The translations under genes and the position numbers were made by a program. From Patescibacteria group bacterium (GTDB lineage Bacteria > Patescibacteriota > Microgenomatia > Levybacterales > UBA12049), in assembly GCA_038063415.1 (NCBI GenBank), contig JBBTVD010000006.1, positions 299,914 through 363,913 on the forward strand: DNA of 64,000 bases. The letters are read 5' to 3'. Of this stretch, positions 1 through 64,000 are shown piece by piece. Every line of letters begins with the position of its first letter. Position 1 is the first letter of the stretch. The notes beneath the pieces are model-generated. The model saw nothing but the letters and a program-made list of their open reading frames with translations, had not been told where the DNA came from and did not search any database.

Positions 1-357
1 GGCTCCAAAGCTCATATTCCGCTTTGGTCTTGGCTCCTGAATTTTTCCAACGGGGATCGTCTTTTGCGGATATCTTTTTGCGAACAATTGTATCGACCAA
101 TGTTGGTGATTCCCATTGAGAAAAATATGGAATATTTTTATGGAGGAATGATATTTTTTGTGGCTTGTAAAAGAAACGATATAAAGACTTTTTAAGAATA
201 AGCAATAGCACATTCTTATAAGTACGAATCTCTCTCATGAATCATAGTATAACATGCTCAATCCTACTCATCCCCAAACAGAAAAATGTTGAAAAGGACT
301 GATAAATCAATCTTTTTAAGACAAACACATCACTAGTGCGTTTGAGTGCACCAGAAA

Positions 358-386
358 TTGACATCACTGGTGTAACGAGCTATACT
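358..386 (+). promoter_or_regulatory. Sigma70-like promoter TTGACA-17-TATACT ending 7 nt before the ATG at 394 (leaderless-type)
   Basis: TTGACA at 358-363, a 17-nt spacer, TATACT at 381-386, and ATG at 394. All read directly from the sequence. Confidence 0.4.
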
Positions 387-393
387 TATAAAT

Positions 394-1827
394 ATGACAA
401 TAGAAAAAAAAGAGCAATTAATTAGATTTCTTCAAGAACAAATCGCCCAAGCAGATTTTAAAGCAAAAGCATACGTTTTTGATGAAAAAAATAAAAAGCA
501 TCCTACGCGCAATTGTTTTATAAAATTACAAAAGTATGTTGATGACTTTCTAGAAGGTAATGCCGCTGCACGATGGCTTATTCTTTCTGGGTTTCGTGGA
601 GTCGGAAAAACAACCTTACTTTCACAATTGTATTTTGGAAACGCAAATCCCGAAATAAACCGACTCTATTTATCAGTAGACCAGGTTACTCAAATGTTGG
701 GAGTTACTTTAGAAGAAATACTTCTTGCATATGAGGAACTTTTAGGCACAGTCTTTGAAAGACTTGATAAGCCAACACTTCTTTTTTTGGATGAAATCCA
801 GTATGACAAGAAATGGGCAATTACACTTAAAACGATGATTTTCGATCGATCTCCAAAAATTTTCATTGTAGCAACAGGATCTTCTGCACTATCACTTCAA
901 AGTAACCCAGATGTGGCAAGACGAGCTCTATCAGAAACTGTTTTCCCAATGAGTTTTACTGAATATATGAAAATCAAAGACGGAAAGTATGAAATTAAAG
1001 GACTATCAAATCAAATTAGAAATGCTCTCTTTGAATCGAACTCAGCAGAAGATGTTTATAATAACCTAAAAGAAACAGAACAATCAGTAAGAAAGTATTG
1101 GACTGGAATTGGAAGACTTGAAGTTGATACATATATGAAATATGGAACATTACCTTTTGGTATAAGGCTACAAAATGAAGGATTAGTGTATGATCAAATT
1201 AAGAAAATTCTGGATCGTGTCATAAGTATGGATATTGCAGAATTGTCTCAATTTAAAACAGAGATAATTTCTCGTATTCCTGAGATTCTTTATGCAGTTG
1301 CAGCAGCTGATGGACTCAGTGTAACAAATCTCGCAAAAGATTTAAGCCTAAATAAAAGAACTGTTATTGATATCTTATCAGCCTTGGAAAAATCAGAGAT
1401 CCTCGTAAGAATCTATCCCTATGGCGCCCATGCCTCGCAGGTAAGGAAACCTTCTAAATATCTTTTTGCCTCTCCTGCTTTCAGATCTATGTATTACAAT
1501 TTTATCGGCAGCATTATTGCCGAACCATCATATATGGGTAAACTCTTAGAAGATACTGTTGGTTTTTATCTCACCAGATACTTTACAGGAAAGAGTTACT
1601 CCCTTACCTATGATAGCTCTCAATCAGGAGCAGATTTTATTGTAAGAAAGGGATTACAAAATATTATCTTAGAAGCGGGCTATGGCAAAAAAGGGTTTGC
1701 ACAAATTGAAAATACCAGAAACAGAGTCAATGCAAAATATGGGATTGTGGCTTCTATGTCTCCTCTACAACTTAACCCTCAAAAAAATGCAGTTACAGTT
1801 CCGCTGTCATACTTCCTTCTTATTTAA
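394..1827 (+). CDS. AAA+ family ATPase (DUF4143-like, P-loop NTPase)
   Basis: Walker A motif GFRGVGKTT, Walker B-like LLFLDE, and a 477-aa intact ORF. Confidence 0.5.
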   Translation: MTIEKKEQLIRFLQEQIAQADFKAKAYVFDEKNKKHPTRNCFIKLQKYVDDFLEGNAAARWLILSGFRGVGKTTLLSQLYFGNANPEINRLYLSVDQVTQMLGVTLEEILLAYEELLGTVFERLDKPTLLFLDEIQYDKKWAITLKTMIFDRSPKIFIVATGSSALSLQSNPDVARRALSETVFPMSFTEYMKIKDGKYEIKGLSNQIRNALFESNSAEDVYNNLKETEQSVRKYWTGIGRLEVDTYMKYGTLPFGIRLQNEGLVYDQIKKILDRVISMDIAELSQFKTEIISRIPEILYAVAAADGLSVTNLAKDLSLNKRTVIDILSALEKSEILVRIYPYGAHASQVRKPSKYLFASPAFRSMYYNFIGSIIAEPSYMGKLLEDTVGFYLTRYFTGKSYSLTYDSSQSGADFIVRKGLQNIILEAGYGKKGFAQIENTRNRVNAKYGIVASMSPLQLNPQKNAVTVPLSYFLLI

Positions 1828-1842
1828 GATGATGGAGTGTTA

Positions 1843-3957
1843 TTATTCTACTCGTCCAGTAAAGGTTGATTTGGCAAGCATAGCTTCAACAATATTCTTT
1901 GGCACTTCTTCGTAATGCGAAGGCTCCATATAATAATTTGCTCGGCCTTGTGTCAGACTTCGAAGGCTCGTTGCATACCCTGAAAGCTCAGACAGTGGCA
2001 CCATAGCAAGGACAATGGTTGCAGTTCCACGCTCTTCCGTTCCCATAATCTGTGCACGTTTGGAAGAAAGATCTCCAATAACTTCACCCATATACTCTGA
2101 TGGAGTCGTAACTTCTACCTTCATAACAGGTTCAAGAAGTGACATTGGTGCTTTTTTGGAAGCTGCTTGGAGTGCTTGACTCGCTGCAATCTTAAAAGCA
2201 ACTTCACTTGAATCAACATCGTGGTAAGAACCGTCATAACACGTCACTTTGACATCAACAACTGGATAACCGAGCATAATACCATTTTCTAGTGTTTCCT
2301 GAGCACCTTTTGCAACAGCTTTGATAAATTCGGCAGGGATAGCTCCTCCTTTGATTGCATCAACAAACTCATAGCCTTCACCACGAGCTTTTGGTGTAAC
2401 TCTCAGGAAACAATGACCATATTGTCCTCGTCCACCCGATTGACGGATGTATTTACCTTCTGCTTCAATTTCTGTCGTAAAAGCTTCTTTGTACGCAACC
2501 TGAGGAGCACCAACATTTGCTTCGACATTAAACTCACGCTTCATACGATCAACCATAATTTCAAGCTGGAGTTCGCCAATACCTGAGATAATAGTTTGAT
2601 TGGTTTCGTGATTAACTTTGACCCGGAAGGTAGGATCTTCTTCTTGGAGCCTCTTGAGTGAATAGCCAAGTCGTTCCTGATCTGATTTGGTCTTTGGTTC
2701 AATAGCAAGTGAGATAACTGGATCAGGGAATGAAATCTGTTCAAGCACAATTGGCTTCGCATCATCACAAAGAGTGTCACCAGTGATTGTTTCTTTGAGT
2801 CCAACAATCGCCACAATTTCTCCAGCATAAGCTTCTTGGATTTCTTCACGCTGGTTTGCATGCATCAAAAGGAGACGTCCGATACGCTCTTTGGCATCTT
2901 TGTTGGCGTTGTAGACGTAAGAACCTGAAGTAAGTTTCCCTGAGTACACGCGGAAATAGGTGATCTTTCCGACATGTGGATCATTTTGGATCTTAAAGGC
3001 AAGTCCAGCAAAAGCCTCATCTGGTACCAGTTTACGAACTTCTTCAGCTTCAGTCTTTGGATTAATCCCTTTTACTTCATCCAGATCAACTGGAGATGGA
3101 AGATAATCAACAACCGCATCAAGCAGAGGCTGTACACCTTTGTTACGAAGAGACGTTCCAGCGTACATTGGGACAAGCTTGTAGGCAATAACGGCTGCAC
3201 GAAGCGCTTTTTTGAGCTCTTCAACAGTTGGCTCTTCTCCACTCAGATATCTTTCAAGAAGTTCATCATCGGTCTCACAGATCTTCTCGATCAACTTGTT
3301 GCGGTATTCTTCAACTTGCTCCTTCATGTCTTCTGGAACTTCATCTGAGATATCAAATTTTGCCCCAAGACCATCTGATTCCCACGTAATAGATTTACGG
3401 GTAAGGAGATCAACGTTTCCTGTGTAGGTATTTTCTGCACCAATTGGGAGCACCATGATAGCTGGATTTGCTCCAAGTCGGTCAACCACTGATTGTACTG
3501 TCGCGAGGAAATCAGCACCGAGTTTATCCATTTTGTTGATGAAACAGAGTCGTGGTTCTTTGTATTTGTAAGCTTGACGCCAGACAGTTTCGGATTGGGA
3601 CTGTACTCCTTCTTCAGCATCAAGTACTGTGATACCTCCGTCAAGCACACGCAGTGATCGCTCTACTTCAGCGGTGAAGTCAACGTGTCCGGGGGTATCG
3701 ATAATATTAATACGGTAGTCATTCCAGAACGCTGTGGTTGCCGCAGATACAATGGTAATACCTCGCTCTTTCTCTTGCTCCATCCAGTCCATTTGGGTAT
3801 TTCCTTCGTCAATATCTCCAATTTTGTAGGTTCGCCCGGTGTAGTAGAGAATACGCTCAGTCGTGGTAGTTTTTCCTGCGTCAATGTGGGCAATAATCCC
3901 GATATTTCGGATCTTATCGAGTGGAAAGTTTCTATTGGTTGTTGTTGCTTGCGCCAT
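1843..3957 (-). CDS. fusA: Translation elongation factor G
   Basis: AHIDAGKTTTTERILYYTG G-domain motifs, DTPGHVDF and NKMDK. Start set at MAQATT (ATG 3957) rather than the ORF-track extension. TAA stop. Confidence 0.95.
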   Translation of the reverse strand: MAQATTTNRNFPLDKIRNIGIIAHIDAGKTTTTERILYYTGRTYKIGDIDEGNTQMDWMEQEKERGITIVSAATTAFWNDYRINIIDTPGHVDFTAEVERSLRVLDGGITVLDAEEGVQSQSETVWRQAYKYKEPRLCFINKMDKLGADFLATVQSVVDRLGANPAIMVLPIGAENTYTGNVDLLTRKSITWESDGLGAKFDISDEVPEDMKEQVEEYRNKLIEKICETDDELLERYLSGEEPTVEELKKALRAAVIAYKLVPMYAGTSLRNKGVQPLLDAVVDYLPSPVDLDEVKGINPKTEAEEVRKLVPDEAFAGLAFKIQNDPHVGKITYFRVYSGKLTSGSYVYNANKDAKERIGRLLLMHANQREEIQEAYAGEIVAIVGLKETITGDTLCDDAKPIVLEQISFPDPVISLAIEPKTKSDQERLGYSLKRLQEEDPTFRVKVNHETNQTIISGIGELQLEIMVDRMKREFNVEANVGAPQVAYKEAFTTEIEAEGKYIRQSGGRGQYGHCFLRVTPKARGEGYEFVDAIKGGAIPAEFIKAVAKGAQETLENGIMLGYPVVDVKVTCYDGSYHDVDSSEVAFKIAASQALQAASKKAPMSLLEPVMKVEVTTPSEYMGEVIGDLSSKRAQIMGTEERGTATIVLAMVPLSELSGYATSLRSLTQGRANYYMEPSHYEEVPKNIVEAMLAKSTFTGRVE

Positions 3958-4053
3958 AAGATAAAAAAAGTTAAAAACGCCAAAGAGCACTTTTAACTCT
4001 CAAGAGTATACCATAGTACTGCGCATTTTTGCTAGATGAAAAAAACTCAGTTG

Positions 4054-4082
4054 TTGACAATCCCATAGTTAGTGATATACTC
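4054..4082 (+). promoter_or_regulatory. Sigma70-like promoter TTGACA-17-TATACT, 7 nt upstream of ATG 4090
   Basis: TTGACA at 4054-4059, TATACT at 4077-4082, ATG at 4090. Confidence 0.4.
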
Positions 4083-4089
4083 CAAAGCT

Positions 4090-4428
4090 ATGCCAGAAAA
4101 ACTACGTTTTATTAAAGGATTGGAAAAAAGCTTAGACAGAATACGTCAAGCAGAAGCTCCACGGGGTATAACAATCTTCTCAAGAGGCTTACTAGCCATA
4201 ACTGGAGCGGGAGCAATGCTTACCGAAGATGGCGCATTAGATCTTGCGGGTGCATCAGTAGTAGCACTATCCACCGTAAATACTTCACAAAAGACGAAAC
4301 TAGCTAGTGGGCTTTTCCTCGTAGCCGCAGGTATAGTAGAAAAAAATGCCTCATCAGTTACTGCAGGTATTGCTGTTGCTGGTCAGACAGTGGGTGATAA
4401 AATAAGAAATTTACAAGGTCGTAAATAA
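4090..4428 (+). CDS. Hypothetical small Gly/Ala-rich protein
   Basis: The ORF-track start at 4072 is a GTG. The first ATG is at 4090 (MPEKLRF...). No recognisable domain. Confidence 0.3.
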   Translation: MPEKLRFIKGLEKSLDRIRQAEAPRGITIFSRGLLAITGAGAMLTEDGALDLAGASVVALSTVNTSQKTKLASGLFLVAAGIVEKNASSVTAGIAVAGQTVGDKIRNLQGRK

Positions 4429-4530
4429 ATCAAACAGCCTAAAATTTGTTTCTTTTTTAAACTAGATTCTTTGACTTTTATCCCCAAAACCCATACACTA
4501 AAATGAAGCCGCGGAGTCTCTTGTGGCCGT

Positions 4531-5145
4531 TTGTTTATGGCAAAAGACATGCACTCTATCAACCTGCTGCCCAATAAGGGGGAGAGCTTGTTTACCCAAT
4601 TTCTCAGTTGGGGACTGAGTATTGGAAGACTACTGATTATTCTGACCGAGACAGTAGCACTAGGTACATTCCTCTATCGTTTTTCCCTTGATATGCGGAT
4701 TGTTGACCTGCATGACGAGATCAAGATTCAAAGCTTTATCGTGAGAAATTTTGCAGCCTCCGAAGAAAAGTTTCGTAATGTACAGGAACGCATTGCTCTG
4801 GCACGACTCTACAGTGAGCAATCAGACGTTACCCCGACAGTCTTTCAAGGCATTACCGATATGGGACGAGGCAAGGTAACGTTTAAGGATCTTGCAGTCG
4901 GGAATGATCGGGTCAAAATTGAGATAGAATCCCCTTCTTCTTCAAAGCTCAGACAATTTGTTGATCAGCTAAGTGCTTATCCTGAACTTACTGAGATCAG
5001 TATCGATAAAGTAGAAAATAAGCCGGCAAATGCGGTTATTGCCGTAACCATTACGGCTCTTTTGACAGATATTCAACCAACCCAAGAACCACAAGCATCA
5101 GTGAGACAAATACCAGGACAAGGTATACAAAATACTGAATTATGA
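4531..5145 (+). CDS. pilN: Type IV pilus assembly protein PilN-like (bitopic)
   Basis: N-terminal INLLP motif (MHSINLLPNKG) followed by a single TM helix, about 200 aa. The real start may be ATG 4549. Confidence 0.5.
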   Translation: MFMAKDMHSINLLPNKGESLFTQFLSWGLSIGRLLIILTETVALGTFLYRFSLDMRIVDLHDEIKIQSFIVRNFAASEEKFRNVQERIALARLYSEQSDVTPTVFQGITDMGRGKVTFKDLAVGNDRVKIEIESPSSSKLRQFVDQLSAYPELTEISIDKVENKPANAVIAVTITALLTDIQPTQEPQASVRQIPGQGIQNTEL

Positions 5146-5762
5146 AACTACCAACCCATTATTTTGAAGACTTATCAGCACGTCGCTATCGTGAATATCT
5201 CAAGCTTCTTCCTGATTTCCATAAGGAGAACACAAAGCTACTCACCATGCTTATTTTTACCTTTCTTGCGATGTCGTTCTTTGGTATCTTTGCCATAAAT
5301 CCCACTCTTACAACTATCGTTGAGTTGCAAAAGCAATTACAAGATAGCGAATTTACCGTTGAACAGTTACGAACAAAAATTAATAATCTTAGTAGTCTTC
5401 AACAGCAATATGCACAAATTGAATCTGATCTTTCACTCGTGAGTGCTGCCATTCCGGAGAATGCAGATGTACCAATCGCAACAGGACAGATTCGTGCATT
5501 GGCAAAAGAACATAAGATTACGATTACGAATCTTCGTGTCAATGAAGTACTGCTTGCCTCTCCCAAACTGCACGATGCACAGATCGCTTCTTTTGTCTTC
5601 ACTATGGAAGCAAGTGGAGCGTACGAAGATATGATGCAATTTTCAAATGCGCTTACCAAACTTCGCAGGATCATTACCATTGACTCGTTGGCTATTGGGA
5701 AAGACACGCAAAGCAATAATTTACTGTTGCAAATACGAGGAAGGGAGTATTTCAAAAAATGA
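5142..5762 (+). CDS. PilO-like bitopic pilus assembly protein (putative)
   Basis: 4-bp overlap with pilN. Single N-terminal TM followed by a coiled-coil region. Assigned on context and topology only. Confidence 0.35.
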   Translation: MKLPTHYFEDLSARRYREYLKLLPDFHKENTKLLTMLIFTFLAMSFFGIFAINPTLTTIVELQKQLQDSEFTVEQLRTKINNLSSLQQQYAQIESDLSLVSAAIPENADVPIATGQIRALAKEHKITITNLRVNEVLLASPKLHDAQIASFVFTMEASGAYEDMMQFSNALTKLRRIITIDSLAIGKDTQSNNLLLQIRGREYFKK

Positions 5763-6187
5763 AACGTCAAAAAGTAACACGAACTGATGTCTTATTCTTA
5801 AGTATTTCTGTCTTTATTGTGGTTTGTGCATGGATTGGGTTTAATATTTATCACAGTTGGGTCACAACAACCATCACCCCTGAACTCCAACAACAGATTA
5901 TCCCGATTGAAGCAAGTTTTGATACACAAACGATTAATGCACTGCGCAGTCGACAAGAGCTACAAGCATTAATGGATGCAGATCAACGCGCTGTTGCGGT
6001 AACACCAACAGCGGTACCACAGCCAAATAACATACAGCCAACCTTTTCCTTTTCGCAACCAAATACAACCGTAAGTCCACTACCAACAATTGCAACCTCT
6101 CCCGCTCCAACAGCGGAACAACAACCCATTGAAGTTGAGCAACCATCAGAAGACGAACAGACATTTGAAACCATTCAAGGACAATGA
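5759..6187 (+). CDS. Hypothetical membrane-anchored Pro/Gln/Thr-rich protein
   Basis: N-terminal TM and a low-complexity P/T/Q tail. Translationally coupled to its neighbours by 4-bp overlaps. Confidence 0.3.
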   Translation: MKRQKVTRTDVLFLSISVFIVVCAWIGFNIYHSWVTTTITPELQQQIIPIEASFDTQTINALRSRQELQALMDADQRAVAVTPTAVPQPNNIQPTFSFSQPNTTVSPLPTIATSPAPTAEQQPIEVEQPSEDEQTFETIQGQ

Positions 6188-7557
6188 GAGATCAAAAACA
6201 AAGCATATGGAACCAACGACTTCCCTCGTTTTTGGGAGTACTTGTGTTGCTTGTTTCTATCACTACTATTTTATGGCTGAGTCGAAACGCTGTGCTTTTT
6301 GGAACGCAAGCTGCAATAAGTAACACACCGCAAAAATTACAGATCAGCAATATTACTGATACTTCCTTTACCGTCTCCTATATAACAGAAGCCAAAGTAA
6401 TTGGTGCACTTGCCTATGGTCAAGATGCATCATTCGGAACGGTTAGTCAGGATGATCGAGACAAAACTGGGACACCAACAGAACATCGAGTCCATAGCAT
6501 GATAGTCTCGAGTCTAACTCCTGGAACTACCTATTTCTTTGCAATTGCTTCAGGGACAGAAACGTTTCTTGATCAAGGAAAACCCTATACGGTAACAACA
6601 GCTCGTACTGCTGGGACAAATAACGCAGATGCTCTGATGGCCAAAGGAAAGGTTACGCTTGCAGATGGATCTCTCCCCCTTGAAGGGATTGCGTATGTCT
6701 TTACACCAGAGTCGCAATTACTTTCAGGCATTATCCAGCCAGATGGTTCCTATAGCATTCCGCTAGGAACGCTGAGGACAAAAGACCTTGCAGGATTTGT
6801 AGCTATTACTCCGCAAGCCAACCTAAGCTTGATCGCAACAAATGGCACAGAAGAGTCGACGGTTTCAGTTCTGGGTGATCAAATTGATCCTATCCCGCCC
6901 GTTGTCTTATCAAAAACCTATGATTTCGCACTTGATGATACAAATGATAATGAAGCAACAATAGCAGCAACTACCGAAATTACCGCCTTCCCAACGGTTG
7001 AAGATACCGCCGAGGCAAAGCCACAAATTATTGCTCCACGAGAAGATGCAGAATTGCGCGATCCTCAGCCAATCTTCCGCGGAAAAGCGCTGCCCAATGA
7101 AACGGTTACGATCACTATTCAATCTGACCCAATTACGGTTACCGTAACAGCAGATGAAACCGGTAGTTGGGAATTTAGGCCAGAAGCACCCATTGAACCT
7201 GGTGAACATACCGTAACTATCGAAACGAAAAGTGATGTAGGACTTCTTGAAACGATAACCAATAGCTTCACCGTATTTGCGGAAGGAAGTGAGTTTATCG
7301 AACCATCTGTTGAGCCATCTATTTCTCCGACAAAAGCGCCGACAGCAACGCCAACACAGCAACCTTCACCATCCCCTTTACCAACAAAGGTCATAACGCC
7401 GTCGCCAACACAACAAATAACACAAGGACCAACTGTACAACCAACAGCTGGGCCAACAGTCGTTCCGGCTGGAAGTAGTGCAGTAATAACGGGAGTAGCT
7501 GTGACGGGTTTTCTTGCCACCATTGGCATGCTACTCTTTTTCTTCGCAATCGGGTAA
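6184..7557 (+). CDS. Surface protein with FN3-like and Ig-like domains, Thr/Pro-rich linker and C-terminal TM anchor
   Basis: N-terminal signal/TM. FN3-like block (LQISNITDTSFTVSY...TPGTTYFFAI). An approximately 60-aa PT-rich linker. C-terminal hydrophobic helix VTGFLATIGMLLFFFAIG. Confidence 0.5.
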   Translation: MRDQKQSIWNQRLPSFLGVLVLLVSITTILWLSRNAVLFGTQAAISNTPQKLQISNITDTSFTVSYITEAKVIGALAYGQDASFGTVSQDDRDKTGTPTEHRVHSMIVSSLTPGTTYFFAIASGTETFLDQGKPYTVTTARTAGTNNADALMAKGKVTLADGSLPLEGIAYVFTPESQLLSGIIQPDGSYSIPLGTLRTKDLAGFVAITPQANLSLIATNGTEESTVSVLGDQIDPIPPVVLSKTYDFALDDTNDNEATIAATTEITAFPTVEDTAEAKPQIIAPREDAELRDPQPIFRGKALPNETVTITIQSDPITVTVTADETGSWEFRPEAPIEPGEHTVTIETKSDVGLLETITNSFTVFAEGSEFIEPSVEPSISPTKAPTATPTQQPSPSPLPTKVITPSPTQQITQGPTVQPTAGPTVVPAGSSAVITGVAVTGFLATIGMLLFFFAIG

Positions 7558-7566
7558 AATAGAAAA

Positions 7567-8853
7567 ATGAAGATTGCAATTATTGGTGCCGGATTTACCG
7601 GGCTTTCAGCAGCCTATCGACTAACCAAAAAAGGTCATCAGGTTACCGTTTTTGAAAAAGACGAGTTACCTGGAGGACTTGCTATTGGCTATCAAGAGAA
7701 AGGCTGGGAATGGTCTCTTGAAAAGCATTATCATCACTGGTTTACCAATGATCCCTTTATCCTCGGACTGGCAAAGGAGATAGGCTTCCCAGTGCTTACC
7801 AAACGACCAAAAGCATCAGTTTATGTAAACAATAAAATCTATCAACTTGATTCTCCCATGGCACTGCTTACTTTCCCGGAGCTTCCTCTCATTGATCGAT
7901 TACGTATGGCAGTAATCTTTGCCGTACTTCGACTTAACCCTCTTTGGCAGCCGTTGGAAAAAATTAATGCCAATACGTTTCTTACCACCTATATGGGTAA
8001 AAAAGCCTATGGTATGCTATGGGAACCGCAGCTCCGCAACAAAATGGGTAAGTATGCTGACGATATCTCACTCGTATGGTTTTGGAGTCGCGTAAGCAAG
8101 CGTACACCTTCGCTTGCCTATCCAAAAGGGGGCTTTCTCTCCTTTGCCAATGCTGTTGTTGCAACAATTGAAAAAAATGGGAGTAAAGTCATTTATAATG
8201 CCGAAACGCAAGAAATTACCGATGGAGAAAAGGTTCGCATCAAAAGTAAAATCAATGGAAAAAGCAAAACTGAGACATTCGATCGAGTTATCGTTACCCT
8301 GCCTTCTTTCCTTTTTCTCAAGATGACCCCACAGCTGCCTGCAAGTTATACAAAAAAATTAGTTCGGCTTCGCGGGCTTGCGGCGACCAATATGGTGCTA
8401 CGTTTAAAGAAACCATTTTTGCCAAATGACACCTATTGGCTCAGCATCTGCAAACACAATTCTCCCGTTATGGTACTTGTCGAGCATACCAATATGATCG
8501 ATAAAAAATATTATAATAACGAACATCTTTTGTATATCGGTAATTATCCGGAACGGGATAGTGAACTATTTAATAAAACGAAAGAGCAAACGCTTGCGTA
8601 TTATCACAAATTTCTTGAAGAAATTCATCCAGGGTATAAAAAAGACATTATCGGCTATGAACTCTTTAAAGCTCCCTTTGGACAACCAATTGTCCCGGTG
8701 AACTATTCAAAGCTTATTCCTCCTATGCAGACGCCTTTGCCACATGTCTTCCTGGCAAATATCGAACAAGTCTACCCACATGATCGGGGGACAAACTATG
8801 CTGTTGAGCTAGGAGAGAAGGTTGCAAGGTTAGTTGAACATGAAAATAGATAA
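7567..8853 (+). CDS. FAD/NAD(P)-binding oxidoreductase (amine-oxidase/desaturase/UGM-like fold)
   Basis: N-terminal Rossmann motif IAIIGAGFTGLSAAYRL...EKDELPGG. 428 aa. Confidence 0.6.
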   Translation: MKIAIIGAGFTGLSAAYRLTKKGHQVTVFEKDELPGGLAIGYQEKGWEWSLEKHYHHWFTNDPFILGLAKEIGFPVLTKRPKASVYVNNKIYQLDSPMALLTFPELPLIDRLRMAVIFAVLRLNPLWQPLEKINANTFLTTYMGKKAYGMLWEPQLRNKMGKYADDISLVWFWSRVSKRTPSLAYPKGGFLSFANAVVATIEKNGSKVIYNAETQEITDGEKVRIKSKINGKSKTETFDRVIVTLPSFLFLKMTPQLPASYTKKLVRLRGLAATNMVLRLKKPFLPNDTYWLSICKHNSPVMVLVEHTNMIDKKYYNNEHLLYIGNYPERDSELFNKTKEQTLAYYHKFLEEIHPGYKKDIIGYELFKAPFGQPIVPVNYSKLIPPMQTPLPHVFLANIEQVYPHDRGTNYAVELGEKVARLVEHENR

Positions 8854-9046
8854 AAAACTGGCAAAAATTCTTTCAAACTTTTATGCAGATCTTGCAAAAG
8901 CATATTTTATCGGAACATTCATTACACCGATACTGAATGGAATTTCTTCACTAAACGAATTTGCGTGGATCTTGACTAAGGGATTACTCAGTGTTATCCT
9001 TCTATTACTCATTGCTTGGCGTTTTGCAAAAGTTGATGAAGTATAA
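8834..9046 (+). CDS. Small hypothetical membrane protein
   Basis: 70-aa ORF with two hydrophobic segments. A second roughly 42-aa TM ORF lies at 9049-9177 (not in the ORF track). Confidence 0.25.
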   Translation: MNMKIDKKLAKILSNFYADLAKAYFIGTFITPILNGISSLNEFAWILTKGLLSVILLLLIAWRFAKVDEV

Positions 9047-9207
9047 GTATGAATTGGCTTGATGTTTTTAATTCTGGAGTAATTTTTGCTTTACTTGCTG
9101 TCATTGCAGGAGCACTGTTACTCTTGGTCGCTAAAAAACAATCTAAAGAATCTCACACAAAATCTTCCAAAAGATAATCGACTACTGTTACAATAAAAAG
9201 TACTTGT

Positions 9208-10911
9208 ATGATAACGTTACCATATAAAAGGTCTTTCCTCTTTATCATTTTTTTAACAGTAATTGGAACCTTTCTTCACTTCTATAATCTCAATTGGGGA
9301 GCACCTTTTTACTTTCACCCGGATGAAAGGAATATCGCTTCAGCTGTCGCGCAACTTTCTTTCCCTGATCAGATGAATCCGAACTTTTTTGCCTATGGTT
9401 CATTACCTCTCTATGTTATTTACTTTACGGGCTATCTTTTACAGCTATTCATGCAGTTCTTTGACAAACAGATAACAACATATAACCCAACCTTTGAGCA
9501 GGCAGTTATTATTAGTCGATTCTACTCAGCAATGTTTGCGACCTTGTTAATCCCCATACTGTATTTAGTTGGTAAAAAGATGTCTTCTTCCCGTCATTCT
9601 GGGGAGCAAGGCGACGCCAGAATCTCTAACAAAGGTTTATTTAAACGATTCTGGACAAGCCAGAATGACGAAAATACAGGTCTCTTTACGGCATTCTTTG
9701 CGACGATGAGTGTGGGCTTTATCCAATTTGCTCATTTTGGTACGTTTGAAATGTGGTTGACTTTTTTTAGCATCCTTCTTTTTTGGCTGTGTTTACAGAA
9801 AGTCACCAGAAAAACGGTGCTGCTTGCGGGGATTATCTTTGGCACATTGATTGCCGTTAAAATTTCTTCACTTGTTCTTATCATCCTCCCATTGCTATGG
9901 ATTAGCATTGGGACGTACAAAAAAACGTCCCGGGTAAAATCACTGCTTCATATAATAAAAAGTTTGCTGTTACTGCTCATTATTGCGTTCTTGGTCTACG
10001 CAGTAAGTAATCCGTATATCTTTTTTGACACACCTGGCTTTCTTGGAAGTATGCGGTATGAATCGGGAGTAGGGCTGGGAACTACTGCAGTCTTTTATAC
10101 CCAAGCCTTTATGGGGACTATTCCCGTGCTCTTCCAATTCATCTCAGTATATCCTTTTTTGCTTAATCCCCTTGTGACGATTCTTTTTGTCCCAGTAGTA
10201 TTCTTTTTTACCTGGAAAACATTTCAGACAAAAAGGAATGCGCATATTATGCTCCTTTTATTTTTTATCATCCTTTTTGTTTCGCAAGCGTTTCTGTTTG
10301 TGAAATGGACACGATATATGGTTCCGACCTTACCATTTGTATATCTTATACTTAGCATTATTCTTCTGCCTTGGATGAAAAAATTAAAGTATTTTGTGGG
10401 AATAAGTATCATTGTTACGACAATACTTTTCACCCTTTCCTATTTTATCGTTGCTTATATCCAACAAGATACGCGTTTGCAAGCACAAAAATTTGTGGAA
10501 CAACATATCCCACAGGGAAGCCATATCCTGAGCGAAACCTATGATATTGGCATCCTCCCGATCCAATATAGCCAACCTCTCATGACACAGTATGATTTTT
10601 ATGAACTTGATAATAACTCATTTGAGTATACGCCGCAAACACTTACCGAGGCACTCGAATTAGCAGATTATATTGTTTTCCCTAGTCATCGAGTGATCCA
10701 GAGTCGTCTTTCCAATCCAAAAGTATTTCCTCATGGACATACGTTCTATACGAATGTACTCAATGAAACAGCTGGATTTACCAAAATATACGAGACACCT
10801 TGCGACCTTTTCTGCAAGATTACTTATCTGGGAAATCCGATACAAGCCTACGAACAGACGGCAAATGTATTTGATCGACCAACAGTTTTTATCTTTCAAA
10901 AAAGTTACTAA
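9208..10911 (+). CDS. Polytopic membrane glycosyltransferase, GT-C superfamily (ArnT/PMT, GT39/83-like)
   Basis: More than 10 predicted TM segments. N-terminal YNLNW...HPDER motif shared with the paralog at 12526. Carries an in-frame mini-element at 9647-9670. Confidence 0.6.
   Translation: MITLPYKRSFLFIIFLTVIGTFLHFYNLNWGAPFYFHPDERNIASAVAQLSFPDQMNPNFFAYGSLPLYVIYFTGYLLQLFMQFFDKQITTYNPTFEQAVIISRFYSAMFATLLIPILYLVGKKMSSSRHSGEQGDARISNKGLFKRFWTSQNDENTGLFTAFFATMSVGFIQFAHFGTFEMWLTFFSILLFWLCLQKVTRKTVLLAGIIFGTLIAVKISSLVLIILPLLWISIGTYKKTSRVKSLLHIIKSLLLLLIIAFLVYAVSNPYIFFDTPGFLGSMRYESGVGLGTTAVFYTQAFMGTIPVLFQFISVYPFLLNPLVTILFVPVVFFFTWKTFQTKRNAHIMLLLFFIILFVSQAFLFVKWTRYMVPTLPFVYLILSIILLPWMKKLKYFVGISIIVTTILFTLSYFIVAYIQQDTRLQAQKFVEQHIPQGSHILSETYDIGILPIQYSQPLMTQYDFYELDNNSFEYTPQTLTEALELADYIVFPSHRVIQSRLSNPKVFPHGHTFYTNVLNETAGFTKIYETPCDLFCKITYLGNPIQAYEQTANVFDRPTVFIFQKSY
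9647..9670. repeat. Palindromic mini-element, core GATTCTGGACAAGCCAGAATGACG
   Basis: Perfect 8-bp arms CATTCTGG/CCAGAATG around ACAAG. Identical 24-mer at 21046-21069. Lies in frame inside a GT-C gene. Confidence 0.7.
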
Positions 10912-12459
10912 CTATTCAACTGTTCCAAGAAGAAATGCTTTATCTTTTCCATTGGGGTAATAGATTGTTTGTCTGATATGAAATTTTTCTTTTAGACGAG
11001 GTGCCATTACCTCTTCAGGTCTGAGAATATACAGTGTTGTTGAGCTTTTTGTGACGGAAATCTTTCCTGTGACTATTTTGGTATATTCCCTTTTAGGATC
11101 ATAAAATTTTGTGTAAATGTGTGGACCGTAGGCAATCTGTGGGGTGATAACAAATCGATCATATTCGCCGTAGTGTTGTTGTACATAAGTAAAAATCTGG
11201 CGGTATCCATACTGCCATCCCCCATAGGTCGCAGCAACTGTCTGTTTTTCGTAGGCAAGCAAGATTTTTAATTCATGATACCCAAAGATCATAAAGAGCA
11301 CACAAAGCGTAATGGGCACAAAGAGATACAAACGTGATAAAAATCGTTTGGCATGTCCAAGACTACCTTCAATACCATAGGTTATAAAAATGAAAAAGAG
11401 GGGGAGAAGCGCTACTGAACGATAACTGTCAAATCCTCGAATGGTTAATGATGCAGGTATCATAGCAAGAAGCGCCGCAAACAAAATGAGTTGAGAGAAA
11501 AAATCTTTTTTTATTGTTCTATAGATAACTATTCCTATTCCGATAAACAAAAAAATGCCAAGATACCAAGGAATCAGACTTGTACCGATAATACTATGTG
11601 TATAGACAGCAAAGTCTGGCGGACGATATGTCGATCCAAAGTATGCTTGCATTGATAGATGACTAAACAGGTTAGTCATAAAGCATGATAGTACTTTTTC
11701 ACTACAAAAAAGCGGGAGCTCATTAGCTCGATAAAAAAACGATCCATCAAGGACATAAGGGATAGCAAGAAGAAATGTTGTGATAAAGAAACTCAGTAAG
11801 AAAAATAGTTGCGACAAGGGTAATTTTATTTTTTTGGCTGTCCATAAGGAGAGTGCCATCATACCAACCGCAAGTACTTTACCAGCAGCATACATATAAA
11901 AAAGTCCCCCAATAGAAATTCCAAGAAACATGAGTAAGAAAAATCTCTTTTGGAACTTTTTTTCATGAAGTCTCTCAACAAAAAAGAGTGATAAAGCAAA
12001 AAAAAGCGCAGTCATCATAAATTCCATGCCAATACGAGAAAGTAAAAATACCCAAGCAATGATAGGCCAGCATAAGGCAGCCAAACAGAAGCTCACAAAA
12101 GAGACTTTTTTTCTCAGTAAAAGATACAAAATACACAGCAATAAGATTGAAGCAATCACACTCGTCAATCGAACTGCAAATTCAGTCAGTCCAAACAGTA
12201 CAATAAACGGAATAACGAGGTAGGTATATTCATGATGATTTCTTGTTGGATCACCAGGGCCCACATAAAATAAACGAGGAAGGAAATCTCCGCTACTACT
12301 AAGCCCATTATTTGTGAGCAAGTGATACGCTTCATAGCCATAGGTAGATTCATCAATAAAGAAGCCAGGAGGATTCTCTGTCAAACGATAAGTAAAGATA
12401 ATAAAAGGAAGTAACAAAAGAACTATCACCAGGAGAATTTTCTTCCATGCTTTCTTCAT
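10912..12459 (-). CDS. Polytopic membrane glycosyltransferase, GT-C superfamily (ArnT/PMT-like)
   Basis: Multi-TM protein. The true ATG is at 12459 (MKKAWKK), because the track start is non-ATG. Divergent from the paralog starting at 12526. Confidence 0.55.
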   Translation of the reverse strand: MKKAWKKILLVIVLLLLPFIIFTYRLTENPPGFFIDESTYGYEAYHLLTNNGLSSSGDFLPRLFYVGPGDPTRNHHEYTYLVIPFIVLFGLTEFAVRLTSVIASILLLCILYLLLRKKVSFVSFCLAALCWPIIAWVFLLSRIGMEFMMTALFFALSLFFVERLHEKKFQKRFFLLMFLGISIGGLFYMYAAGKVLAVGMMALSLWTAKKIKLPLSQLFFLLSFFITTFLLAIPYVLDGSFFYRANELPLFCSEKVLSCFMTNLFSHLSMQAYFGSTYRPPDFAVYTHSIIGTSLIPWYLGIFLFIGIGIVIYRTIKKDFFSQLILFAALLAMIPASLTIRGFDSYRSVALLPLFFIFITYGIEGSLGHAKRFLSRLYLFVPITLCVLFMIFGYHELKILLAYEKQTVAATYGGWQYGYRQIFTYVQQHYGEYDRFVITPQIAYGPHIYTKFYDPKREYTKIVTGKISVTKSSTTLYILRPEEVMAPRLKEKFHIRQTIYYPNGKDKAFLLGTVE

Positions 12460-12525
12460 ATTTTTTAAGCATACCATAGATCTACTGCTTGTTTTGACAA
12501 AAAAAACCCTGCTACAATACAAACT

Positions 12526-14175
12526 ATGGGGGCATCCAAACAAAAACTACTGCTTATCGCAATCATCATCATTGCCTGCTTCTTCCGCTTTTATAATCTG
12601 AACTGGGATCAAGGATATCACCTGCATCCTGACGAACGATTTTTGACCATGGTTGGTAACTCCATGCAGATACCAAATTCCTTTACACACTACCTTGATG
12701 CTTCCACTTCTCCGATGAATCCTGTCAATATCGGTTATCCCTTTTATGTCTATGGAACCTCCCCACTTGTCCTGAACAAATTGATTGCTGTCGGACTCGG
12801 GACTGATACCTATGGGGATTTTACCATCCAAGGAAGATTTTTATCAGGATTCTTTGATATTCTGACCTTAGTTTTTCTTATTAAGCTGCTTGCACTGCTC
12901 TGCAAGAAAAGACATCTTCCAACAGCAATCGTACCACTGGGAGCATTTTTTTATGCAGTTTCGGTGCTTCCGATACAACTCTCCCATTATTTTGCGGTTG
13001 ATACATTCTTATCCTTTTTTGTCCTGACCAGCTTTTATACCCTACTGAAGTATTGCTATGAAGGGAAAGTACGTTTTCTGGTACTCAGTGGCCTTTTGAT
13101 AGGCTTTGCCGTGGCAGCAAAAGTAAGTGCTGTGTACATTCTTCCGCTCCATGCACTTATTCTGTTGTGGAGCCGCGGGATGTTGCATCAGAAATTCTTC
13201 TCCAAACAATTTCTTGGCCGAATGGCTCTTTTTGGCGTTTGTTTTTATGTAGCATTGCATCTCGCGGGCCCTTACTATTTTGCCGAAGGCGCCCTGATCA
13301 ATCCGATGCCAAATCCAACGTTTCTAGCCAATATCGCAACCCTTAAATCCTATGAATCAATTACCTTTCCGCCTTCCGTACAATGGTATAGTACTACCCC
13401 AATTATCTTCCCTCTTTATAATCTTGCTTTCTTTGGTGTGGGCGTTGGCTATTTTATATTACTTGTCGCAGGGATCTTCTTCCTCGTTAAAAAATATCGT
13501 TATCCTGAACTCATTATTTTGCTCATCTGGGCCGGACTCTTTTTCCTCTATCAATCAACGCAACTGGTTAAAACAATGCGCTACTTTATCTTCCTCTATC
13601 CGTTCTTTGCTTTTTTTGCCACGGTAGGATTTGTTTCCATTTTTGGAAAAACAAAAGTATGGATACAAGGCATTGTCATTGCTCTTGTTCTGATCTGGCC
13701 ACTCTCCTTTATGTCAATTTATGTGCAACCAATGACAAGAGTTGCAGCTACCAACTGGATTGGAGACAATATCCCCCAGGGGAGTCTTATGCTCAGTGAA
13801 CTCTGGGATGATGGTTTGCCACTACCCCTTCCCAATAAATATTATCCAGGGGAACAGTTACCGGTCTTTGATCTGGATACTCCTGAAAAATGGCAACGCA
13901 TGGATGGACTGCTTGAAAGAGGTGATTATCTCGTACTCTCATCAAATAGAGGTTGGGGGAGCATCCCCAAAGTACCAGATCATTATCCACAAATGAGTGT
14001 TTTTTATGCTGATCTTTTTGCCGGGAAACTCCCGTATAAAAAGATACAAGAGTTTACGTCCTATCCTTCACTAACCTACCTAGGTATCCCGTTGACCTTT
14101 CCTGACGGCAGTGCGGATGAAGCCTTTAGCGTCTATGATCATCCACAGGTGATGATTTTTCAGCATGTTCGTTAA
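12526..14175 (+). CDS. Polytopic membrane glycosyltransferase, GT-C superfamily (ArnT/PMT-like), paralog of 9208
   Basis: FYNLNWDQGYHLHPDERF motif shared with the 9208 ORF. 549 aa, multi-TM. Confidence 0.6.
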   Translation: MGASKQKLLLIAIIIIACFFRFYNLNWDQGYHLHPDERFLTMVGNSMQIPNSFTHYLDASTSPMNPVNIGYPFYVYGTSPLVLNKLIAVGLGTDTYGDFTIQGRFLSGFFDILTLVFLIKLLALLCKKRHLPTAIVPLGAFFYAVSVLPIQLSHYFAVDTFLSFFVLTSFYTLLKYCYEGKVRFLVLSGLLIGFAVAAKVSAVYILPLHALILLWSRGMLHQKFFSKQFLGRMALFGVCFYVALHLAGPYYFAEGALINPMPNPTFLANIATLKSYESITFPPSVQWYSTTPIIFPLYNLAFFGVGVGYFILLVAGIFFLVKKYRYPELIILLIWAGLFFLYQSTQLVKTMRYFIFLYPFFAFFATVGFVSIFGKTKVWIQGIVIALVLIWPLSFMSIYVQPMTRVAATNWIGDNIPQGSLMLSELWDDGLPLPLPNKYYPGEQLPVFDLDTPEKWQRMDGLLERGDYLVLSSNRGWGSIPKVPDHYPQMSVFYADLFAGKLPYKKIQEFTSYPSLTYLGIPLTFPDGSADEAFSVYDHPQVMIFQHVR

Positions 14176-14183
14176 TATTCCCT

Positions 14184-15368
14184 ATGCATAGATCTTTTAC
14201 GTTCTTTCTTATATTGGGTGTTGGACTAAGTATTCACATATTTTTTTATCTTTCCGCGTATGTAACCCACTCGCTTGATTATTTCTTCCCAGGAGGAACA
14301 ATTCATGCATATCAGGGCATTGATTTCTTCCAAGTCCCCAATGGCATGCATGCATTCTTGCATGGTGGAGCACTTACTGGAGAAGGTGCATTAACCTCGT
14401 ATGCTTATGGAAATACAAACGTGTACCACCCATTTTTTACCCAAGTGGTTGGTTATTTCTTCCAACTTTTTCCACCCCAGACAGCCTTTCTCTTGTGGGG
14501 GGCAATCAAATTTTTTATTACCATTGGCATGGCGATACTCTTGCTTCTCAAATATTGGACAAATAAAAGTCTTCCCTTTGCTTTGCTACTCTTTTTTATA
14601 TTCTTTCCGCAGTATCTTGAAATATGGAATGGACAATATCATTTTCTGCTTACCACCTCGCTATTTTTTGTTATCTATGCTTTTCTCAATAAACAATCTC
14701 CCTTTATCATTGGCATCTGGTACTGTATCAGTCTCCTTGTTAAACCAATTGGGTTATTATGGCTTCCTCTTTTTGCCATACGGAGACAATGGATAGTCCT
14801 CCTCACCGGTATGGGGCTTTTTGTTGCAGTGAGTCTTCCTTATCTATTCAATGGTCATGGGGCATATTATTTTGTAAATCTTTTTGAGCGGGTGAATAAT
14901 CCAATAGGGGGACCACCAGGTATCTTTACGCTTGATGCACTCCTTCGTTTTTGGCAGATGCCAACCGAGATGGTTTCAGCTTTGCGGTATACAACACTCG
15001 CATTGTTAGCTTTTATTGAAATCAAATTTCGCCCCAAACTGCTTGTTAGCTTTTTCCTTTGGACAACGTCCTATCTCTTATTTTATGATTTTGTCTTTGA
15101 ATATCATTACACCATTCTTATTCCGATTTTTGTCTTTGGGGTGATGACAGAGAAAATCTTTCAAAAAAATTTTTCCAAAATACTGATGATTATTACTTGT
15201 CTTCCTACACCATTTTTCCTTATGCATTTACTCCAAATAGAAACAACTGGGGCACTCGTAACTGATACAGGATGGACACTCCTTGTTCTCTTCCGAATTA
15301 TCCCACTGCTCTTGCTTGGTTATTTAATGATTGCAGATCTTATGCAGAAGAAACCGACTCACCAGTAA
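14184..15368 (+). CDS. Hypothetical polytopic membrane protein
   Basis: 394 aa and about 10 hydrophobic helices. Sits within the glycosylation cluster. Confidence 0.4.
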   Translation: MHRSFTFFLILGVGLSIHIFFYLSAYVTHSLDYFFPGGTIHAYQGIDFFQVPNGMHAFLHGGALTGEGALTSYAYGNTNVYHPFFTQVVGYFFQLFPPQTAFLLWGAIKFFITIGMAILLLLKYWTNKSLPFALLLFFIFFPQYLEIWNGQYHFLLTTSLFFVIYAFLNKQSPFIIGIWYCISLLVKPIGLLWLPLFAIRRQWIVLLTGMGLFVAVSLPYLFNGHGAYYFVNLFERVNNPIGGPPGIFTLDALLRFWQMPTEMVSALRYTTLALLAFIEIKFRPKLLVSFFLWTTSYLLFYDFVFEYHYTILIPIFVFGVMTEKIFQKNFSKILMIITCLPTPFFLMHLLQIETTGALVTDTGWTLLVLFRIIPLLLLGYLMIADLMQKKPTHQ

Positions 15369-16488
15369 GTATCTCACGTAACACTTTGCCATTTACATCG
15401 TTATCAAGCACTTCTTTGGGGAGTTCTTTTCGTTTTTGAATCTCATTTCTTTTTTTGATAAACTCAATAACTTTTGCAGCCAAATCTTGATGATTTTCAG
15501 AGACAAAGAGATACCCAAAACCTGTCATTTTCACCAGATAGCGAAGCCCCCTGACATCCGTAACAATAGCTGGTGTACCGGCAAGCATTGCTTCTGCCTG
15601 AACAAGAGAAAAACAATCAAGACGTGAAGGAATAATAATTGCTTCTATAGTAGAATAAAAGGTTTGTAACTCTTCGGCATTAAGTAATCCAAGAAAAGTA
15701 ATGTGCTCTTTTACACCCGAAAATAATGTAGCATTCTTTCCAAAGAAGTCTTCATATGGCATATCTTTTTGTCCGGCAAAAACAAAATGTGCCTCTGGAT
15801 ATTTTTCTCTAATAAGTGGAATTGCTTTAAAAAGAATATCAAAGCCTTTCTCCTCAACAAACCTCCCGGCAAATCCAAACAGCAAAAGCTTTTTCTTTGC
15901 TAATGCTGCAAGCTTTGGGACTGGTTTACTTTTTGGAAGCGCTGCCATAGGTAAAATAACTGGGGTAAACTTTTTGAGAAATGGACTCAGGACATGAGAA
16001 CCTTTAGCATAATCCAAGGTGTAGGTACTTAATCTATCAGCGAGCGAAAAAGAAGCAAATGACGAAATGTCAAAAAGTTTCTCAACAATCTTATTGGTAA
16101 ATCCTTGTGGCAATAACAGGTCTGCATGATGAAAAATAACGAGTCGTTTGCCAAATAGTTTTGTCAGAAGAGCAAAAGGAATGCTATTACTACAGGGAGA
16201 ATTTAGGAGAATAATATCATTTTTTTGCAAAAGGGAAATGAGTTTGAAGATTGTCTGTACAGAGTATTTTACCCTACTCAAACGAAAGAGATAAGGCTCA
16301 CGAATAATACGGATGTTACCATGTTGCTCAACTCTCGCAAGATCTCTCTCATGTTGTACTGTCAAAAGAGTAACAGGATAAAACTTTTCTAAGTAACTTG
16401 CGATATTATCAATTGCTTTGGCAAAGCCTGTCCAATGAGGTGTGTAGAAATCAGTGAGGATGAGGATACGTTGCTGTTTTTTCGTCAT
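15340..16488 (-). CDS. Glycosyltransferase family 4 (GT-B fold)
   Basis: C-terminal GT4 motifs (FGFAGRFVEEKG...EAMLAGTPAIVTD). ATG at 16488 (MTKKQQ); the ORF-track start is a TTG. Confidence 0.7.
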   Translation of the reverse strand: MTKKQQRILILTDFYTPHWTGFAKAIDNIASYLEKFYPVTLLTVQHERDLARVEQHGNIRIIREPYLFRLSRVKYSVQTIFKLISLLQKNDIILLNSPCSNSIPFALLTKLFGKRLVIFHHADLLLPQGFTNKIVEKLFDISSFASFSLADRLSTYTLDYAKGSHVLSPFLKKFTPVILPMAALPKSKPVPKLAALAKKKLLLFGFAGRFVEEKGFDILFKAIPLIREKYPEAHFVFAGQKDMPYEDFFGKNATLFSGVKEHITFLGLLNAEELQTFYSTIEAIIIPSRLDCFSLVQAEAMLAGTPAIVTDVRGLRYLVKMTGFGYLFVSENHQDLAAKVIEFIKKRNEIQKRKELPKEVLDNDVNGKVLREILTGESVSSA

Positions 16489-16547
16489 TTCAAACAAAAG
16501 CTTCTTTTGCTATTATAGAGTATAGTTAGAAAAAATGCTTTGTAATT

Positions 16548-17099
16548 ATGCGTATCGGTTTTGATCTCGACAATATTTTTATTGGTGGCCCACCTCTCAT
16601 CCCACATACTATCATTGAACGGATGTACAAAAAAAGAGATCATGGAGAACTCCTTTATCGTATTCCTTCATATCCTGACCAATTACTCAGGCAAATCATC
16701 CATCTACCAATGCTTCGTCCACCAATGAAAAAAAACTTGGTCTTTCTGGAAGCGTTGGCAAAAAAAAATAAAAACCTTTATCTTATTTCAAGCCGATATA
16801 AATTCCTTGAAAAAAGAACCGCAGCACTAGTTAAAAAACACAAACTTGACACACACTTCCACCAAATGTTTTTTAACTTTGCCAACGAGCAACCACATCT
16901 TTTCAAAAATGCTATACTAAAGGAACTAAAACTTGATAGTTATGTTGATGATGACCTTTCACTTCTCAAATATGTTGCAAAAGACAATCCAACAACAACC
17001 TTCTTCTGGCTCACAAGCGCCAACTACTCACAACCCTTGCCAAAAAATATTGTTCAGATTAGAGCGCTAACAGAAATAACAAAAGATAAAAAATTATGA
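16548..17099 (+). CDS. HAD-superfamily hydrolase-like protein (putative)
   Basis: N-terminal DLDN (DxD) motif and C-terminal YVDDD motif. Confidence 0.4.
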   Translation: MRIGFDLDNIFIGGPPLIPHTIIERMYKKRDHGELLYRIPSYPDQLLRQIIHLPMLRPPMKKNLVFLEALAKKNKNLYLISSRYKFLEKRTAALVKKHKLDTHFHQMFFNFANEQPHLFKNAILKELKLDSYVDDDLSLLKYVAKDNPTTTFFWLTSANYSQPLPKNIVQIRALTEITKDKKL

Positions 17100-19270
17100 A
17101 TCCAGTAGATTTACAATCAGTTATACAATGGTGGTTTGTTCTTCTTGTTTTGGGAGCTGGTTTTTTACCATTAACAATACTTATTTTCAAAAACTTCTTT
17201 GATCGAGGGTATATTTTCTCAAAAATTATTGGTCTGGGAATACTTTCTTATGTCAGTTTTCTGATTGGTGTTTTTCATATTGCTCCTTTCCGTACTGAGA
17301 CAATTTTTATTCTGGGGATATTACTTATCGCAGGATTTTTTTTCATCACCAAAAAATATGTTTCTGTTTTAACCTTTATCAAGCAACATTGGGCAATAAT
17401 CCTATTTGAGGAAGCCCTCTTCTTCACGACACTTCTTGCATGGGCCTATATCCATGCATTCGCACCAGATGTGCATGGCCTTGAAAAATACATGGACTAC
17501 GGATTTATCAATTCAATCCTACGTTCTGACTACTTCCCACCAAAGGATATGTGGTTTGCCCCTCACGTTATTAACTACTACTACTTTGGACATTTGATGA
17601 CTGCCCTTCTGACCAAAATCTCCTTTATTCCCTCCAATATTACTTTTAACTTGATGCTTTCAACAATTTTTGCCTTATGCTTTACGCAAACTTTTTCAAT
17701 AGGCGCCAATTTATTTGTACTCATGAAACAACATACCATGCCAGGAAGAATTAAAAGAGTTATTGCTGGCATTATGACAGCAGGAGTGGTCGCTCTCGGA
17801 GGAAATCTTCATATTCTGTATGCTTTTTTTAAGCCTTATCAAACAGATAATCCCCAGCCTTTTTGGACTTTACCATTTTTCCCGTTGGACTTTCCTAATG
17901 GGTATTGGTATCCCAATGCGACGCGTTATATTTTCAACACGATCCATGAATTTCCTATTTATTCCTGGGTTGTCGCAGATCTGCATGGGCATGTCCTTGA
18001 TATCCCTCTCGTGCTTTTTATTATCGCGCTCCTGCTTGCGCTCTTCCATCAGGAACACCAAACAGAAGCAACCATCCAGGTCAAAAAGAAAAGCTATCTT
18101 ACCTACTTTAGCGTGCACCCACTCTGGTCGATCGGTATTGGATTAACACTAGCTCTGATGTATATGACCAATGCCTGGGACGGAGCGATTTACCTTCTTC
18201 TGACTATTCTTGTCTTATTTAGTCTCTATAATGCTCTTCCCAAACATAAGATCCATACCTTTATTCTTTCCTTCGCGTTAGTTTTTCTTAGCTTTATTCT
18301 TTTTGCCCTCCCGTACAACAGTTACTTTACCCCATCTGCGGTATCTGGTATTGGTGTCCTTTGTGCACCCCAAGCACTTATCGATATGGGCAAATTTGGC
18401 CCGTTTTTGTTTGAAAAAGATCACTGCCAACATTCCTATTGGTGGGAACTGCTGACACTCTATGGATTCTTCTATTTCTTTATTATTTGTTTCCTGGTCT
18501 TTGCTGTACGAGCAAAGAAACTGCTGGAGACTGATCTCTTTGTTTTATTGCTCATCACTCTTGGAACGATCCTTATTATTATCCCTGAATTCGTCTATCT
18601 CAAGGACATTTACCCTGCACATTATCGAGCCAATACCATGTTTAAGCTTGTCTTCCAGGCATTTATGATATTGGGGATTAGCAGCATGTATATTCTGTTC
18701 CGACTAGGTGATAGAAAACCCCCTGCGATCCGTGCAATTTTCCGTTATCCGTTTCTTTTCGTCAGCGTTGTGCTGCTTGTTGCTGTGATGCAATATCCCA
18801 AGATCGCTATCAATTCATACTATGGCGATCTGAAAGACTATAAGGGCCTTGATGGAACTGTGTATCTCAAGACGCTTTATCCAACAGACTATGATGCCAT
18901 TCTGTGGATGAACAAAAATATCAAAGGACAGCCCGTCATCCTTGAGGCACAAGGGGATTCGTACACAGACTTCGCCCGTGTATCAGCCAATACTGGTCTC
19001 CCAACGGTTCTTGGTTGGACAGTACACGAATGGCTCTGGCGCGGTTCCTACGACGTCCCAGCACCGAGAATCGATGAGATTAAGACGATGTACGAGACAC
19101 AGGATCTAGCCAAGACGAAAGAGCTTTTGGATAAATATAACGTCGAGTATGTCTTTATCGGATCAATGGAATATCAAAAGCATCCAGAACTAGTTGAGTC
19201 AAAGTTTGATCAACTGGGAGATATGGTATTTGAGAAGGGGACGACGAAGATCTACCGCATTTACAAATAG
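17096..19270 (+). CDS. chlor_Arch_YYY / DUF2298 family large membrane protein (putative membrane glycosyltransferase)
   Basis: NYYYFGH signature. 724 aa with many TM helices. ATGA overlap with the upstream HAD-like gene. Confidence 0.6.
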   Translation: MNPVDLQSVIQWWFVLLVLGAGFLPLTILIFKNFFDRGYIFSKIIGLGILSYVSFLIGVFHIAPFRTETIFILGILLIAGFFFITKKYVSVLTFIKQHWAIILFEEALFFTTLLAWAYIHAFAPDVHGLEKYMDYGFINSILRSDYFPPKDMWFAPHVINYYYFGHLMTALLTKISFIPSNITFNLMLSTIFALCFTQTFSIGANLFVLMKQHTMPGRIKRVIAGIMTAGVVALGGNLHILYAFFKPYQTDNPQPFWTLPFFPLDFPNGYWYPNATRYIFNTIHEFPIYSWVVADLHGHVLDIPLVLFIIALLLALFHQEHQTEATIQVKKKSYLTYFSVHPLWSIGIGLTLALMYMTNAWDGAIYLLLTILVLFSLYNALPKHKIHTFILSFALVFLSFILFALPYNSYFTPSAVSGIGVLCAPQALIDMGKFGPFLFEKDHCQHSYWWELLTLYGFFYFFIICFLVFAVRAKKLLETDLFVLLLITLGTILIIIPEFVYLKDIYPAHYRANTMFKLVFQAFMILGISSMYILFRLGDRKPPAIRAIFRYPFLFVSVVLLVAVMQYPKIAINSYYGDLKDYKGLDGTVYLKTLYPTDYDAILWMNKNIKGQPVILEAQGDSYTDFARVSANTGLPTVLGWTVHEWLWRGSYDVPAPRIDEIKTMYETQDLAKTKELLDKYNVEYVFIGSMEYQKHPELVESKFDQLGDMVFEKGTTKIYRIYK

Positions 19271-19295
19271 TCTTGTCTTTGGTAAAATCCTTTTT

Positions 19296-19730
19296 ATGAG
19301 AAGAGGCGCTGAAGGAGAAAAACCACACAAACGTATACGAAAAATTGTACCCCCCTTAGCTTTTGCTACGGTAGTTAGTTTGGCTGGATGTGCAAATAAT
19401 GGAGAAGCGGTCCCGATCCAATCATACCCCAGTTTACGACTGACAGACAAAATAAATGGAACATACGATTTCTCATTAGAACAACGTGATGAATATCGCA
19501 TCGCCATAGTAGGGCATGATAGGGATGGAATAGATCTTCAAGAGCTTGAAGTAGCAGCTGGTACATTAGGACAACTTGATTGTGAAATTGACCCTAACAG
19601 ACCAGCTGAAGAGAGACGCGATGATCGACCAAATCCTGCAGAAGTAACAGTGTTTTCCCTTAATGGAGATTGTGTTACAAGAGCAGTGGATGCATTAGAG
19701 GAGATAGAACCACCTTTACCTACTGCATAA
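19296..19730 (+). CDS. Putative lipoprotein
   Basis: ATG at 19296; signal-like region ending in the lipobox LAGC. The track ORF start at 19194 overlaps the upstream gene and is rejected. Confidence 0.4.
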   Translation: MRRGAEGEKPHKRIRKIVPPLAFATVVSLAGCANNGEAVPIQSYPSLRLTDKINGTYDFSLEQRDEYRIAIVGHDRDGIDLQELEVAAGTLGQLDCEIDPNRPAEERRDDRPNPAEVTVFSLNGDCVTRAVDALEEIEPPLPTA

Positions 19731-19745
19731 TTAAGGCAGTTTAAA

Positions 19746-20963
19746 TTATAACTCTACCGACCTTGTCGGTGTCGGTATCTTTGTTGGCTTGGGGGTTGGG
19801 GTTACAATCCCATACTCACCAACCATACAGGTCTTCCCCTTGAGGTAACATCCGACAAACTGTTGGATCTCAGTATAATCATCTGGTCCATTCCGTGGAG
19901 CCAGTACCCACTGATTGCCATACAGTGGACTGATGGGAGGATTCATAAGAAGACCGAGACGATCATCTGACGCATCTCCCATATCAATAACGGCACTCGT
20001 AATCTTTGCTCCTTCAAGTTTTTGGGCAAGTCTGATAAAGTCATCCAGCTCATCTTGTTTGATATCCATCTCAACACTATCCTTAAAGACTCCAAACAAG
20101 CTTGAAGCTTTCATCGGATTAAGAATTGTCCCCACTGAAAAGAGCTTATCTTTAAATGCATTAATGACCTTTTCTTGCCGCTTGGAACGGGCAAAGTCTG
20201 AGCCTTCCTTGCCAAGAGCATGTCGTGACCTGACAAATTTAAGAGCGGTCTCTCCATCCATGTGTGTTGGTCCTTTATCAAAATGCAGATGTTCATAACG
20301 GCAAGGGAAAGCATCCATAATGGTCATCGTTGCACTTTCTGAAGCGAGTTCTGCCGAGAGACTGGCAATTTCGGCTTCTGTATGTCCACAACTTGCAGCT
20401 TCTTTGCCAGCGACTGGATATTCATAATCATCAAAGGTTCGCGTGACATCGATATCCAGTCCATCTACCATATCAATTGCTTTGACAAAGCCATTGAAAT
20501 CAATCTTGATAGCATAATCAATCGGTTGTCCAAGAACCTCGCTAATCTTCTTCTTATTTGTTGCTAGACCACTCCCTGGATCGTTTTCGTCAGCCAGGGT
20601 ATAGATATGATTCACTTTTGACTGAGTATCGGGTATCCACAGATCTCGTGGCAAAGACACCATTCGTACATTTTTCTTCTCAGGATCTATTTGGGCAAAG
20701 ATGATCGTATCAGTCAGATTGGGGCCATCATGTTTTTCTCCACCAACTCCCAAGATAAGCAAATTTACTTTTTTTTCTGGCGTTTTTTTGAGGGCAATTT
20801 CTTTCTTGGCAACGGTATCCCAGAGGAATGGGAGAGCTTGAAATACTTTCAAAAGACCAAAGCCGAGGATGACCACGATAAATAACGCAAGTAAGATCTT
20901 TACGCGTTTACGGACTCCCTGTCCCTGCCGTCTTCTTCTGCTTGCATGTAACATATTATCCAT
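19746..20963 (-). CDS. LytR-CpsA-Psr (LCP) family cell-envelope glycopolymer transferase
   Basis: N-terminal TM. LCP core LILGVGGEKHDGPNLTDTIIFAQIDP...VSLPRDLWIP. Confidence 0.7.
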   Translation of the reverse strand: MDNMLHASRRRRQGQGVRKRVKILLALFIVVILGFGLLKVFQALPFLWDTVAKKEIALKKTPEKKVNLLILGVGGEKHDGPNLTDTIIFAQIDPEKKNVRMVSLPRDLWIPDTQSKVNHIYTLADENDPGSGLATNKKKISEVLGQPIDYAIKIDFNGFVKAIDMVDGLDIDVTRTFDDYEYPVAGKEAASCGHTEAEIASLSAELASESATMTIMDAFPCRYEHLHFDKGPTHMDGETALKFVRSRHALGKEGSDFARSKRQEKVINAFKDKLFSVGTILNPMKASSLFGVFKDSVEMDIKQDELDDFIRLAQKLEGAKITSAVIDMGDASDDRLGLLMNPPISPLYGNQWVLAPRNGPDDYTEIQQFVGCYLKGKTCMVGEYGIVTPTPKPTKIPTPTRSVEL

Positions 20964-20970
20964 ATATTTA

Positions 20971-21009
20971 TGTCATCCTGGTAAGCAAAGCGCATCCAGG
21001 ATCTGTCAT
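20971..21009. repeat. Palindromic mini-element (GTCATCCTGGTAAG...GCATCCAGGATCTGTCAT subfamily)
   Basis: Shares the CTGGTAAG...GCATCCAGRATCT architecture with 23173-23210. Intergenic between LCP and tpiA. Confidence 0.55.
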
Positions 21010-21045
21010 ACAAAATAGAGCATTTTTTTTCTATAGATTCTGGAC

Positions 21046-21069
21046 AAGCCAGAATGACGTTTAGACTCT
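21046..21069. repeat. Palindromic mini-element, identical 24-mer to 9647-9670
   Basis: GATTCTGGACAAGCCAGAATGACG, intergenic. Confidence 0.7.
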
Positions 21070-21733
21070 ATGCATTTCCGACAATCCCGACAAACTTCTT
21101 TGCGTCAAGACTTGCCCCTCCAACCAGTACCCCGTCAATAACAGATACATTGGTGAAACTATTGACGTTATCAGCAGTAACACTTCCTCCATAAAGAACG
21201 GCTTTCACCTGTGGATTTTTCTGCTTTATGACCACAGCAACTTCCTCTGCATCTTCTGGCGTGTCTGGATTTCCTGTCCCAATTGCGGCAATAGGTTCAT
21301 AAGCAACAACAGTTACCCCTGATGGAATCTTGGTTTCTTTACCCTGCACACAAAAGATTGGGGTAAGATCCTGTGATAATGCCATTTTTACCTTTTCCTC
21401 AAGCATTTCATCGGTCTCTGAGAAATACTTACGTCTTTCCGAATGCCCAACAATTGCATACTCTGCAAATTCTTTTACTTGAGTAGCATTTATCTGACCA
21501 GTATAAGAGCCACTAGGAAAAGATGAGACATCCTGTGCACCGAGTTTTATTTCAGCAATATATTCAAGCAGATAATCTTTGATAAAAGGAAGTAGATGAT
21601 AGGGAGGACAAACAATAACTTCTTTTCCCTGAGGAACTTGAAAATCTCTTTTGACAAACTGCTGCAACCATTCCCGCGCTTCGAGACGAGTTTTGTTTGA
21701 CTTCCAGTTGGCGACAATAAAAAGCTTCTTCAT
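21068..21733 (-). CDS. tpiA: Triose-phosphate isomerase
   Basis: ANWKSNKT, AYEPIAAIGTG and YGGSV motifs. ATG at 21733 (MKKLFIV). Confidence 0.85.
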   Translation of the reverse strand: MKKLFIVANWKSNKTRLEAREWLQQFVKRDFQVPQGKEVIVCPPYHLLPFIKDYLLEYIAEIKLGAQDVSSFPSGSYTGQINATQVKEFAEYAIVGHSERRKYFSETDEMLEEKVKMALSQDLTPIFCVQGKETKIPSGVTVVAYEPIAAIGTGNPDTPEDAEEVAVVIKQKNPQVKAVLYGGSVTADNVNSFTNVSVIDGVLVGGASLDAKKFVGIVGNA

Positions 21734-21882
21734 TATGTTACAATCTATACTACTAAGAGAGCGAGGGGTGACAGAAGTAAAAGGGATCCCGACGGCGCGC
21801 AGTGAATAATCATGAGCGAGCACTGACGGGAATGAAACTTCTGGCAGGACCCCGAACCGTTAATATTTGTCCATTATACTCT

Positions 21883-23751
21883 ATGACAAGTGGCCTACTC
21901 AAGGATCTAAATCCAGAACAACAACAAGCAGTACTTGCAACAAATGGCCCAACAATTATCCTGGCCGGCGCAGGATCTGGAAAAACACGTGTCTTAACCT
22001 ACAAAGTCCTCTATCTCATGCTTGAGAAAAACATCCCGGCAGAGTCAATCCTCATGGTTACCTTTACCAACAAAGCTGCCAAAGAAATGAAAGAGAGAAT
22101 CTTGCATGCACTGGCAGAACAAAGACAAACAGCAGCGATCCCAACCGTCGCAACCTTTCATTCGCTCTGTGCCAAAATACTCAGAATTGAAGGTAAGCAT
22201 TTAGGCTTCTCGCAACAGTTCACGATTTATGATTCACAGGATCAAATTGACGCAATCAAAGAAGCAATGAAGCAACTTGATCTCTCGGTCAAAGACTTTA
22301 AACCTCATTCCATTCATGCCACAATTTCTGAGGCAAAAAACGAGCTTTTGACCCCCGAAGAGTACGTTTCCTTTGCCAGGGGGACCTTCCAACAAGCCGT
22401 CGCCAAGGTATATCCTCTTTACCAAAAGATTCTTAAAGCAAACGACGCGCTTGATTTTGATGACCTTATTTCCTATACCATCAGACTTTTTCGGGAGAAC
22501 GACCAGATTCGTGAGAAATATCGAAATAGATTTGAGTACATTCTTATCGATGAATATCAAGATACTAACCGTGCACAGTACACACTTACCCGCCTCTTGG
22601 TTAACCCAGAAGGCCCACAAAACGTCTGTGTCGTTGGTGACTTCTCCCAGAGCATCTACAGCTGGCGTGGAGCAGATTATCACAATCTCCTGCGCTTCAA
22701 AGATGATTTCCCGGGAGCCAAGACCTTTTCCTTGTCTCAAAACTACCGCTCCACTCAAAAAATCCTTGATGCAGCCTCAACCGTTATTGCAAAAAATAAA
22801 TCGCATCCTGTACTTAAACTCTGGACAGAGAATCCAGACGGGGAAGAGATAGAGATTTATGAAGCGATGAATGAGCAAGATGAGGCTGACTTTATCATCC
22901 GTACGGTTGCCAATCTTGGCCTCAAAAACTTGAGTAAAGTAGCCGTCCTCTACCGAACCAATGCCCAGTCCCGTGTCATGGAAGAAGCACTCCTCCACCA
23001 TGCACTCCCGTATGTGCTGATCGGGGGGACACGGTTTTATGAACGAAAAGAAATAAAGGATGTCCTGTGTTATCTAAGGCTTATCAATAATCCAAGTGAG
23101 TCAATTGCCTACAAACGTGCAGAAAAATTGGGGAAGGGGAGATTGGCAAAGTTCTTGGCCTATCAATCCTCTGTCATTCTGGTAAGTGAGGAACGAACGC
23201 ATCCAGAATCTACTCAACAAAAAGATGCTGGACAAGCCAGCATGACGACGATTGACCTACTGGATGGCGTCGTCCGAGCAACAGGGTACCTTGAGCTGTA
23301 CGACGACAAAATAGAAGAAGACCGGCAACGGTTAGAAAACATTAAAGAACTTCGCTCTGTAGCTATGGAATTCCCGCTGCTTTTTGAGTTCTTGGAAAAC
23401 GTGGCTCTGGTTGAGCAAGAATATGATTCTGAAAAAAATGCCGAAGGCAAGATAACCCTTATGACGCTCCATGCGGCCAAAGGACTTGAGTTCCCGATTG
23501 TTTTTATCATTGGTATGGAAGAGGGACTCTTCCCCCACAGTCGAAGTCTTATGGATCGGGAGCAACTAGAAGAAGAGCGAAGGCTTTGTTACGTGGGCAT
23601 GACCCGAGCAAAAGAGAAACTCTATATGACCTATGCCAAAAGACGACTGTTCTTTGGACAACGAGCAACCAATACCGTCTCCCGCTTTGTCCTTGAGATG
23701 CCCGAGGAAATGATCTCCCACATCAAATATGAATCCTGGGAAAGTGCATAA
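21883..23751 (+). CDS. UvrD/PcrA/Rep-type superfamily-1 DNA helicase
   Basis: Walker A AGAGSGKTRVL, plus the motifs DEYQDTN and VGDFSQSIYSWRGA. ATG at 21883. Two in-frame mini-elements near the C-terminus. Confidence 0.85.
   Translation: MTSGLLKDLNPEQQQAVLATNGPTIILAGAGSGKTRVLTYKVLYLMLEKNIPAESILMVTFTNKAAKEMKERILHALAEQRQTAAIPTVATFHSLCAKILRIEGKHLGFSQQFTIYDSQDQIDAIKEAMKQLDLSVKDFKPHSIHATISEAKNELLTPEEYVSFARGTFQQAVAKVYPLYQKILKANDALDFDDLISYTIRLFRENDQIREKYRNRFEYILIDEYQDTNRAQYTLTRLLVNPEGPQNVCVVGDFSQSIYSWRGADYHNLLRFKDDFPGAKTFSLSQNYRSTQKILDAASTVIAKNKSHPVLKLWTENPDGEEIEIYEAMNEQDEADFIIRTVANLGLKNLSKVAVLYRTNAQSRVMEEALLHHALPYVLIGGTRFYERKEIKDVLCYLRLINNPSESIAYKRAEKLGKGRLAKFLAYQSSVILVSEERTHPESTQQKDAGQASMTTIDLLDGVVRATGYLELYDDKIEEDRQRLENIKELRSVAMEFPLLFEFLENVALVEQEYDSEKNAEGKITLMTLHAAKGLEFPIVFIIGMEEGLFPHSRSLMDREQLEEERRLCYVGMTRAKEKLYMTYAKRRLFFGQRATNTVSRFVLEMPEEMISHIKYESWESA
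23173..23247. repeat. Two adjacent palindromic mini-elements inside the helicase gene
   Basis: GTCATTCTGGTAAG...GCATCCAGAATC at 23173-23210. GATGCTGGACAAGCCAGCATGACG at 23224-23247, a core variant with paired compensatory changes. Confidence 0.6.
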
Positions 23752-23752
23752 G

Positions 23753-24445
23753 TTAATCTGTTAAAAAATGCAGATATCTTTTTGCATTAAGCAGGTTGAG
23801 GATTCCCGTGAAGCCGTGATTTAACCAACCATTAACGACAACTTCATATGGATACTTTCTTTCTTGCAACAGTTGAAGTAATCTTTCCCCTTGTTCATAG
23901 GGAATCAGTTCATCTTTCTTGGCAAGATAGATCAAAATACTTTTCCCTTGTAAATTATCCATATTATATTGTGGACTAATCGATTTCCAGGCTGCTACTA
24001 ACTGCTCTTTAGTAAAATTTTGCTGCTTCAAGTTCTCTTTAAAACCCGGAATGACAGCATCCCAACTCCACACCGATTCAGCGGTATCTGCTCCACTTGT
24101 ATTAAGAATTACCTTCGTAATGTCGGAGGATTCATTTGCAACAAGTATTGCCGGAATCGTTCCCAGACTTGTACCAAAGACAGAAAAAGAGTCCAGTCCC
24201 TGTGCTTTTAAGATACTTATTTGCTGTAAAATAGCTTTTTTTATTGCCAGTAATTCTTTTACTGTTTTTGTAGTATTGGGTGAGAATACTTCATTGTGAT
24301 AAGTATAGGTGATGCAATAGTACCCATTGCTTTCCAGAATCTTTGCCGTAATCCACAGCATCGCAGGAGTATAGGTCCAACCACCAATAAGGAAAACAAC
24401 TTTCTTATGTTTTCTTCCATACTGTTTTTTTAAGAAAGATGGCAT
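23753..24445 (-). CDS. Alpha/beta-hydrolase fold protein (esterase-like)
   Basis: GTSLG nucleophile-elbow motif. ATG at 24445 (MPSFLKK); the longer track ORF has no good start. Confidence 0.5.
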   Translation of the reverse strand: MPSFLKKQYGRKHKKVVFLIGGWTYTPAMLWITAKILESNGYYCITYTYHNEVFSPNTTKTVKELLAIKKAILQQISILKAQGLDSFSVFGTSLGTIPAILVANESSDITKVILNTSGADTAESVWSWDAVIPGFKENLKQQNFTKEQLVAAWKSISPQYNMDNLQGKSILIYLAKKDELIPYEQGERLLQLLQERKYPYEVVVNGWLNHGFTGILNLLNAKRYLHFLTD

Positions 24446-24484
24446 GGCATTATTATACAGTTTTTTATCTGCTACAATATCCTC

Positions 24485-25543
24485 ATGACCGTCCACGCTA
24501 TTACATCCGAAGAAAAAGCAGTATTTAATGCTGTTGTTGACCATCCTCTCCAATCGTACGAATGGGGAGAGTTTCGCGAGAAAACCGGAGTAAAAGTTAT
24601 CAGACGAGGATTTTTTGAAGGAAAAAAGCTTATTTCGGCCTTCCAACTGACTATCCATCCCGTCCCACACACCCCCTGGACTATTGGTTACCTACCAAAA
24701 GGGGATATGCCGACAAAAGAGGTGCTTGAGGAACTGAAACGAATTGGCAAAGAAGAGAGATGTATTTCAATCCAACTTGAACCAAATGTGATAAAACAAT
24801 CTGTCATTCCCGCGAAAGCGGGAATCCATGGATCCCCGATCGGGGTCGGGGATGACAAGCTGAAACAACTTGGACTCATCCCAGCCGCTCATCCTCTCTT
24901 TACCAAATATACCTTTGTGCTCGATCTAACAAAATCAGAAGATGAGCTTCTCAAAAATATGCATCCAAAAGGAAGATATAATATTAAAGTTGCAGGTAAA
25001 CATGGGGTTACCGTTCATGAGGATAATTCAGAGAAAGCCTTTACAAAATACTGGGAACTAACAGAAGAAACGACGCAAAGGCAAAAATTTTATGCACATG
25101 GCAGAAGATATCATGAATTACAGTGGGAAATCTTTCCCCATACTCCGCAAAAAACGCAGCTAACCTCACACCTTTTTGTGGCAACCTATGAAAAAAAGAT
25201 TTTGACTACCATGCTCTTTTTTGTCTTTCATGATACGCTCTACTATCCGTATGGGGCATCCAGTGGTGAGCATCGCAACGTCATGCACTCCAACCTTACG
25301 ATGTGGGAAGGCATCAGGTTTGGCAAGAAGTTAGGACTCAAAAAATTTGACATGTGGGGAGCGATGGGACAAAATCCTGATCAGAATGATCCCTGGTACG
25401 GCTTTCATACCTTCAAACAACGTTATGGACCTGATCATGTTGAATTTATCGGCAGTTATGATCTCGTGATGAATCAAATACTGTATCAGGCATATAAAAT
25501 TGCGGATAAGTTGCGATGGATGTTATTACGTATAAAAGGATAA
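24485..25543 (+). CDS. FemAB-family peptidoglycan interpeptide-bridge aminoacyltransferase-like protein
   Basis: 352 aa with FemAB-like organisation. Contains an in-frame mini-element that translates as SVIPAKAGIHGSPIGVGDD. Confidence 0.5.
   Translation: MTVHAITSEEKAVFNAVVDHPLQSYEWGEFREKTGVKVIRRGFFEGKKLISAFQLTIHPVPHTPWTIGYLPKGDMPTKEVLEELKRIGKEERCISIQLEPNVIKQSVIPAKAGIHGSPIGVGDDKLKQLGLIPAAHPLFTKYTFVLDLTKSEDELLKNMHPKGRYNIKVAGKHGVTVHEDNSEKAFTKYWELTEETTQRQKFYAHGRRYHELQWEIFPHTPQKTQLTSHLFVATYEKKILTTMLFFVFHDTLYYPYGASSGEHRNVMHSNLTMWEGIRFGKKLGLKKFDMWGAMGQNPDQNDPWYGFHTFKQRYGPDHVEFIGSYDLVMNQILYQAYKIADKLRWMLLRIKG
24802..24857. repeat. Palindromic mini-element (TGTCATTCCCGCGAAAGCGGGAATCC...GGGGATGACA)
   Basis: TIR-like arms TGTCATTCCCG/CGGGGATGACA with internal GC hairpins. 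In frame inside the FemAB-like gene. Confidence 0.6.
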
Positions 25544-25564
25544 AGCTTATCTTGTTACTCCTTT

Positions 25565-26032
25565 TCAAATTAAACCAAAGCGTTCCTTTAGTTCAACTAT
25601 CCAATGGCTTTCAGGCAAAAATTTGATCCCATGTTTTTCGCAAGCACGATCAAATCCATTACTATCTCCTTCTTTTAAAGCAGTTATTTCTTCAAACCAT
25701 TTTTCAGTACCACCAGGTGTTAATACTTCAATAACAACCGCTGGCACCAACCCTGGGTTCCACATGGAATGTTGAATATTACGTGGCTTAAGTGCCCATT
25801 GCCCTTTGCGAGCTGATTTAATAGTTTCTCCTATTAAAACACCAATCTCTCCAGATTGGACATATACCCATACATCATTTTTATGCACGTGAGGAGGTAC
25901 AAGAGTCTTTGGTGGCAACGTCTCTTCCACAACGGACATAACACCACTAGTATGTTCAGAACGAACTTTTATTGTTACTTTAAAAGCTCCAGATAATTTT
26001 TCAGTTTTAGGGACAATAACCAATCTAGTCAT
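25565..26032 (-). CDS. Cupin-domain protein
   Basis: HVHKNDVWVYVQSGE cupin motif. Confidence 0.5.
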   Translation of the reverse strand: MTRLVIVPKTEKLSGAFKVTIKVRSEHTSGVMSVVEETLPPKTLVPPHVHKNDVWVYVQSGEIGVLIGETIKSARKGQWALKPRNIQHSMWNPGLVPAVVIEVLTPGGTEKWFEEITALKEGDSNGFDRACEKHGIKFLPESHWIVELKERFGLI

Positions 26033-26097
26033 TTTAGATACTACCCGAGCTGTTAAGAACTCAAATTACTTTTGCTTTAGTTTAAACTGCCTATATT

Positions 26098-26622
26098 TTA
26101 CCTATGCTTCGGTATTTGATACACATACACTTCATTCTTCTCATCACTAGCAATGAGTGGCAGATCGATTTTGTACACAAACGTAACGACCCTTGTCCCC
26201 GGCTTTAACTCTTTAAGTAATTTAGGTTTTAACTGATTGAGGGCTTTGGGTATTAAATACATAATGACAACCGTTGCTTCTGAGACATCGACGGCAAAGA
26301 AATTCTTTCGATAAACCTTAAGCTTTCTAGAATTTTTGCTGGCCAAAAAACGAATCTTTGCCACCCAATAGCGTAAAGGATCGATCTCAATCCCTACACC
26401 TTGAGCACCCAGATTGGCTGCCGTAAGAAGAGCAGTCCCGTCACCACACCCAAGATCATACACGACATCGTTTTTTGTCACTTTGGCAAGTTTACATTGC
26501 ATTTTTGCGATCTTTCCTGATGTCCGCCACCATGGAGACCAGGGGCTATCAGGAGGCCACACCATAGAGAGGAGAAAGAAAAGAAGACCTAAGGTAATAA
26601 AGAATAGAATAAATACGAGCAT
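26098..26622 (-). CDS. Class I SAM-dependent methyltransferase with N-terminal TM
   Basis: Motif I VVYDLGCGDGTALL. Confidence 0.65.
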   Translation of the reverse strand: MLVFILFFITLGLLFFLLSMVWPPDSPWSPWWRTSGKIAKMQCKLAKVTKNDVVYDLGCGDGTALLTAANLGAQGVGIEIDPLRYWVAKIRFLASKNSRKLKVYRKNFFAVDVSEATVVIMYLIPKALNQLKPKLLKELKPGTRVVTFVYKIDLPLIASDEKNEVYVYQIPKHR

Positions 26623-26625
26623 AGA

Positions 26626-26922
26626 TTAGAAAAAAATAACTTTACCGAGTATATTTTTCCTGTCTATCATACCAAACGTCCGGCTATCTGTGCTATGGGC
26701 AGGATTATCTCCCATCAAAAAATACTTCTGCTTTTCCTTTTTGGCAATCCGTTTGATAAGAATCTTACCATCACGAGGATCCTTTGCAGCAACGATATCT
26801 CCTACCTGCGGCTGCTTAAAAAAGAACGCGCATCGGTTGACCAGTATGTGCTGTCCATTCTGCAAGGTAATGGACATGCTCTGACCAAAAATCTTATAAT
26901 GAATAATCGGTAACCAAATCAT
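26626..26922 (-). CDS. sodX: Short S26 signal-peptidase-like protease, candidate NiSOD maturation protease SodX
   Basis: GDNPAHSTDSR matches the S26 GDNxxxSxDSR box. Only 98 aa, as SodX is. Lies in the sodN locus. Confidence 0.5.
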   Translation of the reverse strand: MIWLPIIHYKIFGQSMSITLQNGQHILVNRCAFFFKQPQVGDIVAAKDPRDGKILIKRIAKKEKQKYFLMGDNPAHSTDSRTFGMIDRKNILGKVIFF

Positions 26923-26930
26923 ATCTCTTT

Positions 26931-27782
26931 AGGAAAAAACGACTCTCTCATGTTCTGGCAAATCTAGTTCAGCAATCTGCTGGAGTGAAGGAATTAATCC
27001 AAAGATACTATCAACAGAAACTCCTGATGGCAAAGGAAAAGCAAGTAAAGAAAATAGTCGATCAGTCTTTATCTTTAGTCTATCACTAAAATTATTATTT
27101 GAGGTGGCGATTTGTACGACTTCCTGATCTCCTAATTTTTCTCCTCGAAAAGTAGAAGTTGTATGATGTCGTGATTGATAGATTCTTTTTTGTACCTCAC
27201 CACCTTCTAGTAAAAGCTTAGTGATCCATTCGATATCTGCTGTTCTATCAAACTGCGCTCTTCGCTTTGCAACAGAAAGCCCACCAATAAGCGTCGTAGC
27301 ACTGGAAAGTTCTGCCGACGAATAAAAGGTACGATATAGGTTCTTGGGTCTTCTCTATGCTCATCAACCACAGCTCACAGGACGTGTAATTGAGCGTCAG
27401 GTTGTATGTTTCCAATAATACTATGTAGGGTAGCCTGATCTCTTGTGGTAGAAAAAAAACCTGTGGTGAGAATTTTTGGATCAGGAGAGGTATATTCAGC
27501 AAAAGAGATTACCCTTTCAGAATAAGCCTCGGCCAACAGAATTCTTTCTTCTGGACGAAGAGGGGGAAAACCAGTTGTGTCTATTTCTGTTTTTTGATCA
27601 AGATAGATACTTGTTTCGATAGGACCAACGATACAAGCTGCTTTAAACATTGCTCTTGCTAGAAGACTTTTTCCAGCGAATCTCAAAATATCTCTTCTCG
27701 TTTGAGGCTGAGAACGATCAACTTCTCGATCTTTCACTGGGGAGATTATCCGCTTCCCTATTTTCTTTGTCAATATCAACAA
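26931..27782 (-). pseudogene. Disrupted ORF (frameshift plus in-frame TGA) between sodN and sodX
   Basis: A 135-aa ORF (27375-27782) ends at TGA. Beyond it the open frame runs about 55 codons to a TAG. A second start-less open frame (more than 115 codons, no Met) continues to a TAA at about 26931. Confidence 0.3.
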
Positions 27783-27799
27783 TCCCTGGAGAGGATACT

Positions 27800-28216
27800 T
27801 TATTTAGCAGCAGCTTTTGTTTGGTTAAAGATATCGGTGATTTCAACAATTAAATCGAGCAATTTCTGACCATCTGCTGGATCAACTGATTTTTTTGTTT
27901 GACCTGCTGCCTTAGTTGCTCGCCAAAAAAGATCATGTAGTTGTGGGAATTTCTCAAGATGTTCAGGCTTGAAATAATCTGTCCACAGTACCCAGAGATG
28001 ATGCTTAACCAGTTCTGCTCGTTGCTCTTTGATAAAAACTGCTCGCCATTTTTGCTCGTCCTCATGAAGCTCAGCATACTTCTCCATAATCTTCATGATA
28101 CTTTCTGCTTCAATTCGAGCTTGTGCAGGATCGTACACTCCACATGGAAGATCGCAATGTGCATAAGCAACCTGCTCAGGAAGGAGTTTGGAGAGGAGTG
28201 AGACAAAACGATTCAT
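27800..28216 (-). CDS. sodN: Nickel-containing superoxide dismutase precursor
   Basis: Pro-peptide MNRFVSLLSKLLPEQVAYA followed by the Ni-hook HCDLPCGVYDPA. Confidence 0.85.
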   Translation of the reverse strand: MNRFVSLLSKLLPEQVAYAHCDLPCGVYDPAQARIEAESIMKIMEKYAELHEDEQKWRAVFIKEQRAELVKHHLWVLWTDYFKPEHLEKFPQLHDLFWRATKAAGQTKKSVDPADGQKLLDLIVEITDIFNQTKAAAK

Positions 28217-28249
28217 CTTTCTATATCCTACTGCTATTTTTTAAAAAAA

Positions 28250-29314
28250 TCAACCCCGGGTTCTTGGAGATATTTTTTTCAACCAACCACCAATTGCGTC
28301 AAGGTAAGGCTTTTTATTCTCAAGCATATTATAATGTCCCTGGTTGCCTTCCAATCCTCTCTCTTCAATCACGGCCATGGGTCCGACAATCTTTCGCAAA
28401 TGCCTATTTGCTCGCTCATTATCAACAGCAGCATCTGCCTTGGGATTTTCTGGCGACAAGGAAAGAATCTGCATACCGTCATCTCGAACGATGTCCTGAA
28501 TGATTCCAATTTCTTCTCTTGTAAGAGAATCACCCAACTCACTAAATTCATCAAGTAACACTCGGGGACCTACGGCATTATCTGGAGCCAAATCCCTCCG
28601 AGTAGCGCCATAAACAACTGCTGTTACGATGCCTCCACCTTGATAACCTGTTTCCTCGACAAGATAATTGACACCTTTAGCAACGCTACTGCCACGCACG
28701 TCACTTAAATCATAAGGAGTACAGTCGGTAATCAGATGGGTAAATTGTATAGCAGATCCTGCTCTTCGCAACGCCGCTGCAACTTTCAATGCATACTGTC
28801 CACCAGCACTCCCTCCCATGAGTGCTACTTTTTTTAGGCTTTTTTTTTCATGCTTGAGAAAGTCTTGTACGACACTATCGAGATCAACACCTAAACTACT
28901 AAAATCAATGTACCCCATAGCTCCAAATTGTTCAAACTCAGGATGTGCTAGTGGATCTTCTGCCGAAGCTTCGGAGGAATATCGAAGAAATGAAGCAATA
29001 TCTTTTGCATGATCTACCTGCACTCCCGGAAAGCAAAAAAGCGCAGCTTGAGTTTCTGCTAATCTTCGTCCTTCTCCAGAATTATCTAAGAACCTCGCAT
29101 GTGAGGTGTAACCTCCGAGTAATTCAGGAACTAGTCGTGAACCTTGATCAACAGCTGATACAACGGCAACCGCTTTTAAGAAAGTTCTTCTCGGAAAGGC
29201 TCTTGCACGACCTATCGCAGAGAGATCATCAGCGGAACTATTTGGTGTTTGGTCAGGAAGCCTACGAGAAAAACTTGGTAATCCAAATCGACGAGAGGGA
29301 TTTGTTTCAGTCAT
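28250..29314 (-). CDS. Tat-signal-bearing secreted alpha/beta hydrolase (esterase/lipase-like)
   Basis: Twin-arginine motif SRRFGL...PRRTFLKAVAVVSAV, GGSAGG nucleophile motif, and Ala/Arg/Gly-rich composition with GC above the window average. Confidence 0.5.
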   Translation of the reverse strand: MTETNPSRRFGLPSFSRRLPDQTPNSSADDLSAIGRARAFPRRTFLKAVAVVSAVDQGSRLVPELLGGYTSHARFLDNSGEGRRLAETQAALFCFPGVQVDHAKDIASFLRYSSEASAEDPLAHPEFEQFGAMGYIDFSSLGVDLDSVVQDFLKHEKKSLKKVALMGGSAGGQYALKVAAALRRAGSAIQFTHLITDCTPYDLSDVRGSSVAKGVNYLVEETGYQGGGIVTAVVYGATRRDLAPDNAVGPRVLLDEFSELGDSLTREEIGIIQDIVRDDGMQILSLSPENPKADAAVDNERANRHLRKIVGPMAVIEERGLEGNQGHYNMLENKKPYLDAIGGWLKKISPRTRG

Positions 29315-29392
29315 AAAAATTATTTTATCATCTTAATCCTATAATAATCAAGCGGTTTGACAATTACCCTCATAATATACTACGGTTAATAT

Positions 29393-30052
29393 ATGAAGTA
29401 TTATAAGCAGTTTCTCCTCATGGTTCTTTTTGTACTTTTTGGACTTGTTGTTTGGTATGGGCTGAGTGAAGGTCTTGTCTATATGTTTACCATCCCGATA
29501 TTTGCCGTTGGAGTTTTCTTGACCTTTTACTTATCAAGAGAATTTGATGTAGATGTCCATAGCAAAAAGGGAACACAACCTGATACTTTGCACTACATCC
29601 AATCACGGAAATGGACAATTATTATCTATTGTGTATTCTTCTTCCTTATTACCGCTTTTGTCTGGAGCTATCTTAACAGCAACCTCCTTACGGCAATTAA
29701 AGACTTTTCGTATATGGGTGTCCTCATTTGGCTCTTTGTCCTCTATGTACTGCTTGCACCATCTCTACTTGAAAAAATAGAAACAAAATTGTCAAAATCA
29801 CTTAAATTGCTCACGAGTGGAGAATGGACACGAGGATATCTATTCCTCTTACCAATCACCTTCCTTATATATATCCTTTATCCCTATGAAGAATTACAAC
29901 AGTTCATTATTGAAAAGATTTTCTTCTTCCCCCTTTTCTTTATCGTGTACACCTTTGCTTTTGTGGCTGTGTATTGTATTACCTACCTCTATGAGTCTAT
30001 GCGCTCTGAAGATATAAAGCTTCGTCCTGGAGAAAAAGCTCTTAACGGGTAA
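29393..30052 (+). CDS. Hypothetical polytopic membrane protein
   Basis: 219 aa with 6-7 hydrophobic segments. Confidence 0.35.
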   Translation: MKYYKQFLLMVLFVLFGLVVWYGLSEGLVYMFTIPIFAVGVFLTFYLSREFDVDVHSKKGTQPDTLHYIQSRKWTIIIYCVFFFLITAFVWSYLNSNLLTAIKDFSYMGVLIWLFVLYVLLAPSLLEKIETKLSKSLKLLTSGEWTRGYLFLLPITFLIYILYPYEELQQFIIEKIFFFPLFFIVYTFAFVAVYCITYLYESMRSEDIKLRPGEKALNG

Positions 30053-30788
30053 CTCGCGAGGAGACTAACCCATTCGCAAGTCTATCCGCACGTTCATTAT
30101 TGGGATCACCTGAATGACCAAGTACCTTTACAAAATCTATTTCTAGTTTATTTTTTTCAATAAGACCAAATATATCTCCAAAGATTTCCTGATTTTTTAC
30201 AATCTTTGCGAGTGGCTTTTTCATGTTAAACAGACTTATCTGACTATCTGTCGACAATTTGATTTTCTTGTAGCCTTTTTCAACTGCCCATGCAAGACCA
30301 TGATAGATAGCAAGCGCTTCAGCGATATTATTGGTTTGTCTTCCTGCAACAAGCCCTGCTCTCTCTGTCTTCCCACTGACAAATGCCCATGCTGCTTTTG
30401 CCCGAGGCGTACCATTGTAGACACAAGCACCATCAGTCCAAATCTCGATATCATAAGAGATTCTGGAGTCACTATCGTTCCCCAGAATGACGTCATTCTG
30501 TTTCTTTTGCTTTCTGTCATCCTGGCTCCCGCCTGCAGCGCGTTGCTTTGCATTGCGGGCAGGTGTCCAGGATCTCTCTATTGATTCTTTTTCTTCAAAG
30601 AGAGGAGTGTTCGTTACTTTAAATTTGCTGTCATGATAGAGCTTATGACAATGAGCACACCAATAATAAGCACGATAATAGTATGGCTTATTTCGTTGTG
30701 CTGCGCTTTGTTTGGTTGCTTTCTCAACCAAGAGATTCCCACACTCTTTACATCGTTTCTCTTTTTCCATCAAGCTAAATAATACCAC
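30042..30788 (-). CDS. rnhA: Ribonuclease HI with N-terminal zinc-ribbon
   Basis: CxxC...CxxC N-terminus. RNase H motifs IWTDGAC, LSTDSQ and HSGDPNNERADRLA. In-frame mini-elements in the linker. Confidence 0.7.
   Translation of the reverse strand: MVLFSLMEKEKRCKECGNLLVEKATKQSAAQRNKPYYYRAYYWCAHCHKLYHDSKFKVTNTPLFEEKESIERSWTPARNAKQRAAGGSQDDRKQKKQNDVILGNDSDSRISYDIEIWTDGACVYNGTPRAKAAWAFVSGKTERAGLVAGRQTNNIAEALAIYHGLAWAVEKGYKKIKLSTDSQISLFNMKKPLAKIVKNQEIFGDIFGLIEKNKLEIDFVKVLGHSGDPNNERADRLANGLVSSRVTR
30459..30575. repeat. Composite palindromic mini-element (module M1 30459-30492 plus module M2 30493-30575)
   Basis: M1 reads GATTCTGGAGTC...CCCCAGAATGACG. M2 reads GTCATCCTGGCTCCCGCCTGCAGCGCGTTGCTTTGCATTGCGGGCAGGTGTCCAGGATC. 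The same modules occur in reversed order at 39544-39641. Confidence 0.7.
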
Positions 30789-30821
30789 AAATGACTAATA
30801 TAGTTTGTTATAATAAAGCAC

Positions 30822-31874
30822 ATGCAGTATCAAACAATCGGAACTACTGACCTTCAGGTTTCCCAAATTTGCCTCGGCTCCATGAATTGGGGAGAACAAA
30901 ATACAGAAATAGAAGCGCATGAGCAGCTGGACTATGCTATGACGCAAGGCATCAACTTTGTTGATACGGCTGAAATTTACCCCATTCCTCCACACGCTGA
31001 CTCCCAAGGACGAACAGAGACATACATTGGTACTTGGCTCAAAAAACGAGGCAAAAGAGACGATCTCATCATCGCCTCAAAGATAGTAGGACGAGATGAA
31101 AGTCTTTCCTATATCAGAGAAGGGAAAACTCCTTGTTTTGATAGGAAGAATATTCGCCAAGCAATTGAAGGATCACTCAAACGATTACAAACTGACTATA
31201 TTGATCTCTATCAGCTCCATTGGCCCGATCGTGACACTAATTACTTTGGCAAGAGAGCCTATCAACACAATCCAAAGGATATATCTATACCGATAGAAGA
31301 AACCCTTGAAGCTCTACAGGAATTAATGAAAGAAGGAAAAATACGATATATCGGTGTTTCCAACGAAACAGCTTGGGGCATCATGCAATTCTTTCGTGGA
31401 CATCATGAGAAAGGCTTACCCCGAATCCAAAGTATTCAAAATGCGTATAGCTTAATCATGAGAGAATATGAGACAGCACTCTCCGAAATTAGCCTAAAGG
31501 AAAAACTAAGTTTGCTTGCCTACTCACCGCTTGCCTTTGGGGTGCTTACCGGTAAATACCTTGGGAAAGTAAACTTCCCTAAAGGCTCACGATTTGACTA
31601 TGCCAAAGGAAGAAATGCTCCTCGGTATAATCCTCCAGAAGCTCAAGCAGCTATTCAAGCATATATTGATCTTGCAAAAAAGCATAATCTCATTCCTGCT
31701 CAAATGGCAATTGCCTTTGTTACTTCACGAGATTTTGTCACTAGTACAATAGTCGGGGCAACGTCACTTGAGCAGCTTAGAGCAGATATTGGAAGCGTTG
31801 CTATAACCTTAACTGATGATATTCTGCAAGAGATTGAAGAGCTACATAAAAAATATCCTAATCCGATAAGCTAA
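30822..31874 (+). CDS. NADP-dependent aldo/keto reductase (Tas-like)
   Basis: AKR motifs GINFVDTAEIY and IDLYQLHWPD. 350 aa. Confidence 0.8.
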   Translation: MQYQTIGTTDLQVSQICLGSMNWGEQNTEIEAHEQLDYAMTQGINFVDTAEIYPIPPHADSQGRTETYIGTWLKKRGKRDDLIIASKIVGRDESLSYIREGKTPCFDRKNIRQAIEGSLKRLQTDYIDLYQLHWPDRDTNYFGKRAYQHNPKDISIPIEETLEALQELMKEGKIRYIGVSNETAWGIMQFFRGHHEKGLPRIQSIQNAYSLIMREYETALSEISLKEKLSLLAYSPLAFGVLTGKYLGKVNFPKGSRFDYAKGRNAPRYNPPEAQAAIQAYIDLAKKHNLIPAQMAIAFVTSRDFVTSTIVGATSLEQLRADIGSVAITLTDDILQEIEELHKKYPNPIS

Positions 31875-32345
31875 ATGAAAAAACAAACTACTGGTGTCTA
31901 CCTCATCAAAGACAACAAGATGCTCTTTCTTGTCCGCAAAAAGAAAAATGACAGGATGCATAGGCAAGGTGTCTATCTCCCCATCGGCGGACATGTAGAA
32001 CTCGGAGAGGGGATAGAAGAAGCAGCAATTAGAGAAGTACAAGAAGAAGCTGGCGTAACGATACATTCTGTCACACTTCGAGGCATTGTCTACATCCGTA
32101 GTCAAAATACCGGAGACTATGACAATATTATCTTTCTTTTTACCTCTTCAGATTTTACTGGTGAGCCAGTCGCGGGGAGGGAAGGATCTTTTGAGTGGGT
32201 AGACATGGAGAAGCTCAATGAAGCAAATCTCTATGAAGGAGATCAAATGTATCTACCACTTCTCCAAAAGCATGACTTTTTTGTGGTGGAGTTTTTGTAT
32301 AAGGGGTTTGAACTCGTGGAACATAAAATACTCAAGCTCGTGTAG
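31875..32345 (+). CDS. NUDIX hydrolase
   Basis: Nudix box GGHVELGEGIEEAAIREVQEEAGV. Confidence 0.7.
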   Translation: MKKQTTGVYLIKDNKMLFLVRKKKNDRMHRQGVYLPIGGHVELGEGIEEAAIREVQEEAGVTIHSVTLRGIVYIRSQNTGDYDNIIFLFTSSDFTGEPVAGREGSFEWVDMEKLNEANLYEGDQMYLPLLQKHDFFVVEFLYKGFELVEHKILKLV

Positions 32346-32399
32346 TAATTTACAAAATATACCATTGACCCAGATAGCTAACCAGAGTATAATAAAATT

Positions 32400-33026
32400 A
32401 TGTCTTTTACTGAAGTACCCCCTGGAGTTCATGGTGAGCCAAAAGAGAGAGGTATCCCTCTAAGATACGCTGATAATGCCTCAGCAGTATCAATTACTGA
32501 CGGACAGGTTGATTTTGCAGATTCCCGCTTAGGACCTGGGGATCCTAATGGAGGTGCGGCTATTGTTACTTTGAGAAATCGACAGACAGGGGAAACGAGC
32601 AGGGTGGCATTTGTGAAAACAGGTCCCCAGTTTGGTCCAGATATAGCAGGTGGTATGGCATCTTCATATGTCACGCTATACGAACCAGGTGGAACGAGGA
32701 ACGCTATAACCACCGTTAGACCGCGTGAAGGAGGGGTTTCTGTGCCTAACCCAGTGACTGTTGGTAGTGCTTATTTTGATAATTTTGCGGGAAAACATCC
32801 ACAATTTGGAGGACTTGGAGAGGTGGTTGAGATAACAGTGAGAGAACCTGGCATTCGTACTCAAGGGCCACAAGTAGGAGAGAATCCTTTCCCTCGGTTA
32901 TTGGACCTTATAAGAAGCGATGAAGCAAGAAGAGCAGGCGGACAGGTTGCTGGTCCTAAGCAGGTATTGCGTTCTGTAGCACCTACATTGCGTGGATTAG
33001 CAAATGCCAAGCTTGGTCAAGGGTAA
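32400..33026 (+). CDS. Hypothetical Gly/Pro/Arg-rich protein of atypical (higher-GC) composition
   Basis: 208 aa, no signal peptide and no recognised domain. GC visibly higher than neighbouring genes. Confidence 0.3.
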   Translation: MSFTEVPPGVHGEPKERGIPLRYADNASAVSITDGQVDFADSRLGPGDPNGGAAIVTLRNRQTGETSRVAFVKTGPQFGPDIAGGMASSYVTLYEPGGTRNAITTVRPREGGVSVPNPVTVGSAYFDNFAGKHPQFGGLGEVVEITVREPGIRTQGPQVGENPFPRLLDLIRSDEARRAGGQVAGPKQVLRSVAPTLRGLANAKLGQG

Positions 33027-33057
33027 CTATAAATTGCTCCGTAACCGTTTGTGCCGT

Positions 33058-33270
33058 TTATAGAAGAATTTTCCCGTCCTCTACTTTTGGCTCAAGGGTA
33101 TCTCCCGGTTTGATTGTCCCTTCAATCATCTGCATGGCTATCTCATCAACAAGTTTTTCTTCAATTGCGCGTCTGAGTGGTCTTGCCCCAAAGATGGGAT
33201 CATAGCCAATCTCCGCAAAATAGAGCGCAAGGTCATCCGAAACTTTCAAATCGATGTTATTTTCTCGCAT
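33058..33270 (-). pseudogene. clpB 3'-terminal gene fragment (duplicate of 34825-35037)
   Basis: About 188 bp identical to the 3' end of clpB (33083-33270 matches 34849-35037). It encodes the last 70 aa of ClpB with one substitution. Confidence 0.7.
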
Positions 33271-33358
33271 ACGTAGCTAAACCACCTGTCGGGTGGTAAA
33301 AATAGATTTTTGTATAAGGGGTTTGAACTGGTGGGCACAAGGTGTAAAGCTTATATAA

Positions 33359-33574
33359 TTATTTCAACTTGATAAATTCTTTTTCCGTTGATTCGGCTTG
33401 TTTGATAATGCCTTTGAGAAGTCCATGTTTTATGTCTTTTGCATGCATGGGAATCGGAAGAATGTGCTTTCTTTCTGGATGATACATAATAAGATGACTT
33501 CCTGTTTGTCGCTTCTGAATATATCCCAAGGTCTCAAGAATCCGAATTATTTCTCTTGGTTTAAATGCTGTCAT
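33359..33574 (-). CDS. hicA: HicA-family mRNA-interferase toxin
   Basis: GSHLIMYHPE...IKHGLLKGIIKQA, typical of HicA (YcfA). 71 aa. Confidence 0.75.
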   Translation of the reverse strand: MTAFKPREIIRILETLGYIQKRQTGSHLIMYHPERKHILPIPMHAKDIKHGLLKGIIKQAESTEKEFIKLK

Positions 33575-33834
33575 AACGCAAGATGAGGACGGTGAACTGC
33601 AACTTTTGTCACTATAACTTCTTTGCTTTCTTGTGGAATTGTTTCACCCGTTTCTTCAAGCACAGCAAGGTAGCCTGCGATAGCATCTTTCACTAGAGCA
33701 ACAGCTTCTTCAAAGGTTTCTCCTTGTGTCACACAACCAGGAAGCGTTGGTACTGAAGCGATATAGCCGCCTTCATCGGCTGGTTCAAAGACGACAGTGT
33801 ATTCTAATACTTTCTGAGAAATTTTCTGTTTCAT
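33571..33834 (-). CDS. hicB: HicB-family antitoxin
   Basis: YTVVFEPADEGGYIASVPTLPGCVTQGETFEEAVALVKDAIAGYL. ATG at 33834; ATGA overlap with hicA. Confidence 0.75.
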   Translation of the reverse strand: MKQKISQKVLEYTVVFEPADEGGYIASVPTLPGCVTQGETFEEAVALVKDAIAGYLAVLEETGETIPQESKEVIVTKVAVHRPHLAL

Positions 33835-34147
33835 AGAGTTATTATAGCAGCTTTTTTGAGTACATGCATATTTGATACAATGCTTGTAATATTTCAGAGT
33901 TCTTGACAAAAATACGCAAAGAATACGTAATGTTGTCATGCTGATTTATTTCAGCATCTTATTAGCCACGAAAGTAGATCCTGAAACAAGTTCAGGATGA
34001 CACTGTGTCAGTAGCTCTGAAATGTTTCTCGTTAAATTGTTAGTTGCAAAGCTAGGACAGATCGAATGTGGATATTATCTTTGTGGTGGAGTTTTTGTAT
34101 AAGGGATTTGCATTCGTTGAGCACCACGTTTTGAAGGCTCTATCGTT

Positions 34148-34795
34148 CTAAAAGAGCATGTGTAAAATAATCATAAGTTGAGAATATAAAGAAGTGATTA
34201 GTAAATAAACCACAGTTCCCCCTATCCAAAGAAGTAATACACCAAAAGACATTCTCACGCTTGAGTCAGCCGTCCACCATTCATGGGGACCTGCAGACCC
34301 GCACCCATAAGTATCCATATCAGAACTATAAACCAAGAATACCTTATCAGTAAGTGAGGCAAAAGTAACCTGGTGCGCTTTGGCAAGCTTCTTTACGAGA
34401 TCTTTATCATTATTCGTATAATAAGACATGTCTCTTGGATTTATCCAGGGCTGAGCTATTAAAATATCGTTTGCTCCTTTTCTCTGAAACAGGGAGAGTT
34501 TGAACTGATGAAAGTATGTTTGTAATTCATTTTTCGTTAAATCTGATGTAACTAATTTTGAAACAGTATAAAAGCACAAATCTCCATTGCTAGAATTACC
34601 CCGCGATTGTTTGTAAGAAATTCCTATTTGTTTGGTATGTGGAGGAAGCGCAATATGCTCTAATTCATACGCAAGTTTATCTCTATGGTCTAGCGAAGAA
34701 GGAACAGGTATAAAGAATATGCTTAGTAAAAAGAGGAGAGCTAGAGTAATTAAAAAATGTGATTTAGTAATTAGCTTTGATCGGTGCGATGACAT
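34148..34795 (-). CDS. Hypothetical membrane-anchored (signal-anchor) protein
   Basis: N-terminal hydrophobic segment followed by a 180-aa soluble region with no recognised motif. Confidence 0.35.
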   Translation of the reverse strand: MSSHRSKLITKSHFLITLALLFLLSIFFIPVPSSLDHRDKLAYELEHIALPPHTKQIGISYKQSRGNSSNGDLCFYTVSKLVTSDLTKNELQTYFHQFKLSLFQRKGANDILIAQPWINPRDMSYYTNNDKDLVKKLAKAHQVTFASLTDKVFLVYSSDMDTYGCGSAGPHEWWTADSSVRMSFGVLLLWIGGTVVYLLITSLYSQLMIILHMLF

Positions 34796-34824
34796 CGCTC
34801 AATGATAGCAAGTCAATCTTGGCT

Positions 34825-36972
34825 TTACAAGAGTATCTTCCCGTCCTTCACTTTTGGCTCAAGGGTATCTCCCGGTTTGATTGTCCCTTCAATCATCTGC
34901 ATGGCTATCTCATCAACAAGTTTTTCTTCAATTGCGCGTCTGAGTGGTCTTGCCCCAAAGATGGGATCATAGCCAATCTCCGCAAAATAGAGCGCAAGGT
35001 CATCCGAAACTTTCAAATCGATGTTATTTTCTCGCATACGTTCCTGTACTTTCTTTAGTTGCTGCTCGCTAATTTGCAAGAGATCCTTAGGGGAGAGGGG
35101 ATTATAGATAATTACCCCACTCATTCGGTTAAGAAATTCTGGTTTGAAATGTCGATGTAGCACTTTCCATACTTTCTTGTCCTCCGTAGCTTTAGCAGAG
35201 GAGGATTTCTCCTCTCCTTGCAGTACCTCACTTGCCAGATTACTTGTCATGATAATAATCGTATTACGGAAGTCGACGGTAACTCCTTTGCTATCAGTAA
35301 GATGTCCCTCATCAAAAATTTGTAGAAAGAGATTAAAGACTTGTGGATGTGCTTTCTCGACTTCATCAAAAAGAATGACAGAGTAAGGGCGACGTCTTAC
35401 TGCTTCGGTCAGTTGCCCTCCTTCATCATAGCCGACATACCCGGGAGGCGCACCAATAAGTCGAGCAACGGCATGAGACTCCATGTATTCACTCATATCG
35501 ATTCTGATCATTGCGTGTTCATCATTAAAGAGTTGACGAGCTAGCGCTTTGGCAGTTTCTGTCTTTCCAACGCCAGTTGGACCAAGGAAAAGAAATGACC
35601 CAATTGGTTGACTCTTCTCTCCAAGTCCTGAACGAGAACGCCTGATGGCACGAGAGACCACATCAATTGCTTTTTCTTGGCCAACAACTTGCTTCTTCAA
35701 ATCTTCTTCCAGACGGAGGAGACGTTCTGATTCTGTCGAGAGCATACGAGAGACGGGGATACCAGTCCAGCGAGCAACGACCCGCGCGATGTCATCATCA
35801 TCAACTTCCTCTCGCAAGACTCTTTCTTCTGTCGGGATAGCATTCCAAGCTTCGTGAAGTGTCGCAAGTTGCTTTTCAAGCTCTGGAACTTTACCGTACT
35901 TGATCTCTGCTGCTTTTTGCAGATCTACCTCTCGTTCTGCTTGTTCAAGCTCAATGCGAAATGCGTCAATTTTTGCTCGTACGTCTTGCAGTTTTTGAAT
36001 GGTTTCTTTTTGTTTTCGCCAACGATCTTCGAGCATTTCTGCTTCTTTCTTTAATCCTTCCAATTCTTTTGTCTGTTGGTCATAGCGAGCCTTTGCCATA
36101 TCTGTTTTTTCCTTTTTGAGTGCTGCTTGTTCGATTTCAATCTGCATGATTTTACGCTTCAGCGCATCAAGTTCTGCCGGCATACTTTCGGTTTCAATTT
36201 TGATTGCTGCAGCAGCCTCATCGACTAAATCAATTGCTTTATCTGGCAAGAATCGCTGGGGGATATACTGTGCAGAAAGTTTGGCAGCAGCAATAATCGC
36301 GTTATCCGTAATTCGAATCCCGTGATGCAGTTCATACTTTTGCTTAATGCCACGAAGAATCGAAATCGTATCTTCAATGGTAGGTTCTTCAACCATAACT
36401 GGCTGAAAGCGGCGTGCGAGTGCGGGATCTTTTTCGATATACTTACGGTATTCCGCAATAGTCGTCGCCCCAATCATTCGGAGTAAGCCACGGGCGAGGG
36501 GAGGCTTAAGCATATTTGCAGCATCGACCGATCCTTCTGCTGCACCACCACCGACGATGGTATGCAATTCATCAATAAACATAATATATTTACCATCAGA
36601 ATCTTCAACTGCTTTGAGCACTGCTTTGAGTCGCTCTTCGAATTCACCACGGAATTTGGCACCGGCGAGCAGCTGGGCAAAATCGAGGATCAAAACCTCT
36701 TTATCTCGCAGGGGAGTCGGTACTGATTTTTCGACAATCTTTTGTGCAAGTCCTTCAACAATTGCGGTTTTCCCGACACCAGGATCGCCAATGAGAATCG
36801 GATTGTTCTTGGTTCGACGAGAGAGGATCTCCATTACCCGGCGGATTTCAACCTCACGGCCAATAACCGGATCAATTTCCCCCGATTTAGCCTGAAGACT
36901 CAAATTAATCGTGAACTTTTTAAGCGCCTCCTCGGGGGAGACAGGTTTGAGCATGTCTTGAATATTTGTCAT
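34825..36972 (-). CDS. clpB: ClpB-type AAA+ disaggregase lacking the N-domain
   Basis: Two AAA modules (GDPGVGKTA and GPTGVGKTE), a long coiled-coil M-domain between them, and a C-terminal D2 small domain. 715 aa beginning directly at NBD1. Confidence 0.9.
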
Positions 36973-37066
36973 AGCAAAGAAAGTTGCAGAGAGAGCACAT
37001 ACGAAGAAGAACTATATCATTCTGTATCTACATCTTTGAATCTCAGAACTTATCCACATACTACTA

Positions 37067-37093
37067 CTTAGCAATACTAGTTGTCAAGTGCTA
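37067..37093. promoter_or_regulatory. CIRCE-like inverted repeat (putative HrcA operator) overlapping the clpB -35
   Basis: Minus strand reads TTAGCACTT-N9-TATTGCTAA against the CIRCE consensus TTAGCACTC-N9-GAGTGCTAA (15/18). It overlaps TTGACA-17-TAGTAT. Confidence 0.4.
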
Positions 37094-37387
37094 ATTTTAT
37101 AGGACAATATTTATTATAGGTCTATTCTGTGAAAAGTCCTTTTCGTATTTTTTTCACACCCTACTCTTCTCTTCTTCTCGTATATTACTTTATTGAACCA
37201 GACAAAACTTGAAAAAACGATGTTAATACTCTACGAATCATAACTGAATATTTTCTATACATGCTAAAAAAATGTATACCACGGCTCCTTTCTGGACAGA
37301 TATTTCTATCTATTCTTAGTATACTTTTATTCTCTGAGAAAAAGTTGAATATTTCTTAAGAAAAACGTAAGAGCTTCTCCCCCTCCC

Positions 37388-37416
37388 TTGACTTCCCTCT
37401 TGCTTCATTCTATGCT
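37388..37416 (+). promoter_or_regulatory. Sigma70-like promoter TTGACT-17-TATGCT, 6 nt upstream of the mscS ATG (leaderless-type)
   Basis: TTGACT at 37388-37393, TATGCT at 37411-37416, ATG at 37423. Confidence 0.4.
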
Positions 37417-37422
37417 GAGAGT

Positions 37423-38202
37423 ATGGATTTTGGTCAACTTTTTTTAAGTAATGAAGCACTCACAAAATATTTCTTTATTGGACTAACTTTGCTTATCACA
37501 ATTATTATAGATCTCTTCCTCCGCTCACTTATCAAATTACCAAAAAATATTGAAAATAGAAAAGCCCGAACCGCCACAATGTTCTTCCGTAACTTTGTTA
37601 CCGTAATGATCTATATTATTGCAGCCAACATCATTCTCGTTGAACTTGGAATTAACCTTACTCCCCTCCTCGCTTCCGCAAGTATTATGGGTATTATTAT
37701 TGGTATTAGTCTAAGAAATCTTGTTGAAGATTTTATTTCAGGCCTTTTTATGCTTTCACAAGATACGGTCATCATTGGTGACTATATAAAAGTTGATGAT
37801 ATTGAAGGAACCGTTGAGGCAATCGGTTTTCGAGCGATTACTATCAAACAACAAGATGGATCCCGTTGTGTTATCCCAAATGGACAAGTCAAACGCTTCA
37901 TCAACTATTCACGACATAGAGCAAGTGTCCTTATCGATTTCCCTATCAAAGCTGATCAAAAAATAAAAAAAGTGAAGAGTGCCTTTAATGAAGCCCTTGA
38001 GGAGTTTAAAAAAGATAAACGTTTTGAAGGAATTATTATCCAAGGAACAGGAATTACTGGTATTGAAGAGATAAAAGCAACAGGTCCTATGGTTTTCCGA
38101 GTAACAATCGTTGTCCCACCAAGTATGCGTTTAGAAGCCGGAAGAGCATACAGGGAGTATGCAAAAAAAGCCTGTGAAAAATATCGTATAGCTTTTGGAT
38201 AA
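37423..38202 (+). CDS. mscS: Small-conductance mechanosensitive channel
   Basis: Three N-terminal TM segments followed by an MscS beta-domain (IGDYIKVDDIEGTVEAIGFRAITIKQQDGSRCVIPNGQV). Confidence 0.75.
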   Translation: MDFGQLFLSNEALTKYFFIGLTLLITIIIDLFLRSLIKLPKNIENRKARTATMFFRNFVTVMIYIIAANIILVELGINLTPLLASASIMGIIIGISLRNLVEDFISGLFMLSQDTVIIGDYIKVDDIEGTVEAIGFRAITIKQQDGSRCVIPNGQVKRFINYSRHRASVLIDFPIKADQKIKKVKSAFNEALEEFKKDKRFEGIIIQGTGITGIEEIKATGPMVFRVTIVVPPSMRLEAGRAYREYAKKACEKYRIAFG

Positions 38203-39196
38203 TAATATGTCTGACACACTTACTACTCTCCCTCCAGCAAAAGAAGAAACCGTCGGAAGTATTATGTCGACGAAGATACCAACTTGTCGGCCACATGATA
38301 CTCATGAAAATATCTTACAGCAACTCGCAGGAAACCATTGGGATAGTATCCATGATATTTATGTCGTAGACGCAAACGATAAGCTCGTTGGTTATCTTTC
38401 GCTACAAACCCTCTTGCAATCGAAAAAATCTACCTATGCGTCAACGCTTATGCAGCAAATAAGCTTTTCGCTCAAACCTGATGATGATCAGGAAAAAGCA
38501 GTGTTTCTTGCTGTCAAAGACGATATTATCCGTATCCCAGTCATTGACGAAGCAGGACGATTTGTTGGAGTTGTAAGTGCTCATGCCCTTATCAACGTTA
38601 TGCACGATGAACACTTGGAAGATAGCCTGCTTACAGCTGGTATCCATGGCAAGCACTCAAGTATTACCAAGCTTGCTACTTCTCGTATTGATCTTATTGT
38701 AAAAACACGCGCCCCTTGGTTACTCATTGGATTAACGGCAGCACTCTGTCTTGGATTTATTTCAAGTTGGTTTGAAGAATCTTTAACAAAAACTGTTGCA
38801 ATTGCCTACTTTATTCCGGTCGTTGCCTATATTGCAGATTCGGTAGGGACACAATCTGAAGCAATCGCGGTAAGAGCATTAGCTACTATGAAAATTAACT
38901 ACACGATTTATTTACTTAAGGAAATACTTGTAGGATTAATGCTTGGCGTACTTATTGGAATACTTGGAGGAATTGGCGCTGCTTTGATAGCAAACTCTAC
39001 GACAATTGGTATTGTTGTGGCCTTATCTCTTATGGTAGCGAGCACTGTAGCTTCGGTGCTAGCCTCTCTTATCCCAATACTTTTTAAGATCTTCGGGAAG
39101 GATCCAGCGCTTGGAAGTGGCCCACTCGCAACCGCCTTTCAAGATGTCATTAGTGTACTTGTTTACTTTTCTTTCGCAGTTGCGCTTATTGGCTAG
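38195..39196 (+). CDS. mgtE: Magnesium transporter MgtE
   Basis: CBS pair plus the MgtE TM domain (IADSVGTQSEAIAVRAL...GSGPLATAFQDVISV). Confidence 0.75.
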   Translation: MDNNMSDTLTTLPPAKEETVGSIMSTKIPTCRPHDTHENILQQLAGNHWDSIHDIYVVDANDKLVGYLSLQTLLQSKKSTYASTLMQQISFSLKPDDDQEKAVFLAVKDDIIRIPVIDEAGRFVGVVSAHALINVMHDEHLEDSLLTAGIHGKHSSITKLATSRIDLIVKTRAPWLLIGLTAALCLGFISSWFEESLTKTVAIAYFIPVVAYIADSVGTQSEAIAVRALATMKINYTIYLLKEILVGLMLGVLIGILGGIGAALIANSTTIGIVVALSLMVASTVASVLASLIPILFKIFGKDPALGSGPLATAFQDVISVLVYFSFAVALIG

Positions 39197-39206
39197 CGAT
39201 GTTACT

Positions 39207-40187
39207 TTACGAAACGAGTTTAATACTTCCGTCTTCTTTTGCTATAAATCCCTCTCTCACTAGTTCTGCGACTAAGTTTTGTAGCCACGCTTCTTCATCT
39301 ACCGCATAGTCTTGTTTTATCAATGGTCCTACTTCGTTTATCTTCAGCTGTTTTTTTTGCAAGAGAAGCTTGAGTATTTGCCCTCGATAGTACCTGTGTG
39401 AACCCACAAATTTTGATTGTTTTGGAACTGCTATTTTTTCTTTTTTAAGCACAGATCCTGCATAATCCATCAGTGCCTGATTCCATTCATATGCTTGACC
39501 AGCAGGAAGTAATTGTATGGCAATTTCTTCAATCTCTTTATCCGTCATTCTGGCTCCCGCCTGCAGCGCGTTGCTTTGCATTGCGGGCAGGTGTCCAGAA
39601 TCCGGATTCTGGAGTCGTCCTTCGTCCTCCCCAGAATGACGCTTCATTGCAATCTGTGTCAAAATAACTTTTCTTACATTCGTATCAACCACCACCACTT
39701 GTTGATTAAAGGCAAAACAAAGCATGGCTCGGGCAGTATACGAACCAATGCCCGGCAGCAAAAGCAGTTCAGTTTCTTCTTGAGGAAATTTTCCCTGATA
39801 TTTTTTAACGATAACTTCTGCAGTCTTTTTAAGGTTAAGTACTCGTCGGTTATAACCAAGTCCTGACCAGTATGTGAGGACATCGGCCACTGATGCCTCT
39901 GCTACGTGAGAAACGGTAGGAAATTTCTTTATCCATGCTTCATATTTTGGTATTACGCGATCAATTTGAGTCTGTTGACTCATAACCTCTGAAATAAGAA
40001 TTTTGTACGGATCGCGCAATTGCAAACCCTCGTCAAAAGGCAATGCTCGCCAGGGCAATATTCGCTTGTTTTCTGTATACCAGGTAAGTATTTTCTGTCG
40101 GAAATCTGTAACCTCTTTTGCTGAAAGCATGCAGCTATTATAGCAATCATTTGGTATACTTACTGCATGCAACTCTCGATTCTCCAA
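39207..40187 (-). CDS. HhH-GPD base-excision DNA glycosylase (MutY/EndoIII family, no Fe-S cysteines)
   Basis: ILTWYTENKRILPWR, HhH LPGIGSYTARAML and VDTNVRKV. Carries an in-frame mini-element encoding ...DSGHLPAMQSNALQAGARMTD... Confidence 0.65.
   Translation of the reverse strand: MENRELHAVSIPNDCYNSCMLSAKEVTDFRQKILTWYTENKRILPWRALPFDEGLQLRDPYKILISEVMSQQTQIDRVIPKYEAWIKKFPTVSHVAEASVADVLTYWSGLGYNRRVLNLKKTAEVIVKKYQGKFPQEETELLLLPGIGSYTARAMLCFAFNQQVVVVDTNVRKVILTQIAMKRHSGEDEGRLQNPDSGHLPAMQSNALQAGARMTDKEIEEIAIQLLPAGQAYEWNQALMDYAGSVLKKEKIAVPKQSKFVGSHRYYRGQILKLLLQKKQLKINEVGPLIKQDYAVDEEAWLQNLVAELVREGFIAKEDGSIKLVS
39544..39641. repeat. Composite palindromic mini-element (modules M2' plus M1', reversed order relative to 30459-30575)
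   Basis: GTCATTCTGGCTCCCGCCTGCAGCGCGTTGCTTTGCATTGCGGGCAGGTGTCCAGAATCC followed by GGATTCTGGAGTCGTCC...CCCCAGAATGACG. Confidence 0.7.
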
Positions 40188-40943
40188 CTAAATATCAATG
40201 CTGATAACTTTTGGGATCGCTTAACTGCGTTTTTAAAAACACAGAATTTTGATATTCTTCAGTTACAGGAAGTTACAGGAAAAGATCTCATTGGTGGCAA
40301 TATGAATACCAAGATCGATTGTTACCAAGAACTACAAGCATTATTGAGTTCAAGGTATGAAAGTGCCATGGCGATTACGGAATGGTTTAGTTCAAGTCCA
40401 CAGACTGCCTATTTTGGTAACGCAACCTTTTACAAAAAAGATTTCACTCTTGTTGAAAAAACCATTGTACCCCTTCATAAGAGACAAGCACCTTTTCCTT
40501 CAGATGCAAAAACATTTGAAGATGTAAGCAAATCTATTCTCCATGTAACACTTACTATTAATGGAAAAAATATCTCTTTTCTGAATACTCATCTTGCCTG
40601 GGGGCCAACTCCAGAAGAACATCCCCATCAAACAGAACAAGGAGAAAAACTTATAGAATATCTTAAAGCAGTTCCCTCACCTTTTATCTTCACCGGAGAT
40701 TTTAACCTTGATCCCAACCAACCAACTATCCATCGTATAGAAACCATCGCAAGAAATCTTACTCGAGAAAATAATATCACTAATACCCTTAATCCTCGTT
40801 TGCATAAAGTAAAACATCTTTTCCCTCCAGGGGTTGCGGTTGACTATATCTTTGTCAGTCCAGATATTGAGGTAAAAGATTTTACGGTTTTAGAAGAAGA
40901 TTTGTCTGATCATTTGGGACTGACGGCAACAATTGAGGTTTAA
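40167..40943 (+). CDS. Endonuclease/exonuclease/phosphatase (EEP) family protein
   Basis: FDILQLQEV N-terminal motif and C-terminal SDHLGL catalytic His motif. Confidence 0.6.
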   Translation: MQLSILQLNINADNFWDRLTAFLKTQNFDILQLQEVTGKDLIGGNMNTKIDCYQELQALLSSRYESAMAITEWFSSSPQTAYFGNATFYKKDFTLVEKTIVPLHKRQAPFPSDAKTFEDVSKSILHVTLTINGKNISFLNTHLAWGPTPEEHPHQTEQGEKLIEYLKAVPSPFIFTGDFNLDPNQPTIHRIETIARNLTRENNITNTLNPRLHKVKHLFPPGVAVDYIFVSPDIEVKDFTVLEEDLSDHLGLTATIEV

Positions 40944-40946
40944 TAA

Positions 40947-41966
40947 CTAATACACGAAATGAAGTGCCTGCTTGACACTTTTAAGAACTGCTTGTGCTTC
41001 TTCTTTTGTTTTTGTTGTTCCAGAATGCAAAATCTCCAATAGCTTTTTCTCATCATGGTACTGTTTTCGCCTTTCACGAATTGGTGCCAAAAATGCTTCA
41101 AGCACCGTAATCAAATATTTTTTTACTTCCACATCTCCTACTGTTCCTTTTATATACCGTTCTTTATATTCTGCTATTTGTGCTTCGTGTTCTTTTTTTC
41201 CGAAGGAATCAAGATAAATAAAGAGTGGATTTCCTTCAACTTTCCCTGGATCGGTGGCGTGAATTCTGTTAGGATCAGTATACATACTCATCACTTTTTC
41301 TTTCACCTCCTCAGGAGTTGATGAAAGATAAATAGTATTACCAAGACTCTTACTCATTTTAGGATTGCCATCAGTACCAATAAGCTTGCCTACCCTACCT
41401 ATCAATGCTTGTGGTTCCGGAAAAATATCATTGTATCCTTGTTTCTTTGCAAGTGAATTAAATACTCTAGCAACTTCCCGCGATTGCTCCAAATGCGCTT
41501 CTTGATCAATGCCAACGGGAACCAGATCTCCTCGAACGCAAAGAATATCTGCCGCTTGAAACATTGGATAGTTGACAAATCCGAGACTGAATTGATCTCC
41601 TAACCCCTTCATCGTGATTTCATCTTTGATGGTGGGGTTACGAAGTGCCCGATTGTGTGAGACATACATGGAGAAAAGCGATGCCAACTCATAAATTTCA
41701 GGAATTTCTGACTCTACATGATATACAACATTATCTTCTGAAAGCCCAACAGCAAGCAGATCAAGTAACACATCAAGGGTATGCTGTCTGACAATATCTG
41801 CTTTTTGACTTAATGTCGTGAGTGCGTGAGTATCGGCAAGAAGTAAAAATGTTTGATATTCACTTTGTAACTTGAGCAAATTCTCCAGATTACCAACATA
41901 ATGCCCAAGATGTAACTTCCCTGTTGGAGTGAAACCAGTCAAAATTCTTTTTTTAACTTTATCCAT
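40947..41966 (-). CDS. trpS: Tryptophanyl-tRNA synthetase
   Basis: HIGH-like TGKLHLGHY and KMSKS (GNPKMSKSLGN) motifs. 339 aa. Follows trpA by 9 nt. Confidence 0.85.
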   Translation of the reverse strand: MDKVKKRILTGFTPTGKLHLGHYVGNLENLLKLQSEYQTFLLLADTHALTTLSQKADIVRQHTLDVLLDLLAVGLSEDNVVYHVESEIPEIYELASLFSMYVSHNRALRNPTIKDEITMKGLGDQFSLGFVNYPMFQAADILCVRGDLVPVGIDQEAHLEQSREVARVFNSLAKKQGYNDIFPEPQALIGRVGKLIGTDGNPKMSKSLGNTIYLSSTPEEVKEKVMSMYTDPNRIHATDPGKVEGNPLFIYLDSFGKKEHEAQIAEYKERYIKGTVGDVEVKKYLITVLEAFLAPIRERRKQYHDEKKLLEILHSGTTKTKEEAQAVLKSVKQALHFVY

Positions 41967-41975
41967 AGTTCTCCT

Positions 41976-42770
41976 TTATTTTACCACGTTTAGACTACGC
42001 AAAAAATGACGAATTTCCTTCTCTCTCTCTTTCTCGGAAGACTGTCTGATGATATCAACGATCGCACTTCCAATGACAGCAACATCTGCTTGTCCGGCAA
42101 TCATTTTCACACGCTCTTTGCTTGAGATACCAAACCCTACCGCAAGAGGAAGAGCAAGATATTTTTTTACTCGCTTGAGGAATGTAGCAATTTCAGGCGC
42201 AAGTCCCTTCGTGGCATCCGTCGTCCCTTGCCGCGCTGTCGCATAAATAAATCCCGTTGCCATAGCGGCATTTTTACGCAAGCGTTCATCGGTCGATGCT
42301 GGTGAAATAACATGAATGGCGTGCAAATCGTACTTTTTGCACAATGCATAAAAATGCTCATGTGATTCTTCATCAATTGGCATGTCTGGGACAATAAGCC
42401 CGGAAATCCCAACTACTGCGGCATCGCGACAGAACTTCTCAACGCCATAGCGAAAAACCGTATTGTAATAGGCCATAAAAAGTAATGGAATTCCAATTTC
42501 TCCTGCAAGCGATCGTACCAAATCGAACGCATCCTTTACTTTTGTTCCATGAGCAAGGGATTCTTCACAAGCCTGCATAATCGTCGGACCATCGGCGAGA
42601 GGATCGGAAAAGGGAATTTGTAATTCGACAAAATCCACTCCTTCTTCTGCCATCACTCGAACAATCTTTTTGGTTTCAAGAAGCGTTGGATAACCAACAA
42701 TCACATGCGTCATGAGTCCCATCTTTTTACTTTTTTTGATCTTTTGTATTTGATTTTCAATGGTATTCAT
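41976..42770 (-). CDS. trpA: Tryptophan synthase alpha subunit
   Basis: ELQIPFSDPLADGPTI and GFGIS motifs. Confidence 0.85.
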   Translation of the reverse strand: MNTIENQIQKIKKSKKMGLMTHVIVGYPTLLETKKIVRVMAEEGVDFVELQIPFSDPLADGPTIMQACEESLAHGTKVKDAFDLVRSLAGEIGIPLLFMAYYNTVFRYGVEKFCRDAAVVGISGLIVPDMPIDEESHEHFYALCKKYDLHAIHVISPASTDERLRKNAAMATGFIYATARQGTTDATKGLAPEIATFLKRVKKYLALPLAVGFGISSKERVKMIAGQADVAVIGSAIVDIIRQSSEKEREKEIRHFLRSLNVVK

Positions 42771-42772
42771 AG

Positions 42773-43987
42773 CTAATATTCCTGTTCTATTTCTTTTTTC
42801 ATAAATGCATAAAACTTTTTGTCATTCATTGCCCGAGTAAGAATAAATAAATCCTTGTCCCCTCTTCCTGAGACATTCACCACAATCACTTTTTCTTTTG
42901 AAAGGGTTGGGGCAAGTTTCATTGCATACGATACTGCATGTGCTGATTCAAGTGCGGGCAGTATTCCCTCTGTTTTAGCAAGTGTCTGTACTGCAGTGAT
43001 AACATCACGGTCTGTAGCAGAAGCCATCTGTAGTCGTCCCTTATCATGCAAGTAGGCAAGCTCTGGACCAACCCCTGCATAATCAAGGCCAGCGGAAATA
43101 CTATGCGTTTTTTGTATTTGCCCATCACTATCTTGTAAGAAATACGTCTTGTACCCTTCAATAACGCCAATGCTTCCTCCTGCAAATCGTGATGCATGTT
43201 CGCCTATCGCTTTTCCTCGTCCCCCTGCTTCAACACCGATTAATTGTACTGATTCTTCTTTTACAAATTCGTGAAACGCACCCATTGCGTTACTTCCACC
43301 ACCAACACAAGCAATCACATAGTCTGGTAGTCTCTTTTCAAACTCCTTTACTTGTTTTCGTATCTCCTCTCCAACAATTGACTGAAAATTACGGTTCATC
43401 GTAGGATACGGATGTGGCCCCACCACTGATCCTATAACAGCATGGGTATCTTTTACATTTTCTATCCAGTCTTTTATTTCTGCGTTCACCGCATCTTTGA
43501 GTGTACGACTACCAAAAGAAACGGGTACGACTGTTGCTCCTAGTTGCTCCATCAAAAAAACGTTTGGTCGCTGTCTGGCAACATCTACTTCTCCCATGTA
43601 TACGGTACAAGAAAATCCAAATTTTGCAGCAACAATTGCCGTGGCGACACCATGCATACCAGCTCCAGTATCCGCAATCAACCTTTTCTTTCCCATGCGC
43701 TTGGCAATAAGTGCTTGACCAACACAATGGGTAATCTTATGCGCACCTCCATGATTCAATCCTTCATTCTTTAAATAAATTTTTGCCCCACCCAATTGCT
43801 CCGTCAGATTTTCCGCAAAAACCAATGGCGTTGGCCGACCAACATAGGTACGTAGATAGTGCAAAAATTCTTTATGAAATGCCTTGTCCTTTTTTGCAGC
43901 ACGATAGACAGACTCCAGCTCTTCCAAGGCTGGAATTAACGCTTCGGGGACATAGCGCCCTCCATATTTACCAAAATGAGATTTCAT
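42773..43987 (-). CDS. trpB: Tryptophan synthase beta subunit
   Basis: LNHGGAHKITH PLP-lysine region and GGGSNAMG motif. Confidence 0.9.
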   Translation of the reverse strand: MKSHFGKYGGRYVPEALIPALEELESVYRAAKKDKAFHKEFLHYLRTYVGRPTPLVFAENLTEQLGGAKIYLKNEGLNHGGAHKITHCVGQALIAKRMGKKRLIADTGAGMHGVATAIVAAKFGFSCTVYMGEVDVARQRPNVFLMEQLGATVVPVSFGSRTLKDAVNAEIKDWIENVKDTHAVIGSVVGPHPYPTMNRNFQSIVGEEIRKQVKEFEKRLPDYVIACVGGGSNAMGAFHEFVKEESVQLIGVEAGGRGKAIGEHASRFAGGSIGVIEGYKTYFLQDSDGQIQKTHSISAGLDYAGVGPELAYLHDKGRLQMASATDRDVITAVQTLAKTEGILPALESAHAVSYAMKLAPTLSKEKVIVVNVSGRGDKDLFILTRAMNDKKFYAFMKKEIEQEY

Positions 43988-44580
43988 AAAAGTACTCCTT
44001 TTGCATTGGCAATAAATTCTTCTATCTTCTCAACATCTTCCACCCCGTTTGTTTCAATGCCACCCGCAACATCAACGGCAAATGGCTTCACTGTGGAAAC
44101 AATTTCTGTAACGTTTTCTGGGGTTAACCCACCAGCAAAGAATATTTCATGTTTTTCGCCAATCTTCTTTGCTTTTTCAAGATCGATCACTTTTCCTTTG
44201 CCTTGTATCGATCGATCAAGCAAGTAAAACGAGACTAAATCATTCTCTTCAATTTCGTCATCTATATCTATTTTTTTAATAATATTGTTTTTTATTTTTT
44301 GCATATAGGCTATGTCTTCTTCTCCGTGTAACTGAACATAATCTAATTTTGCAATCTCTGCCATCTCATTAACATACTCTGGATTTGCATTTTGAAAGAT
44401 GCCGACAAGTTTAATATCTCCTAGAATCATCCCAATAATCTCTTGTGCTTTTTGAGGTTCAATATATCTTTTTGATGAAGGCATGAAATTAAATCCAATA
44501 AAATCCGCTCCTGCATTAATTGCAGCAAGCGCACTTTTTTCACTTCGTATCCCACAAATTTTTACTTTAACTGTATTCAT
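43984..44580 (-). CDS. trpF: Phosphoribosylanthranilate isomerase
   Basis: VKICGI N-terminus, about 200 aa TIM-barrel. Overlaps trpB and trpC by 4 bp each. Confidence 0.8.
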   Translation of the reverse strand: MNTVKVKICGIRSEKSALAAINAGADFIGFNFMPSSKRYIEPQKAQEIIGMILGDIKLVGIFQNANPEYVNEMAEIAKLDYVQLHGEEDIAYMQKIKNNIIKKIDIDDEIEENDLVSFYLLDRSIQGKGKVIDLEKAKKIGEKHEIFFAGGLTPENVTEIVSTVKPFAVDVAGGIETNGVEDVEKIEEFIANAKGVLL

Positions 44581-45374
44581 AATAATTTTTGAATAAAATC
44601 TTGTATGTTCTTTGCTTGCATCAGACTTGTACCAACCAATACCCCATGCGCTCCTGCCTTTTTATATAGTATAACTTCTTTTGCTGAATGAATACCTGAA
44701 AAACCTAATGTTATAAAGCTATCAGGAACTTTCTTTAGTAACGCACAAGCAGTTTCAACAGAAACAATAAAGGTATCAAGATCACGAGCATTTACAGCGA
44801 TGATATCGGTGTCTGTAGTAAGAGCTTTTTTCAAATCTTCTTCACTGGCAATCTCGACAACTGGATCCATCCCTAATTCTTTTGTGAGCAAAACAAACCG
44901 TTGTAATGTTTCTTTATCAACTAACCGGGCAATAAGAAGCAGTGCATCAGAACCAATTGCTTTTGCTTCATAAATTTGTGAACGATCAATCACAAAATCT
45001 TTTTGTAATACAGGTAAAGAAACAACTTCTTTTACTTGTGTCACAAAGGATGGATCGCCCTTAAAAAAATGTTTTTCTGTAATGATAGAAATAGCACTTG
45101 CTCTGGCCTGCTCGTACCGTCTCACACGATCCAATAATTGTTCAGAAGAATCAAGATTTGGATTTGTTGGGGAAGCAAATTTTACTTCAGCAATAAGAGC
45201 AATTCTTTTGTCATTCTGGAGCGAAGTACTAACGGAGCGATAGAATCTATTACTTGAGATCCTATCGTGGTCGCTGCCACTCCAGGATGACACATTTCCC
45301 CTTCCCCCTTTACGCTTTTCTCTTCTAAGATCTTCCTTCTTCTTCTCAATGATTTTGACTAACATATCATGCAT
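44577..45374 (-). CDS. trpC: Indole-3-glycerol-phosphate synthase (with an in-frame mini-element near the N-terminus)
   Basis: IAEVKFASP and GFSGIHS motifs. An extra segment (...GGRGNVSSWSGSDHDRISSNRFYRSVSTSLQNDKR...) is encoded by the repeat at 45210-45292. Confidence 0.8.
   Translation of the reverse strand: MHDMLVKIIEKKKEDLRREKRKGGRGNVSSWSGSDHDRISSNRFYRSVSTSLQNDKRIALIAEVKFASPTNPNLDSSEQLLDRVRRYEQARASAISIITEKHFFKGDPSFVTQVKEVVSLPVLQKDFVIDRSQIYEAKAIGSDALLLIARLVDKETLQRFVLLTKELGMDPVVEIASEEDLKKALTTDTDIIAVNARDLDTFIVSVETACALLKKVPDSFITLGFSGIHSAKEVILYKKAGAHGVLVGTSLMQAKNIQDFIQKLL
45210..45292. repeat. Palindromic mini-element (GTCATTCTGGAG...CTCCAGGATGAC) inside trpC
   Basis: 12-bp terminal inverted arms with one mismatch. 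Total 83 bp. Confidence 0.65.
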
Positions 45375-46380
45375 ATTTATGTGTCTCCTTTATGAGATTT
45401 TCCAAAACCTTTTTTGCACGACCACTTGCAATTGATTCTTCAGCAAGCGTTATCCCAGAGGTAATATCATCCACTTTTCCAGCAGCATACAATGCAACAG
45501 CCGCGTTAAAGAGAACAATATCACGCTTTGGACCTGCCACTCCAGATAAAATGTCTTGTATCATTTGTGCATTTTCAGGTGCTGTTCCTCCGAGAAGATC
45601 TGTTGAGGGAACCCGAGTGAAGCCATACATTTCAGGACTAATAAATGATTGTTTACTGTTGATTCCGTCTATTGCAAACAGATGCGTTTTGGCTGAGAGA
45701 CTTACCTCATCCATACCATCTTCACTCGTAACCAATACGAGACGTTCATAGGGTAATTTCTTTGCAACTGCGTTCAGTCGTTTTGCAACCATGAGATCGG
45801 GAACTCCTATCAATTGGTTCTTTACTGACGCAGGATTAACAAAAGGCCCCAAGAAATTAAAAATAGTCCGTATGCCAAGTTCTTTTCGCACGGAGGCAAC
45901 ATGCTTCAGTGCTGGATGAAAAGCAGGAGCAAAAAGGAAAACCATTCCTATCTTAGCGAAAACCTCTTCTGCTTGTTGAGGAGTTAATTGGATATGCACT
46001 CCCAATGCTTCAAGGACATCCGCACTACCGCATTTACTACTTGCCGCCCGGTTACCATGTTTGGCAATTTTTATGCCTGCTCCTGCCACGACAAAAGCAA
46101 CTGCTGTTGAGATATTAAAGGTGTTACTGCCATCACCACCGGTACCACAAACATCAAGCGCATCTGGAAGATTTACTGGAAGCATATGTTCTCGCATCAC
46201 GTGAATCAAGCCAAGTATTTCATCTGTTGTCTCACCCTTTATCCGCAATGCAACCAAAATCGCTGCAAGTTGAATAGAACTAATGTCACCGTTTAGCACC
46301 GCGTCAAAAAATTCCTTGGTTTCATCAAGTGTGAGATTCTTATTTTCTATCAATTTGTTTAGTGTCTGTGTGTTATTCAT
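45367..46380 (-). CDS. trpD: Anthranilate phosphoribosyltransferase
   Basis: GTGGDGSNTFNIST motif. Confidence 0.85.
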   Translation of the reverse strand: MNNTQTLNKLIENKNLTLDETKEFFDAVLNGDISSIQLAAILVALRIKGETTDEILGLIHVMREHMLPVNLPDALDVCGTGGDGSNTFNISTAVAFVVAGAGIKIAKHGNRAASSKCGSADVLEALGVHIQLTPQQAEEVFAKIGMVFLFAPAFHPALKHVASVRKELGIRTIFNFLGPFVNPASVKNQLIGVPDLMVAKRLNAVAKKLPYERLVLVTSEDGMDEVSLSAKTHLFAIDGINSKQSFISPEMYGFTRVPSTDLLGGTAPENAQMIQDILSGVAGPKRDIVLFNAAVALYAAGKVDDITSGITLAEESIASGRAKKVLENLIKETHKYA

Positions 46381-46972
46381 GATATAAAAAGTTCTCTAGC
46401 ATTTTCTTCCCTCCCTCGGTCGCAAAAGACTCTGGATGAAATTGTATGCCCTCAATTGGATAGTGTGTATGACGAATCCCCATAATTTCATCGGTATCTT
46501 CAGATCGAGCCGTTATGATTAAATCCTTAGGAAGTGATTTCTCCTCAACGATTAAAGAATGATAACGCATCGTCTGGATATGCTGAGGAAGTCCAGTAAA
46601 AACACCTTTTTTATCATGAACTACCGAACTCGTTTTCCCATGCATTGGCACTTTTGCACGCACGACTTTCCCACCAAAGTAATGCGCTATTCCTTGCATA
46701 CCAAGACACACACCAAGAACCGGCGTTTGTCTGCCAAGCTGCAAGATAACATCCGCACAAACCCCAAAATATGCCTTGTCACTTGGATCGCCTGGTCCCG
46801 GAGAGATAATAATCCTGTCATATGTTCTTTTTTCAATTTCAGCAAGAGTTATCTCATCATTTCGGATAACATCTACGGTAAAATCTTTTTCTTTTTTCAT
46901 TAATAACTCTCCTAGATATTGATAGAGGTTATAGGTAAAAGAATCGTAGTTGTCGATAAGTAAAACTTTCAT
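46373..46972 (-). CDS. trpG: Anthranilate synthase component II (glutamine amidotransferase)
   Basis: GVCLGMQ catalytic Cys motif and HPES motif. Confidence 0.85.
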   Translation of the reverse strand: MKVLLIDNYDSFTYNLYQYLGELLMKKEKDFTVDVIRNDEITLAEIEKRTYDRIIISPGPGDPSDKAYFGVCADVILQLGRQTPVLGVCLGMQGIAHYFGGKVVRAKVPMHGKTSSVVHDKKGVFTGLPQHIQTMRYHSLIVEEKSLPKDLIITARSEDTDEIMGIRHTHYPIEGIQFHPESFATEGGKKMLENFLYHE

Positions 46973-46973
46973 A

Positions 46974-48332
46974 TTATGTACTAAATTGACCTAATACTTT
47001 TTCCATAGCAGCGAGTTTCCTAAGCACTTCTTCATACTCTTTTTCAGCTACAGAATCGTCGACGATTCCTGCACTTGATTGTGTATAGCCATAATTATCA
47101 GAGATGTAAAAGGATCGCAAAGGCAACGCAAAGGTAGCATCACCATTAAATCCAAAATGTCCGATACTTCCTCCATAAGGACCACGGGCATCTGGTTCAT
47201 TCGCATCAATAATTTTTATCGTCTCGACTCGAGGCGTTCCACAAACAGTTGGCATAGGGAAATTGGTTGCAAGGGCTGAAAACATATCTTCTTTTGAATC
47301 AAGCATGCCAACGACATCACTTGAGATATGTTGTAAATGACTAAACCGTCTTGTGGTCATCAGGTCCTTGACTCGTACCGTTCCAAATCGAGAAACTTTC
47401 CCCATATCGCTTCTATGCATGTCAACAATCATCATGTGTTCTGCTCGTTCTTTTGGATCATTGAGCATTTCTCGTGCCAATTTCTGATCTTCTTCTTCTG
47501 TTTTTCCTCGACTGGTGGTACCAGCAAGAGGTCTACTTAATAACTCTCCATCACGAAGAGAAAAAAGTAACTCTGGAGCTGCTCCCAACGTCTTCTTGTT
47601 CCCAAATTTCATAAAATACATAAAAGGAGAAGGATTGACCTGACGTAGCTGTTGATAGACAAGTAGTGGATTACCTGTCACTTCATACTCTGCTTTAAAA
47701 CCAACCTCACACTGAAACGTATTCCCTGCTCGAATATGTTCTTTTACTACAGCAACATCTGCAAAAAATGCTTCTTTTGTTTGTGTACTTCTTAGAAACC
47801 TTGCAGAAAACGATTGTAAAACACTCTCTTTATTGAGTAAATCATGAACAAGGTAGCTACGATCTGTTTCGTAAAAGAAGTAAAATATTTCACTCGTCAC
47901 CTTGTCATAGACAACCCCGTCAGTATAGATTCCAAACATAAACTGATCAAATTGATCATGTACTTTTACCTTTACACCCGACTCCATATAATTTATAGCT
48001 TCATAGCTGAGGTACCCAACAAGACCCCCAGCATACTCACGTGAAAGAACTTGATCTGGCATAAGTTTACGAAGCTCGTAATAGGGATTAGCAACAACAC
48101 TTTTCTCTCCATCAATGGTTAGGGTATTACCTCTCGCAGAAATGCTGTGTTCTGGAGCAAAACCAATGATTGAATAACGAGAATATTTTCCGTCTTCTCC
48201 TAATGATTCTAAGAGAAAGCATGTAGCAAATGCTTGTTCTATTTTTTGAAAGAGTGCAAAAAAATCTACATCTTCTGCAATTTTTTTATACGTTGGTTTT
48301 TGTGGTAATGATAGCTTCTGCATTTTTTTCAT
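46974..48332 (-). CDS. trpE: Anthranilate synthase component I
   Basis: Chorismate-binding C-terminal motifs (GGLVGYLSYE...GAAPELL...). 452 aa. Confidence 0.85.
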   Translation of the reverse strand: MKKMQKLSLPQKPTYKKIAEDVDFFALFQKIEQAFATCFLLESLGEDGKYSRYSIIGFAPEHSISARGNTLTIDGEKSVVANPYYELRKLMPDQVLSREYAGGLVGYLSYEAINYMESGVKVKVHDQFDQFMFGIYTDGVVYDKVTSEIFYFFYETDRSYLVHDLLNKESVLQSFSARFLRSTQTKEAFFADVAVVKEHIRAGNTFQCEVGFKAEYEVTGNPLLVYQQLRQVNPSPFMYFMKFGNKKTLGAAPELLFSLRDGELLSRPLAGTTSRGKTEEEDQKLAREMLNDPKERAEHMMIVDMHRSDMGKVSRFGTVRVKDLMTTRRFSHLQHISSDVVGMLDSKEDMFSALATNFPMPTVCGTPRVETIKIIDANEPDARGPYGGSIGHFGFNGDATFALPLRSFYISDNYGYTQSSAGIVDDSVAEKEYEEVLRKLAAMEKVLGQFST

Positions 48333-48520
48333 AAAAAAACCCTTGTAAACTCCCCAGCAAGAATGCTGCGAAACTTACAAGGGCCTTTGATAAAAGACGG
48401 TACCACCTTGCTTTATTACTCATTCATGACATGCTCCAATCTAATGACCGACACATGTTACTGTCTTATTCGGTTTCGTCTCCGCTGCATTATGTATTTT
48501 GCAAAAGCTCCCCGACTCCA
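48333..48520 (-). ncRNA. Candidate tryptophan T-box riboswitch leader of the trp operon
   Basis: The minus-strand RNA contains AAGGUGGUACCGUC, matching the T-box box AGGGUGGNACCGCG. A candidate specifier loop reads ...GCGUUGGAGUC... with a UGG Trp codon followed by a purine. A terminator hairpin CCCUUGUAAGUUU...GAGUUUACAAGGG plus U7 abuts the trpE ATG. Confidence 0.55.
48336..48383 (-). terminator. Intrinsic terminator (T-box terminator arm) immediately 5' of trpE
   Basis: 9-bp perfect stem CCCUUGUAA/UUACAAGGG followed by UUUUUUU. Confidence 0.55.
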
Positions 48521-48524
48521 ACGC

Positions 48525-48553
48525 ACCGGATCAATGCTCTTTCTGGATAGTAT
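48525..48553 (-). promoter_or_regulatory. Sigma70-like promoter TTGACA-17-TACTAT driving the T-box leader and trp operon
   Basis: Minus strand: TTGACA (plus 48548-48553) and TACTAT (plus 48525-48530). Confidence 0.45.
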
Positions 48554-48584
48554 CATGAGAAAATCGCTTTGTCAATTTATGGAA

Positions 48585-49076
48585 TTAGCGGGATTGAGAA
48601 ATATTGGTAGTGCCTTCTGTTCCACAGGCTTTGATTGTTATAATGTTGTTGGCATCAACAGTTACACTAAAACCAGTTTTTGCTGCGGTATAGGTCGTCC
48701 CACCCAGTGGGTCAATCGGTATACTTTTAAGATATTTTGCAAGTGGCGTTGTAAGATCCACACATGCTGCCGCAGCCACACTACAACCACCTGTTGAGAT
48801 GGTACACCCTGACGCCCCTGTACCAAGCTGTGTCTCCGCCATGCTTGTCGTAAGACCCGTTGGAAGACTTCCTTTATTATCAACGATATATTGATGAATT
48901 CCTGTAAGAATTGTCTCTACATCACTGGTACGACGAGCATCACGAGAATCCTTTAAGCGCTGTACTGGATTAAGTGCGACAAAAACAGTAACCGCTAATG
49001 CTGAAATAATAACAATAACAATGAGAAGCTCAATGAGGGTAAAACCTTTCTGATTATATGAAAAAAATCTCTTCAT
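48585..49076 (-). CDS. pilA: Type IV pilin (class III signal, G|FTLIE)
   Basis: MKRFFSYNQKGFTLIELLIVIVIISALAV. Four Cys arranged as two candidate disulfide pairs. 163 aa. Confidence 0.75.
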   Translation of the reverse strand: MKRFFSYNQKGFTLIELLIVIVIISALAVTVFVALNPVQRLKDSRDARRTSDVETILTGIHQYIVDNKGSLPTGLTTSMAETQLGTGASGCTISTGGCSVAAAACVDLTTPLAKYLKSIPIDPLGGTTYTAAKTGFSVTVDANNIITIKACGTEGTTNISQSR

Positions 49077-49134
49077 TTTGTAACTATATAGTTATCGTAG
49101 AAGGTTTCACAATGATTGTCAAGAGATACTTTCA

Positions 49135-49617
49135 TTAGAGTTCTTTCCAGCTAGTAATAATAAAAGAAGTACCCTTATTCCCGACTACTTCAATTGTTCT
49201 TTTATAAGTTGTACTTGTGGTTGTCGCAGTCACGGTCCACGTACTATCTACTTTTGAAATTGTTATAGTACAGGTTCCTTCAGGTCGAGTAATACTTCCT
49301 CCAACATAGGAATCGCTTGCTCGTACTTTCAAAAGTGCATCTTCCATGCAGCCCTCGACGAACCCTAATGTATCTTCACCCTTTGATAAGGCATACGAGG
49401 ACTGGGCTTCTCCAATTGCCAAGAGGCTTACGGTCGTGGCAATTGCCATAGTCACAGCTGAAATAATGATGACCGTAATAAGAGCAATATATCCCCCGGA
49501 AGAAAAGTTATTGTCAGGCTGGCTTGTCCAGCATCTTTTTCTTATGATTCTGGACACACTTCGTTTGCCAGAATGACGAAATATGAAAGACAATTTTATT
49601 CTTAATTCTTTATGCAT
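49135..49617 (-). CDS. Minor pilin-like protein with a repeat-derived N-terminal extension
   Basis: Hydrophobic GGYIALITVIIISAVTMAIA segment. The N-terminal IFRHSGKRSVSRIIRKR is encoded by the mini-element at 49518-49578. Confidence 0.45.
   Translation of the reverse strand: MHKELRIKLSFIFRHSGKRSVSRIIRKRCWTSQPDNNFSSGGYIALITVIIISAVTMAIATTVSLLAIGEAQSSYALSKGEDTLGFVEGCMEDALLKVRASDSYVGGSITRPEGTCTITISKVDSTWTVTATTTSTTYKRTIEVVGNKGTSFIITSWKEL
49518..49578. repeat. Palindromic mini-element copies (GGCTTGTCCAGCATC partial plus GATTCTGGACACAC...CCAGAATGACG)
   Basis: Shares the ...CATTCTGG/CCAGAATGACG arms. Lies in the 5' coding region of the pilin-like gene. Confidence 0.6.
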
Positions 49618-49621
49618 ACTT

Positions 49622-50140
49622 TTAATTACTCCTCACTTCCGCGCTTCCTTCAATCGTCGTTGACGCATTGTATTCCTGTCGAGTCCCCGCTCCAGCATAA
49701 TTTGCATTTAGGGTAAACGTAAACTGGATATGTTTTGTCTTGTTATCTGAGGACGTGTAATTGGTAAAGGTGAAATTAGAGACAGTGGTATCAGGAGAGT
49801 TAAGATTGACGGTACTGCCGGTTCCTTGTGTGATACGGACGTTGCCAGAAGAGAGGTCAATGACTGTAGGATTGGTTGCACTCGTCGCTGTCGTTAGAGA
49901 AATAGCCGTTGACGAAACGGAGTTAATACCAGTGGCATTCCGAATTTCGTATTTAATCCGTTCACTGATAAATCGGGCATTGGCAAATACTTCTTGCTGT
50001 GTCGTACTCTTTGCGCCCCCTTCAATAATATTCCAGGCAAATGGGATGAGTGTTGTCAACATGATCGTCAAAATTGCGACATAGATAATAATCTCGATAT
50101 ACGTAAAACCTCTCTGAAATTTTTGTCTTTTTCTTTTCAT
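49622..50140 (-). CDS. Pseudopilin / minor pilin (G|FTYIE)
   Basis: MKRKRQKFQRGFTYIEIIIYVAILTIM prepilin-type N-terminus. Confidence 0.6.
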   Translation of the reverse strand: MKRKRQKFQRGFTYIEIIIYVAILTIMLTTLIPFAWNIIEGGAKSTTQQEVFANARFISERIKYEIRNATGINSVSSTAISLTTATSATNPTVIDLSSGNVRITQGTGSTVNLNSPDTTVSNFTFTNYTSSDNKTKHIQFTFTLNANYAGAGTRQEYNASTTIEGSAEVRSN

Positions 50141-50142
50141 AG

Positions 50143-50770
50143 TTATTGCGGTTTAAGTACCCCTGTCCAGACATATCCATCATCGGTTGCTGCTCCTGCT
50201 GCTGCCCATGCTCCTGGGTCTTCACTCCCGGCTGTTGCTTTCTTGAAGTAGACTACGCCAGCTGAAGCATCATTCCCTGACGTGGTACTATTTGAACCTG
50301 CTGTTGTGTATCCACTGGGGACAGTGATGCTTGTGTAATCATTGTTCTTCCCAAAGATCGGGAGGACAACGGCATCAGCAGTAATCGTTGTTACTGCTGG
50401 TGGATTGGGACTGGAGGTATTACTAAAGGTTGTTGGGACGCCAGAATCTGTTTCAAATGGTGTCGTTGTATTGACACTTCTGAAGATTGAGGTTCCCCAG
50501 ATGGTAGTTGAGCTACTTACTGAGGAGGATGTCCAGGCAAAGGTGCTATCTCCTGACTGGAGGACACGATAGCCAATGTAGATGCGACCAAACCCTGCTG
50601 CACTTGCCAATTCCTGCTGGGTTATAGTGCCGGGTGGCGTGATTGTCTTGGTGTTGGTAAGAGTATACCACCAGAAGACGGCGACGTCTCCTGCTTGCCA
50701 ACCTGACGGGAGGGTGAAGTTCCCAGTGGTTGGATTACTTCCTGTTGCACTCACGTTTGCGATATACGTG
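50143..50770. repeat. Large direct repeat copy 1 (about 615 bp, near-identical to 51387-52014)
   Basis: Nucleotide-identical except for 2-3 positions. The plus-strand ghost ORFs 50342-50572 and 51586-51816 are identical. Confidence 0.9.
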
Positions 50771-51384
50771 ATCCCTGCTGGTGCTGTTGGCGTTGGGGTG
50801 CTTGTCGGGGTGGGTGTACTGGTTGGTCCTACCGTGGGAGTCGGGGTGGGTATTGCAATTTCTGCTTTCCAGTTGGTGAAATAGGTATTCAATGCCACTG
50901 AATTATTTCTTGTAGGACTAACATTCCATGAAACAGTCGATGTCACTTTTTTGGTGTCAGAATCAGCCGTCCCCCCGCTTGCGACAATATTACCACTGCC
51001 ATCCCGCTGGACATCACTAATGGCAATAACACGAGTATATTTACTTAACGTATTATTGCTCCCACCAAATGCCCAGATATTGGAAGCATTACGGATAATG
51101 CCTGTCCCGGTTGTGTTGGTCAAATTACTAAAGTTTTGATTTTTGATAGAACGCGCTGCCTCCAAACCTTCTGCTGCATATTGATTAGCAATGGTCTGCT
51201 CTTCACCTAATCTGTTGGCATCAAAACCCTGCAGTACGACAAAGATTGCTCCACTCGAAAAGACAACAAACATCCCTGCCGAAAGAATAAGTTCAAGGAT
51301 GGAAAAACCCTGTTGCAAAACAAAGCTTTTGCCAGAATGACGTACCAATGAAATGATTTTTTCCGTTATCTGATGTACTTTCAT
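50143..51384 (-). CDS. Large pilin-like protein (G|FSILE) with TP-linker and Thr/Ser-rich C-terminal domain
   Basis: Class III signal ...LQQGFSILELI. The 3' ~615 bp are near-identical to those of the next gene. Partial mini-element at 51332-51342 (RHSGK). Confidence 0.55.
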   Translation of the reverse strand: MKVHQITEKIISLVRHSGKSFVLQQGFSILELILSAGMFVVFSSGAIFVVLQGFDANRLGEEQTIANQYAAEGLEAARSIKNQNFSNLTNTTGTGIIRNASNIWAFGGSNNTLSKYTRVIAISDVQRDGSGNIVASGGTADSDTKKVTSTVSWNVSPTRNNSVALNTYFTNWKAEIAIPTPTPTVGPTSTPTPTSTPTPTAPAGITYIANVSATGSNPTTGNFTLPSGWQAGDVAVFWWYTLTNTKTITPPGTITQQELASAAGFGRIYIGYRVLQSGDSTFAWTSSSVSSSTTIWGTSIFRSVNTTTPFETDSGVPTTFSNTSSPNPPAVTTITADAVVLPIFGKNNDYTSITVPSGYTTAGSNSTTSGNDASAGVVYFKKATAGSEDPGAWAAAGAATDDGYVWTGVLKPQ

Positions 51385-51386
51385 AA

Positions 51387-52014
51387 TTACTGAGGTTTAA
51401 GTACCCCCGTCCAGACATATCCATCATCCGTTGCTGCTCCTGCTGCTGCCCATGCTCCTGGGTCTTCACTCCCGGCTGTTGCTTTCTTGAAGTAGACTAC
51501 GCCAGCTGAAGCATCATTCCCTGACGTGGTACTATTTGAACCTGCTGTTGTGTATCCACTGGGGACAGTGATGCTTGTGTAATCATTGTTCTTCCCAAAG
51601 ATCGGGAGGACAACGGCATCAGCAGTAATCGTTGTTACTGCTGGTGGATTGGGACTGGAGGTATTACTAAAGGTTGTTGGGACGCCAGAATCTGTTTCAA
51701 ATGGTGTCGTTGTATTGACACTTCTGAAGATTGAGGTTCCCCAGATGGTAGTTGAGCTACTTACTGAGGAGGATGTCCAGGCAAAGGTGCTATCTCCTGA
51801 CTGGAGGACACGATAGCCAATGTAGATGCGACCAAACCCTGCTGCACTTGCCAATTCCTGCTGGGTTATAGTGCCGGGTGGCGTGATTGTCTTGGTGTTG
51901 GTAAGAGTATACCACCAGAAGACGGCGACGTCTCCTGCTTGCCAACCTGACGGGAGGGTGAAGTTCCCAGTGGTTGGATTACTTCCTGTGGTACTTACAT
52001 TGGCAATGTAGGTA
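51387..52014. repeat. Large direct repeat copy 2
   Basis: See copy 1. The period between copies is 1244 bp. Confidence 0.9.
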
Positions 52015-52676
52015 ATTCCAGATGGTGCTGTTGTTGGCGTGGGGGTTGGGGTTGGCGTATTTGTCGGGGTGGGTGTACTGGTTGGTGTGGGAGTGCTCGT
52101 TGGCGTGGGACCACCAGAGGTGGGTGTTGGGGTAGCAGTCGGAGCAATACCGACAAAAGAGGCTATTACGCCTTGTGGATTAACCGTAAGCGTCCTTGTG
52201 GTATCTCCTCCACTCACGGTAATCGTTGGCGTTACACTTGGCACACCAGTTGCTCGAGTAAAAATAACATCACTTAATCCACTAACCGCTACATTCGCGT
52301 TAACTGACGATGTCTCATCAAAAGCAGTATTTCGCAAAGCATACGAGTCTCCCTGAAAAAGAATGACCTGATTGGTTCCCAGGTGCACTCCCCAACTACC
52401 ATTTTGCCGCCCAGACATCGCATATATCTGTGCTTTACGAAGTTGCCCTGTGAGCATGTCAGTCGTGTTTGCCACCGCATTTTGCGTAAAGAAGCGAGCA
52501 AAAAAAGGAACTGAAGAAGCCGAAAGTAAAGCGACAAGCCCAACGATCAGGATACATTCAATAAAAGTAAAACCGTGATCCCATTTGACATGCTGAACTT
52601 GTTTCAGCATCTTAAAAACATCTATTGATTTAGAATGATCCCGAAACAAATTCGGGATAACAAGCTTCTGATTCAT
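51387..52676 (-). CDS. Large pilin-like protein (G|FTFIE) with TP-linker and the same Thr/Ser-rich C-terminal domain
   Basis: Class III signal ...WDHGFTFIECI. PTPT-repeat linker. C-terminal about 215 aa identical to the 50143 gene. Confidence 0.55.
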   Translation of the reverse strand: MNQKLVIPNLFRDHSKSIDVFKMLKQVQHVKWDHGFTFIECILIVGLVALLSASSVPFFARFFTQNAVANTTDMLTGQLRKAQIYAMSGRQNGSWGVHLGTNQVILFQGDSYALRNTAFDETSSVNANVAVSGLSDVIFTRATGVPSVTPTITVSGGDTTRTLTVNPQGVIASFVGIAPTATPTPTSGGPTPTSTPTPTSTPTPTNTPTPTPTPTTAPSGITYIANVSTTGSNPTTGNFTLPSGWQAGDVAVFWWYTLTNTKTITPPGTITQQELASAAGFGRIYIGYRVLQSGDSTFAWTSSSVSSSTTIWGTSIFRSVNTTTPFETDSGVPTTFSNTSSPNPPAVTTITADAVVLPIFGKNNDYTSITVPSGYTTAGSNSTTSGNDASAGVVYFKKATAGSEDPGAWAAAGAATDDGYVWTGVLKPQ

Positions 52677-52679
52677 AAC

Positions 52680-53765
52680 TCATTTCTTAATATTCCCGGT
52701 CAACTCATAGATTGGTGAGATAATTGCCATCGCGACAAAAGCAACAATAAGCCCAATAAAAATTAACATAATTGGTTCAAAGATTGTTGAGATATTCTTG
52801 GTCGCGTCATCAACCTCCTCTTCAAAAAAATCTGCAAGATAGGCAAATGTTTCATCCAGTTTACCTGTTGTTTCTCCAACAGAGAGCATCTTGACAGCAA
52901 TAAGCGGGATCTTCGGATACTTTCCTGTTTCTAATTCTTTCGCCAGAGACTTCCCTCGATCAATTGAACTCAACAAATTTTCTCCATATTTTTGAAAGAC
53001 TAAATTCTGTGTCATATGTGATTCTATTTCCATAGCTGTGTTAATCGGCATGCCACTTTTAAGCATTATCCCCATGTTACGAGAAAAAGAAGAGAGTTCA
53101 GTATTTTGGATGATGTTGCCCAAGATAGGAAGAGAGAGCAAGAATCGATGCCACAAGGGCTTCACAACGGACAACTGTGTCACGAGTCTTCCAGTGACTA
53201 AAACAACAAATAACCAAATGACTACAATAACACCAAAGTTCTTCATAAGTTCTGCAAACCATAACAAAAGTTGGGTAGTCCAAGGGAGCTCGACATCAAA
53301 TCCTTTAAATAATTCTAGTAACTGTGGCAAGACAAAAAGACTTATCCCGATACCAACAATCATAGCCCCCGTAAAAACGATTATTGGATATAAGAGAGCA
53401 CCTTGTATCTTCTTACGAAACGCATAATCTTTACCCAATTGTTCTCCCAAGTAAGCAAAGCTCTGATCAAGAGTACCTGAATCTTCTCCAATCTTGATAA
53501 TATTTACATAAAAAGCATCAAAGACTCTTGAAAACTTTCCGAGGGCATTGGCAAGTGTTTGACCATTTTCAATACTTTTGGCAACACCCTCAAGCATATC
53601 CCGAAAAGTAGCTGATCTAGTTTGTGAAGCTAAAATATGAAGAGCATCAATAATGGTAATGCCACTCTTGAGCATAATCCCCATATGCTTGGTAAAGAGC
53701 AGTTTGTCAAGAAAGCTCACATGCGAAAGCAATGGAATTTGGGCAGAAAAATTCATAAATATCAC
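52680..53765 (-). CDS. pilC: Type IV pilus platform protein PilC (GspF family)
   Basis: Two T2SS-F repeats with three TM segments. Confidence 0.8.
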   Translation of the reverse strand: MIFMNFSAQIPLLSHVSFLDKLLFTKHMGIMLKSGITIIDALHILASQTRSATFRDMLEGVAKSIENGQTLANALGKFSRVFDAFYVNIIKIGEDSGTLDQSFAYLGEQLGKDYAFRKKIQGALLYPIIVFTGAMIVGIGISLFVLPQLLELFKGFDVELPWTTQLLLWFAELMKNFGVIVVIWLFVVLVTGRLVTQLSVVKPLWHRFLLSLPILGNIIQNTELSSFSRNMGIMLKSGMPINTAMEIESHMTQNLVFQKYGENLLSSIDRGKSLAKELETGKYPKIPLIAVKMLSVGETTGKLDETFAYLADFFEEEVDDATKNISTIFEPIMLIFIGLIVAFVAMAIISPIYELTGNIKK

Positions 53766-55441
53766 TCTTTGGTTACTCTCAATACCTCTTCAATGGTCGT
53801 TTCTCCTGCTTTGACTTTTTCAAGACCATCTTCCTCCATTGTTTTCATACCATTTTTAATGGCAATTGCTTTGATAGTTGCTGCATCTTTTTTGTTAATA
53901 ATTGCCTGCTTGATCTCATCTGTTACTTCCATTACCTCAAAGACCCCTATCCGACCTTCATAAGAACTATTATGGCAAATATCACAACCTTTTCCGCGAT
54001 AGAGACGAATTGAGGGTAGAGTACCAAATATTTTTTGCGTTAACGGTTCACCGATAAAGCCGACTACTTTCTCCCGAGGTAAGTCTTCACTAATACGACA
54101 AACGGTATGAATTTTACGGATAAGCCGCTGACCAATAAGCACATTAACCGTTGATGCAATCAAAAATGGTTCGATACCCATTTCAAAAAGTCTCGGAATA
54201 GCTGTGGCAGCATCATTAGTATGGAGTGTTGAGAGCACTAAATGTCCAGTCATCGCAGAATTGGTGGCAATTTCTGCTGTCTCGCTGTCACGAATTTCAC
54301 CAACGAGGATAATATTGGGATCTTGACGTAAGATACTCCTGAGCCCTGTCGCAAAGGTAAAATCTGTCTTGGTATTTACCTGCATTTGATTGACACCTTC
54401 AATGTCATACTCAATCGGATCTTCAATAGTCATAATATTGACATCACGATTATTGAGCAGTTTTAAAACGGCATACATCGTGGTTGTCTTTCCACTTCCT
54501 GTTGGACCTGTTGAAAGGAGCATGCCAAACGGCTTTTTGTATGCTCTCTCAACCTTTTGTAAGTCTTCCTGAGAGAAACCAAGTGTCAAAAGAGAAATTT
54601 GCCTCGCACGTTCAGAGAGCAGACGCATAACTACCTTTTCTCCGCGACGAACTGGCACTGTTGATACACGAAGATCTAGCTGTTGTTCGTCAAGGATAAA
54701 CTCTATTTTTCCGTCTTGCGGAGCTTGATGTTCATCGGTTCGCAACCGAGCAAGCACCTTAATGCGCGTAACAATTTCAGGATACATTTCTTTGGGTAAT
54801 TGAATAATGTCATGGAGTACACCATCTATACGAAATCTCACAAGAGAAACTTCTGTTTCTGGCTCAAAATGGATATCTGAAGCATTGTTGTGCGCAGCAT
54901 AGGAAATAATGGTTTCAACAATTTTAATAATTGGGGGCTCAGCATTCTTTCCACCTTTCTTGGAAGCTTCTTCCAGGTTCTCCTTCATGATATCTGCAAA
55001 TGCTTTACCAATATCTTTAAGATATAAGACGAGTGCATTCTCTATATCTCGTGGAGTAGCATAATACAAAACAAGCGGCATGCCTATTTTACTGGACAAA
55101 AAAGTAATAATTGCAGGATTGGCCGGATTACTCATAGCAACATGTAATCCCTGCTCATCTTTTTTGAAAGCAATGATTTTTTCTTTTCGAGCAATAAGCT
55201 CTGGGATAATCATTAAAATTTCTTGAGGAATTTTAAGGTTTATTAACTGGATAAACGGTACTGAAAAAATTTGTGCAGTGAGCTTCCCTAAGTTACCGTC
55301 GTCAATCAAATTTCTGTCAAGCAAAATCTCTCCAAGTGGCTTTTGTTGCACGGAAGCATCCCGGAAAGCTTGTGTTAACTGCTGCTCATCGATAACCTGT
55401 AATTCTTTTAAGGCAGCATAGAGTGATTCATTGTTACGCAT
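53762..55441 (-). CDS. pilB: Type IV pilus assembly ATPase PilB (GspE family)
   Basis: Walker A GPTGSGKTTT, Asp/His boxes and a tetracysteine motif (CRISPR... C..C). ATG probably at 55441 (MRNNESL). Confidence 0.85.
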   Translation of the reverse strand: MRNNESLYAALKELQVIDEQQLTQAFRDASVQQKPLGEILLDRNLIDDGNLGKLTAQIFSVPFIQLINLKIPQEILMIIPELIARKEKIIAFKKDEQGLHVAMSNPANPAIITFLSSKIGMPLVLYYATPRDIENALVLYLKDIGKAFADIMKENLEEASKKGGKNAEPPIIKIVETIISYAAHNNASDIHFEPETEVSLVRFRIDGVLHDIIQLPKEMYPEIVTRIKVLARLRTDEHQAPQDGKIEFILDEQQLDLRVSTVPVRRGEKVVMRLLSERARQISLLTLGFSQEDLQKVERAYKKPFGMLLSTGPTGSGKTTTMYAVLKLLNNRDVNIMTIEDPIEYDIEGVNQMQVNTKTDFTFATGLRSILRQDPNIILVGEIRDSETAEIATNSAMTGHLVLSTLHTNDAATAIPRLFEMGIEPFLIASTVNVLIGQRLIRKIHTVCRISEDLPREKVVGFIGEPLTQKIFGTLPSIRLYRGKGCDICHNSSYEGRIGVFEVMEVTDEIKQAIINKKDAATIKAIAIKNGMKTMEEDGLEKVKAGETTIEEVLRVTKE

Positions 55442-55473
55442 ATGTATTATTATGGTCTGTTTTGCATTGATGA

Positions 55474-55863
55474 TCAAGAGGAAAGAGGTGCAGGAGCACT
55501 TGCAAGGAGTGCATTTACTTTTTCGATCAACGAATCCAGAGACAGATCACTTTTTACCACAAAATCATTTGCTCCCATCTGAATACTTTTTTCAATATCT
55601 TCCTTTTGTCCCAAGTTTGATGCGACAATCACCGGGATTGGCTTCCAGGCAGGATTTGCTTTTATTTCAGCTAGCGTCGCAAACCCATCTTTGACCGGCA
55701 TAATGAGATCAAGAACAATAAGATCAGGAGTGAAACTTTGAAGTGCGGTAATTGCCTCTTGACCATCCCTAGCCATTTGGACTTCAAAACCCGCTTTGGT
55801 AAGCTTTACTCGGTAGGCATTTGCCAAAAAATTATCATCTTCTGCAACAAGGATCTTTTTCAT
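55474..55863 (-). CDS. Stand-alone response-regulator receiver (CheY-like)
   Basis: ILVAEDD, LIVLDLIMPVKDG and a conserved K-site. 129 aa. Confidence 0.75.
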   Translation of the reverse strand: MKKILVAEDDNFLANAYRVKLTKAGFEVQMARDGQEAITALQSFTPDLIVLDLIMPVKDGFATLAEIKANPAWKPIPVIVASNLGQKEDIEKSIQMGANDFVVKSDLSLDSLIEKVNALLASAPAPLSS

Positions 55864-56297
55864 TGTGTTGTTGTTGGCACCACTGGAGTATTCCCAGGGT
55901 CAACAGAATCTTCTCCTTTAATAAAATTCCGTATCATCTCAATAATTTGATCCAATCGATACTCAGCCTTAAGAATATATTTTTTTGCTCCAAGTCCAAG
56001 CATCGTGTTTACTTTATCAGGACTTGCAGAATTACTTACAACAAGGACCGGAATATTTTCCCATTTGGGATTTGCCTTGAGTTGCTGCATGAAAGCCAAA
56101 CCGTTCATATCTTTGAGATAATAATCCAGCCATACTGCATCCGGAAGTTCATCGAGGTTGTTGAGATAGTCAACAGCTTGCTGCCCACTGGCACAGGAGA
56201 GCACATCCATGCCGCTCAATTTCAACTTTTTGGTAATCGCTTGTAGTAAAAGAATTTCGTCTTCGACTACCATGATTGTTGGATTTTGTGCACTCAT
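55860..56297 (-). CDS. Stand-alone response-regulator receiver (CheY-like)
   Basis: IMVVEDE...AVWLDYYL. 145 aa. ATGA overlap with the downstream receiver. Confidence 0.7.
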   Translation of the reverse strand: MSAQNPTIMVVEDEILLLQAITKKLKLSGMDVLSCASGQQAVDYLNNLDELPDAVWLDYYLKDMNGLAFMQQLKANPKWENIPVLVVSNSASPDKVNTMLGLGAKKYILKAEYRLDQIIEMIRNFIKGEDSVDPGNTPVVPTTTQ

Positions 56298-56337
56298 ATC
56301 CTAGGACTTCTCTTTAGTTTTACAGGAAATTGACCTA

Positions 56338-57675
56338 TCAGTCAAGCGTCACTTCTCCTTTTTTTGCTGGCGTGCCAGCTGCTGGCAAACTAAACCAAAA
56401 TGTTGTACCTTTTCCTTCTTCTGAGGCAAACCAAATCTTCCCTTGGGATGATTCCAAAATGATCCTAACCAAATACAAGCCAAGACCTGTCCCAACGGTT
56501 TCTTTCTGTGCGGCATTATCTGCTCTGAAAAATTTTTCAAATAATCTTCCTTGTTGCAGCTTTGGGATACCCAAACCAGTATCGGTTATTTGAGAAATAA
56601 TCTCTTCTCCTTTTCGTGAGATAAAGACGTTCACGTCTCCTCCTTTTTCTGTATATTTGATCGCGTTTGTCAATAAATTGAGATATACCTGCCTAATTAA
56701 CCGTGGATCAATATTTATTTTGGGGAGATTTTCATTTACACTCACGACACAATGGAGTTCTTTTTTCAAAATAAGCTGTTCAAGCTCTTTTAAGACTCCT
56801 TCAACCATTTCTTTCAAATCCGTCGGCTTGGGATCAATAATAATTCTTCCTGATTCAATCCTTGAAATATTCAAAAGTGAATTAACCAAATCAATCATGC
56901 GTTCAATAGAATCATAAATATTCCTGGTAAAATCTTGTTGTTCATCGTTAAGTTTCCCCGCATCTCCTTGCAAAAGCATTTCAGAGAACCATCGCACCGC
57001 AGATAATGGCGTCCGCAGTTGATGTGAAGCGAGTGAGATAAATTCAGTCTTCATCCGATCAATCGCTTTTTGCTCAGTGACATCTCGAATGATCGCAATA
57101 ACCCCTACAATTTTTTCACCAAGAATGACAGGGTTTGCACTAAAATGAACAAAAGCTACGTCTCCATTTTGTTGATGATGAGTATAAACATTTTCTACTT
57201 TCTTTCCTGTTTGGAGAACAATACTCATTGGACGTTGTTCTACAGGAACTTCTTTATCTTCTTTGTCATACAGCTGAAATGAGTCAAAGACTGTTTTATT
57301 CTTTATAGCAGACAATTGTAATCCAAGAATTTCTTCTGCACCTTTATTCATCACGATAATATGAGCCTGCGCATCTGTCACAAGTACCCCATCCCCGATA
57401 CTGGCAATCACGGCTTCATCTTTCACTTTTTCTATTTCTACTTCTCCTACCTTTTGTGCAAGTTGTGAAGAATATTCTTTGAGCTTTTCGTTTTGTTCAT
57501 TAAGCTCTTTTGAACTAAGTTCAAGTGAATGCTCAATTAATATATGATCCTGTTCGTAGCCTTCATAGGTGGAATTAACTGCTTGTAAAAACAGCTCCCA
57601 AGCAGCTTTATCCGTAGGAAGACTCTGGGTATTCCCAAAAAATTTTGTGCGTTGTCGTTCAAGTGTTGTATGCAT
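56338..57675 (-). CDS. PAS-domain sensor histidine kinase
   Basis: H-box FISLASHQLRTPLSA and the N, G1 (DTGLGI) and G2 (GTGLGLY) boxes. PAS region upstream. Confidence 0.8.
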   Translation of the reverse strand: MHTTLERQRTKFFGNTQSLPTDKAAWELFLQAVNSTYEGYEQDHILIEHSLELSSKELNEQNEKLKEYSSQLAQKVGEVEIEKVKDEAVIASIGDGVLVTDAQAHIIVMNKGAEEILGLQLSAIKNKTVFDSFQLYDKEDKEVPVEQRPMSIVLQTGKKVENVYTHHQQNGDVAFVHFSANPVILGEKIVGVIAIIRDVTEQKAIDRMKTEFISLASHQLRTPLSAVRWFSEMLLQGDAGKLNDEQQDFTRNIYDSIERMIDLVNSLLNISRIESGRIIIDPKPTDLKEMVEGVLKELEQLILKKELHCVVSVNENLPKINIDPRLIRQVYLNLLTNAIKYTEKGGDVNVFISRKGEEIISQITDTGLGIPKLQQGRLFEKFFRADNAAQKETVGTGLGLYLVRIILESSQGKIWFASEEGKGTTFWFSLPAAGTPAKKGEVTLD

Positions 57676-58823
57676 TAGACTTCTTTGAAGGTAGTAATCG
57701 TCATTGTCTGATTATGCAATTGACATTGTTTTTCAGTAGCTGCTGTCGGACAAATCTCACCATACGAATAAAACCCTGCAAGAACAGTCTGCTCGCCGAC
57801 AATTGATCTAACTGCCTCAATTTCTTCAACAGTTCGCTCTTTTAAGACAAGCTTTCTCCCGATACAACTAATAAGAATTGCAAGGTCTGGTTTTGCTCCG
57901 ACAAGAGACTCAATACTCATACTCGCTGCTTGTTGCGCTCCGTCAATGAGTCGTTCAAAGTTTGCTTTCATAAGTTGTGCTTTGATGCCCTCTGGCATAT
58001 CGCCTGCAAAAATCATACTCTGTTCTGTCTCATCAATATTTAACAACGTGCGAACCACCTGAACTTGTTTCCCGCTTTTATCAGTAACAGAAAGACTCAA
58101 TGGGAAAAGCAAGCCACTCGCCGGAAGTTCTTTTGCCAACTCACCCAAATATTCTTTATAGAGAGTAAGAGCGTTCTTGCCATCTAACTCATACAAAACA
58201 TTATTTTTTGCTTTGGTGATCGTTCGCTGAGGACCAAAGGGGTCCCAGCCACCAAGCGATCCATAGCCGACTTTAAGCGAATTACCATAGAACCCAAGCA
58301 CAATAACTCTCCCCTCAGCCGGTGCCTCATCAAGCCCGACGAGCGTCAGTTTAAAATCAGAACCATCACCCACTAATCCTCCAGTAACCGAAACATTTGG
58401 AGGCAAAACCTCCCCTAAACCTTGAACCAGAGGAGTGCCATTGACCTTTAATCCATCAGAGAAAACCATCACATGGGTCAGTCCTTCGTGTGGCAGAGCG
58501 CTTGCAAGCTTTTTTCCAACTTCCAAACTCTGTTCAGGATCAGTAATACTCTCTTTAGCAAATTGCAGCGTCGTTTTCTCAAAATAGACAGCTGTTACAA
58601 TAAGTGAGTTATCAAGCACCTCGTCACTGCAAATTTCTCCCGCTGTACTGGCACTCAGGATGTGAGCTTCAGGATACATAGCATGAATTTTATCAAAATG
58701 TGTCGCGTCAGAGAGAAGCGTCCGAGCACCAAAGATAAGGACTAGTTGTGGCTTTTCAGCAAATTCAGAACGAAGTACTACCCAGCCTGTTTGTTGCGTC
58801 CATTTTTTTTGACTAACTTTCAT
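57675..58823 (-). CDS. FIST-domain sensor protein
   Basis: 382 aa. FIST N and C architecture. Overlaps the HK start. Confidence 0.55.
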   Translation of the reverse strand: MKVSQKKWTQQTGWVVLRSEFAEKPQLVLIFGARTLLSDATHFDKIHAMYPEAHILSASTAGEICSDEVLDNSLIVTAVYFEKTTLQFAKESITDPEQSLEVGKKLASALPHEGLTHVMVFSDGLKVNGTPLVQGLGEVLPPNVSVTGGLVGDGSDFKLTLVGLDEAPAEGRVIVLGFYGNSLKVGYGSLGGWDPFGPQRTITKAKNNVLYELDGKNALTLYKEYLGELAKELPASGLLFPLSLSVTDKSGKQVQVVRTLLNIDETEQSMIFAGDMPEGIKAQLMKANFERLIDGAQQAASMSIESLVGAKPDLAILISCIGRKLVLKERTVEEIEAVRSIVGEQTVLAGFYSYGEICPTAATEKQCQLHNQTMTITTFKEV

Positions 58824-58834
58824 GAGATATCTTC

Positions 58835-58864
58835 AGTATCCACAAAGCTCGATGCTTTTGTCAA
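58835..58864 (-). promoter_or_regulatory. Sigma70-like promoter TTGACA-18-GATACT, 11 nt upstream of the FIST ATG (head of the pilus operon)
   Basis: Minus strand: TTGACA (plus 58859-58864) and GATACT (plus 58835-58840). Confidence 0.4.
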
Positions 58865-58972
58865 GTTTTCTCTTTTAGATGTCAAAATCAATCGTTTCAA
58901 AAGGACATAATAACTATCTTACTGAGAAACTTAGAAAAGCTCGAGAATAGGTGAGAAGTAAGAAAGAAGAAA

Positions 58973-59353
58973 TTATGGTTGATAGGTAGTAACAAGTTGA
59001 GGAACATTTGAACTCTCTTTAGTCCCAAAACTTACTTGACCAGCTTGACCTTCATTCGTCTTTTTGACTAACCATCCGTAATTTTGGTTTGAGCCGCTCA
59101 TAAAAGATTGAACATCTGAGGTAACATCAAACTCAACTACTCCACTTTGATTATTCATAATAGTAGTCGTAGCTGTAGCAGCAGAACCTGAATTTGTTTT
59201 TGCATAAATTGAATTGCCTGATTCAACAATACTAGCATTTGCTCCTTGAGGCACTTGCCATTCTAAACTTAATGGATTTGTCAGACTCGCTTCACTATTA
59301 TCCGTCCCATCATGTTGAGGATTAAATTGGCCAATCAGCTCTTGCTTGAGGAA
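58973..59353 (-). pseudogene. Start-less C-terminal gene remnant (secreted-protein-like, Thr/Ser/Asn-rich)
   Basis: Open frame from the stop at 59354-59356 with no ATG. The track start is a GTG. Ends ...VTTYQP. Confidence 0.25.
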
Positions 59354-59512
59354 TTAAAGGAGCAAAAATAAAGAAGGTTAGAAAAAAAATAGATAATGTG
59401 CTGATAAAGGATAACTCTTTCATTGAATCTTAAAAGAAAGATTGATCTATGACTCATACATTAGTAAATTTCTAACACTAAGTCAATCCCTATTTTCAAA
59501 TCATTCTAGCCT

Positions 59513-61246
59513 TCACTCAGCTTTGATAAAAATAACTGCATCAGTAGTGCCAATTGGACTATTTAATACTTGCATCTTTACTGAATCTTTATAATTATTA
59601 GCCACATAATTTGCTAATTTTTCAGCAATCTCATTATTTTCTGGACTCAAAATTGTTACCTTATTTGCCTTGATTATTGCTAAATCATTTTCAAAATCTT
59701 CAGCTTTGAAGTTATATATTTTTTTATCTCTATTTATAAGAAACTCAAATCTTCCATCACTAACAATATTAGAAGAAACATAGACCTCATTAATTGGACT
59801 TCTATTTATAATATTAACAATATTTAGAACAATCGCTCCATTAAATTTATAATTATAGTCACTAATTGTCTGATTAAAATATAAATTCCAATTAATCATC
59901 ATTATGAAAAAGGATATAAAAATTATTGTAGCTGTATAAATTCCTTTACCCATTCCATCCAAAAAAGGTTTTATTTCATTTAATGCAAATGCAATCACGA
60001 AATAAACGATAGGTATAATTCCTGCTATACGTAAGGTATTGGGATGACCTAAGCCGTAATAATGACCTTCTGGTATCCTCTCAAGAGAGAGAATATCATT
60101 GAGAATTGGAGAGATTGCTATAATCAATAAAATTAGCAAAAGGCGTCTGTTTCGCTTGAAAAGAAATGGAATTCCAATCAAAAATATTAAAAACGTTGCA
60201 AAATCAAAAAAGGTAGTACTTGATGGATTTCTTCTTAGATCAGGATCACCATTAGGCCTATTGTCCCAAGTGCCTGTTGGTAAAAATAAATTTGTAAGCC
60301 GAAATATGCTTCCACCCAATTCCGTAACTACCTCTCCTGTGGGTAGACCCTGATTAAATAAAGAAAGAACCTTTGCTCTCTCCATTATCTGGTCTGCATG
60401 TATTATGCTGTAGCTAAAAAGAGGAATTGCAACAACACATATCCCTACAATAAGCAATCCAACTTTTTGCAGACCCTTCTTGAAATTCTTTGCATGTCTA
60501 ATTGCGATAAAAATACTAAGTGCAAAAATTATTAATGCAAAGGTTCTGAATCCTACATAGGTATATAGTCCTGCTCCTAAGGACAATCCAATCGCAGCAT
60601 AATATCTTAAATTATTTTTTTTCCAAGCTAAAAAAAGTGGGATCATGGTTACTATCTGAAAAAAAAGAGAAGGAGTAATTTCAAAAGCAATCCTTGATAC
60701 TATAATAAGTGGATAAGAGAGCATCATAAGAAGAGAAGAAAAAAGCGAAACAGTTTTATTAAAAAATAATCTTAATAAAATATAGAAGGCTGCAACGCTG
60801 AGTGCTCCAAATATGATACTAGGCAAACGAAGAGCAGCGAGTGTTCTTCCAACCAACTCAATGCTTAATCCTGTTAGATATAATAATGGTGTTGGGTGTC
60901 CATAATTAACATCTACAAAGGGGACATACTCAGATGAAGCAAAAACAAGCTCACTTGCTTTTGCTACAGTAATCTCATCTAAATGAACTCCGGGAGTTAT
61001 GACATCAATTTTATATAAATAAATAGCGAATGCAGCTATAAAGAGACAGCACGCTAAAAAAATATCAAATATATGTTTTTTCAGGAATGGTAATAATTTT
61101 TTAGAGTATAGCACCCAACCTGCAAGTAATAAGACACTTATATAATGAATCATTATTGCAAAAATTGGGAAATGTTGCGTTATAGAAAAAAGAAGAAAAA
61201 GAAATATATTTATTGCGAACAAACTAATAGAAAGTATTTTTACCAT
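59513..61246 (-). CDS. Polytopic membrane glycosyltransferase, GT-C superfamily (PMT/ArnT-like), fourth copy in the window
   Basis: 577 aa with more than 11 TM segments. An extracytoplasmic loop follows TM1 (HLDEITVAKASELVFASSEY...). Confidence 0.5.
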   Translation of the reverse strand: MVKILSISLFAINIFLFLLFSITQHFPIFAIMIHYISVLLLAGWVLYSKKLLPFLKKHIFDIFLACCLFIAAFAIYLYKIDVITPGVHLDEITVAKASELVFASSEYVPFVDVNYGHPTPLLYLTGLSIELVGRTLAALRLPSIIFGALSVAAFYILLRLFFNKTVSLFSSLLMMLSYPLIIVSRIAFEITPSLFFQIVTMIPLFLAWKKNNLRYYAAIGLSLGAGLYTYVGFRTFALIIFALSIFIAIRHAKNFKKGLQKVGLLIVGICVVAIPLFSYSIIHADQIMERAKVLSLFNQGLPTGEVVTELGGSIFRLTNLFLPTGTWDNRPNGDPDLRRNPSSTTFFDFATFLIFLIGIPFLFKRNRRLLLILLIIAISPILNDILSLERIPEGHYYGLGHPNTLRIAGIIPIVYFVIAFALNEIKPFLDGMGKGIYTATIIFISFFIMMINWNLYFNQTISDYNYKFNGAIVLNIVNIINRSPINEVYVSSNIVSDGRFEFLINRDKKIYNFKAEDFENDLAIIKANKVTILSPENNEIAEKLANYVANNYKDSVKMQVLNSPIGTTDAVIFIKAE

Positions 61247-61403
61247 AAGCGCATCATAAATTAACGTTCACAAAAAGAAAAGCATCCACAGGTTAATAAA
61301 AGAGAACTGGGGTATCCCCCAGTTGCTTTTATTGCTACGTATTTCATCCATCTTTTCTCGTGTAGCAAATGTTATGATACCTTAAGGAAAGCTCTCTCTC
61401 TAC

Positions 61404-63353
61404 TTAACTAAGCGTTACTTCCCCCTTCTTTGCTTCCATACCGAACATAGGAAGACTAAACCAAAACGTTGTACCCTTTCCTTCTTCTGACTCAAACCAA
61501 ATTTTACCCTTGGACGATTCAATAATCGCTTTAATCAAGTACAAACCAAGACCGGTTCCATCGGTTTCGATTTTGACGATATTTTCTGCTCTGAAAAACT
61601 TCTGGAACATCTTCCCCTGTTGTGCTTTGGGGATACCATAGCCATTATCCGTCACTTGGGCGATTACCTCATCTCCCTTTCGAGAGACAAACACCTGAAT
61701 TTCTCCACTTTTTGGTGTATATTTAATCGCATTGGTCAATAAATTCATAAATACCTGCCGGATCAGATGCGGATCAAGGTTAATCTTTGGCATATCTTCC
61801 CGAACACTGATTAGAAGGTTTTGCTCTCTTTCCTTTATCTTTGCTTGCAAGTCTGTCACGACTCCCTGGACAAGTTCTCTTAAGTCAGTCGGATGAGGGT
61901 CAACGACAATTCGGCCTGACTCAATACGGGAAATGTTGAGAAGCGCGTTAACAAGCTCGATCATACGTTCTGAAGAGGCACTAATGCTTTGTGCGAATTC
62001 TTTTTGCTCTTTGGTAAGTTCTCCCGCATCGCCATTAACAAGCATTTCGGAAAACCATTTAATTGCAGAGAGTGGTGTCCGAAGTTGATGTGAAGCAAGG
62101 GAAATAAATTCAGTCTTCATCCGATCTACATCATGTTCCTTGGTAACATCTTCAAATACTGAAAGTACTGATAGTATCTGCCCCTGTTGGTTTTTTATCG
62201 GCACACTGGTTGCACGCATTGCTATTTGGGTTCCATCGGGACGATGTACGACCACATCATCTTTTGTCGTAGGATTCCCAGTACGTAAAGCAATAACGTT
62301 GGCTAATTCTTCCATAGGATACGGACTACCATCAGTTTTAAAGATTTGATAAATTTGCCCGATATCCTCATTGCGAGCATTTGGATCAATTCCGCGACCA
62401 ATAAGCGCAATGCCTGCTTCATTTACGAGGAGTAATTTACCCGTCGGATCGTTGAGTGAGATGCCGATCGGTGTATTATGTACCACCGTATCCAAAATCT
62501 TTTTTTGTTCGTTAAGTGCTGCTGCATTCTTCTCTTTCTGCTCATTTACTTCCTGTAATGTTTGGGTCATCTGATCAAAAGACGTTGCGAGTTGTCCCAA
62601 TTCGTCATGGGCATGATCATTGAGACGCACACCCAAATTCCCTTTTGCGACTTCAGCAGCTGCATTGCCAAGCTTACGAATTTTGGAAACAATAGGAATT
62701 GAAAAAAGAAAAGCAGCCGCAATGGCAATCAGAATTGCCATAAAAGAAATAATATACACATTCATAATGGTCTGTCCTACGGTCTCCTCGAGCGCACGAT
62801 CTTCAGCTTCAATAAGAGTAAGCTCTTTTTGTACGACAGTATCTATTTCTTCTCGTAAGTCTTTCTGACTTTCAAGTAGTGTCCCTTCCATTGTAAGAAT
62901 GGCAGCAGATGAAGCCTTTTGCTCTTGGAGCGAAAGCAACTGAAACGAATTATCAATAACGATATCTGTCATCACTGAAAGATTGGTAATCGTTGCTACC
63001 TTTTCTTGTGGGTCTTCTTGAATGTTTCTCGTATAAATATCGATGTTACGTTCTACTTCTTCAACTTTTGCTAGAATTTCATTTTTTTGTTCGTCATGAC
63101 TCAGTGTATTCACTGCCGATTCAGATTCTTGTAACGCGAGGATAAGCGTCTGATTGATAATCTCATTTGTTTCACTCTTTATCGCAAGAAGGGCATTATA
63201 TCGTTGAAATTCACCATGGACGACATTTTCAAATAATCCCACAATGTGATTAGCAGCGTTAACACTAATAAGACTGGTAATAACAACAAGACTGGAGATG
63301 ACTAGAAATCCCCCAAGCAGTTTTACTTGTAATGATAGATTTTTTGGTGACAC
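61404..63353 (-). CDS. Membrane sensor histidine kinase (TM-HAMP-PAS-HisKA-HATPase), paralog of 56338
   Basis: H-box FISLASHQLRTPLSAIKWFSEML is nearly identical to the pilus-operon HK. No adjacent response regulator. Confidence 0.8.
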   Translation of the reverse strand: MSPKNLSLQVKLLGGFLVISSLVVITSLISVNAANHIVGLFENVVHGEFQRYNALLAIKSETNEIINQTLILALQESESAVNTLSHDEQKNEILAKVEEVERNIDIYTRNIQEDPQEKVATITNLSVMTDIVIDNSFQLLSLQEQKASSAAILTMEGTLLESQKDLREEIDTVVQKELTLIEAEDRALEETVGQTIMNVYIISFMAILIAIAAAFLFSIPIVSKIRKLGNAAAEVAKGNLGVRLNDHAHDELGQLATSFDQMTQTLQEVNEQKEKNAAALNEQKKILDTVVHNTPIGISLNDPTGKLLLVNEAGIALIGRGIDPNARNEDIGQIYQIFKTDGSPYPMEELANVIALRTGNPTTKDDVVVHRPDGTQIAMRATSVPIKNQQGQILSVLSVFEDVTKEHDVDRMKTEFISLASHQLRTPLSAIKWFSEMLVNGDAGELTKEQKEFAQSISASSERMIELVNALLNISRIESGRIVVDPHPTDLRELVQGVVTDLQAKIKEREQNLLISVREDMPKINLDPHLIRQVFMNLLTNAIKYTPKSGEIQVFVSRKGDEVIAQVTDNGYGIPKAQQGKMFQKFFRAENIVKIETDGTGLGLYLIKAIIESSKGKIWFESEEGKGTTFWFSLPMFGMEAKKGEVTLS

Positions 63354-63361
63354 AAAAGTAT

Positions 63362-64000
63362 TTAACGCTGACGAAAACGAGTACTGGCATACTCCCCCAC
63401 TTGTTTCCCAAGAAGCGTACCCTGCTCATTGTCTGCGGGATAATGAATCCCTCCTAAAACTCTGGAGTCGCCTGCTTCTTTTGCCAAACGATCCCATTCC
63501 GTTATATTTTCAGGCAGCTGCGAATCTAGGACTGTCGCAGCTGCACTTGAAACACAAGAATGCCCCGCGGGGTAACTTGGATGATTGGGTGTTGGCATAA
63601 TGGTTTTAATCGCGGGATCAATCATAAATGGTCGTTTTACTTGATAGGTATATTTGGAATCAAAGCAACCAATAAGAGAATCAGCCATTGCCATAGCAAG
63701 TAGCGCCTGCGTATCAAGATATTTCTCGATAGATATTTCTTGCGCACTCATATACTTTCCTACTATGTCCAACCAGATACCTGGAGGAGTTTTTGTCCCC
63801 GGTCCTCCAGCCCAAAAAATCACAGTCTTGCGCTGTTCAGAGGTTATATTTGCAAGCGCATTATTTACTTGAGCAAGCTGGTTTTGGAAGTTCTGTACGG
63901 CAAAATCAGGATTTTCAGGAACTCGGAATTGATCACCCCGATCAATCAACCATGGCTTGTATGAACCGGCATCAAGACCAAGTTGCGGTGTTGCATACCA
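63362..64000 (-). CDS. PAP2-superfamily phosphatase (5'-partial, continues beyond the window end)
   Basis: KRPF, PSYPAGHS and SRVLGGIHYPAD motifs. The codon at 63947-63949 is TTG and the frame stays open to position 64000. Confidence 0.65.
   Translation of the reverse strand, partial: WYATPQLGLDAGSYKPWLIDRGDQFRVPENPDFAVQNFQNQLAQVNNALANITSEQRKTVIFWAGGPGTKTPPGIWLDIVGKYMSAQEISIEKYLDTQALLAMAMADSLIGCFDSKYTYQVKRPFMIDPAIKTIMPTPNHPSYPAGHSCVSSAAATVLDSQLPENITEWDRLAKEAGDSRVLGGIHYPADNEQGTLLGKQVGEYASTRFRQR

Follow-up and report, generated by a model that had tools for sequence, protein, structure and literature searches.

The question raised by this locus is what its glycosyltransferases modify. In the 64-kb window (the whole stretch of DNA that was analysed) from an uncultured groundwater Patescibacteria genome, a block of GT-C-type membrane proteins lies next to a Pro/Thr-rich surface protein, and the first-pass annotation had proposed O-glycosylation of such proteins by enzymes of the PMT/ArnT/TfpW type. 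We tentatively favour, at a little short of an even chance, a lipid- or wall-anchored glycan pathway whose core would be an HPDER GT-C working with DUF2298.

All the genes named by that annotation were found where it had placed them (Table 1), but the GT-C-type proteins are five within 10 kb and not three, namely two HPDER PMT_2-like proteins (9208 and 12526), an Agl23-like PMT_2 protein (10912), a GT87-like protein (14184) and DUF2298 (17096). The rest of the block consists of a GT4 enzyme, a HAD-like protein and a PRK07233-type flavoenzyme, with an LCP ligase adjacent, and the genes occupy both strands. Profile matches confirmed the GT4, DUF2298/chlor_Arch_YYY and FAD oxidoreductase assignments, the last at 383 bits to NCBIfam NF005560/PRK07233 (cut-off 252). 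The GT87-like protein and the GT-C fold of DUF2298 had been missed.

Table 1. Features of the block, its flanks and related genes, in positions of the 64-kb window
Feature	Position	Strand	Basis or remark
PilN-like	4531..5145	+	assigned by position only
PilO	5142..5762	+	Pfam E 6.5e-15
142-aa membrane protein, Pro/Thr/Ser-rich tail	5759..6187	+	translation; overlaps neighbours by 4 nt
FN3/Big_13 surface protein, candidate acceptor	6184..7557	+	Pfam Big_13 and fn3
FAD-dependent oxidoreductase, PRK07233 / amine-oxidase-like	7567..8853	+	Amino_oxidase E 1e-24
Two small hydrophobic ORFs, 70 and 42 aa	8834..9046, 9049..9177	+	gene status uncertain
GTCa-1, HPDER PMT_2-like GT-C	9208..10911	+	GTCa HMM 155 bits; D39-E40 in loop 1
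GTCb, PMT_2-like GT-C	10912..12477 (ORF to 12543)	-	PMT_2 23.7 bits; D64-E65 in loop 1
GTCa-2, HLHPDERF GT-C, conserved DUF2298 partner	12526..14175	+	AF2 model, Foldseek, synteny, fusions
GT87-like (PimE-type) polytopic membrane protein, 394 aa	14184..15368	+	Pfam GT87 27.7 bits, cut-off 25
GT4 cytoplasmic glycosyltransferase	15340..16488 (ORF to 16497)	-	Glycos_transf_1 E 6e-29
HAD-like phosphatase candidate	16548..17099	+	family residues, weak HAD matches in members
DUF2298 / chlor_Arch_YYY protein	17096..19270	+	TIGR03662 511 bits, cut-off 300
Small lipoprotein-like ORF, lipobox LAGC	19296..19730	+	translation, gene calling
LCP (LytR-CpsA-Psr) ligase, convergent with DUF2298	19746..20963	-	Pfam E 5e-31
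Two pilin-like proteins, (PT)n linkers, identical C-terminal domain	50143..51384, 51387..52676	-	translations, Pro/Thr scan
Second GTCb-type PMT_2 GT-C, outside block	59513..61246	-	PMT_2 51 bits; hhalign to GTCb 99.7%

Regarding the smaller genes and the flanks, the earlier assignments stood in part. The HAD-like protein has no Pfam match of its own, but its family shows invariant DxD (D6, D8), K120 and D135, and HAD_2 is matched by 7 of its 26 members. The two small membrane proteins exist as ORFs, although their status as genes is unconfirmed, no homologs being found in related loci and one of two gene callings including one of them. The lipoprotein-like ORF likewise had no homologs in related loci. 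Pfam identifies PilO and the LCP ligase, whereas PilN is placed by position only. The gene callers put the start of GTCb at about 12477 instead of 12543 and that of the GT4 gene at 16488, and GTCa-1 contains an in-frame insert of 27 aa that stems from a palindromic repeat and is missing in orthologs.

The GT-C paralogs 9208, 10912, 12526 and 59513 are all present, but instead of the single set that had been described they form two pairs, 9208/12526 (27% identity, full length, E 9e-30) and 10912/59513 (31% identity over the N-terminal 210 aa, E 8e-11), which are related to each other at profile level only (hhalign 99%, E 8.5e-18). GTCb is related to the TIGR03663/Agl23-like family (hhalign 98.7%, E 1.9e-16) and may act either as a transferase or in flipping lipid-linked sugars. 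PMT_2-like enzymes work at the outer face of the membrane with polyprenyl-phosphate sugars as donors, and every PMT_2-like member in the window shows a DE dipeptide in the first loop that follows TM1. Nevertheless, the proposed PMT/ArnT/TfpW type found no support: no window GT-C passes the tests for PMT, ArnT, TfpW or STT3, and neither an STT3 Pfam match nor a correctly placed WWDYG motif was found in the window GT-Cs. The 59513-type GT-C is not part of the conserved module: its homologs occur alone, in varied unrelated contexts, and no conserved linkage to pilin genes was found near them.

DUF2298 has about 7,700 cluster representatives, and we found no literature on it. The window protein carries the YYY motif and the invariant C-terminal loop GWTVHEWLWRG. 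Its AF2 model (pTM 0.79) gave Foldseek matches restricted to GT-C enzymes (DPY19, AftA with TM 0.47/0.55, AglB, STT3, PglB and ArnT), its C-terminal globular domain resembles that of AglB (probability 0.99), and an hhalign chain leads from DUF2298 to c18 (95.5%) and from c18 to GTCb (96.6%). Judging from the model, DUF2298 is a GT-C-fold membrane protein. A DUF2298 match adjoins GTCa in 61 of the 80 genome loci. In Microgenomates the HPDER GT-C and DUF2298 genes are neighbours, and of the 29 loci outside Microgenomates 27 encode GTCa and DUF2298 as a single fused ORF, with Pfam confirmation in L059, L064, L047, L070 and P0419; an independent set of 80 DUF2298-seeded metagenome loci also had such fusions, in 26 of them. 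The HPDER GT-C and DUF2298 are thus a conserved core.

The fusions, spread over many phyla, bear on a first alternative, that shared cell-envelope synteny and not one pathway brings these genes together, the GT-Cs independently decorating different targets (a teichoic-acid-like polymer, lipids or peptidoglycan, for example) and the flavoenzyme, GT4 and HAD-like proteins serving unrelated metabolism. The use of both strands is in its favour, as are the solitary 59513-type enzymes and the variable middle of the locus, where relatives have GT87-like, methyltransferase, epimerase or GT2 genes; the GT87-like gene of the window sits in this slot and has a homolog only in L071 among related loci. However, the GT4, phosphatase and flavoenzyme genes also recur with GTCa/DUF2298 across distant lineages, and we consider this alternative improbable. 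The block, as observed in its gene content, folds, conserved neighbourhood and fusions, is the local, Microgenomates version of a widespread, uncharacterised gene set around a PMT-like GT-C and DUF2298, and this set most likely assembles a sugar structure at the outer face of the cell membrane.

The fold of GTCa raises another explanation. The AF2 model of GTCa-2 (pLDDT 88) has STT3/AglB, PglB, Pmt4 and ArnT as best folds, with Emb, ALG6 and AftA among its other matches; STT3/AglB/PglB are the top Foldseek matches of GTCa (E 1.5e-7 to 2e-4) and ALG6 and ALG3 come lower in the list. By the logic of N-glycosylation in eukaryotes and archaea, GT4 enzymes would build an oligosaccharide on a lipid carrier inside, an Agl23-like protein would flip the intermediate, GT-Cs would extend it outside, and GTCa or DUF2298 would be the oligosaccharyltransferase (OST) that transfers it en bloc to protein. 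ALG2 and ALG11 belong to GT4, and the AglB-like domain of DUF2298 points the same way. In the DUF2298-seeded loci DUF2298 is constantly accompanied by Agl23-like genes, and purified Agl23 translocates Man5GlcNAc2-PP-dolichol and rescues a yeast rft1 deletion (PMC11182771). Against this, the TM-scores, at just ~0.3-0.5, do not allow OST to be told from ArnT or Aft by fold ranking, the STT3 signatures are lacking as noted above, and no phosphoglycosyl transferase was found to start a diphosphate-linked glycan. We give en bloc transfer little credence.

Regarding acceptors, PilN and PilO head a same-strand gene run leading into the block, and PilN, PilO and FN3 genes lie upstream of it in 16 related (Microgenomates) loci; the 142-aa membrane protein clusters with ORFs of 5 related loci (cluster 27). 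The FN3 protein has a Pro/Thr-rich stretch (aa ~374-435), after which come a degenerate signal of the sorting type (VPAGS), a hydrophobic helix and finally the C-terminus. The Pro/Thr-rich stalk occurs in 17/17 family members and a [LVIP]Px[TAS]G motif within the last 45 aa in 12/17, and by these features the protein is a predicted sortase-type substrate. A Pro/Thr scan bore out that the window has exactly three proteins with such linkers, this one and the two pilin-like proteins, whose N-termini are of the prepilin type (G/FTFIE and G/FSILE).

The originally proposed O-glycosylation is a serious rival, although we hold it to be rather unlikely. At least one GT-C would O-glycosylate Ser/Thr in the Pro/Thr stalks of surface proteins at the outer face, using polyprenyl-phosphate sugars, the acceptors being the FN3 protein and possibly the pilin-like proteins, and other GT-Cs would extend the glycan. 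The FN3 linkage argues for it: a gap of 9 nt separates the FN3 gene from the flavoenzyme gene downstream (in relatives where the flavoenzyme follows, -29 to 37 nt), with no terminator-like site on the plus strand from 6238 to 10799. At the same junction extra, non-homologous (PT)n proteins with LPxAG/LPxSG and a C-terminal helix occur in five relatives (L022, L030, L034, L038, L042), an anchored (PT)n protein occurs in L048, where no FN3 was found, and L052 has (PT)n proteins without anchor. Around the module, Pro/Thr-rich genes are over-represented in Microgenomates (15/227 vs 4/279, p 0.002), where the cases share ancestry and are not independent, and weakly in other phyla (5/111 vs 0/103, p 0.036), and some directly abut GT-C genes (L064, L065, L077). 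Further support comes from the loop-1 DE, as in PMTs, from family members elsewhere that pass the Pfam PMT threshold, from the OSTs, Pmt4 and DPY19 among the fold neighbours, and from the C-terminal TPR repeats on some giant DUF2298 proteins and fusions. Among the precedents, besides actinobacterial Pmt and TfpW (bioRxiv 10.1101/2020.04.19.049825), are enzymes of the PMT_2/GT39 type, encoded beside their substrate, whose glycosylation targets are Thr-Pro linkers; deletion of C. bescii Cbes_1864 abolished protein glycosylation (PMC6151902).

Nevertheless, the enrichment was not reproduced in the independent 80-locus DUF2298-seeded sample (1/233 vs 2/290, p 0.83), and none of its 26 fusion loci had a Pro/Thr-rich neighbour. 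L012-L020 and many other Microgenomates loci keep GTCa-GT4-HAD without an FN3 or Pro/Thr-rich neighbour, and over 30 kb separates the pilin-like proteins from the block. Since a sorting signal follows it, the Pro/Thr stretch of the FN3 protein is already accounted for as a stalk that spans the wall. The GT-C-fold set, the loop-1 DE and the Microgenomates FN3 linkage support the proposal in part, whereas the PMT/ArnT/TfpW tests, the searches for a pilin linkage and a donor synthase, and the enrichment beyond Microgenomates do not.

The GT-Cs have their tightest conserved partners in the GT4, the phosphatase and DUF2298, and not in Pro/Thr-rich proteins. GT4 is near GTCa in 56 of the 80 genome loci. 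In Microgenomates the HAD-like gene accompanies it, adjoining it in most carrier loci, and the pairing extends to loci without DUF2298 and FN3; in ~9 loci a PAP2 protein takes the HAD-like slot. GT4 plus phosphatase is a standard two-step route to a glycoside from a phosphorylated acceptor, which a monosaccharide O-glycosylation system does not need, and this is a point for the glycan pathway. The GT87 (PimE-type) member, the LCP ligase and the wider conserved neighbourhood with FemAB and MurJ are another. Outside CPR a recurrent operon contains flippase-like (LPG_synthase_TM), GT4, methyltransferase, GTCb, GTCa::DUF2298, DUF2298 and two Agl23-like genes, and its flippase domain of the MprF type is in keeping with a modified lipid being exported; flavoenzyme orthologs (384-433 bits) stand in DUF2298-Agl23like-flippase-like-FADox rows of distant bacteria.

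We infer every step of the glycan pathway that we favour. At the inner face the GT4, helped by the HAD-like phosphatase, would make a glycosylated primer on a membrane lipid; primer and polyprenyl-phosphate sugars would reach the outer face, and Agl23-like GTCb may aid this flipping. Outside, the two GTCa, GTCb, the GT87-like protein and DUF2298 would extend the glycan from polyprenyl-phosphate sugars, and the product would stay lipid-anchored as a lipoglycan or be fixed to the wall by the LCP ligase. The flavoenzyme would modify the lipid carrier or a lipid-linked sugar.

Several observations weigh against this pathway. Neither the window nor the 6 kb upstream contains polyprenyl-phosphate-sugar synthase, UbiA, flippase-like or phosphoglycosyl-transferase genes. 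LCP ligases normally take polyprenyl-diphosphate-linked polymers, for which no initiating enzyme was seen, and the LCP ligase is at the equivalent position in 11 genome loci, all close relatives. GTCa (OST, Pmt4) and DUF2298 (DPY19, AglB C-terminal domain) both have protein-modifying enzymes as their best structural matches, and for the tight, conserved Microgenomates operon link to Pro/Thr-rich sortase-type substrates the pathway offers no explanation beyond a shared cell-envelope theme.

Compared with known systems, the giant DUF2298 proteins resemble TfpW in their TPR repeats, which speaks against the glycan pathway. Sister Microgenomates have, at equivalent positions, genes for a PAP2 phosphatase and for a polyprenyl-phosphate phosphoribosyltransferase of the UbiA type; the UbiA-type protein, a decaprenyl-phosphate phosphoribosyltransferase homolog (NF008977 189 bits, just under the 234 cut-off), is encoded directly before GTCa-GTCa in most Microgenomates carrier loci, PAP2 often being present. 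This arrangement mirrors Rv3806c/Rv3807c and the pentofuranose systems (PMC11127046), variants of which have several GT-Cs, FAD oxidoreductases and epimerases (commentary PMC11194591), and UbiA-type plus PAP2/HAD phosphatase suggests pentofuranose donors in these sister lineages. By analogy, the pathway proposed for the block would follow the same logic as mycobacterial PIM/LM/LAM and arabinogalactan assembly.

The window has a G+C content of about 40%, its proteins are identical to those of a Patescibacteria MAG from Hainich groundwater, and the closest relatives belong to the Microgenomates (Levy-, Roizman-, Woese-, Shapiro- and Gottesmanbacteria). The first-pass annotation had claimed a 12-kb block of glycosyltransferase and membrane-protein genes, and the profile matches and translations placed all the claimed genes where they were expected. 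In the table and in the text, genes of the block are named by their start coordinates.

Coordinates of the features in and around the block, with profile scores against their cut-offs where available
Coordinates	Feature	Match or remark
5142-5762	PilO	upstream of block
6184-7557	FN3/Big_13 protein	upstream of block
7567-8853	Amine-oxidase-like FAD enzyme (flavoenzyme)	NF005560/PRK07233, 383 bits vs cut-off 252
9208-10911	PMT_2-like polytopic protein	
10912-12543(-)	PMT_2-like polytopic protein	
12526-14175	PMT_2-like polytopic protein	
14184-15368	GT87-like protein, 394 aa	Pfam GT87, 27.7 bits vs cut-off 25 (marginal pass)
15340-16497(-)	GT4	
16548-17099	HAD-like protein, 183 aa	
17096-19270	DUF2298/TIGR03662	511 bits vs 300.25, residues 7-722
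19746-20963(-)	LCP ligase	LytR_cpsA_psr, E 5.4e-31; one TM segment, residues 16-48
59513-61246(-)	Further PMT_2 protein	

Regarding the GT-C paralogs, the proteins themselves are real, but they do not form the single family that had been proposed, because BLASTP separates them into two pairs. The first pair, here called GTCa, consists of 9208 and 12526 (27% identity over the full length, E 9e-30), and the second, GTCb, of 10912 and 59513 (31% identity across the N-terminal 210 residues, E 8e-11). The pairs are related to each other at the profile level only (hhalign 99%, E 8.5e-18). Since the DUF2298 protein is predicted to have a GT-C fold and 14184 matches GT87, the block therefore contains five GT-C-type proteins. 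The HAD-like assignment is based on an invariant DxD, K and D, together with weak HAD matches among family members; its best PDB match is a deoxyribonucleotidase (E 0.12). When the flavoenzyme was compared with solved structures, the match was confined to the generic FAD-binding N-terminus, which by this test rules out Glf, DprE1 or a known desaturase. The two small ORFs at 8834-9177 are not conserved in the related loci, and scans for promoters and terminators gave counts near the shuffled expectation, adding little to the short intergenic gaps.

The GT-C gene 9208-10911 contains, at 9586-9680, an in-frame insertion of a short palindromic repeat (core TTCTGGACAAGCCAGAATGAC), which encodes 27 extra residues (SSSRHSGEQGDARISNKGLFKRFWTSQ) that are missing from the orthologs. 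Exact or near copies at 21036-21059, 23228-23248, 30479-30492, 39543-39641 and 49519-49581 sit in an intergenic spacer and within further ORFs, UvrD and a pilin-like one among them, and no copies are expected by chance (0 in 100 shuffles).

The GT-Cs had been described as PMT/ArnT/TfpW-type enzymes. What stood of this description is that, as in PMTs, loop 1 on the extracytoplasmic side has an acidic DE motif, which lies directly past TM1 in all four PMT_2-like proteins (D39E40 in 9208, D64E65 in 10912, D36E37 in 12526 and D90E91 in 59513). In GTCa it is part of an invariant HLHPDERF motif, with D36, E37 and HPDER unchanged in 31 sequences. The family tests, however, failed for all three enzymes. 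For PMT (PF02366), 12526 scored 20.0 bits against a cut-off of 22.7 and the other window GT-Cs had no match, and PF02366 is passed by some homologs and fusion proteins (for example 54 bits in locus L059 and 43 bits in library protein P0419). PMT_4TMC (PF16192) gave no match in the window GT-Cs at E <= 0.01 and is absent from the precomputed Pfam lists of the homologs. As for ArnT, no GT-C matched an NCBIfam ArnT family at E <= 0.01, the block has no arn-type genes, and ArnT is only mid-ranked among the fold matches. TfpW is recognised by four features (bioRxiv 10.1101/2020.04.19.049825): its gene directly follows pilA, loop 1 has DDX, loop 4 has YX6PFX7P, and the protein ends in a TPR domain. 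A distance of over 29 kb separates the block from the pilin genes, a regex scan found neither motif in the right place in the window GT-Cs, and no window protein has a Pfam match to TPR.

Neither sequence nor profile searches with the GT-Cs and DUF2298 gave any match among all PDB chains, even at E 10. Sequence does not allow a meaningful tree that includes PMT, ArnT or TfpW, and fold comparison is the only approach that works; we relied on predicted structures for the fold. The AlphaFold model of DUF2298 (pLDDT 71.7, pTM 0.79) matches only GT-C enzymes in the PDB, namely DPY19, AftA (TM 0.47/0.55), AglB, STT3, PglB and ArnT, and its C-terminal globular part matches the C-terminal domain of AglB. 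A chain of hhalign comparisons leads from DUF2298 to c18, a group of large membrane proteins of the related loci (95.5%), and from c18 to GTCb (96.6%). Judging from this model, DUF2298 is a predicted GT-C-fold protein; its residues Y161, Y162, Y163 and G165 (a YYYxG motif) are invariant. The GTCa model (pLDDT 88.4) is nearest to STT3/AglB (E 1.5e-7) and then to PglB, Pmt4, ArnT, Emb, ALG6 and AftA. These modelled matches, at TM about 0.5, fix the fold class and not the acceptor, and acceptor classes are not resolved by the ranking in the fold comparison (TM about 0.3-0.5). The likeness to STT3, AglB and PglB is a similarity of fold alone: no window protein has a Pfam match to STT3 or a WWDYG or WWD motif, and the sole WWE (residue 449 of DUF2298) is within the membrane part. 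A variant of protein glycosylation with en bloc, OST-like transfer is in our view very unlikely.

We then have the question of which genes accompany these proteins. A GTCa profile scan with one genome per species found at least 586 relatives, distributed over Microgenomates, Chloroflexota, Acidobacteriota, Thermoanaerobaculia, Binatia, Bdellovibrionota, Sumerlaeia and Vulcanimicrobiota, and 80 loci were fetched for neighbourhood counts. The neighbours of GTCa included a DUF2298 match in 61/80 loci, GT4 in 56/80, the flavoenzyme in 20/80 and LCP in 11/80; a HAD-like gene was near GTCa in 34/80, every one of them in Microgenomates. In 27 of the 29 non-Microgenomates loci GTCa and the DUF2298 match are in one open reading frame. 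Pfam finds PMT_2/PMT and then DUF2298 in single proteins of 1,423 to 2,546 aa, and also in a 2,434-aa library protein. The fusion of both parts in single proteins is strong evidence that GTCa and DUF2298 work as a unit. The invariant loops of the pair are HPDER, NATRxIxxxIHEFP and GWTVHEWLWRG.

The second, independent scan used DUF2298 seeds from outside the CPR and returned 80 metagenome loci, 26 of them with the fusion. A frequent order among the fusion loci is flippase-like (LPG_synthase_TM), GT4, SAM methyltransferase, GTCb, GTCa::DUF2298, DUF2298 and one or two TIGR03663/Agl23-like genes. Six other metagenome loci (L103, L111, L128, L142, L158 and L167) have a row of DUF2298, Agl23-like, flippase-like (LPG_synthase_TM) and a PRK07233-type flavoenzyme, whose orthologs score 384-433 bits against the profile; these loci have bacterial neighbours (LysR, Nuo subunits, MutL) and a G+C of 33 to 62%. 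Therefore, the flavoenzyme, GT4 and the PMT_2-like GT-Cs are recurrent companions of DUF2298 well beyond the CPR. Such compact rows tie the flavoenzyme to the module independently of UbiA, and they hint that it acts on the lipid carrier or on the lipid-linked sugar. That the block genes do not belong to one pathway is, next to these recurrent companions, an improbable reading.

DUF2298 itself is a large family (7,710 representatives at E <= 1e-3 in a 50%-identity library), and full-text literature searches found no functional studies of it. Giant proteins of 2,000-2,750 aa (P0451, P0482 and P0459) have two DUF2298 copies and C-terminal TPR repeats, and such repeats are C-terminal in three of the four giant DUF2298 proteins from the library. 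In L059 (9980-17620), an Acidobacteriota fusion, a PMT-like GT-C and DUF2298 are joined to a C-terminal NHL beta-propeller. TPR and propeller domains often bind proteins, so the family could still have a protein acceptor.

In Microgenomates the usual gene order begins with MurJ and S20, followed by PilN, PilO, a small membrane protein, FN3 and optional extra Pro/Thr-repeat proteins. It continues with the flavoenzyme and/or a UbiA-family gene, two GTCa genes and a variable slot (GTCb, GT87-like, methyltransferases, epimerase or GT2), and it ends with GT4, HAD-like or PAP2, and DUF2298, before LCP, TIM, UvrD and FemAB. The gene of the UbiA family is present in 18 related loci and directly precedes the GTCa-GTCa pair in most Microgenomates cases; its product most resembles decaprenyl-phosphate phosphoribosyltransferase (NF008977, 189 bits vs cut-off 234). 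Regarding the accessory sets, we found the flavoenzyme with the HAD-like gene, as in the window, in 13 loci, the HAD-like gene only in 14, flavoenzyme, UbiA and HAD-like together in 5, and UbiA with PAP2 in 5. The slot between GT4 and DUF2298 is taken by either PAP2 or the HAD-like protein, and this replacement argues that the conserved trait of the slot would be phosphatase activity. We also compared the HAD-like protein with the phosphoribose phosphatase (PRP) domain of pentofuranose systems and detected no similarity to a solved PRP domain.

By tblastn and HMM searches, the donor-making genes (UbiA, a Dpm1-like GT2 synthase, the PAP2 of the related loci, flippase-like and Agl23-like genes) are absent from the window, and none lies in the 6 kb upstream either. 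That upstream stretch (L085), directly before the window start, has genes of the Inositol monophosphatase family, GH18 and the PIG-L/LmbE deacetylase family. GT4 together with a PIG-L deacetylase recalls GlcNAc-inositol or GlcNAc-PI pathways. As to their distance from the block, these genes are at least 10 kb away from it, and the related loci that we compared showed none of them.

Taking these data together, a lipid- or wall-anchored glycan is the product we favour, with somewhat less than an even chance of being right. It is favoured because of the number and diversity of the GT-Cs, the constant GT4, the phosphatase slot, the GT87 member and the LCP ligase, and also because of the MprF-type flippase-like gene and the methyltransferase outside the CPR and UbiA/PAP2 in sister lineages.

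The GTCb pair may have a different role. By hhalign its proteins have a link to the TIGR03663/Agl23-like family (98.7%, E 1.9e-16), and in the window they do not reach the NCBIfam TIGR03663 model. According to PMC11182771 (citing Lu et al. 2020), the Haloarcula hispanica protein Agl23 is associated with flippase activity on the dolichol-phosphate hexose that serves N- and O-glycan synthesis, and the purified protein translocated a lipid-linked oligosaccharide in proteoliposomes. By analogy with Agl23, one of the GT-C paralogs that had been taken for sugar transferases may instead flip lipid-linked sugars, which would fill the flippase gap of the block. The 59513-type family is small (93 matches). 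Some 10 kb separate this gene from the pilin at 48585-49076, and a pilus-linked, TfpW-like role was rejected, as the three homolog contexts examined are unrelated and have no pilin neighbours. In the window it adjoins a histidine kinase (61404-63353) and a PAP2-family protein (63362-63949), with two response regulators, another kinase and a FIST protein at 55474-58823, a grouping not conserved in those three contexts. In L169, a sortase is encoded two genes away from a 59513-type GT-C.

The first-pass annotation had matched the block GT-Cs to Pro/Thr-rich substrates. Such linkers occur in only three window proteins, the FN3 protein and the two pilin-like proteins at 50143-52676. The Pro/Thr stretch is directly before a C-terminal hydrophobic helix in 17/17 members of the FN3 family, and 12 of the 17 have an LPxTG-like motif (LPKTG, IPKTG, LPVTG and similar) before the helix; the window copy has a degenerate VPAGS in this position. 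From these features, the stretch is probably the wall-spanning stalk of a sortase-type substrate, which would explain its composition without glycosylation. No sortase gene was seen in the window. The pilin-like genes 50143-51384(-) and 51387-52676(-), in a type IV pilus cluster (PilC 52680-53765, PilB 53762-55477), encode an identical C-terminal domain of about 220 aa past their (PT)n linkers and differ in their N-terminal pilin-like parts, so they may have arisen by tandem duplication not long ago or represent a domain cassette.

The linkage of FN3 to the block is real in Microgenomates. Its gene ends 9 nt before the flavoenzyme gene (-29 to 37 nt in relatives where the flavoenzyme follows), and several loci have extra non-homologous (PT)n proteins at this junction, those of L022, L030, L034, L038, L042 and L048 ending with an LPxAG/LPxSG signal and a hydrophobic helix. 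We counted Pro/Thr-rich proteins among the genes within two positions of the module and among those further away. The Microgenomates, whose shared synteny makes the loci not independent, gave 15/227 near and 4/279 far (p 0.002). The GTCa-seeded loci of other phyla were a weak positive, 5/111 versus 0/103 (p 0.036), with small anchored (PT)n proteins abutting GT-C genes in L064, L065 and L077. Nevertheless, the independent DUF2298-seeded metagenome loci gave 1/233 versus 2/290 (p 0.83), with no Pro/Thr-rich neighbour in any of the 26 fusion loci, and we discarded these neighbours as a general property of the module. Many Microgenomates loci, L012-L020 among them, keep GTCa, GT4 and the HAD-like gene without FN3 or a Pro/Thr-rich neighbour. 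The association thus belongs to one Microgenomates gene order and a few scattered cases, and not to the whole module.

Protein O-glycosylation of the Pro/Thr-rich surface proteins, as first proposed, is possible, although we are doubtful of it. It is consistent with the operon that joins Pro/Thr stalk proteins of the sortase type to the block, with the DE motif, the protein-modifying enzymes among the fold neighbours, the TPR fusions of DUF2298 and the published precedent of Cbes_1864 in C. bescii (PMC6151902). A bolder proposal, which we consider rather unlikely, is that the HPDER GT-C and DUF2298 form a new class of protein O-glycosyl- or oligosaccharyl-transferase, separate in the CPR and fused elsewhere (with TPR or beta-propeller), which would modify Pro/Thr stalks before sorting signals in CPR and Chloroflexota, with Agl23-like proteins supplying flipped lipid-linked sugars. 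Judging by the family name, chlor_Arch_YYY, Archaea might be included as well. If true, the pair would be the missing O-glycosylation machinery for Pro/Thr stalks.

Extracytoplasmic glycosylation by GT-Cs is a known kind of system; the literature searched had no description of the GTCa-DUF2298 core, its fusions or its fixed companions. Glycosylation in Patescibacteria is essentially unexplored, and a study of a Saccharibacteria pilus only predicted pilin glycosylation and called for tests (PMC11623550). The GT-C fold of DUF2298, its fusion or adjacency to a GT-C and the GT4, Agl23-like, flippase-like and flavoenzyme companions make a concrete, testable pathway in many phyla, including cultured Chloroflexota that are open to genetic and biochemical work. 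With either acceptor, the outcome would describe a major structure on the surface of organisms whose way of life is attachment to other cells. The interest, moderate as it stands, would be high if the pair were new machinery for the O-glycosylation of sorted surface proteins.

Among known systems, mycobacteria and corynebacteria build lipoglycan and arabinogalactan with PimA/PimB (GT4), PimE/Mpt (GT87), Emb/Aft GT-Cs, UbiA Rv3806c, PAP2 Rv3807c, DprE1/E2 and the Lcp1 ligase. The block similarly unites a cytoplasmic GT4 and several different extracytoplasmic GT-Cs in a single locus, with a GT87-type member, an FAD enzyme and an LCP ligase alongside, and sister Microgenomates have a UbiA-type phosphoribosyltransferase and PAP2 beside the GT-Cs. 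However, the block has no Emb/Aft-family (Arabinose_trans) match and the window no UbiA gene, the flavoenzyme is amine-oxidase/PRK07233-like whereas DprE1 is FAD_binding_4, and the core pair of HPDER GT-C and DUF2298 has no mycobacterial counterpart. In the three-component pentofuranose systems of Kelly et al. 2024 (PMC11127046), the components are a PPPRS that includes a HAD phosphoribose-phosphatase domain, a flippase of the MATE type and a GT136 GT-C; there are variants that have several GT-Cs, FAD oxidoreductases and NAD epimerases (commentary PMC11194591). The block shares with them a GT-C and a HAD-type candidate phosphatase, and the related loci a UbiA-type polyprenyl-phosphate phosphoribosyltransferase, but the window has no PPPRS, the window proteins scanned include no MATE flippase, and the acceptor of those systems is the O antigen. 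The UbiA/phosphatase set of Microgenomates resembles, by analogy, both the mycobacterial decaprenyl-phospho-ribose/arabinose route and the pentofuranose systems.

Cbes_1864 is a 556-aa GT39-type enzyme encoded near the cellulase CelA, which has Thr-Pro linkers, and its deletion abolishes protein glycosylation (PMC6151902). Like it and actinobacterial Pmt, the window GT-Cs are polytopic proteins of about 550 aa with DE in loop 1 and weak PMT/PMT_2 matches, encoded beside a protein with a Thr/Pro-rich linker; unlike them, they are below the PMT threshold and lack PMT_4TMC and a nearby Ppm1-type synthase. Moreover, Pmt is a single enzyme, whereas the block has five GT-Cs, GT4 and a phosphatase. 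With TfpW, the pilin O-arabinofuranosyltransferase of Pseudomonas, the block shares an ArnT-like GT-C fold and type IV pilus genes in the same window, while sister loci have a UbiA of the DPPR-synthase type and some DUF2298 fusions have C-terminal TPR repeats. It differs in not being downstream of a pilin gene, in DE instead of DDX, and in the lack of YX6PFX7P, of TPR in the window and of DprE1/E2. Finally, haloarchaeal Agl23 (TIGR03663) was studied in archaeal N- and O-glycan pathways and the window GTCb proteins score below its model, but GTCb is related to it at the profile level and, outside the CPR, Agl23-like genes are constant neighbours of DUF2298.

Follow-up and report, generated by a model that had tools for sequence, protein, structure and literature searches.

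We identified a set of eleven genes in an uncultured, ultrasmall bacterium of the Patescibacteria (CPR), represented by a metagenome-assembled genome from Hainich groundwater, that probably constitutes a type IV pilus operon equipped with its own two-component system, in which a FIST protein would provide a second input to the kinase and the receivers would gate pilus extension. The genes lie co-directionally on the minus strand of a 64,000-nucleotide stretch of DNA (the window), as do the other features given with coordinates below, and their originally predicted positions are confirmed by both the ORF listing and Pfam/NCBIfam. They encode, in order, a stand-alone FIST_N+FIST_C sensor of 382 aa (57675-58823; Pfam E = 8e-44 and 7e-35), the cytoplasmic PAS-HisKA-HATPase histidine kinase HK445 (56338-57675; Pfam), the stand-alone receivers REC1 (145 aa, 55860-56297; Pfam) and REC2 (129 aa, 55474-55863; Pfam), a PilB-type extension ATPase of 559 aa with an MshEN N-domain and T2SSE (53762-55441; Pfam E = 1e-127), a PilC platform protein of 358 aa with two T2SSF repeats (52680-53756; Pfam/NCBIfam and orthologues), four minor pilins and a major pilin. 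PilT and PilD were not found in the window, PilM was not identified, and PilO is 43 kb distant from the cluster. FIST and HK445 overlap by 1 nt and REC1 and REC2 by 4 nt, while gaps of 40, 32 and 5 nt separate HK445 from REC1, REC2 from PilB and PilB from PilC, respectively, the PilB start being taken as the ATG at 55441, from which the relatives align, in preference to the TTG at 55477; the pilin genes are 2-4 nt apart, with 58 nt ahead of the last one. From this spacing only, we infer that the eleven genes are co-transcribed. The original prediction of a single promoter was not upheld. Scoring promoter-like sites out of 12 matches over 16.5 kb, we found the top score of 10/12 tied among four sites, including P1 (TTGACA-18-GATACT, 58835-58864), located 11 nt ahead of the FIST ATG, and equally scoring sites precede the major pilin gene (P2, TTGACA-17-TACGAT, 49094-49122) and the trp leader (P3, TTGACA-17-TGnTACTAT, 48547-48575). 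As the total of 41 matches shows no excess over the 39.6 expected from shuffling, only the placement of these sites, in the three largest intergenic gaps, is suggestive.

The regulators and the pilus genes also occur together in relatives. Our PilB-centred comparison covered six relatives with PilB identities of 61-74%, picked for long contigs and not at random, and in all six a kinase, one or two receivers, PilB, PilC and the pilins occur in the same order as one-to-one orthologues; an unrelated order, the outcome named beforehand as contrary to the prediction, was not seen. These CPR PilB/PilC/pilin operons form a clade in which a PAS-HisKA kinase comes first, accompanied by one or two stand-alone receivers (REC1, REC2), and their gene order supports a two-component system dedicated to the pilus. 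FIST is absent from all six, and the sensors of their kinases all differ (dCache-HAMP-PAS, HAMP-PAS, CHASE3-PAS or PAS alone). Orthologues of REC1, 57-89% identical, adjoin PilB in L095, L168, L170 and L171, and those of REC2, 62-80% identical, are immediately upstream of PilB in L168-L171. The acidic pocket, phospho-acceptor Asp, Ser and Lys of REC1 are all intact, as are the catalytic residues (phospho-acceptor Asp, Ser and Lys) of REC2. As predicted, neither CheA nor MCP is involved, the module being a classical HisKA kinase with receivers. Of the proposed "dedicated phosphorelay", the dedicated His-Asp module wired to the pilus stands; however, with one kinase class, two receivers and no Hpt, the system is a branched two-component system and not a relay.

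How the receivers might act is best considered against known systems. PilS-PilR, a histidine kinase and response regulator encoded within a pil cluster, is the classical model of two-component control over pilin transcription. Following this model, REC1 and REC2 could set pilus gene expression rather than motor activity, by binding a transcription or sigma factor or by handing phosphate on to a DNA-binding regulator encoded elsewhere, and so determine pilin levels; stand-alone receivers can serve as relay intermediates and could feed a relay or a target that is not linked to the cluster, and the major pilin's own promoter-like site, P2, would be a possible regulated target. We regard this as doubtful, however, since according to Pfam neither receiver has a DNA-binding or sigma-54 activator domain, the cluster contains neither an Hpt nor a second regulator, and in 6/6 relatives the receivers are immediately upstream of PilB, not of a pilin gene. 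Moreover, the sensor of the window kinase is not the pilin-sensing membrane domain of PilS. A REC::PilB fusion beside FIST-HK-REC-REC in one relative (L086) also points toward the motor, and hints at its direct control. The preferred reading, a motor-directed output, has closer counterparts in Pil-Chp of Pseudomonas (PilG/PilH) and Tax/Pix of Synechocystis (PixG/PixH), where two stand-alone or CheY-like receivers, possibly antagonistic, connect a sensory kinase to pilus motor activity or localisation (PMC11656802; see also PMC10519157, PMC11181946 and bioRxiv 10.1101/2021.06.11.447907). In contrast to these, the window system has no CheA, CheW, MCP or methylation enzyme, its kinase is of the classical HisKA type, its receivers have no PATAN domains, and its regulators share an operon with pilB and pilC. 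The Xanthomonas single- and tandem-receiver regulators EmvR and DrdR are likewise reported as output-less receivers tied to PilB or PilT and to pilus-dependent motility (PMC11973254, PMC13507683); they are orphan genes of a proteobacterium with c-di-GMP circuitry, whereas the window receivers belong to a CPR lineage and share an operon with PilB, whose MshEN c-di-GMP motif is degenerate (23.5 bits versus a cut-off of 38).

The FIST protein has a different distribution. It is 64-83% identical to its counterparts in many CPR lineages and 50-58% to those in other phyla, and its AF2 model (pLDDT 83) has eukaryotic FBXO22 as the closest solved fold. In our survey of approximately 170 FIST-centred loci, a kinase adjoins FIST in all 33 CPR-like loci and in 107 of 121 others. 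Of the kinase-like ORFs that immediately follow FIST, 153/154 carry a segment of about 62 aa at the N-terminus (57490-57675 in HK445; no Pfam family), compared with just 2/77 other kinase-like ORFs; the segment was not detected in the pilus kinases of L168-L173, the six loci that lack FIST. PilB, on the other hand, comes after FIST at a distance of up to 10 kb in a minority of loci (4/21 CPR-like and 1/61 others), and therefore the FIST input is lineage-specific. The original inclusion of FIST in a conserved pilus unit thus fails, since 0/6 relatives carry it; rather, the pilus kinase of this lineage has had FIST grafted on as an input, one that may be recent and not yet tested by selection. 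Over its core, HK445 shares 60% identity with the pilus-linked HK_b of L095 and 32% with the FIST-linked HK_a of the same genome, and its N-terminal segment is 49% identical to HK_a. L095 keeps both modules as separate units, whereas HK445 unites parts of each, as a chimera in which a FIST-coupling N-terminal segment is joined to a pilus-type PAS/DHp/CA core.

Several CPR loci, including L006, L089, L093 and L098, harbor FIST-HK-REC-REC with no pil genes within 8-10 kb, and in L086 the same four genes are split from the pil genes by two opposite-strand CBS genes. The regulators could accordingly be mere neighbours of the pilus genes, forming a self-contained cassette whose target is elsewhere. 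This is quite unlikely, because REC1, REC2 and the HK445 core are orthologous to the pilus-linked set and not to the FIST-linked one (for REC1, identity is 89% with the receiver that adjoins PilB in L095, but at most 47% with FIST-adjacent receivers), and because HK-REC-REC-PilB is retained in 6/6 FIST-less relatives. There is also a second kinase of the pilus type: HK649 (HAMP-PAS-HisKA-HATPase, 61404-63353; Pfam), a membrane kinase of the pilus-linked clade located 2.6 kb upstream and outside the span originally flagged, shares 64% identity with the kinase at the head of the L168 pil operon and 75% with the L085 kinase. Around its phospho-His, the DHp helix hardly differs from those of HK445 and of all pilus-linked kinases, with DHp identities to pilus kinases of 51-63 of 76 residues versus 32 of 75 for L095 HK_a, and these common residues suggest common partners.

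The closest known FIST systems are NosP-NahK/NosK of Pseudomonas, Vibrio, Legionella and Burkholderia, in which a stand-alone FIST_N+FIST_C gene is likewise immediately upstream of a kinase without its own membrane sensor, and the kinase passes phosphate to a receiver protein encoded nearby (PMC12570481, PMC8846402). However, the window FIST is only a distant relative of NosP (40.8 bits against the NCBIfam model, cut-off 450), and heme synthesis is not expected in CPR bacteria. The subfamily to which the window FIST belongs is far more conserved and goes together with one particular N-terminal segment of the kinase; the output of NosP systems is a c-di-GMP enzyme or HptB, whereas here it is two domain-less receivers beside PilB.

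The five pilin genes comprise the modular minor pilins A (51387-52676, prepilin motif G/FTFIE, true start probably Met23 at 52610) and B (50143-51384, G/FSILE), a 172-aa minor pilin (49622-50140, G/FTYIE, N_methyl motif) with orthologues 55-76% identical, a PilX-like minor pilin without Glu5 (49135-49617), and the major pilin candidate of 163 aa (48585-49076, KG/FTLIELLIV), which gives the best N_methyl match (E = 3e-9) and whose orthologues, 63-90% identical, are last in the array every time. Orthologues of the PilX-like pilin align only from residue 37-42, so its translation probably begins beyond the first ATG, at one of several alternative starts. Minor pilins A and B, each with a pilin domain and a Pro/Thr linker, end in near-identical C-terminal domains whose fold resembles that of phage minor tail proteins. 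These all-beta modules of about 213 aa (copy 1, 51390-52034; copy 2, 50146-50790) differ by just four mismatches across the last ~600 nt; the AF2 model of copy 1 (pLDDT 93.6) has 82 BFVD matches at E <= 1e-3 with TM up to 0.85 and no PDB match, and the module has no Pfam family and 16 sequence homologues. A pilin N-terminal domain with a grafted, displayed module is also found in Streptococcus sanguinis PilB (vWA module) and PilC (lectin module) (PMC8179133, PMC9934059); the window module differs in its lack of a Pfam family or PDB match, its phage-tail fold and its two near-identical tandem copies.

CPR bacteria depend on scavenged nucleotides, and the machine could be mainly a DNA-uptake (competence) apparatus or a secretion pseudopilus, with the two-component system controlling competence. 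The NCBIfam scores of PilB are near-equal for the PilB and GspE models (528.7 and 527.2 bits, each under its equivalog cut-off) and reach 260 bits for ComGA (cut-off 300), several pilins match ComG or Gsp models weakly, and the cluster has no PilT. We nevertheless consider a competence machine unlikely. The large surface modules of the two minor pilins, with their phage tail-protein fold, and the Laminin_G_3 modules that relatives carry, fit adhesion better than DNA binding, and Pfam detected no ComEA- or ComEC-type domain in the cluster genes or in the 58 window ORFs scanned. In addition, saccharibacterial TM7x pili, whose loci share the layout of PilB, PilC and about five pilins, including PilX-like ones without a canonical signal, mediate host binding and twitching (PMC11623550). 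The window cluster differs from the TM7x loci in locally lacking PilT, PilM and PilD; the terms "response regulator", "histidine kinase" and "two-component" are absent from the TM7x paper.

Downstream of the pilus genes, trpE-G-D-C-F-B-A and trpS (40947-48332) were confirmed, and they probably form a separate transcription unit outside the pilus system. Ahead of them is a T-box-like Trp leader (48335-48543) whose Stem I is short, with a candidate specifier UGG at 48518-48520, the T-box sequence AAGGUGGUACCG at 48398-48409, and a terminator comprising a 54-nt hairpin and a U-tract (48335-48388). At the gathering threshold, Rfam has no match of any kind in the window, and the relaxed search gave a T-box at 24.4 bits (E = 0.0018) versus a gathering score of 93. 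The predicted T-box is atypical, and support for its being real comes from its T-box sequence, its terminator hairpin and a homologous leader in L168, relative to which the Stem I helix shows compensatory changes. Short-Stem-I T-boxes of the actinobacterial ileS type also have no distal tRNA-elbow platform and a conserved T-box sequence, but those act on translation, whereas the window leader ends in a strong intrinsic terminator abutting the start codon and may act on transcription; transcriptional T-boxes generally need a long Stem I (PMC7583486). As predicted, we found no credible terminator after the last pilin gene, from its stop (48585) to the leader, and the pilin-leader juxtaposition recurs in L168, so that transcription continuing past the pilin gene into the trp leader could link the two sets of genes functionally. 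Such coupling is highly improbable. Read-through is physically possible, but the transcript would meet the T-box terminator, and P3 begins 9 nt past the pilin stop codon, with a 12/12 consensus promoter at the same position in L168. Furthermore, trpEGDCFBA is missing from L168, where the trp leader is accompanied by DUF3182 and trpS, and unrelated genes follow the major pilin in L170 and L171. The predicted contiguity therefore holds as adjacency but not as coupling: it is local synteny, and the trp operon is an independent unit under T-box control.

In the mechanism that we propose, the FIST protein would bind a small ligand and modulate HK445 via the N-terminal segment, in parallel with NosP-type FIST auxiliary sensors, which control neighbouring kinases (PMC12570481, PMC8846402). 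HK445 and HK649 probably both phosphorylate REC1 and REC2, because their DHp specificity helices are almost identical. The output-less receivers most likely act post-translationally, with either the PilB motor or the PilC platform as their target, and one may be the effector while the other serves as a phosphate sink or as its antagonist; single-domain receivers are known to influence PilB (PMC11656802), with further likely precedents in PMC11973254, PMC13507683 and bioRxiv 10.1101/2021.06.11.447907. Pilus extension would be gated as a result, and a tip complex of the four minor pilins would display the two phage-tail-like binding domains, presumably for host-cell attachment. The operon would thereby provide a testable route to the control of a host-attachment appendage in these epibionts.

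We identified eleven co-directional genes on the minus strand of the 48585-58864 span by ORF listing and Pfam/NCBIfam searches, with the content and order originally predicted, namely, FIST, kinase, two receivers, PilB, PilC and five pilin-like genes. They encode a stand-alone FIST_N+FIST_C protein (57675-58823), a cytoplasmic PAS-HisKA-HATPase kinase (HK445, 56338-57675), two receivers without output domain (REC1, 55860-56297; REC2, 55474-55863), a PilB-type ATPase with an MshEN N-domain and T2SSE (53762-55441), PilC (52680-53756) and the pilins, the last of which (48585-49076) matches the prepilin motif best and is likely the major pilin. The junctions are as tight as had been described, with two overlaps (1 nt at FIST/HK445 and 4 nt at REC1/REC2) and gaps of 2-58 nt (40 nt at HK445/REC1, 32 nt at REC2/PilB, 5 nt at PilB/PilC, 2-4 nt among the pilin genes and 58 nt ahead of the major pilin gene). 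The start codons of PilB and PilC were fixed from public gene calls and alignment with relatives; TTG 55477, the first in the PilB ORF, and GTG 53765 for PilC were rejected since the relatives use the ATG. PilB matches both T2SSE (E = 1e-127) and MshEN in Pfam, as expected of a PilB-type extension ATPase, and scores below the NCBIfam PilB equivalog cut-off (528.7 vs 675.65), thus the assignment holds at the family level rather than as an equivalog, while PilC has the two T2SSF stretches (E = 3e-55, Pfam) of a PilC/GspF platform protein. A Pfam search of 58 ORFs of the window revealed no PilT or PilD and did not identify PilM, and none of PilD, PilT, PilM, PilN and PilO is encoded within the cluster. 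A separate small plus-strand cluster (4531-7557), some 43 kb from the pilus cluster, encodes PilO (5142-5762) and a probable PilN without Pfam match (4531-5145), along with a 457-aa protein bearing Big_13 and fn3 domains and an ORF of 142 aa; upstream of this cluster we see no evident PilM gene. The window also harbors a nickel superoxide dismutase gene (27800-28216, minus strand) and a run of membrane glycosyltransferase genes (9208-19270; three PMT_2 genes, GT87, GT4 and DUF2298), the latter suggesting extensive surface glycosylation.

Comparative gene order, which had been put forward as a check on this arrangement, supports its pilus part. We fetched six PilB relatives (61-74% identical) located on long contigs, and in all members of this small and non-random sample a PAS-HisKA kinase is followed by one or two stand-alone receivers, PilB, PilC and a pilin array, with a major pilin of about 162-171 aa in last place in most of the six. 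Every gene of the window cluster except FIST has one-to-one orthologs in the relatives by BLAST, with identities of 57-89% for REC1, 62-80% for REC2, 52-58% for PilC, 47-76% for the pilin domains of the four minor pilins and 63-90% for the major pilin. The sensor parts of the kinases differ among the six loci, being dCache-HAMP-PAS, HAMP-PAS, CHASE3-PAS or PAS only. FIST itself, which had been placed at the head of the pilus operon, is absent from all six, arguing against its being part of the conserved pilus unit. In one relative (L168), kinase and receiver genes are separated by a gene for a 376-aa protein, which we considered as a hidden FIST and rejected, as it is a multi-pass membrane protein without similarity to FIST.

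We then took FIST as the anchor, and analyzed by script about 170 FIST-centred loci from genome and metagenome collections, taking the best 80 loci per collection. Within this selection, a kinase-like gene lies directly downstream of FIST in 33/33 CPR-like loci and in 107/121 loci from other phyla, and a PilB gene of the same strand lies no more than 10 kb away in four of the 21 CPR-like loci with enough sequence and in one of 61 loci from other phyla. Taken together, the two surveys indicate that the conserved pilus unit consists of the kinase, the receivers and PilB/PilC/pilins, and that FIST is a separate input module fixed to a kinase. The FIST protein is unusually conserved for CPR (64-67% identity across Kaiser-, Gottesman- and Daviesbacteria and Paceibacterota; 50-58% in Proteobacteria, Bacteroidota, Acidobacteriota, Chloroflexota and Planctomycetota), and an identical protein is present in Hainich groundwater assemblies from ENA and Logan. 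Control of a neighbouring kinase by a stand-alone FIST protein has precedents (PMC12570481, PMC8846402), and the window resembles the NosP-NahK system in encoding a stand-alone FIST_N+FIST_C protein beside its partner kinase. However, by sequence the pair belongs to neither the NosP equivalog (NF041558) nor NahK/ErcS (NF041832): the FIST protein reaches 40.8 bits on the NosP model against a cut-off of 450, and 133.5 bits on near_NosP_CTERM against a cut-off of 400, and we therefore rejected it as a NosP ortholog. The only structural match to its AF2 model (pLDDT 83) is the eukaryotic FBXO22; searches of PDB sequences with the protein and its profile gave no relevant match, and together with the comparison of the AF2 model they yielded no solved bacterial FIST structure. 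Five residues, H54, H117, C320, C367 and H370, are invariant and partly clustered in a low-confidence loop of the model; we speculate that they may bind a ligand, cofactor or metal.

The link between FIST and its kinase appears to be marked by an N-terminal segment of about 62 aa, which in HK445 is encoded at 57490-57675 (minus strand), belongs to no Pfam family and has the consensus MHsLLkRQLKR.fG....iP.Ew..Fl.AVndAY..fD.DR.LLERSLELSSqELleaN. An iterative search detected it in 153 of the 154 kinase-like ORFs directly after FIST and in two of the 77 other kinase-like ORFs of the same FIST loci (the 80 best of each collection), and did not detect it in the FIST-less pilus kinases. Where present, the segment invariably occupies the far N-terminus. 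It is spread over about 150 loci (L004-L167) of many phyla. This distribution suggests that the segment is probably the docking site for FIST. In one FIST-centred locus, L095, both modules stand side by side but separate, in the order FIST, HK_a (with the segment), two receivers, a binding protein, HK_b (4HB-HAMP-PAS), two ORFs, REC1, REC2, PilB and PilC, and the PilB-adjacent REC1 of this locus is 89% identical to REC1 of the window. The core of HK445 shares 60% identity with the pilus-linked HK_b vs 32% with the FIST-linked HK_a, and its N-terminal segment shares 49% identity with that of HK_a. Accordingly, HK445 is a chimera of a FIST-coupling head and a pilus-kinase body.

A second kinase of the pilus-linked clade, HK649, lies just outside the span (61404-63353, minus strand); it is a full-length, 649-aa membrane kinase with HAMP-PAS-HisKA-HATPase architecture, orthologous (64%) to the kinase at the head of the operon in L168. 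A PMT_2 glycosyltransferase gene (59513-61246) and a 93-aa CBM96 fragment (58973-59254) lie between it and the putative operon. The DHp helices near the phospho-histidine (SHQLRTPLSAxxWFSEML) are almost identical in HK445, HK649 and all pilus-linked kinases, and differ from that of HK_a. Since DHp residues set the partner specificity of kinases, both kinases of the window probably serve REC1 and REC2.

REC1 and REC2 (129-145 aa) consist of the receiver domain only according to Pfam, with the acidic pocket, phospho-acceptor Asp, Ser and Lys intact and no output domain. The system thus differs from PilS-PilR, in which the regulator is of the NtrC type with sigma-54 activation and DNA-binding domains. 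Pil-Chp/Tax-type control relies on a CheA-type kinase with MCP and CheW and on a pair of CheY-like single-domain receivers that act on the pilus motor. Here, two stand-alone receivers with intact phospho-sites are present, and no gene of the cluster encodes a CheA, CheW or MCP domain, in line with the proposal of pilus control without MCP/CheA. From synteny and a single REC::PilB fusion, we infer that the receivers may act on the pilus motor. The fusion occurs in the FIST-centred locus L086, where FIST-HK-REC-REC is followed by two CBS genes on the opposite strand, another receiver and a PilB with a receiver domain, and, in the manner of a Rosetta stone, hints that the motor is the target of receiver phosphorylation. 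In this PilB (11666-13405) an N-terminal receiver domain replaces MshEN; the FIST protein of L086 is 69% identical to that of the window. Control by c-di-GMP through the MshEN domain of PilB was considered as another route and seems unlikely, as the motif in the window protein is degenerate (23.5 bits vs a cut-off of 38), with, by eye, a proline in place of the arginine that precedes LG. The degenerate motif is consistent with an N-domain that takes another regulatory input. CheY-like proteins that influence PilB have a precedent (PMC11656802), and further ones are reported elsewhere. For the signal path proposed here, we take gene order as the basis and infer all later steps: FIST and, separately, the sensor of HK649 would set kinase activity, the kinases would determine whether REC1 and REC2 are phosphorylated, and the receivers would gate pilus assembly driven by PilB, with one of the two possibly serving as a sink.

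The operon had been predicted to depend on a single promoter, which our scan does not support, as promoter-like sites also precede the major pilin gene and the trp leader. Of the four top sigma-70-like matches found when 16.5 kb were scanned, three lie on the coding strand and fall into the three widest intergenic gaps, namely, P1 before FIST (58864-58835), P2 before the major pilin gene (49122-49094) and P3 before the trp leader (48575-48547), all on the minus strand; as the total number of such sites is about that expected from shuffled sequence, their placement alone is suggestive. P3 begins 9 nt past the stop codon of the last pilin gene. Three weak minus-strand terminator candidates inside the putative operon, all within coding regions, were dismissed because the 16 candidates counted overall do not exceed the number expected from shuffling (11.7 +/- 3.1). 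Consistent with the original prediction, the scan found no credible terminator after the last pilin gene, so the suggested read-through into the trp leader is possible; however, any such transcript would be governed by the terminator of the T-box-like leader.

The trp leader (48335-48543, minus strand) is T-box-like and has a homolog in L168 (16700-16990), where it follows a perfect consensus promoter. It combines a very short Stem I, which has UGG, the candidate specifier, in the terminal loop of a short hairpin, with a strong intrinsic terminator hairpin with a U-tract abutting the trpE start codon (z = -3.8 for the whole leader). The T-box sequence AAGGUGGUACCG (48398-48409, minus strand) overlaps the 5' side of the 54-nt terminator. 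No Rfam family reached its gathering threshold anywhere in the window, and the T-box family RF00230 scored 24.4 bits in a relaxed search vs a gathering threshold of 93, most of Stem I being missing; the call is therefore based on a sub-threshold match together with manual inspection and comparison. According to a review, T-boxes that act on transcription generally require a long Stem I (PMC7583486). The hairpins of the window and L168 have the same loop and compensatory stem changes, a thin covariation drawn from two sequences only. Their T-box bulges, UGGU in the window and UGGC in L168, imply different discriminator bases in the respective tRNAs; a tRNA scan found no tRNA in the window. The window leader precedes a complete trpEGDCFBA plus trpS (40947-48332, minus strand), all behind this one T-box-like element; CPR are usually described as being without amino-acid biosynthesis. 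In L168 the leader is followed by DUF3182 and trpS, with trpEGDCFBA absent, and two other relatives (L170 and L171) have unrelated genes after the major pilin gene, thus the adjacency of pilus and trp genes is shallow synteny. The DUF3182 gene at the trp-gene position in L168 suggests that the pathway may have been gained or lost at this spot.

Four of the five pilins have a class III signal of the form G|F(T/S)xxE with N_methyl matches, and the fifth, a 160-aa PilX-like ORF without Glu5, probably starts downstream of its first ATG. The two large minor pilins are modular: a pilin part (residues ~25-175) orthologous to pilins of the relatives is joined through a Pro/Thr linker to a 213-aa all-beta C-terminal module, encoded at 51390-52034 and 50146-50790 (minus strand). 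In the assembled sequence, these tandem copies are near-identical, with four mismatches over the final ~600 nt of the genes. The module belongs to no Pfam family, and its AF2 model is confident (pLDDT 93.6) and folds as a separate unit. A Foldseek search of the PDB returned only noise (TM <= 0.27), but the fold matches 82 viral proteins in BFVD (E <= 1e-3, TM up to 0.85), including minor tail proteins of mycobacteriophages. At the sequence level, tblastn found no match in 50,697 phage genomes, and a set of 5.8 billion proteins contained 16 homologs, some of them joined to these two types of pilin in Daviesbacteria and Microgenomates and others stand-alone. One stand-alone homolog (61% identical) is encoded on L174, a phage-like contig with small co-directional genes and endolysin-type PHROGs. 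The putative link of the module to phages thus lies at the level of the predicted fold and one phage-like contig. In the relatives, these two pilins bear either modules of the Laminin_G_3 type or no module at all, and the module of the window is probably an exchangeable tip domain for binding. Minor pilins with a pilin domain and a separate folded module, as seen here, have been described in S. sanguinis (PMC8179133, PMC9934059).

Host attachment and motility of the few Patescibacteria in culture require type IV pili (PMC11665869, PMC11623550). Our literature searches returned no description of how CPR genomes regulate pili and nothing relevant on FIST together with pili or CPR, and the texts of a Saccharibacteria pilus paper and of a Patescibacteria perspective contain none of the terms 'response regulator', 'histidine kinase' and 'two-component'; accordingly, we found no report of CPR pili being controlled by a two-component system or by FIST. 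The ingredients are each known elsewhere, and what appears new is the operon-level kinase/two-receiver/PilB cassette of CPR, its exchangeable sensor and the graft of FIST plus adaptor, the latter pair being widespread, highly conserved, absent from Pfam and, as far as we could find, not described. As a tentative overall reading, in which we place rather low confidence, the host-attachment pilus of this CPR clade might be controlled by a branched two-component system encoded in its operon, with two output-less receivers that dock directly on the PilB motor and a freely exchangeable sensor end, here rewired by a grafted, portable cassette of a FIST protein and a 62-aa kinase adaptor, and its tip might bear domains for receptor binding that phages of the community have as well, such that epibiont and phage recognise cell surfaces by the same module.

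The kinase/two-receiver/PilB cassette provides concrete candidates for a signal path from the environment or the host to the pilus, and this path can be tested on purified proteins, also for organisms that are uncultured. In many phyla, this FIST subfamily is paired almost exclusively with the 62-aa segment, which predicts the surface through which FIST proteins would contact and control their kinases, and the phage-tail-like module predicted on the minor pilins suggests a way in which host specificity might be swapped.
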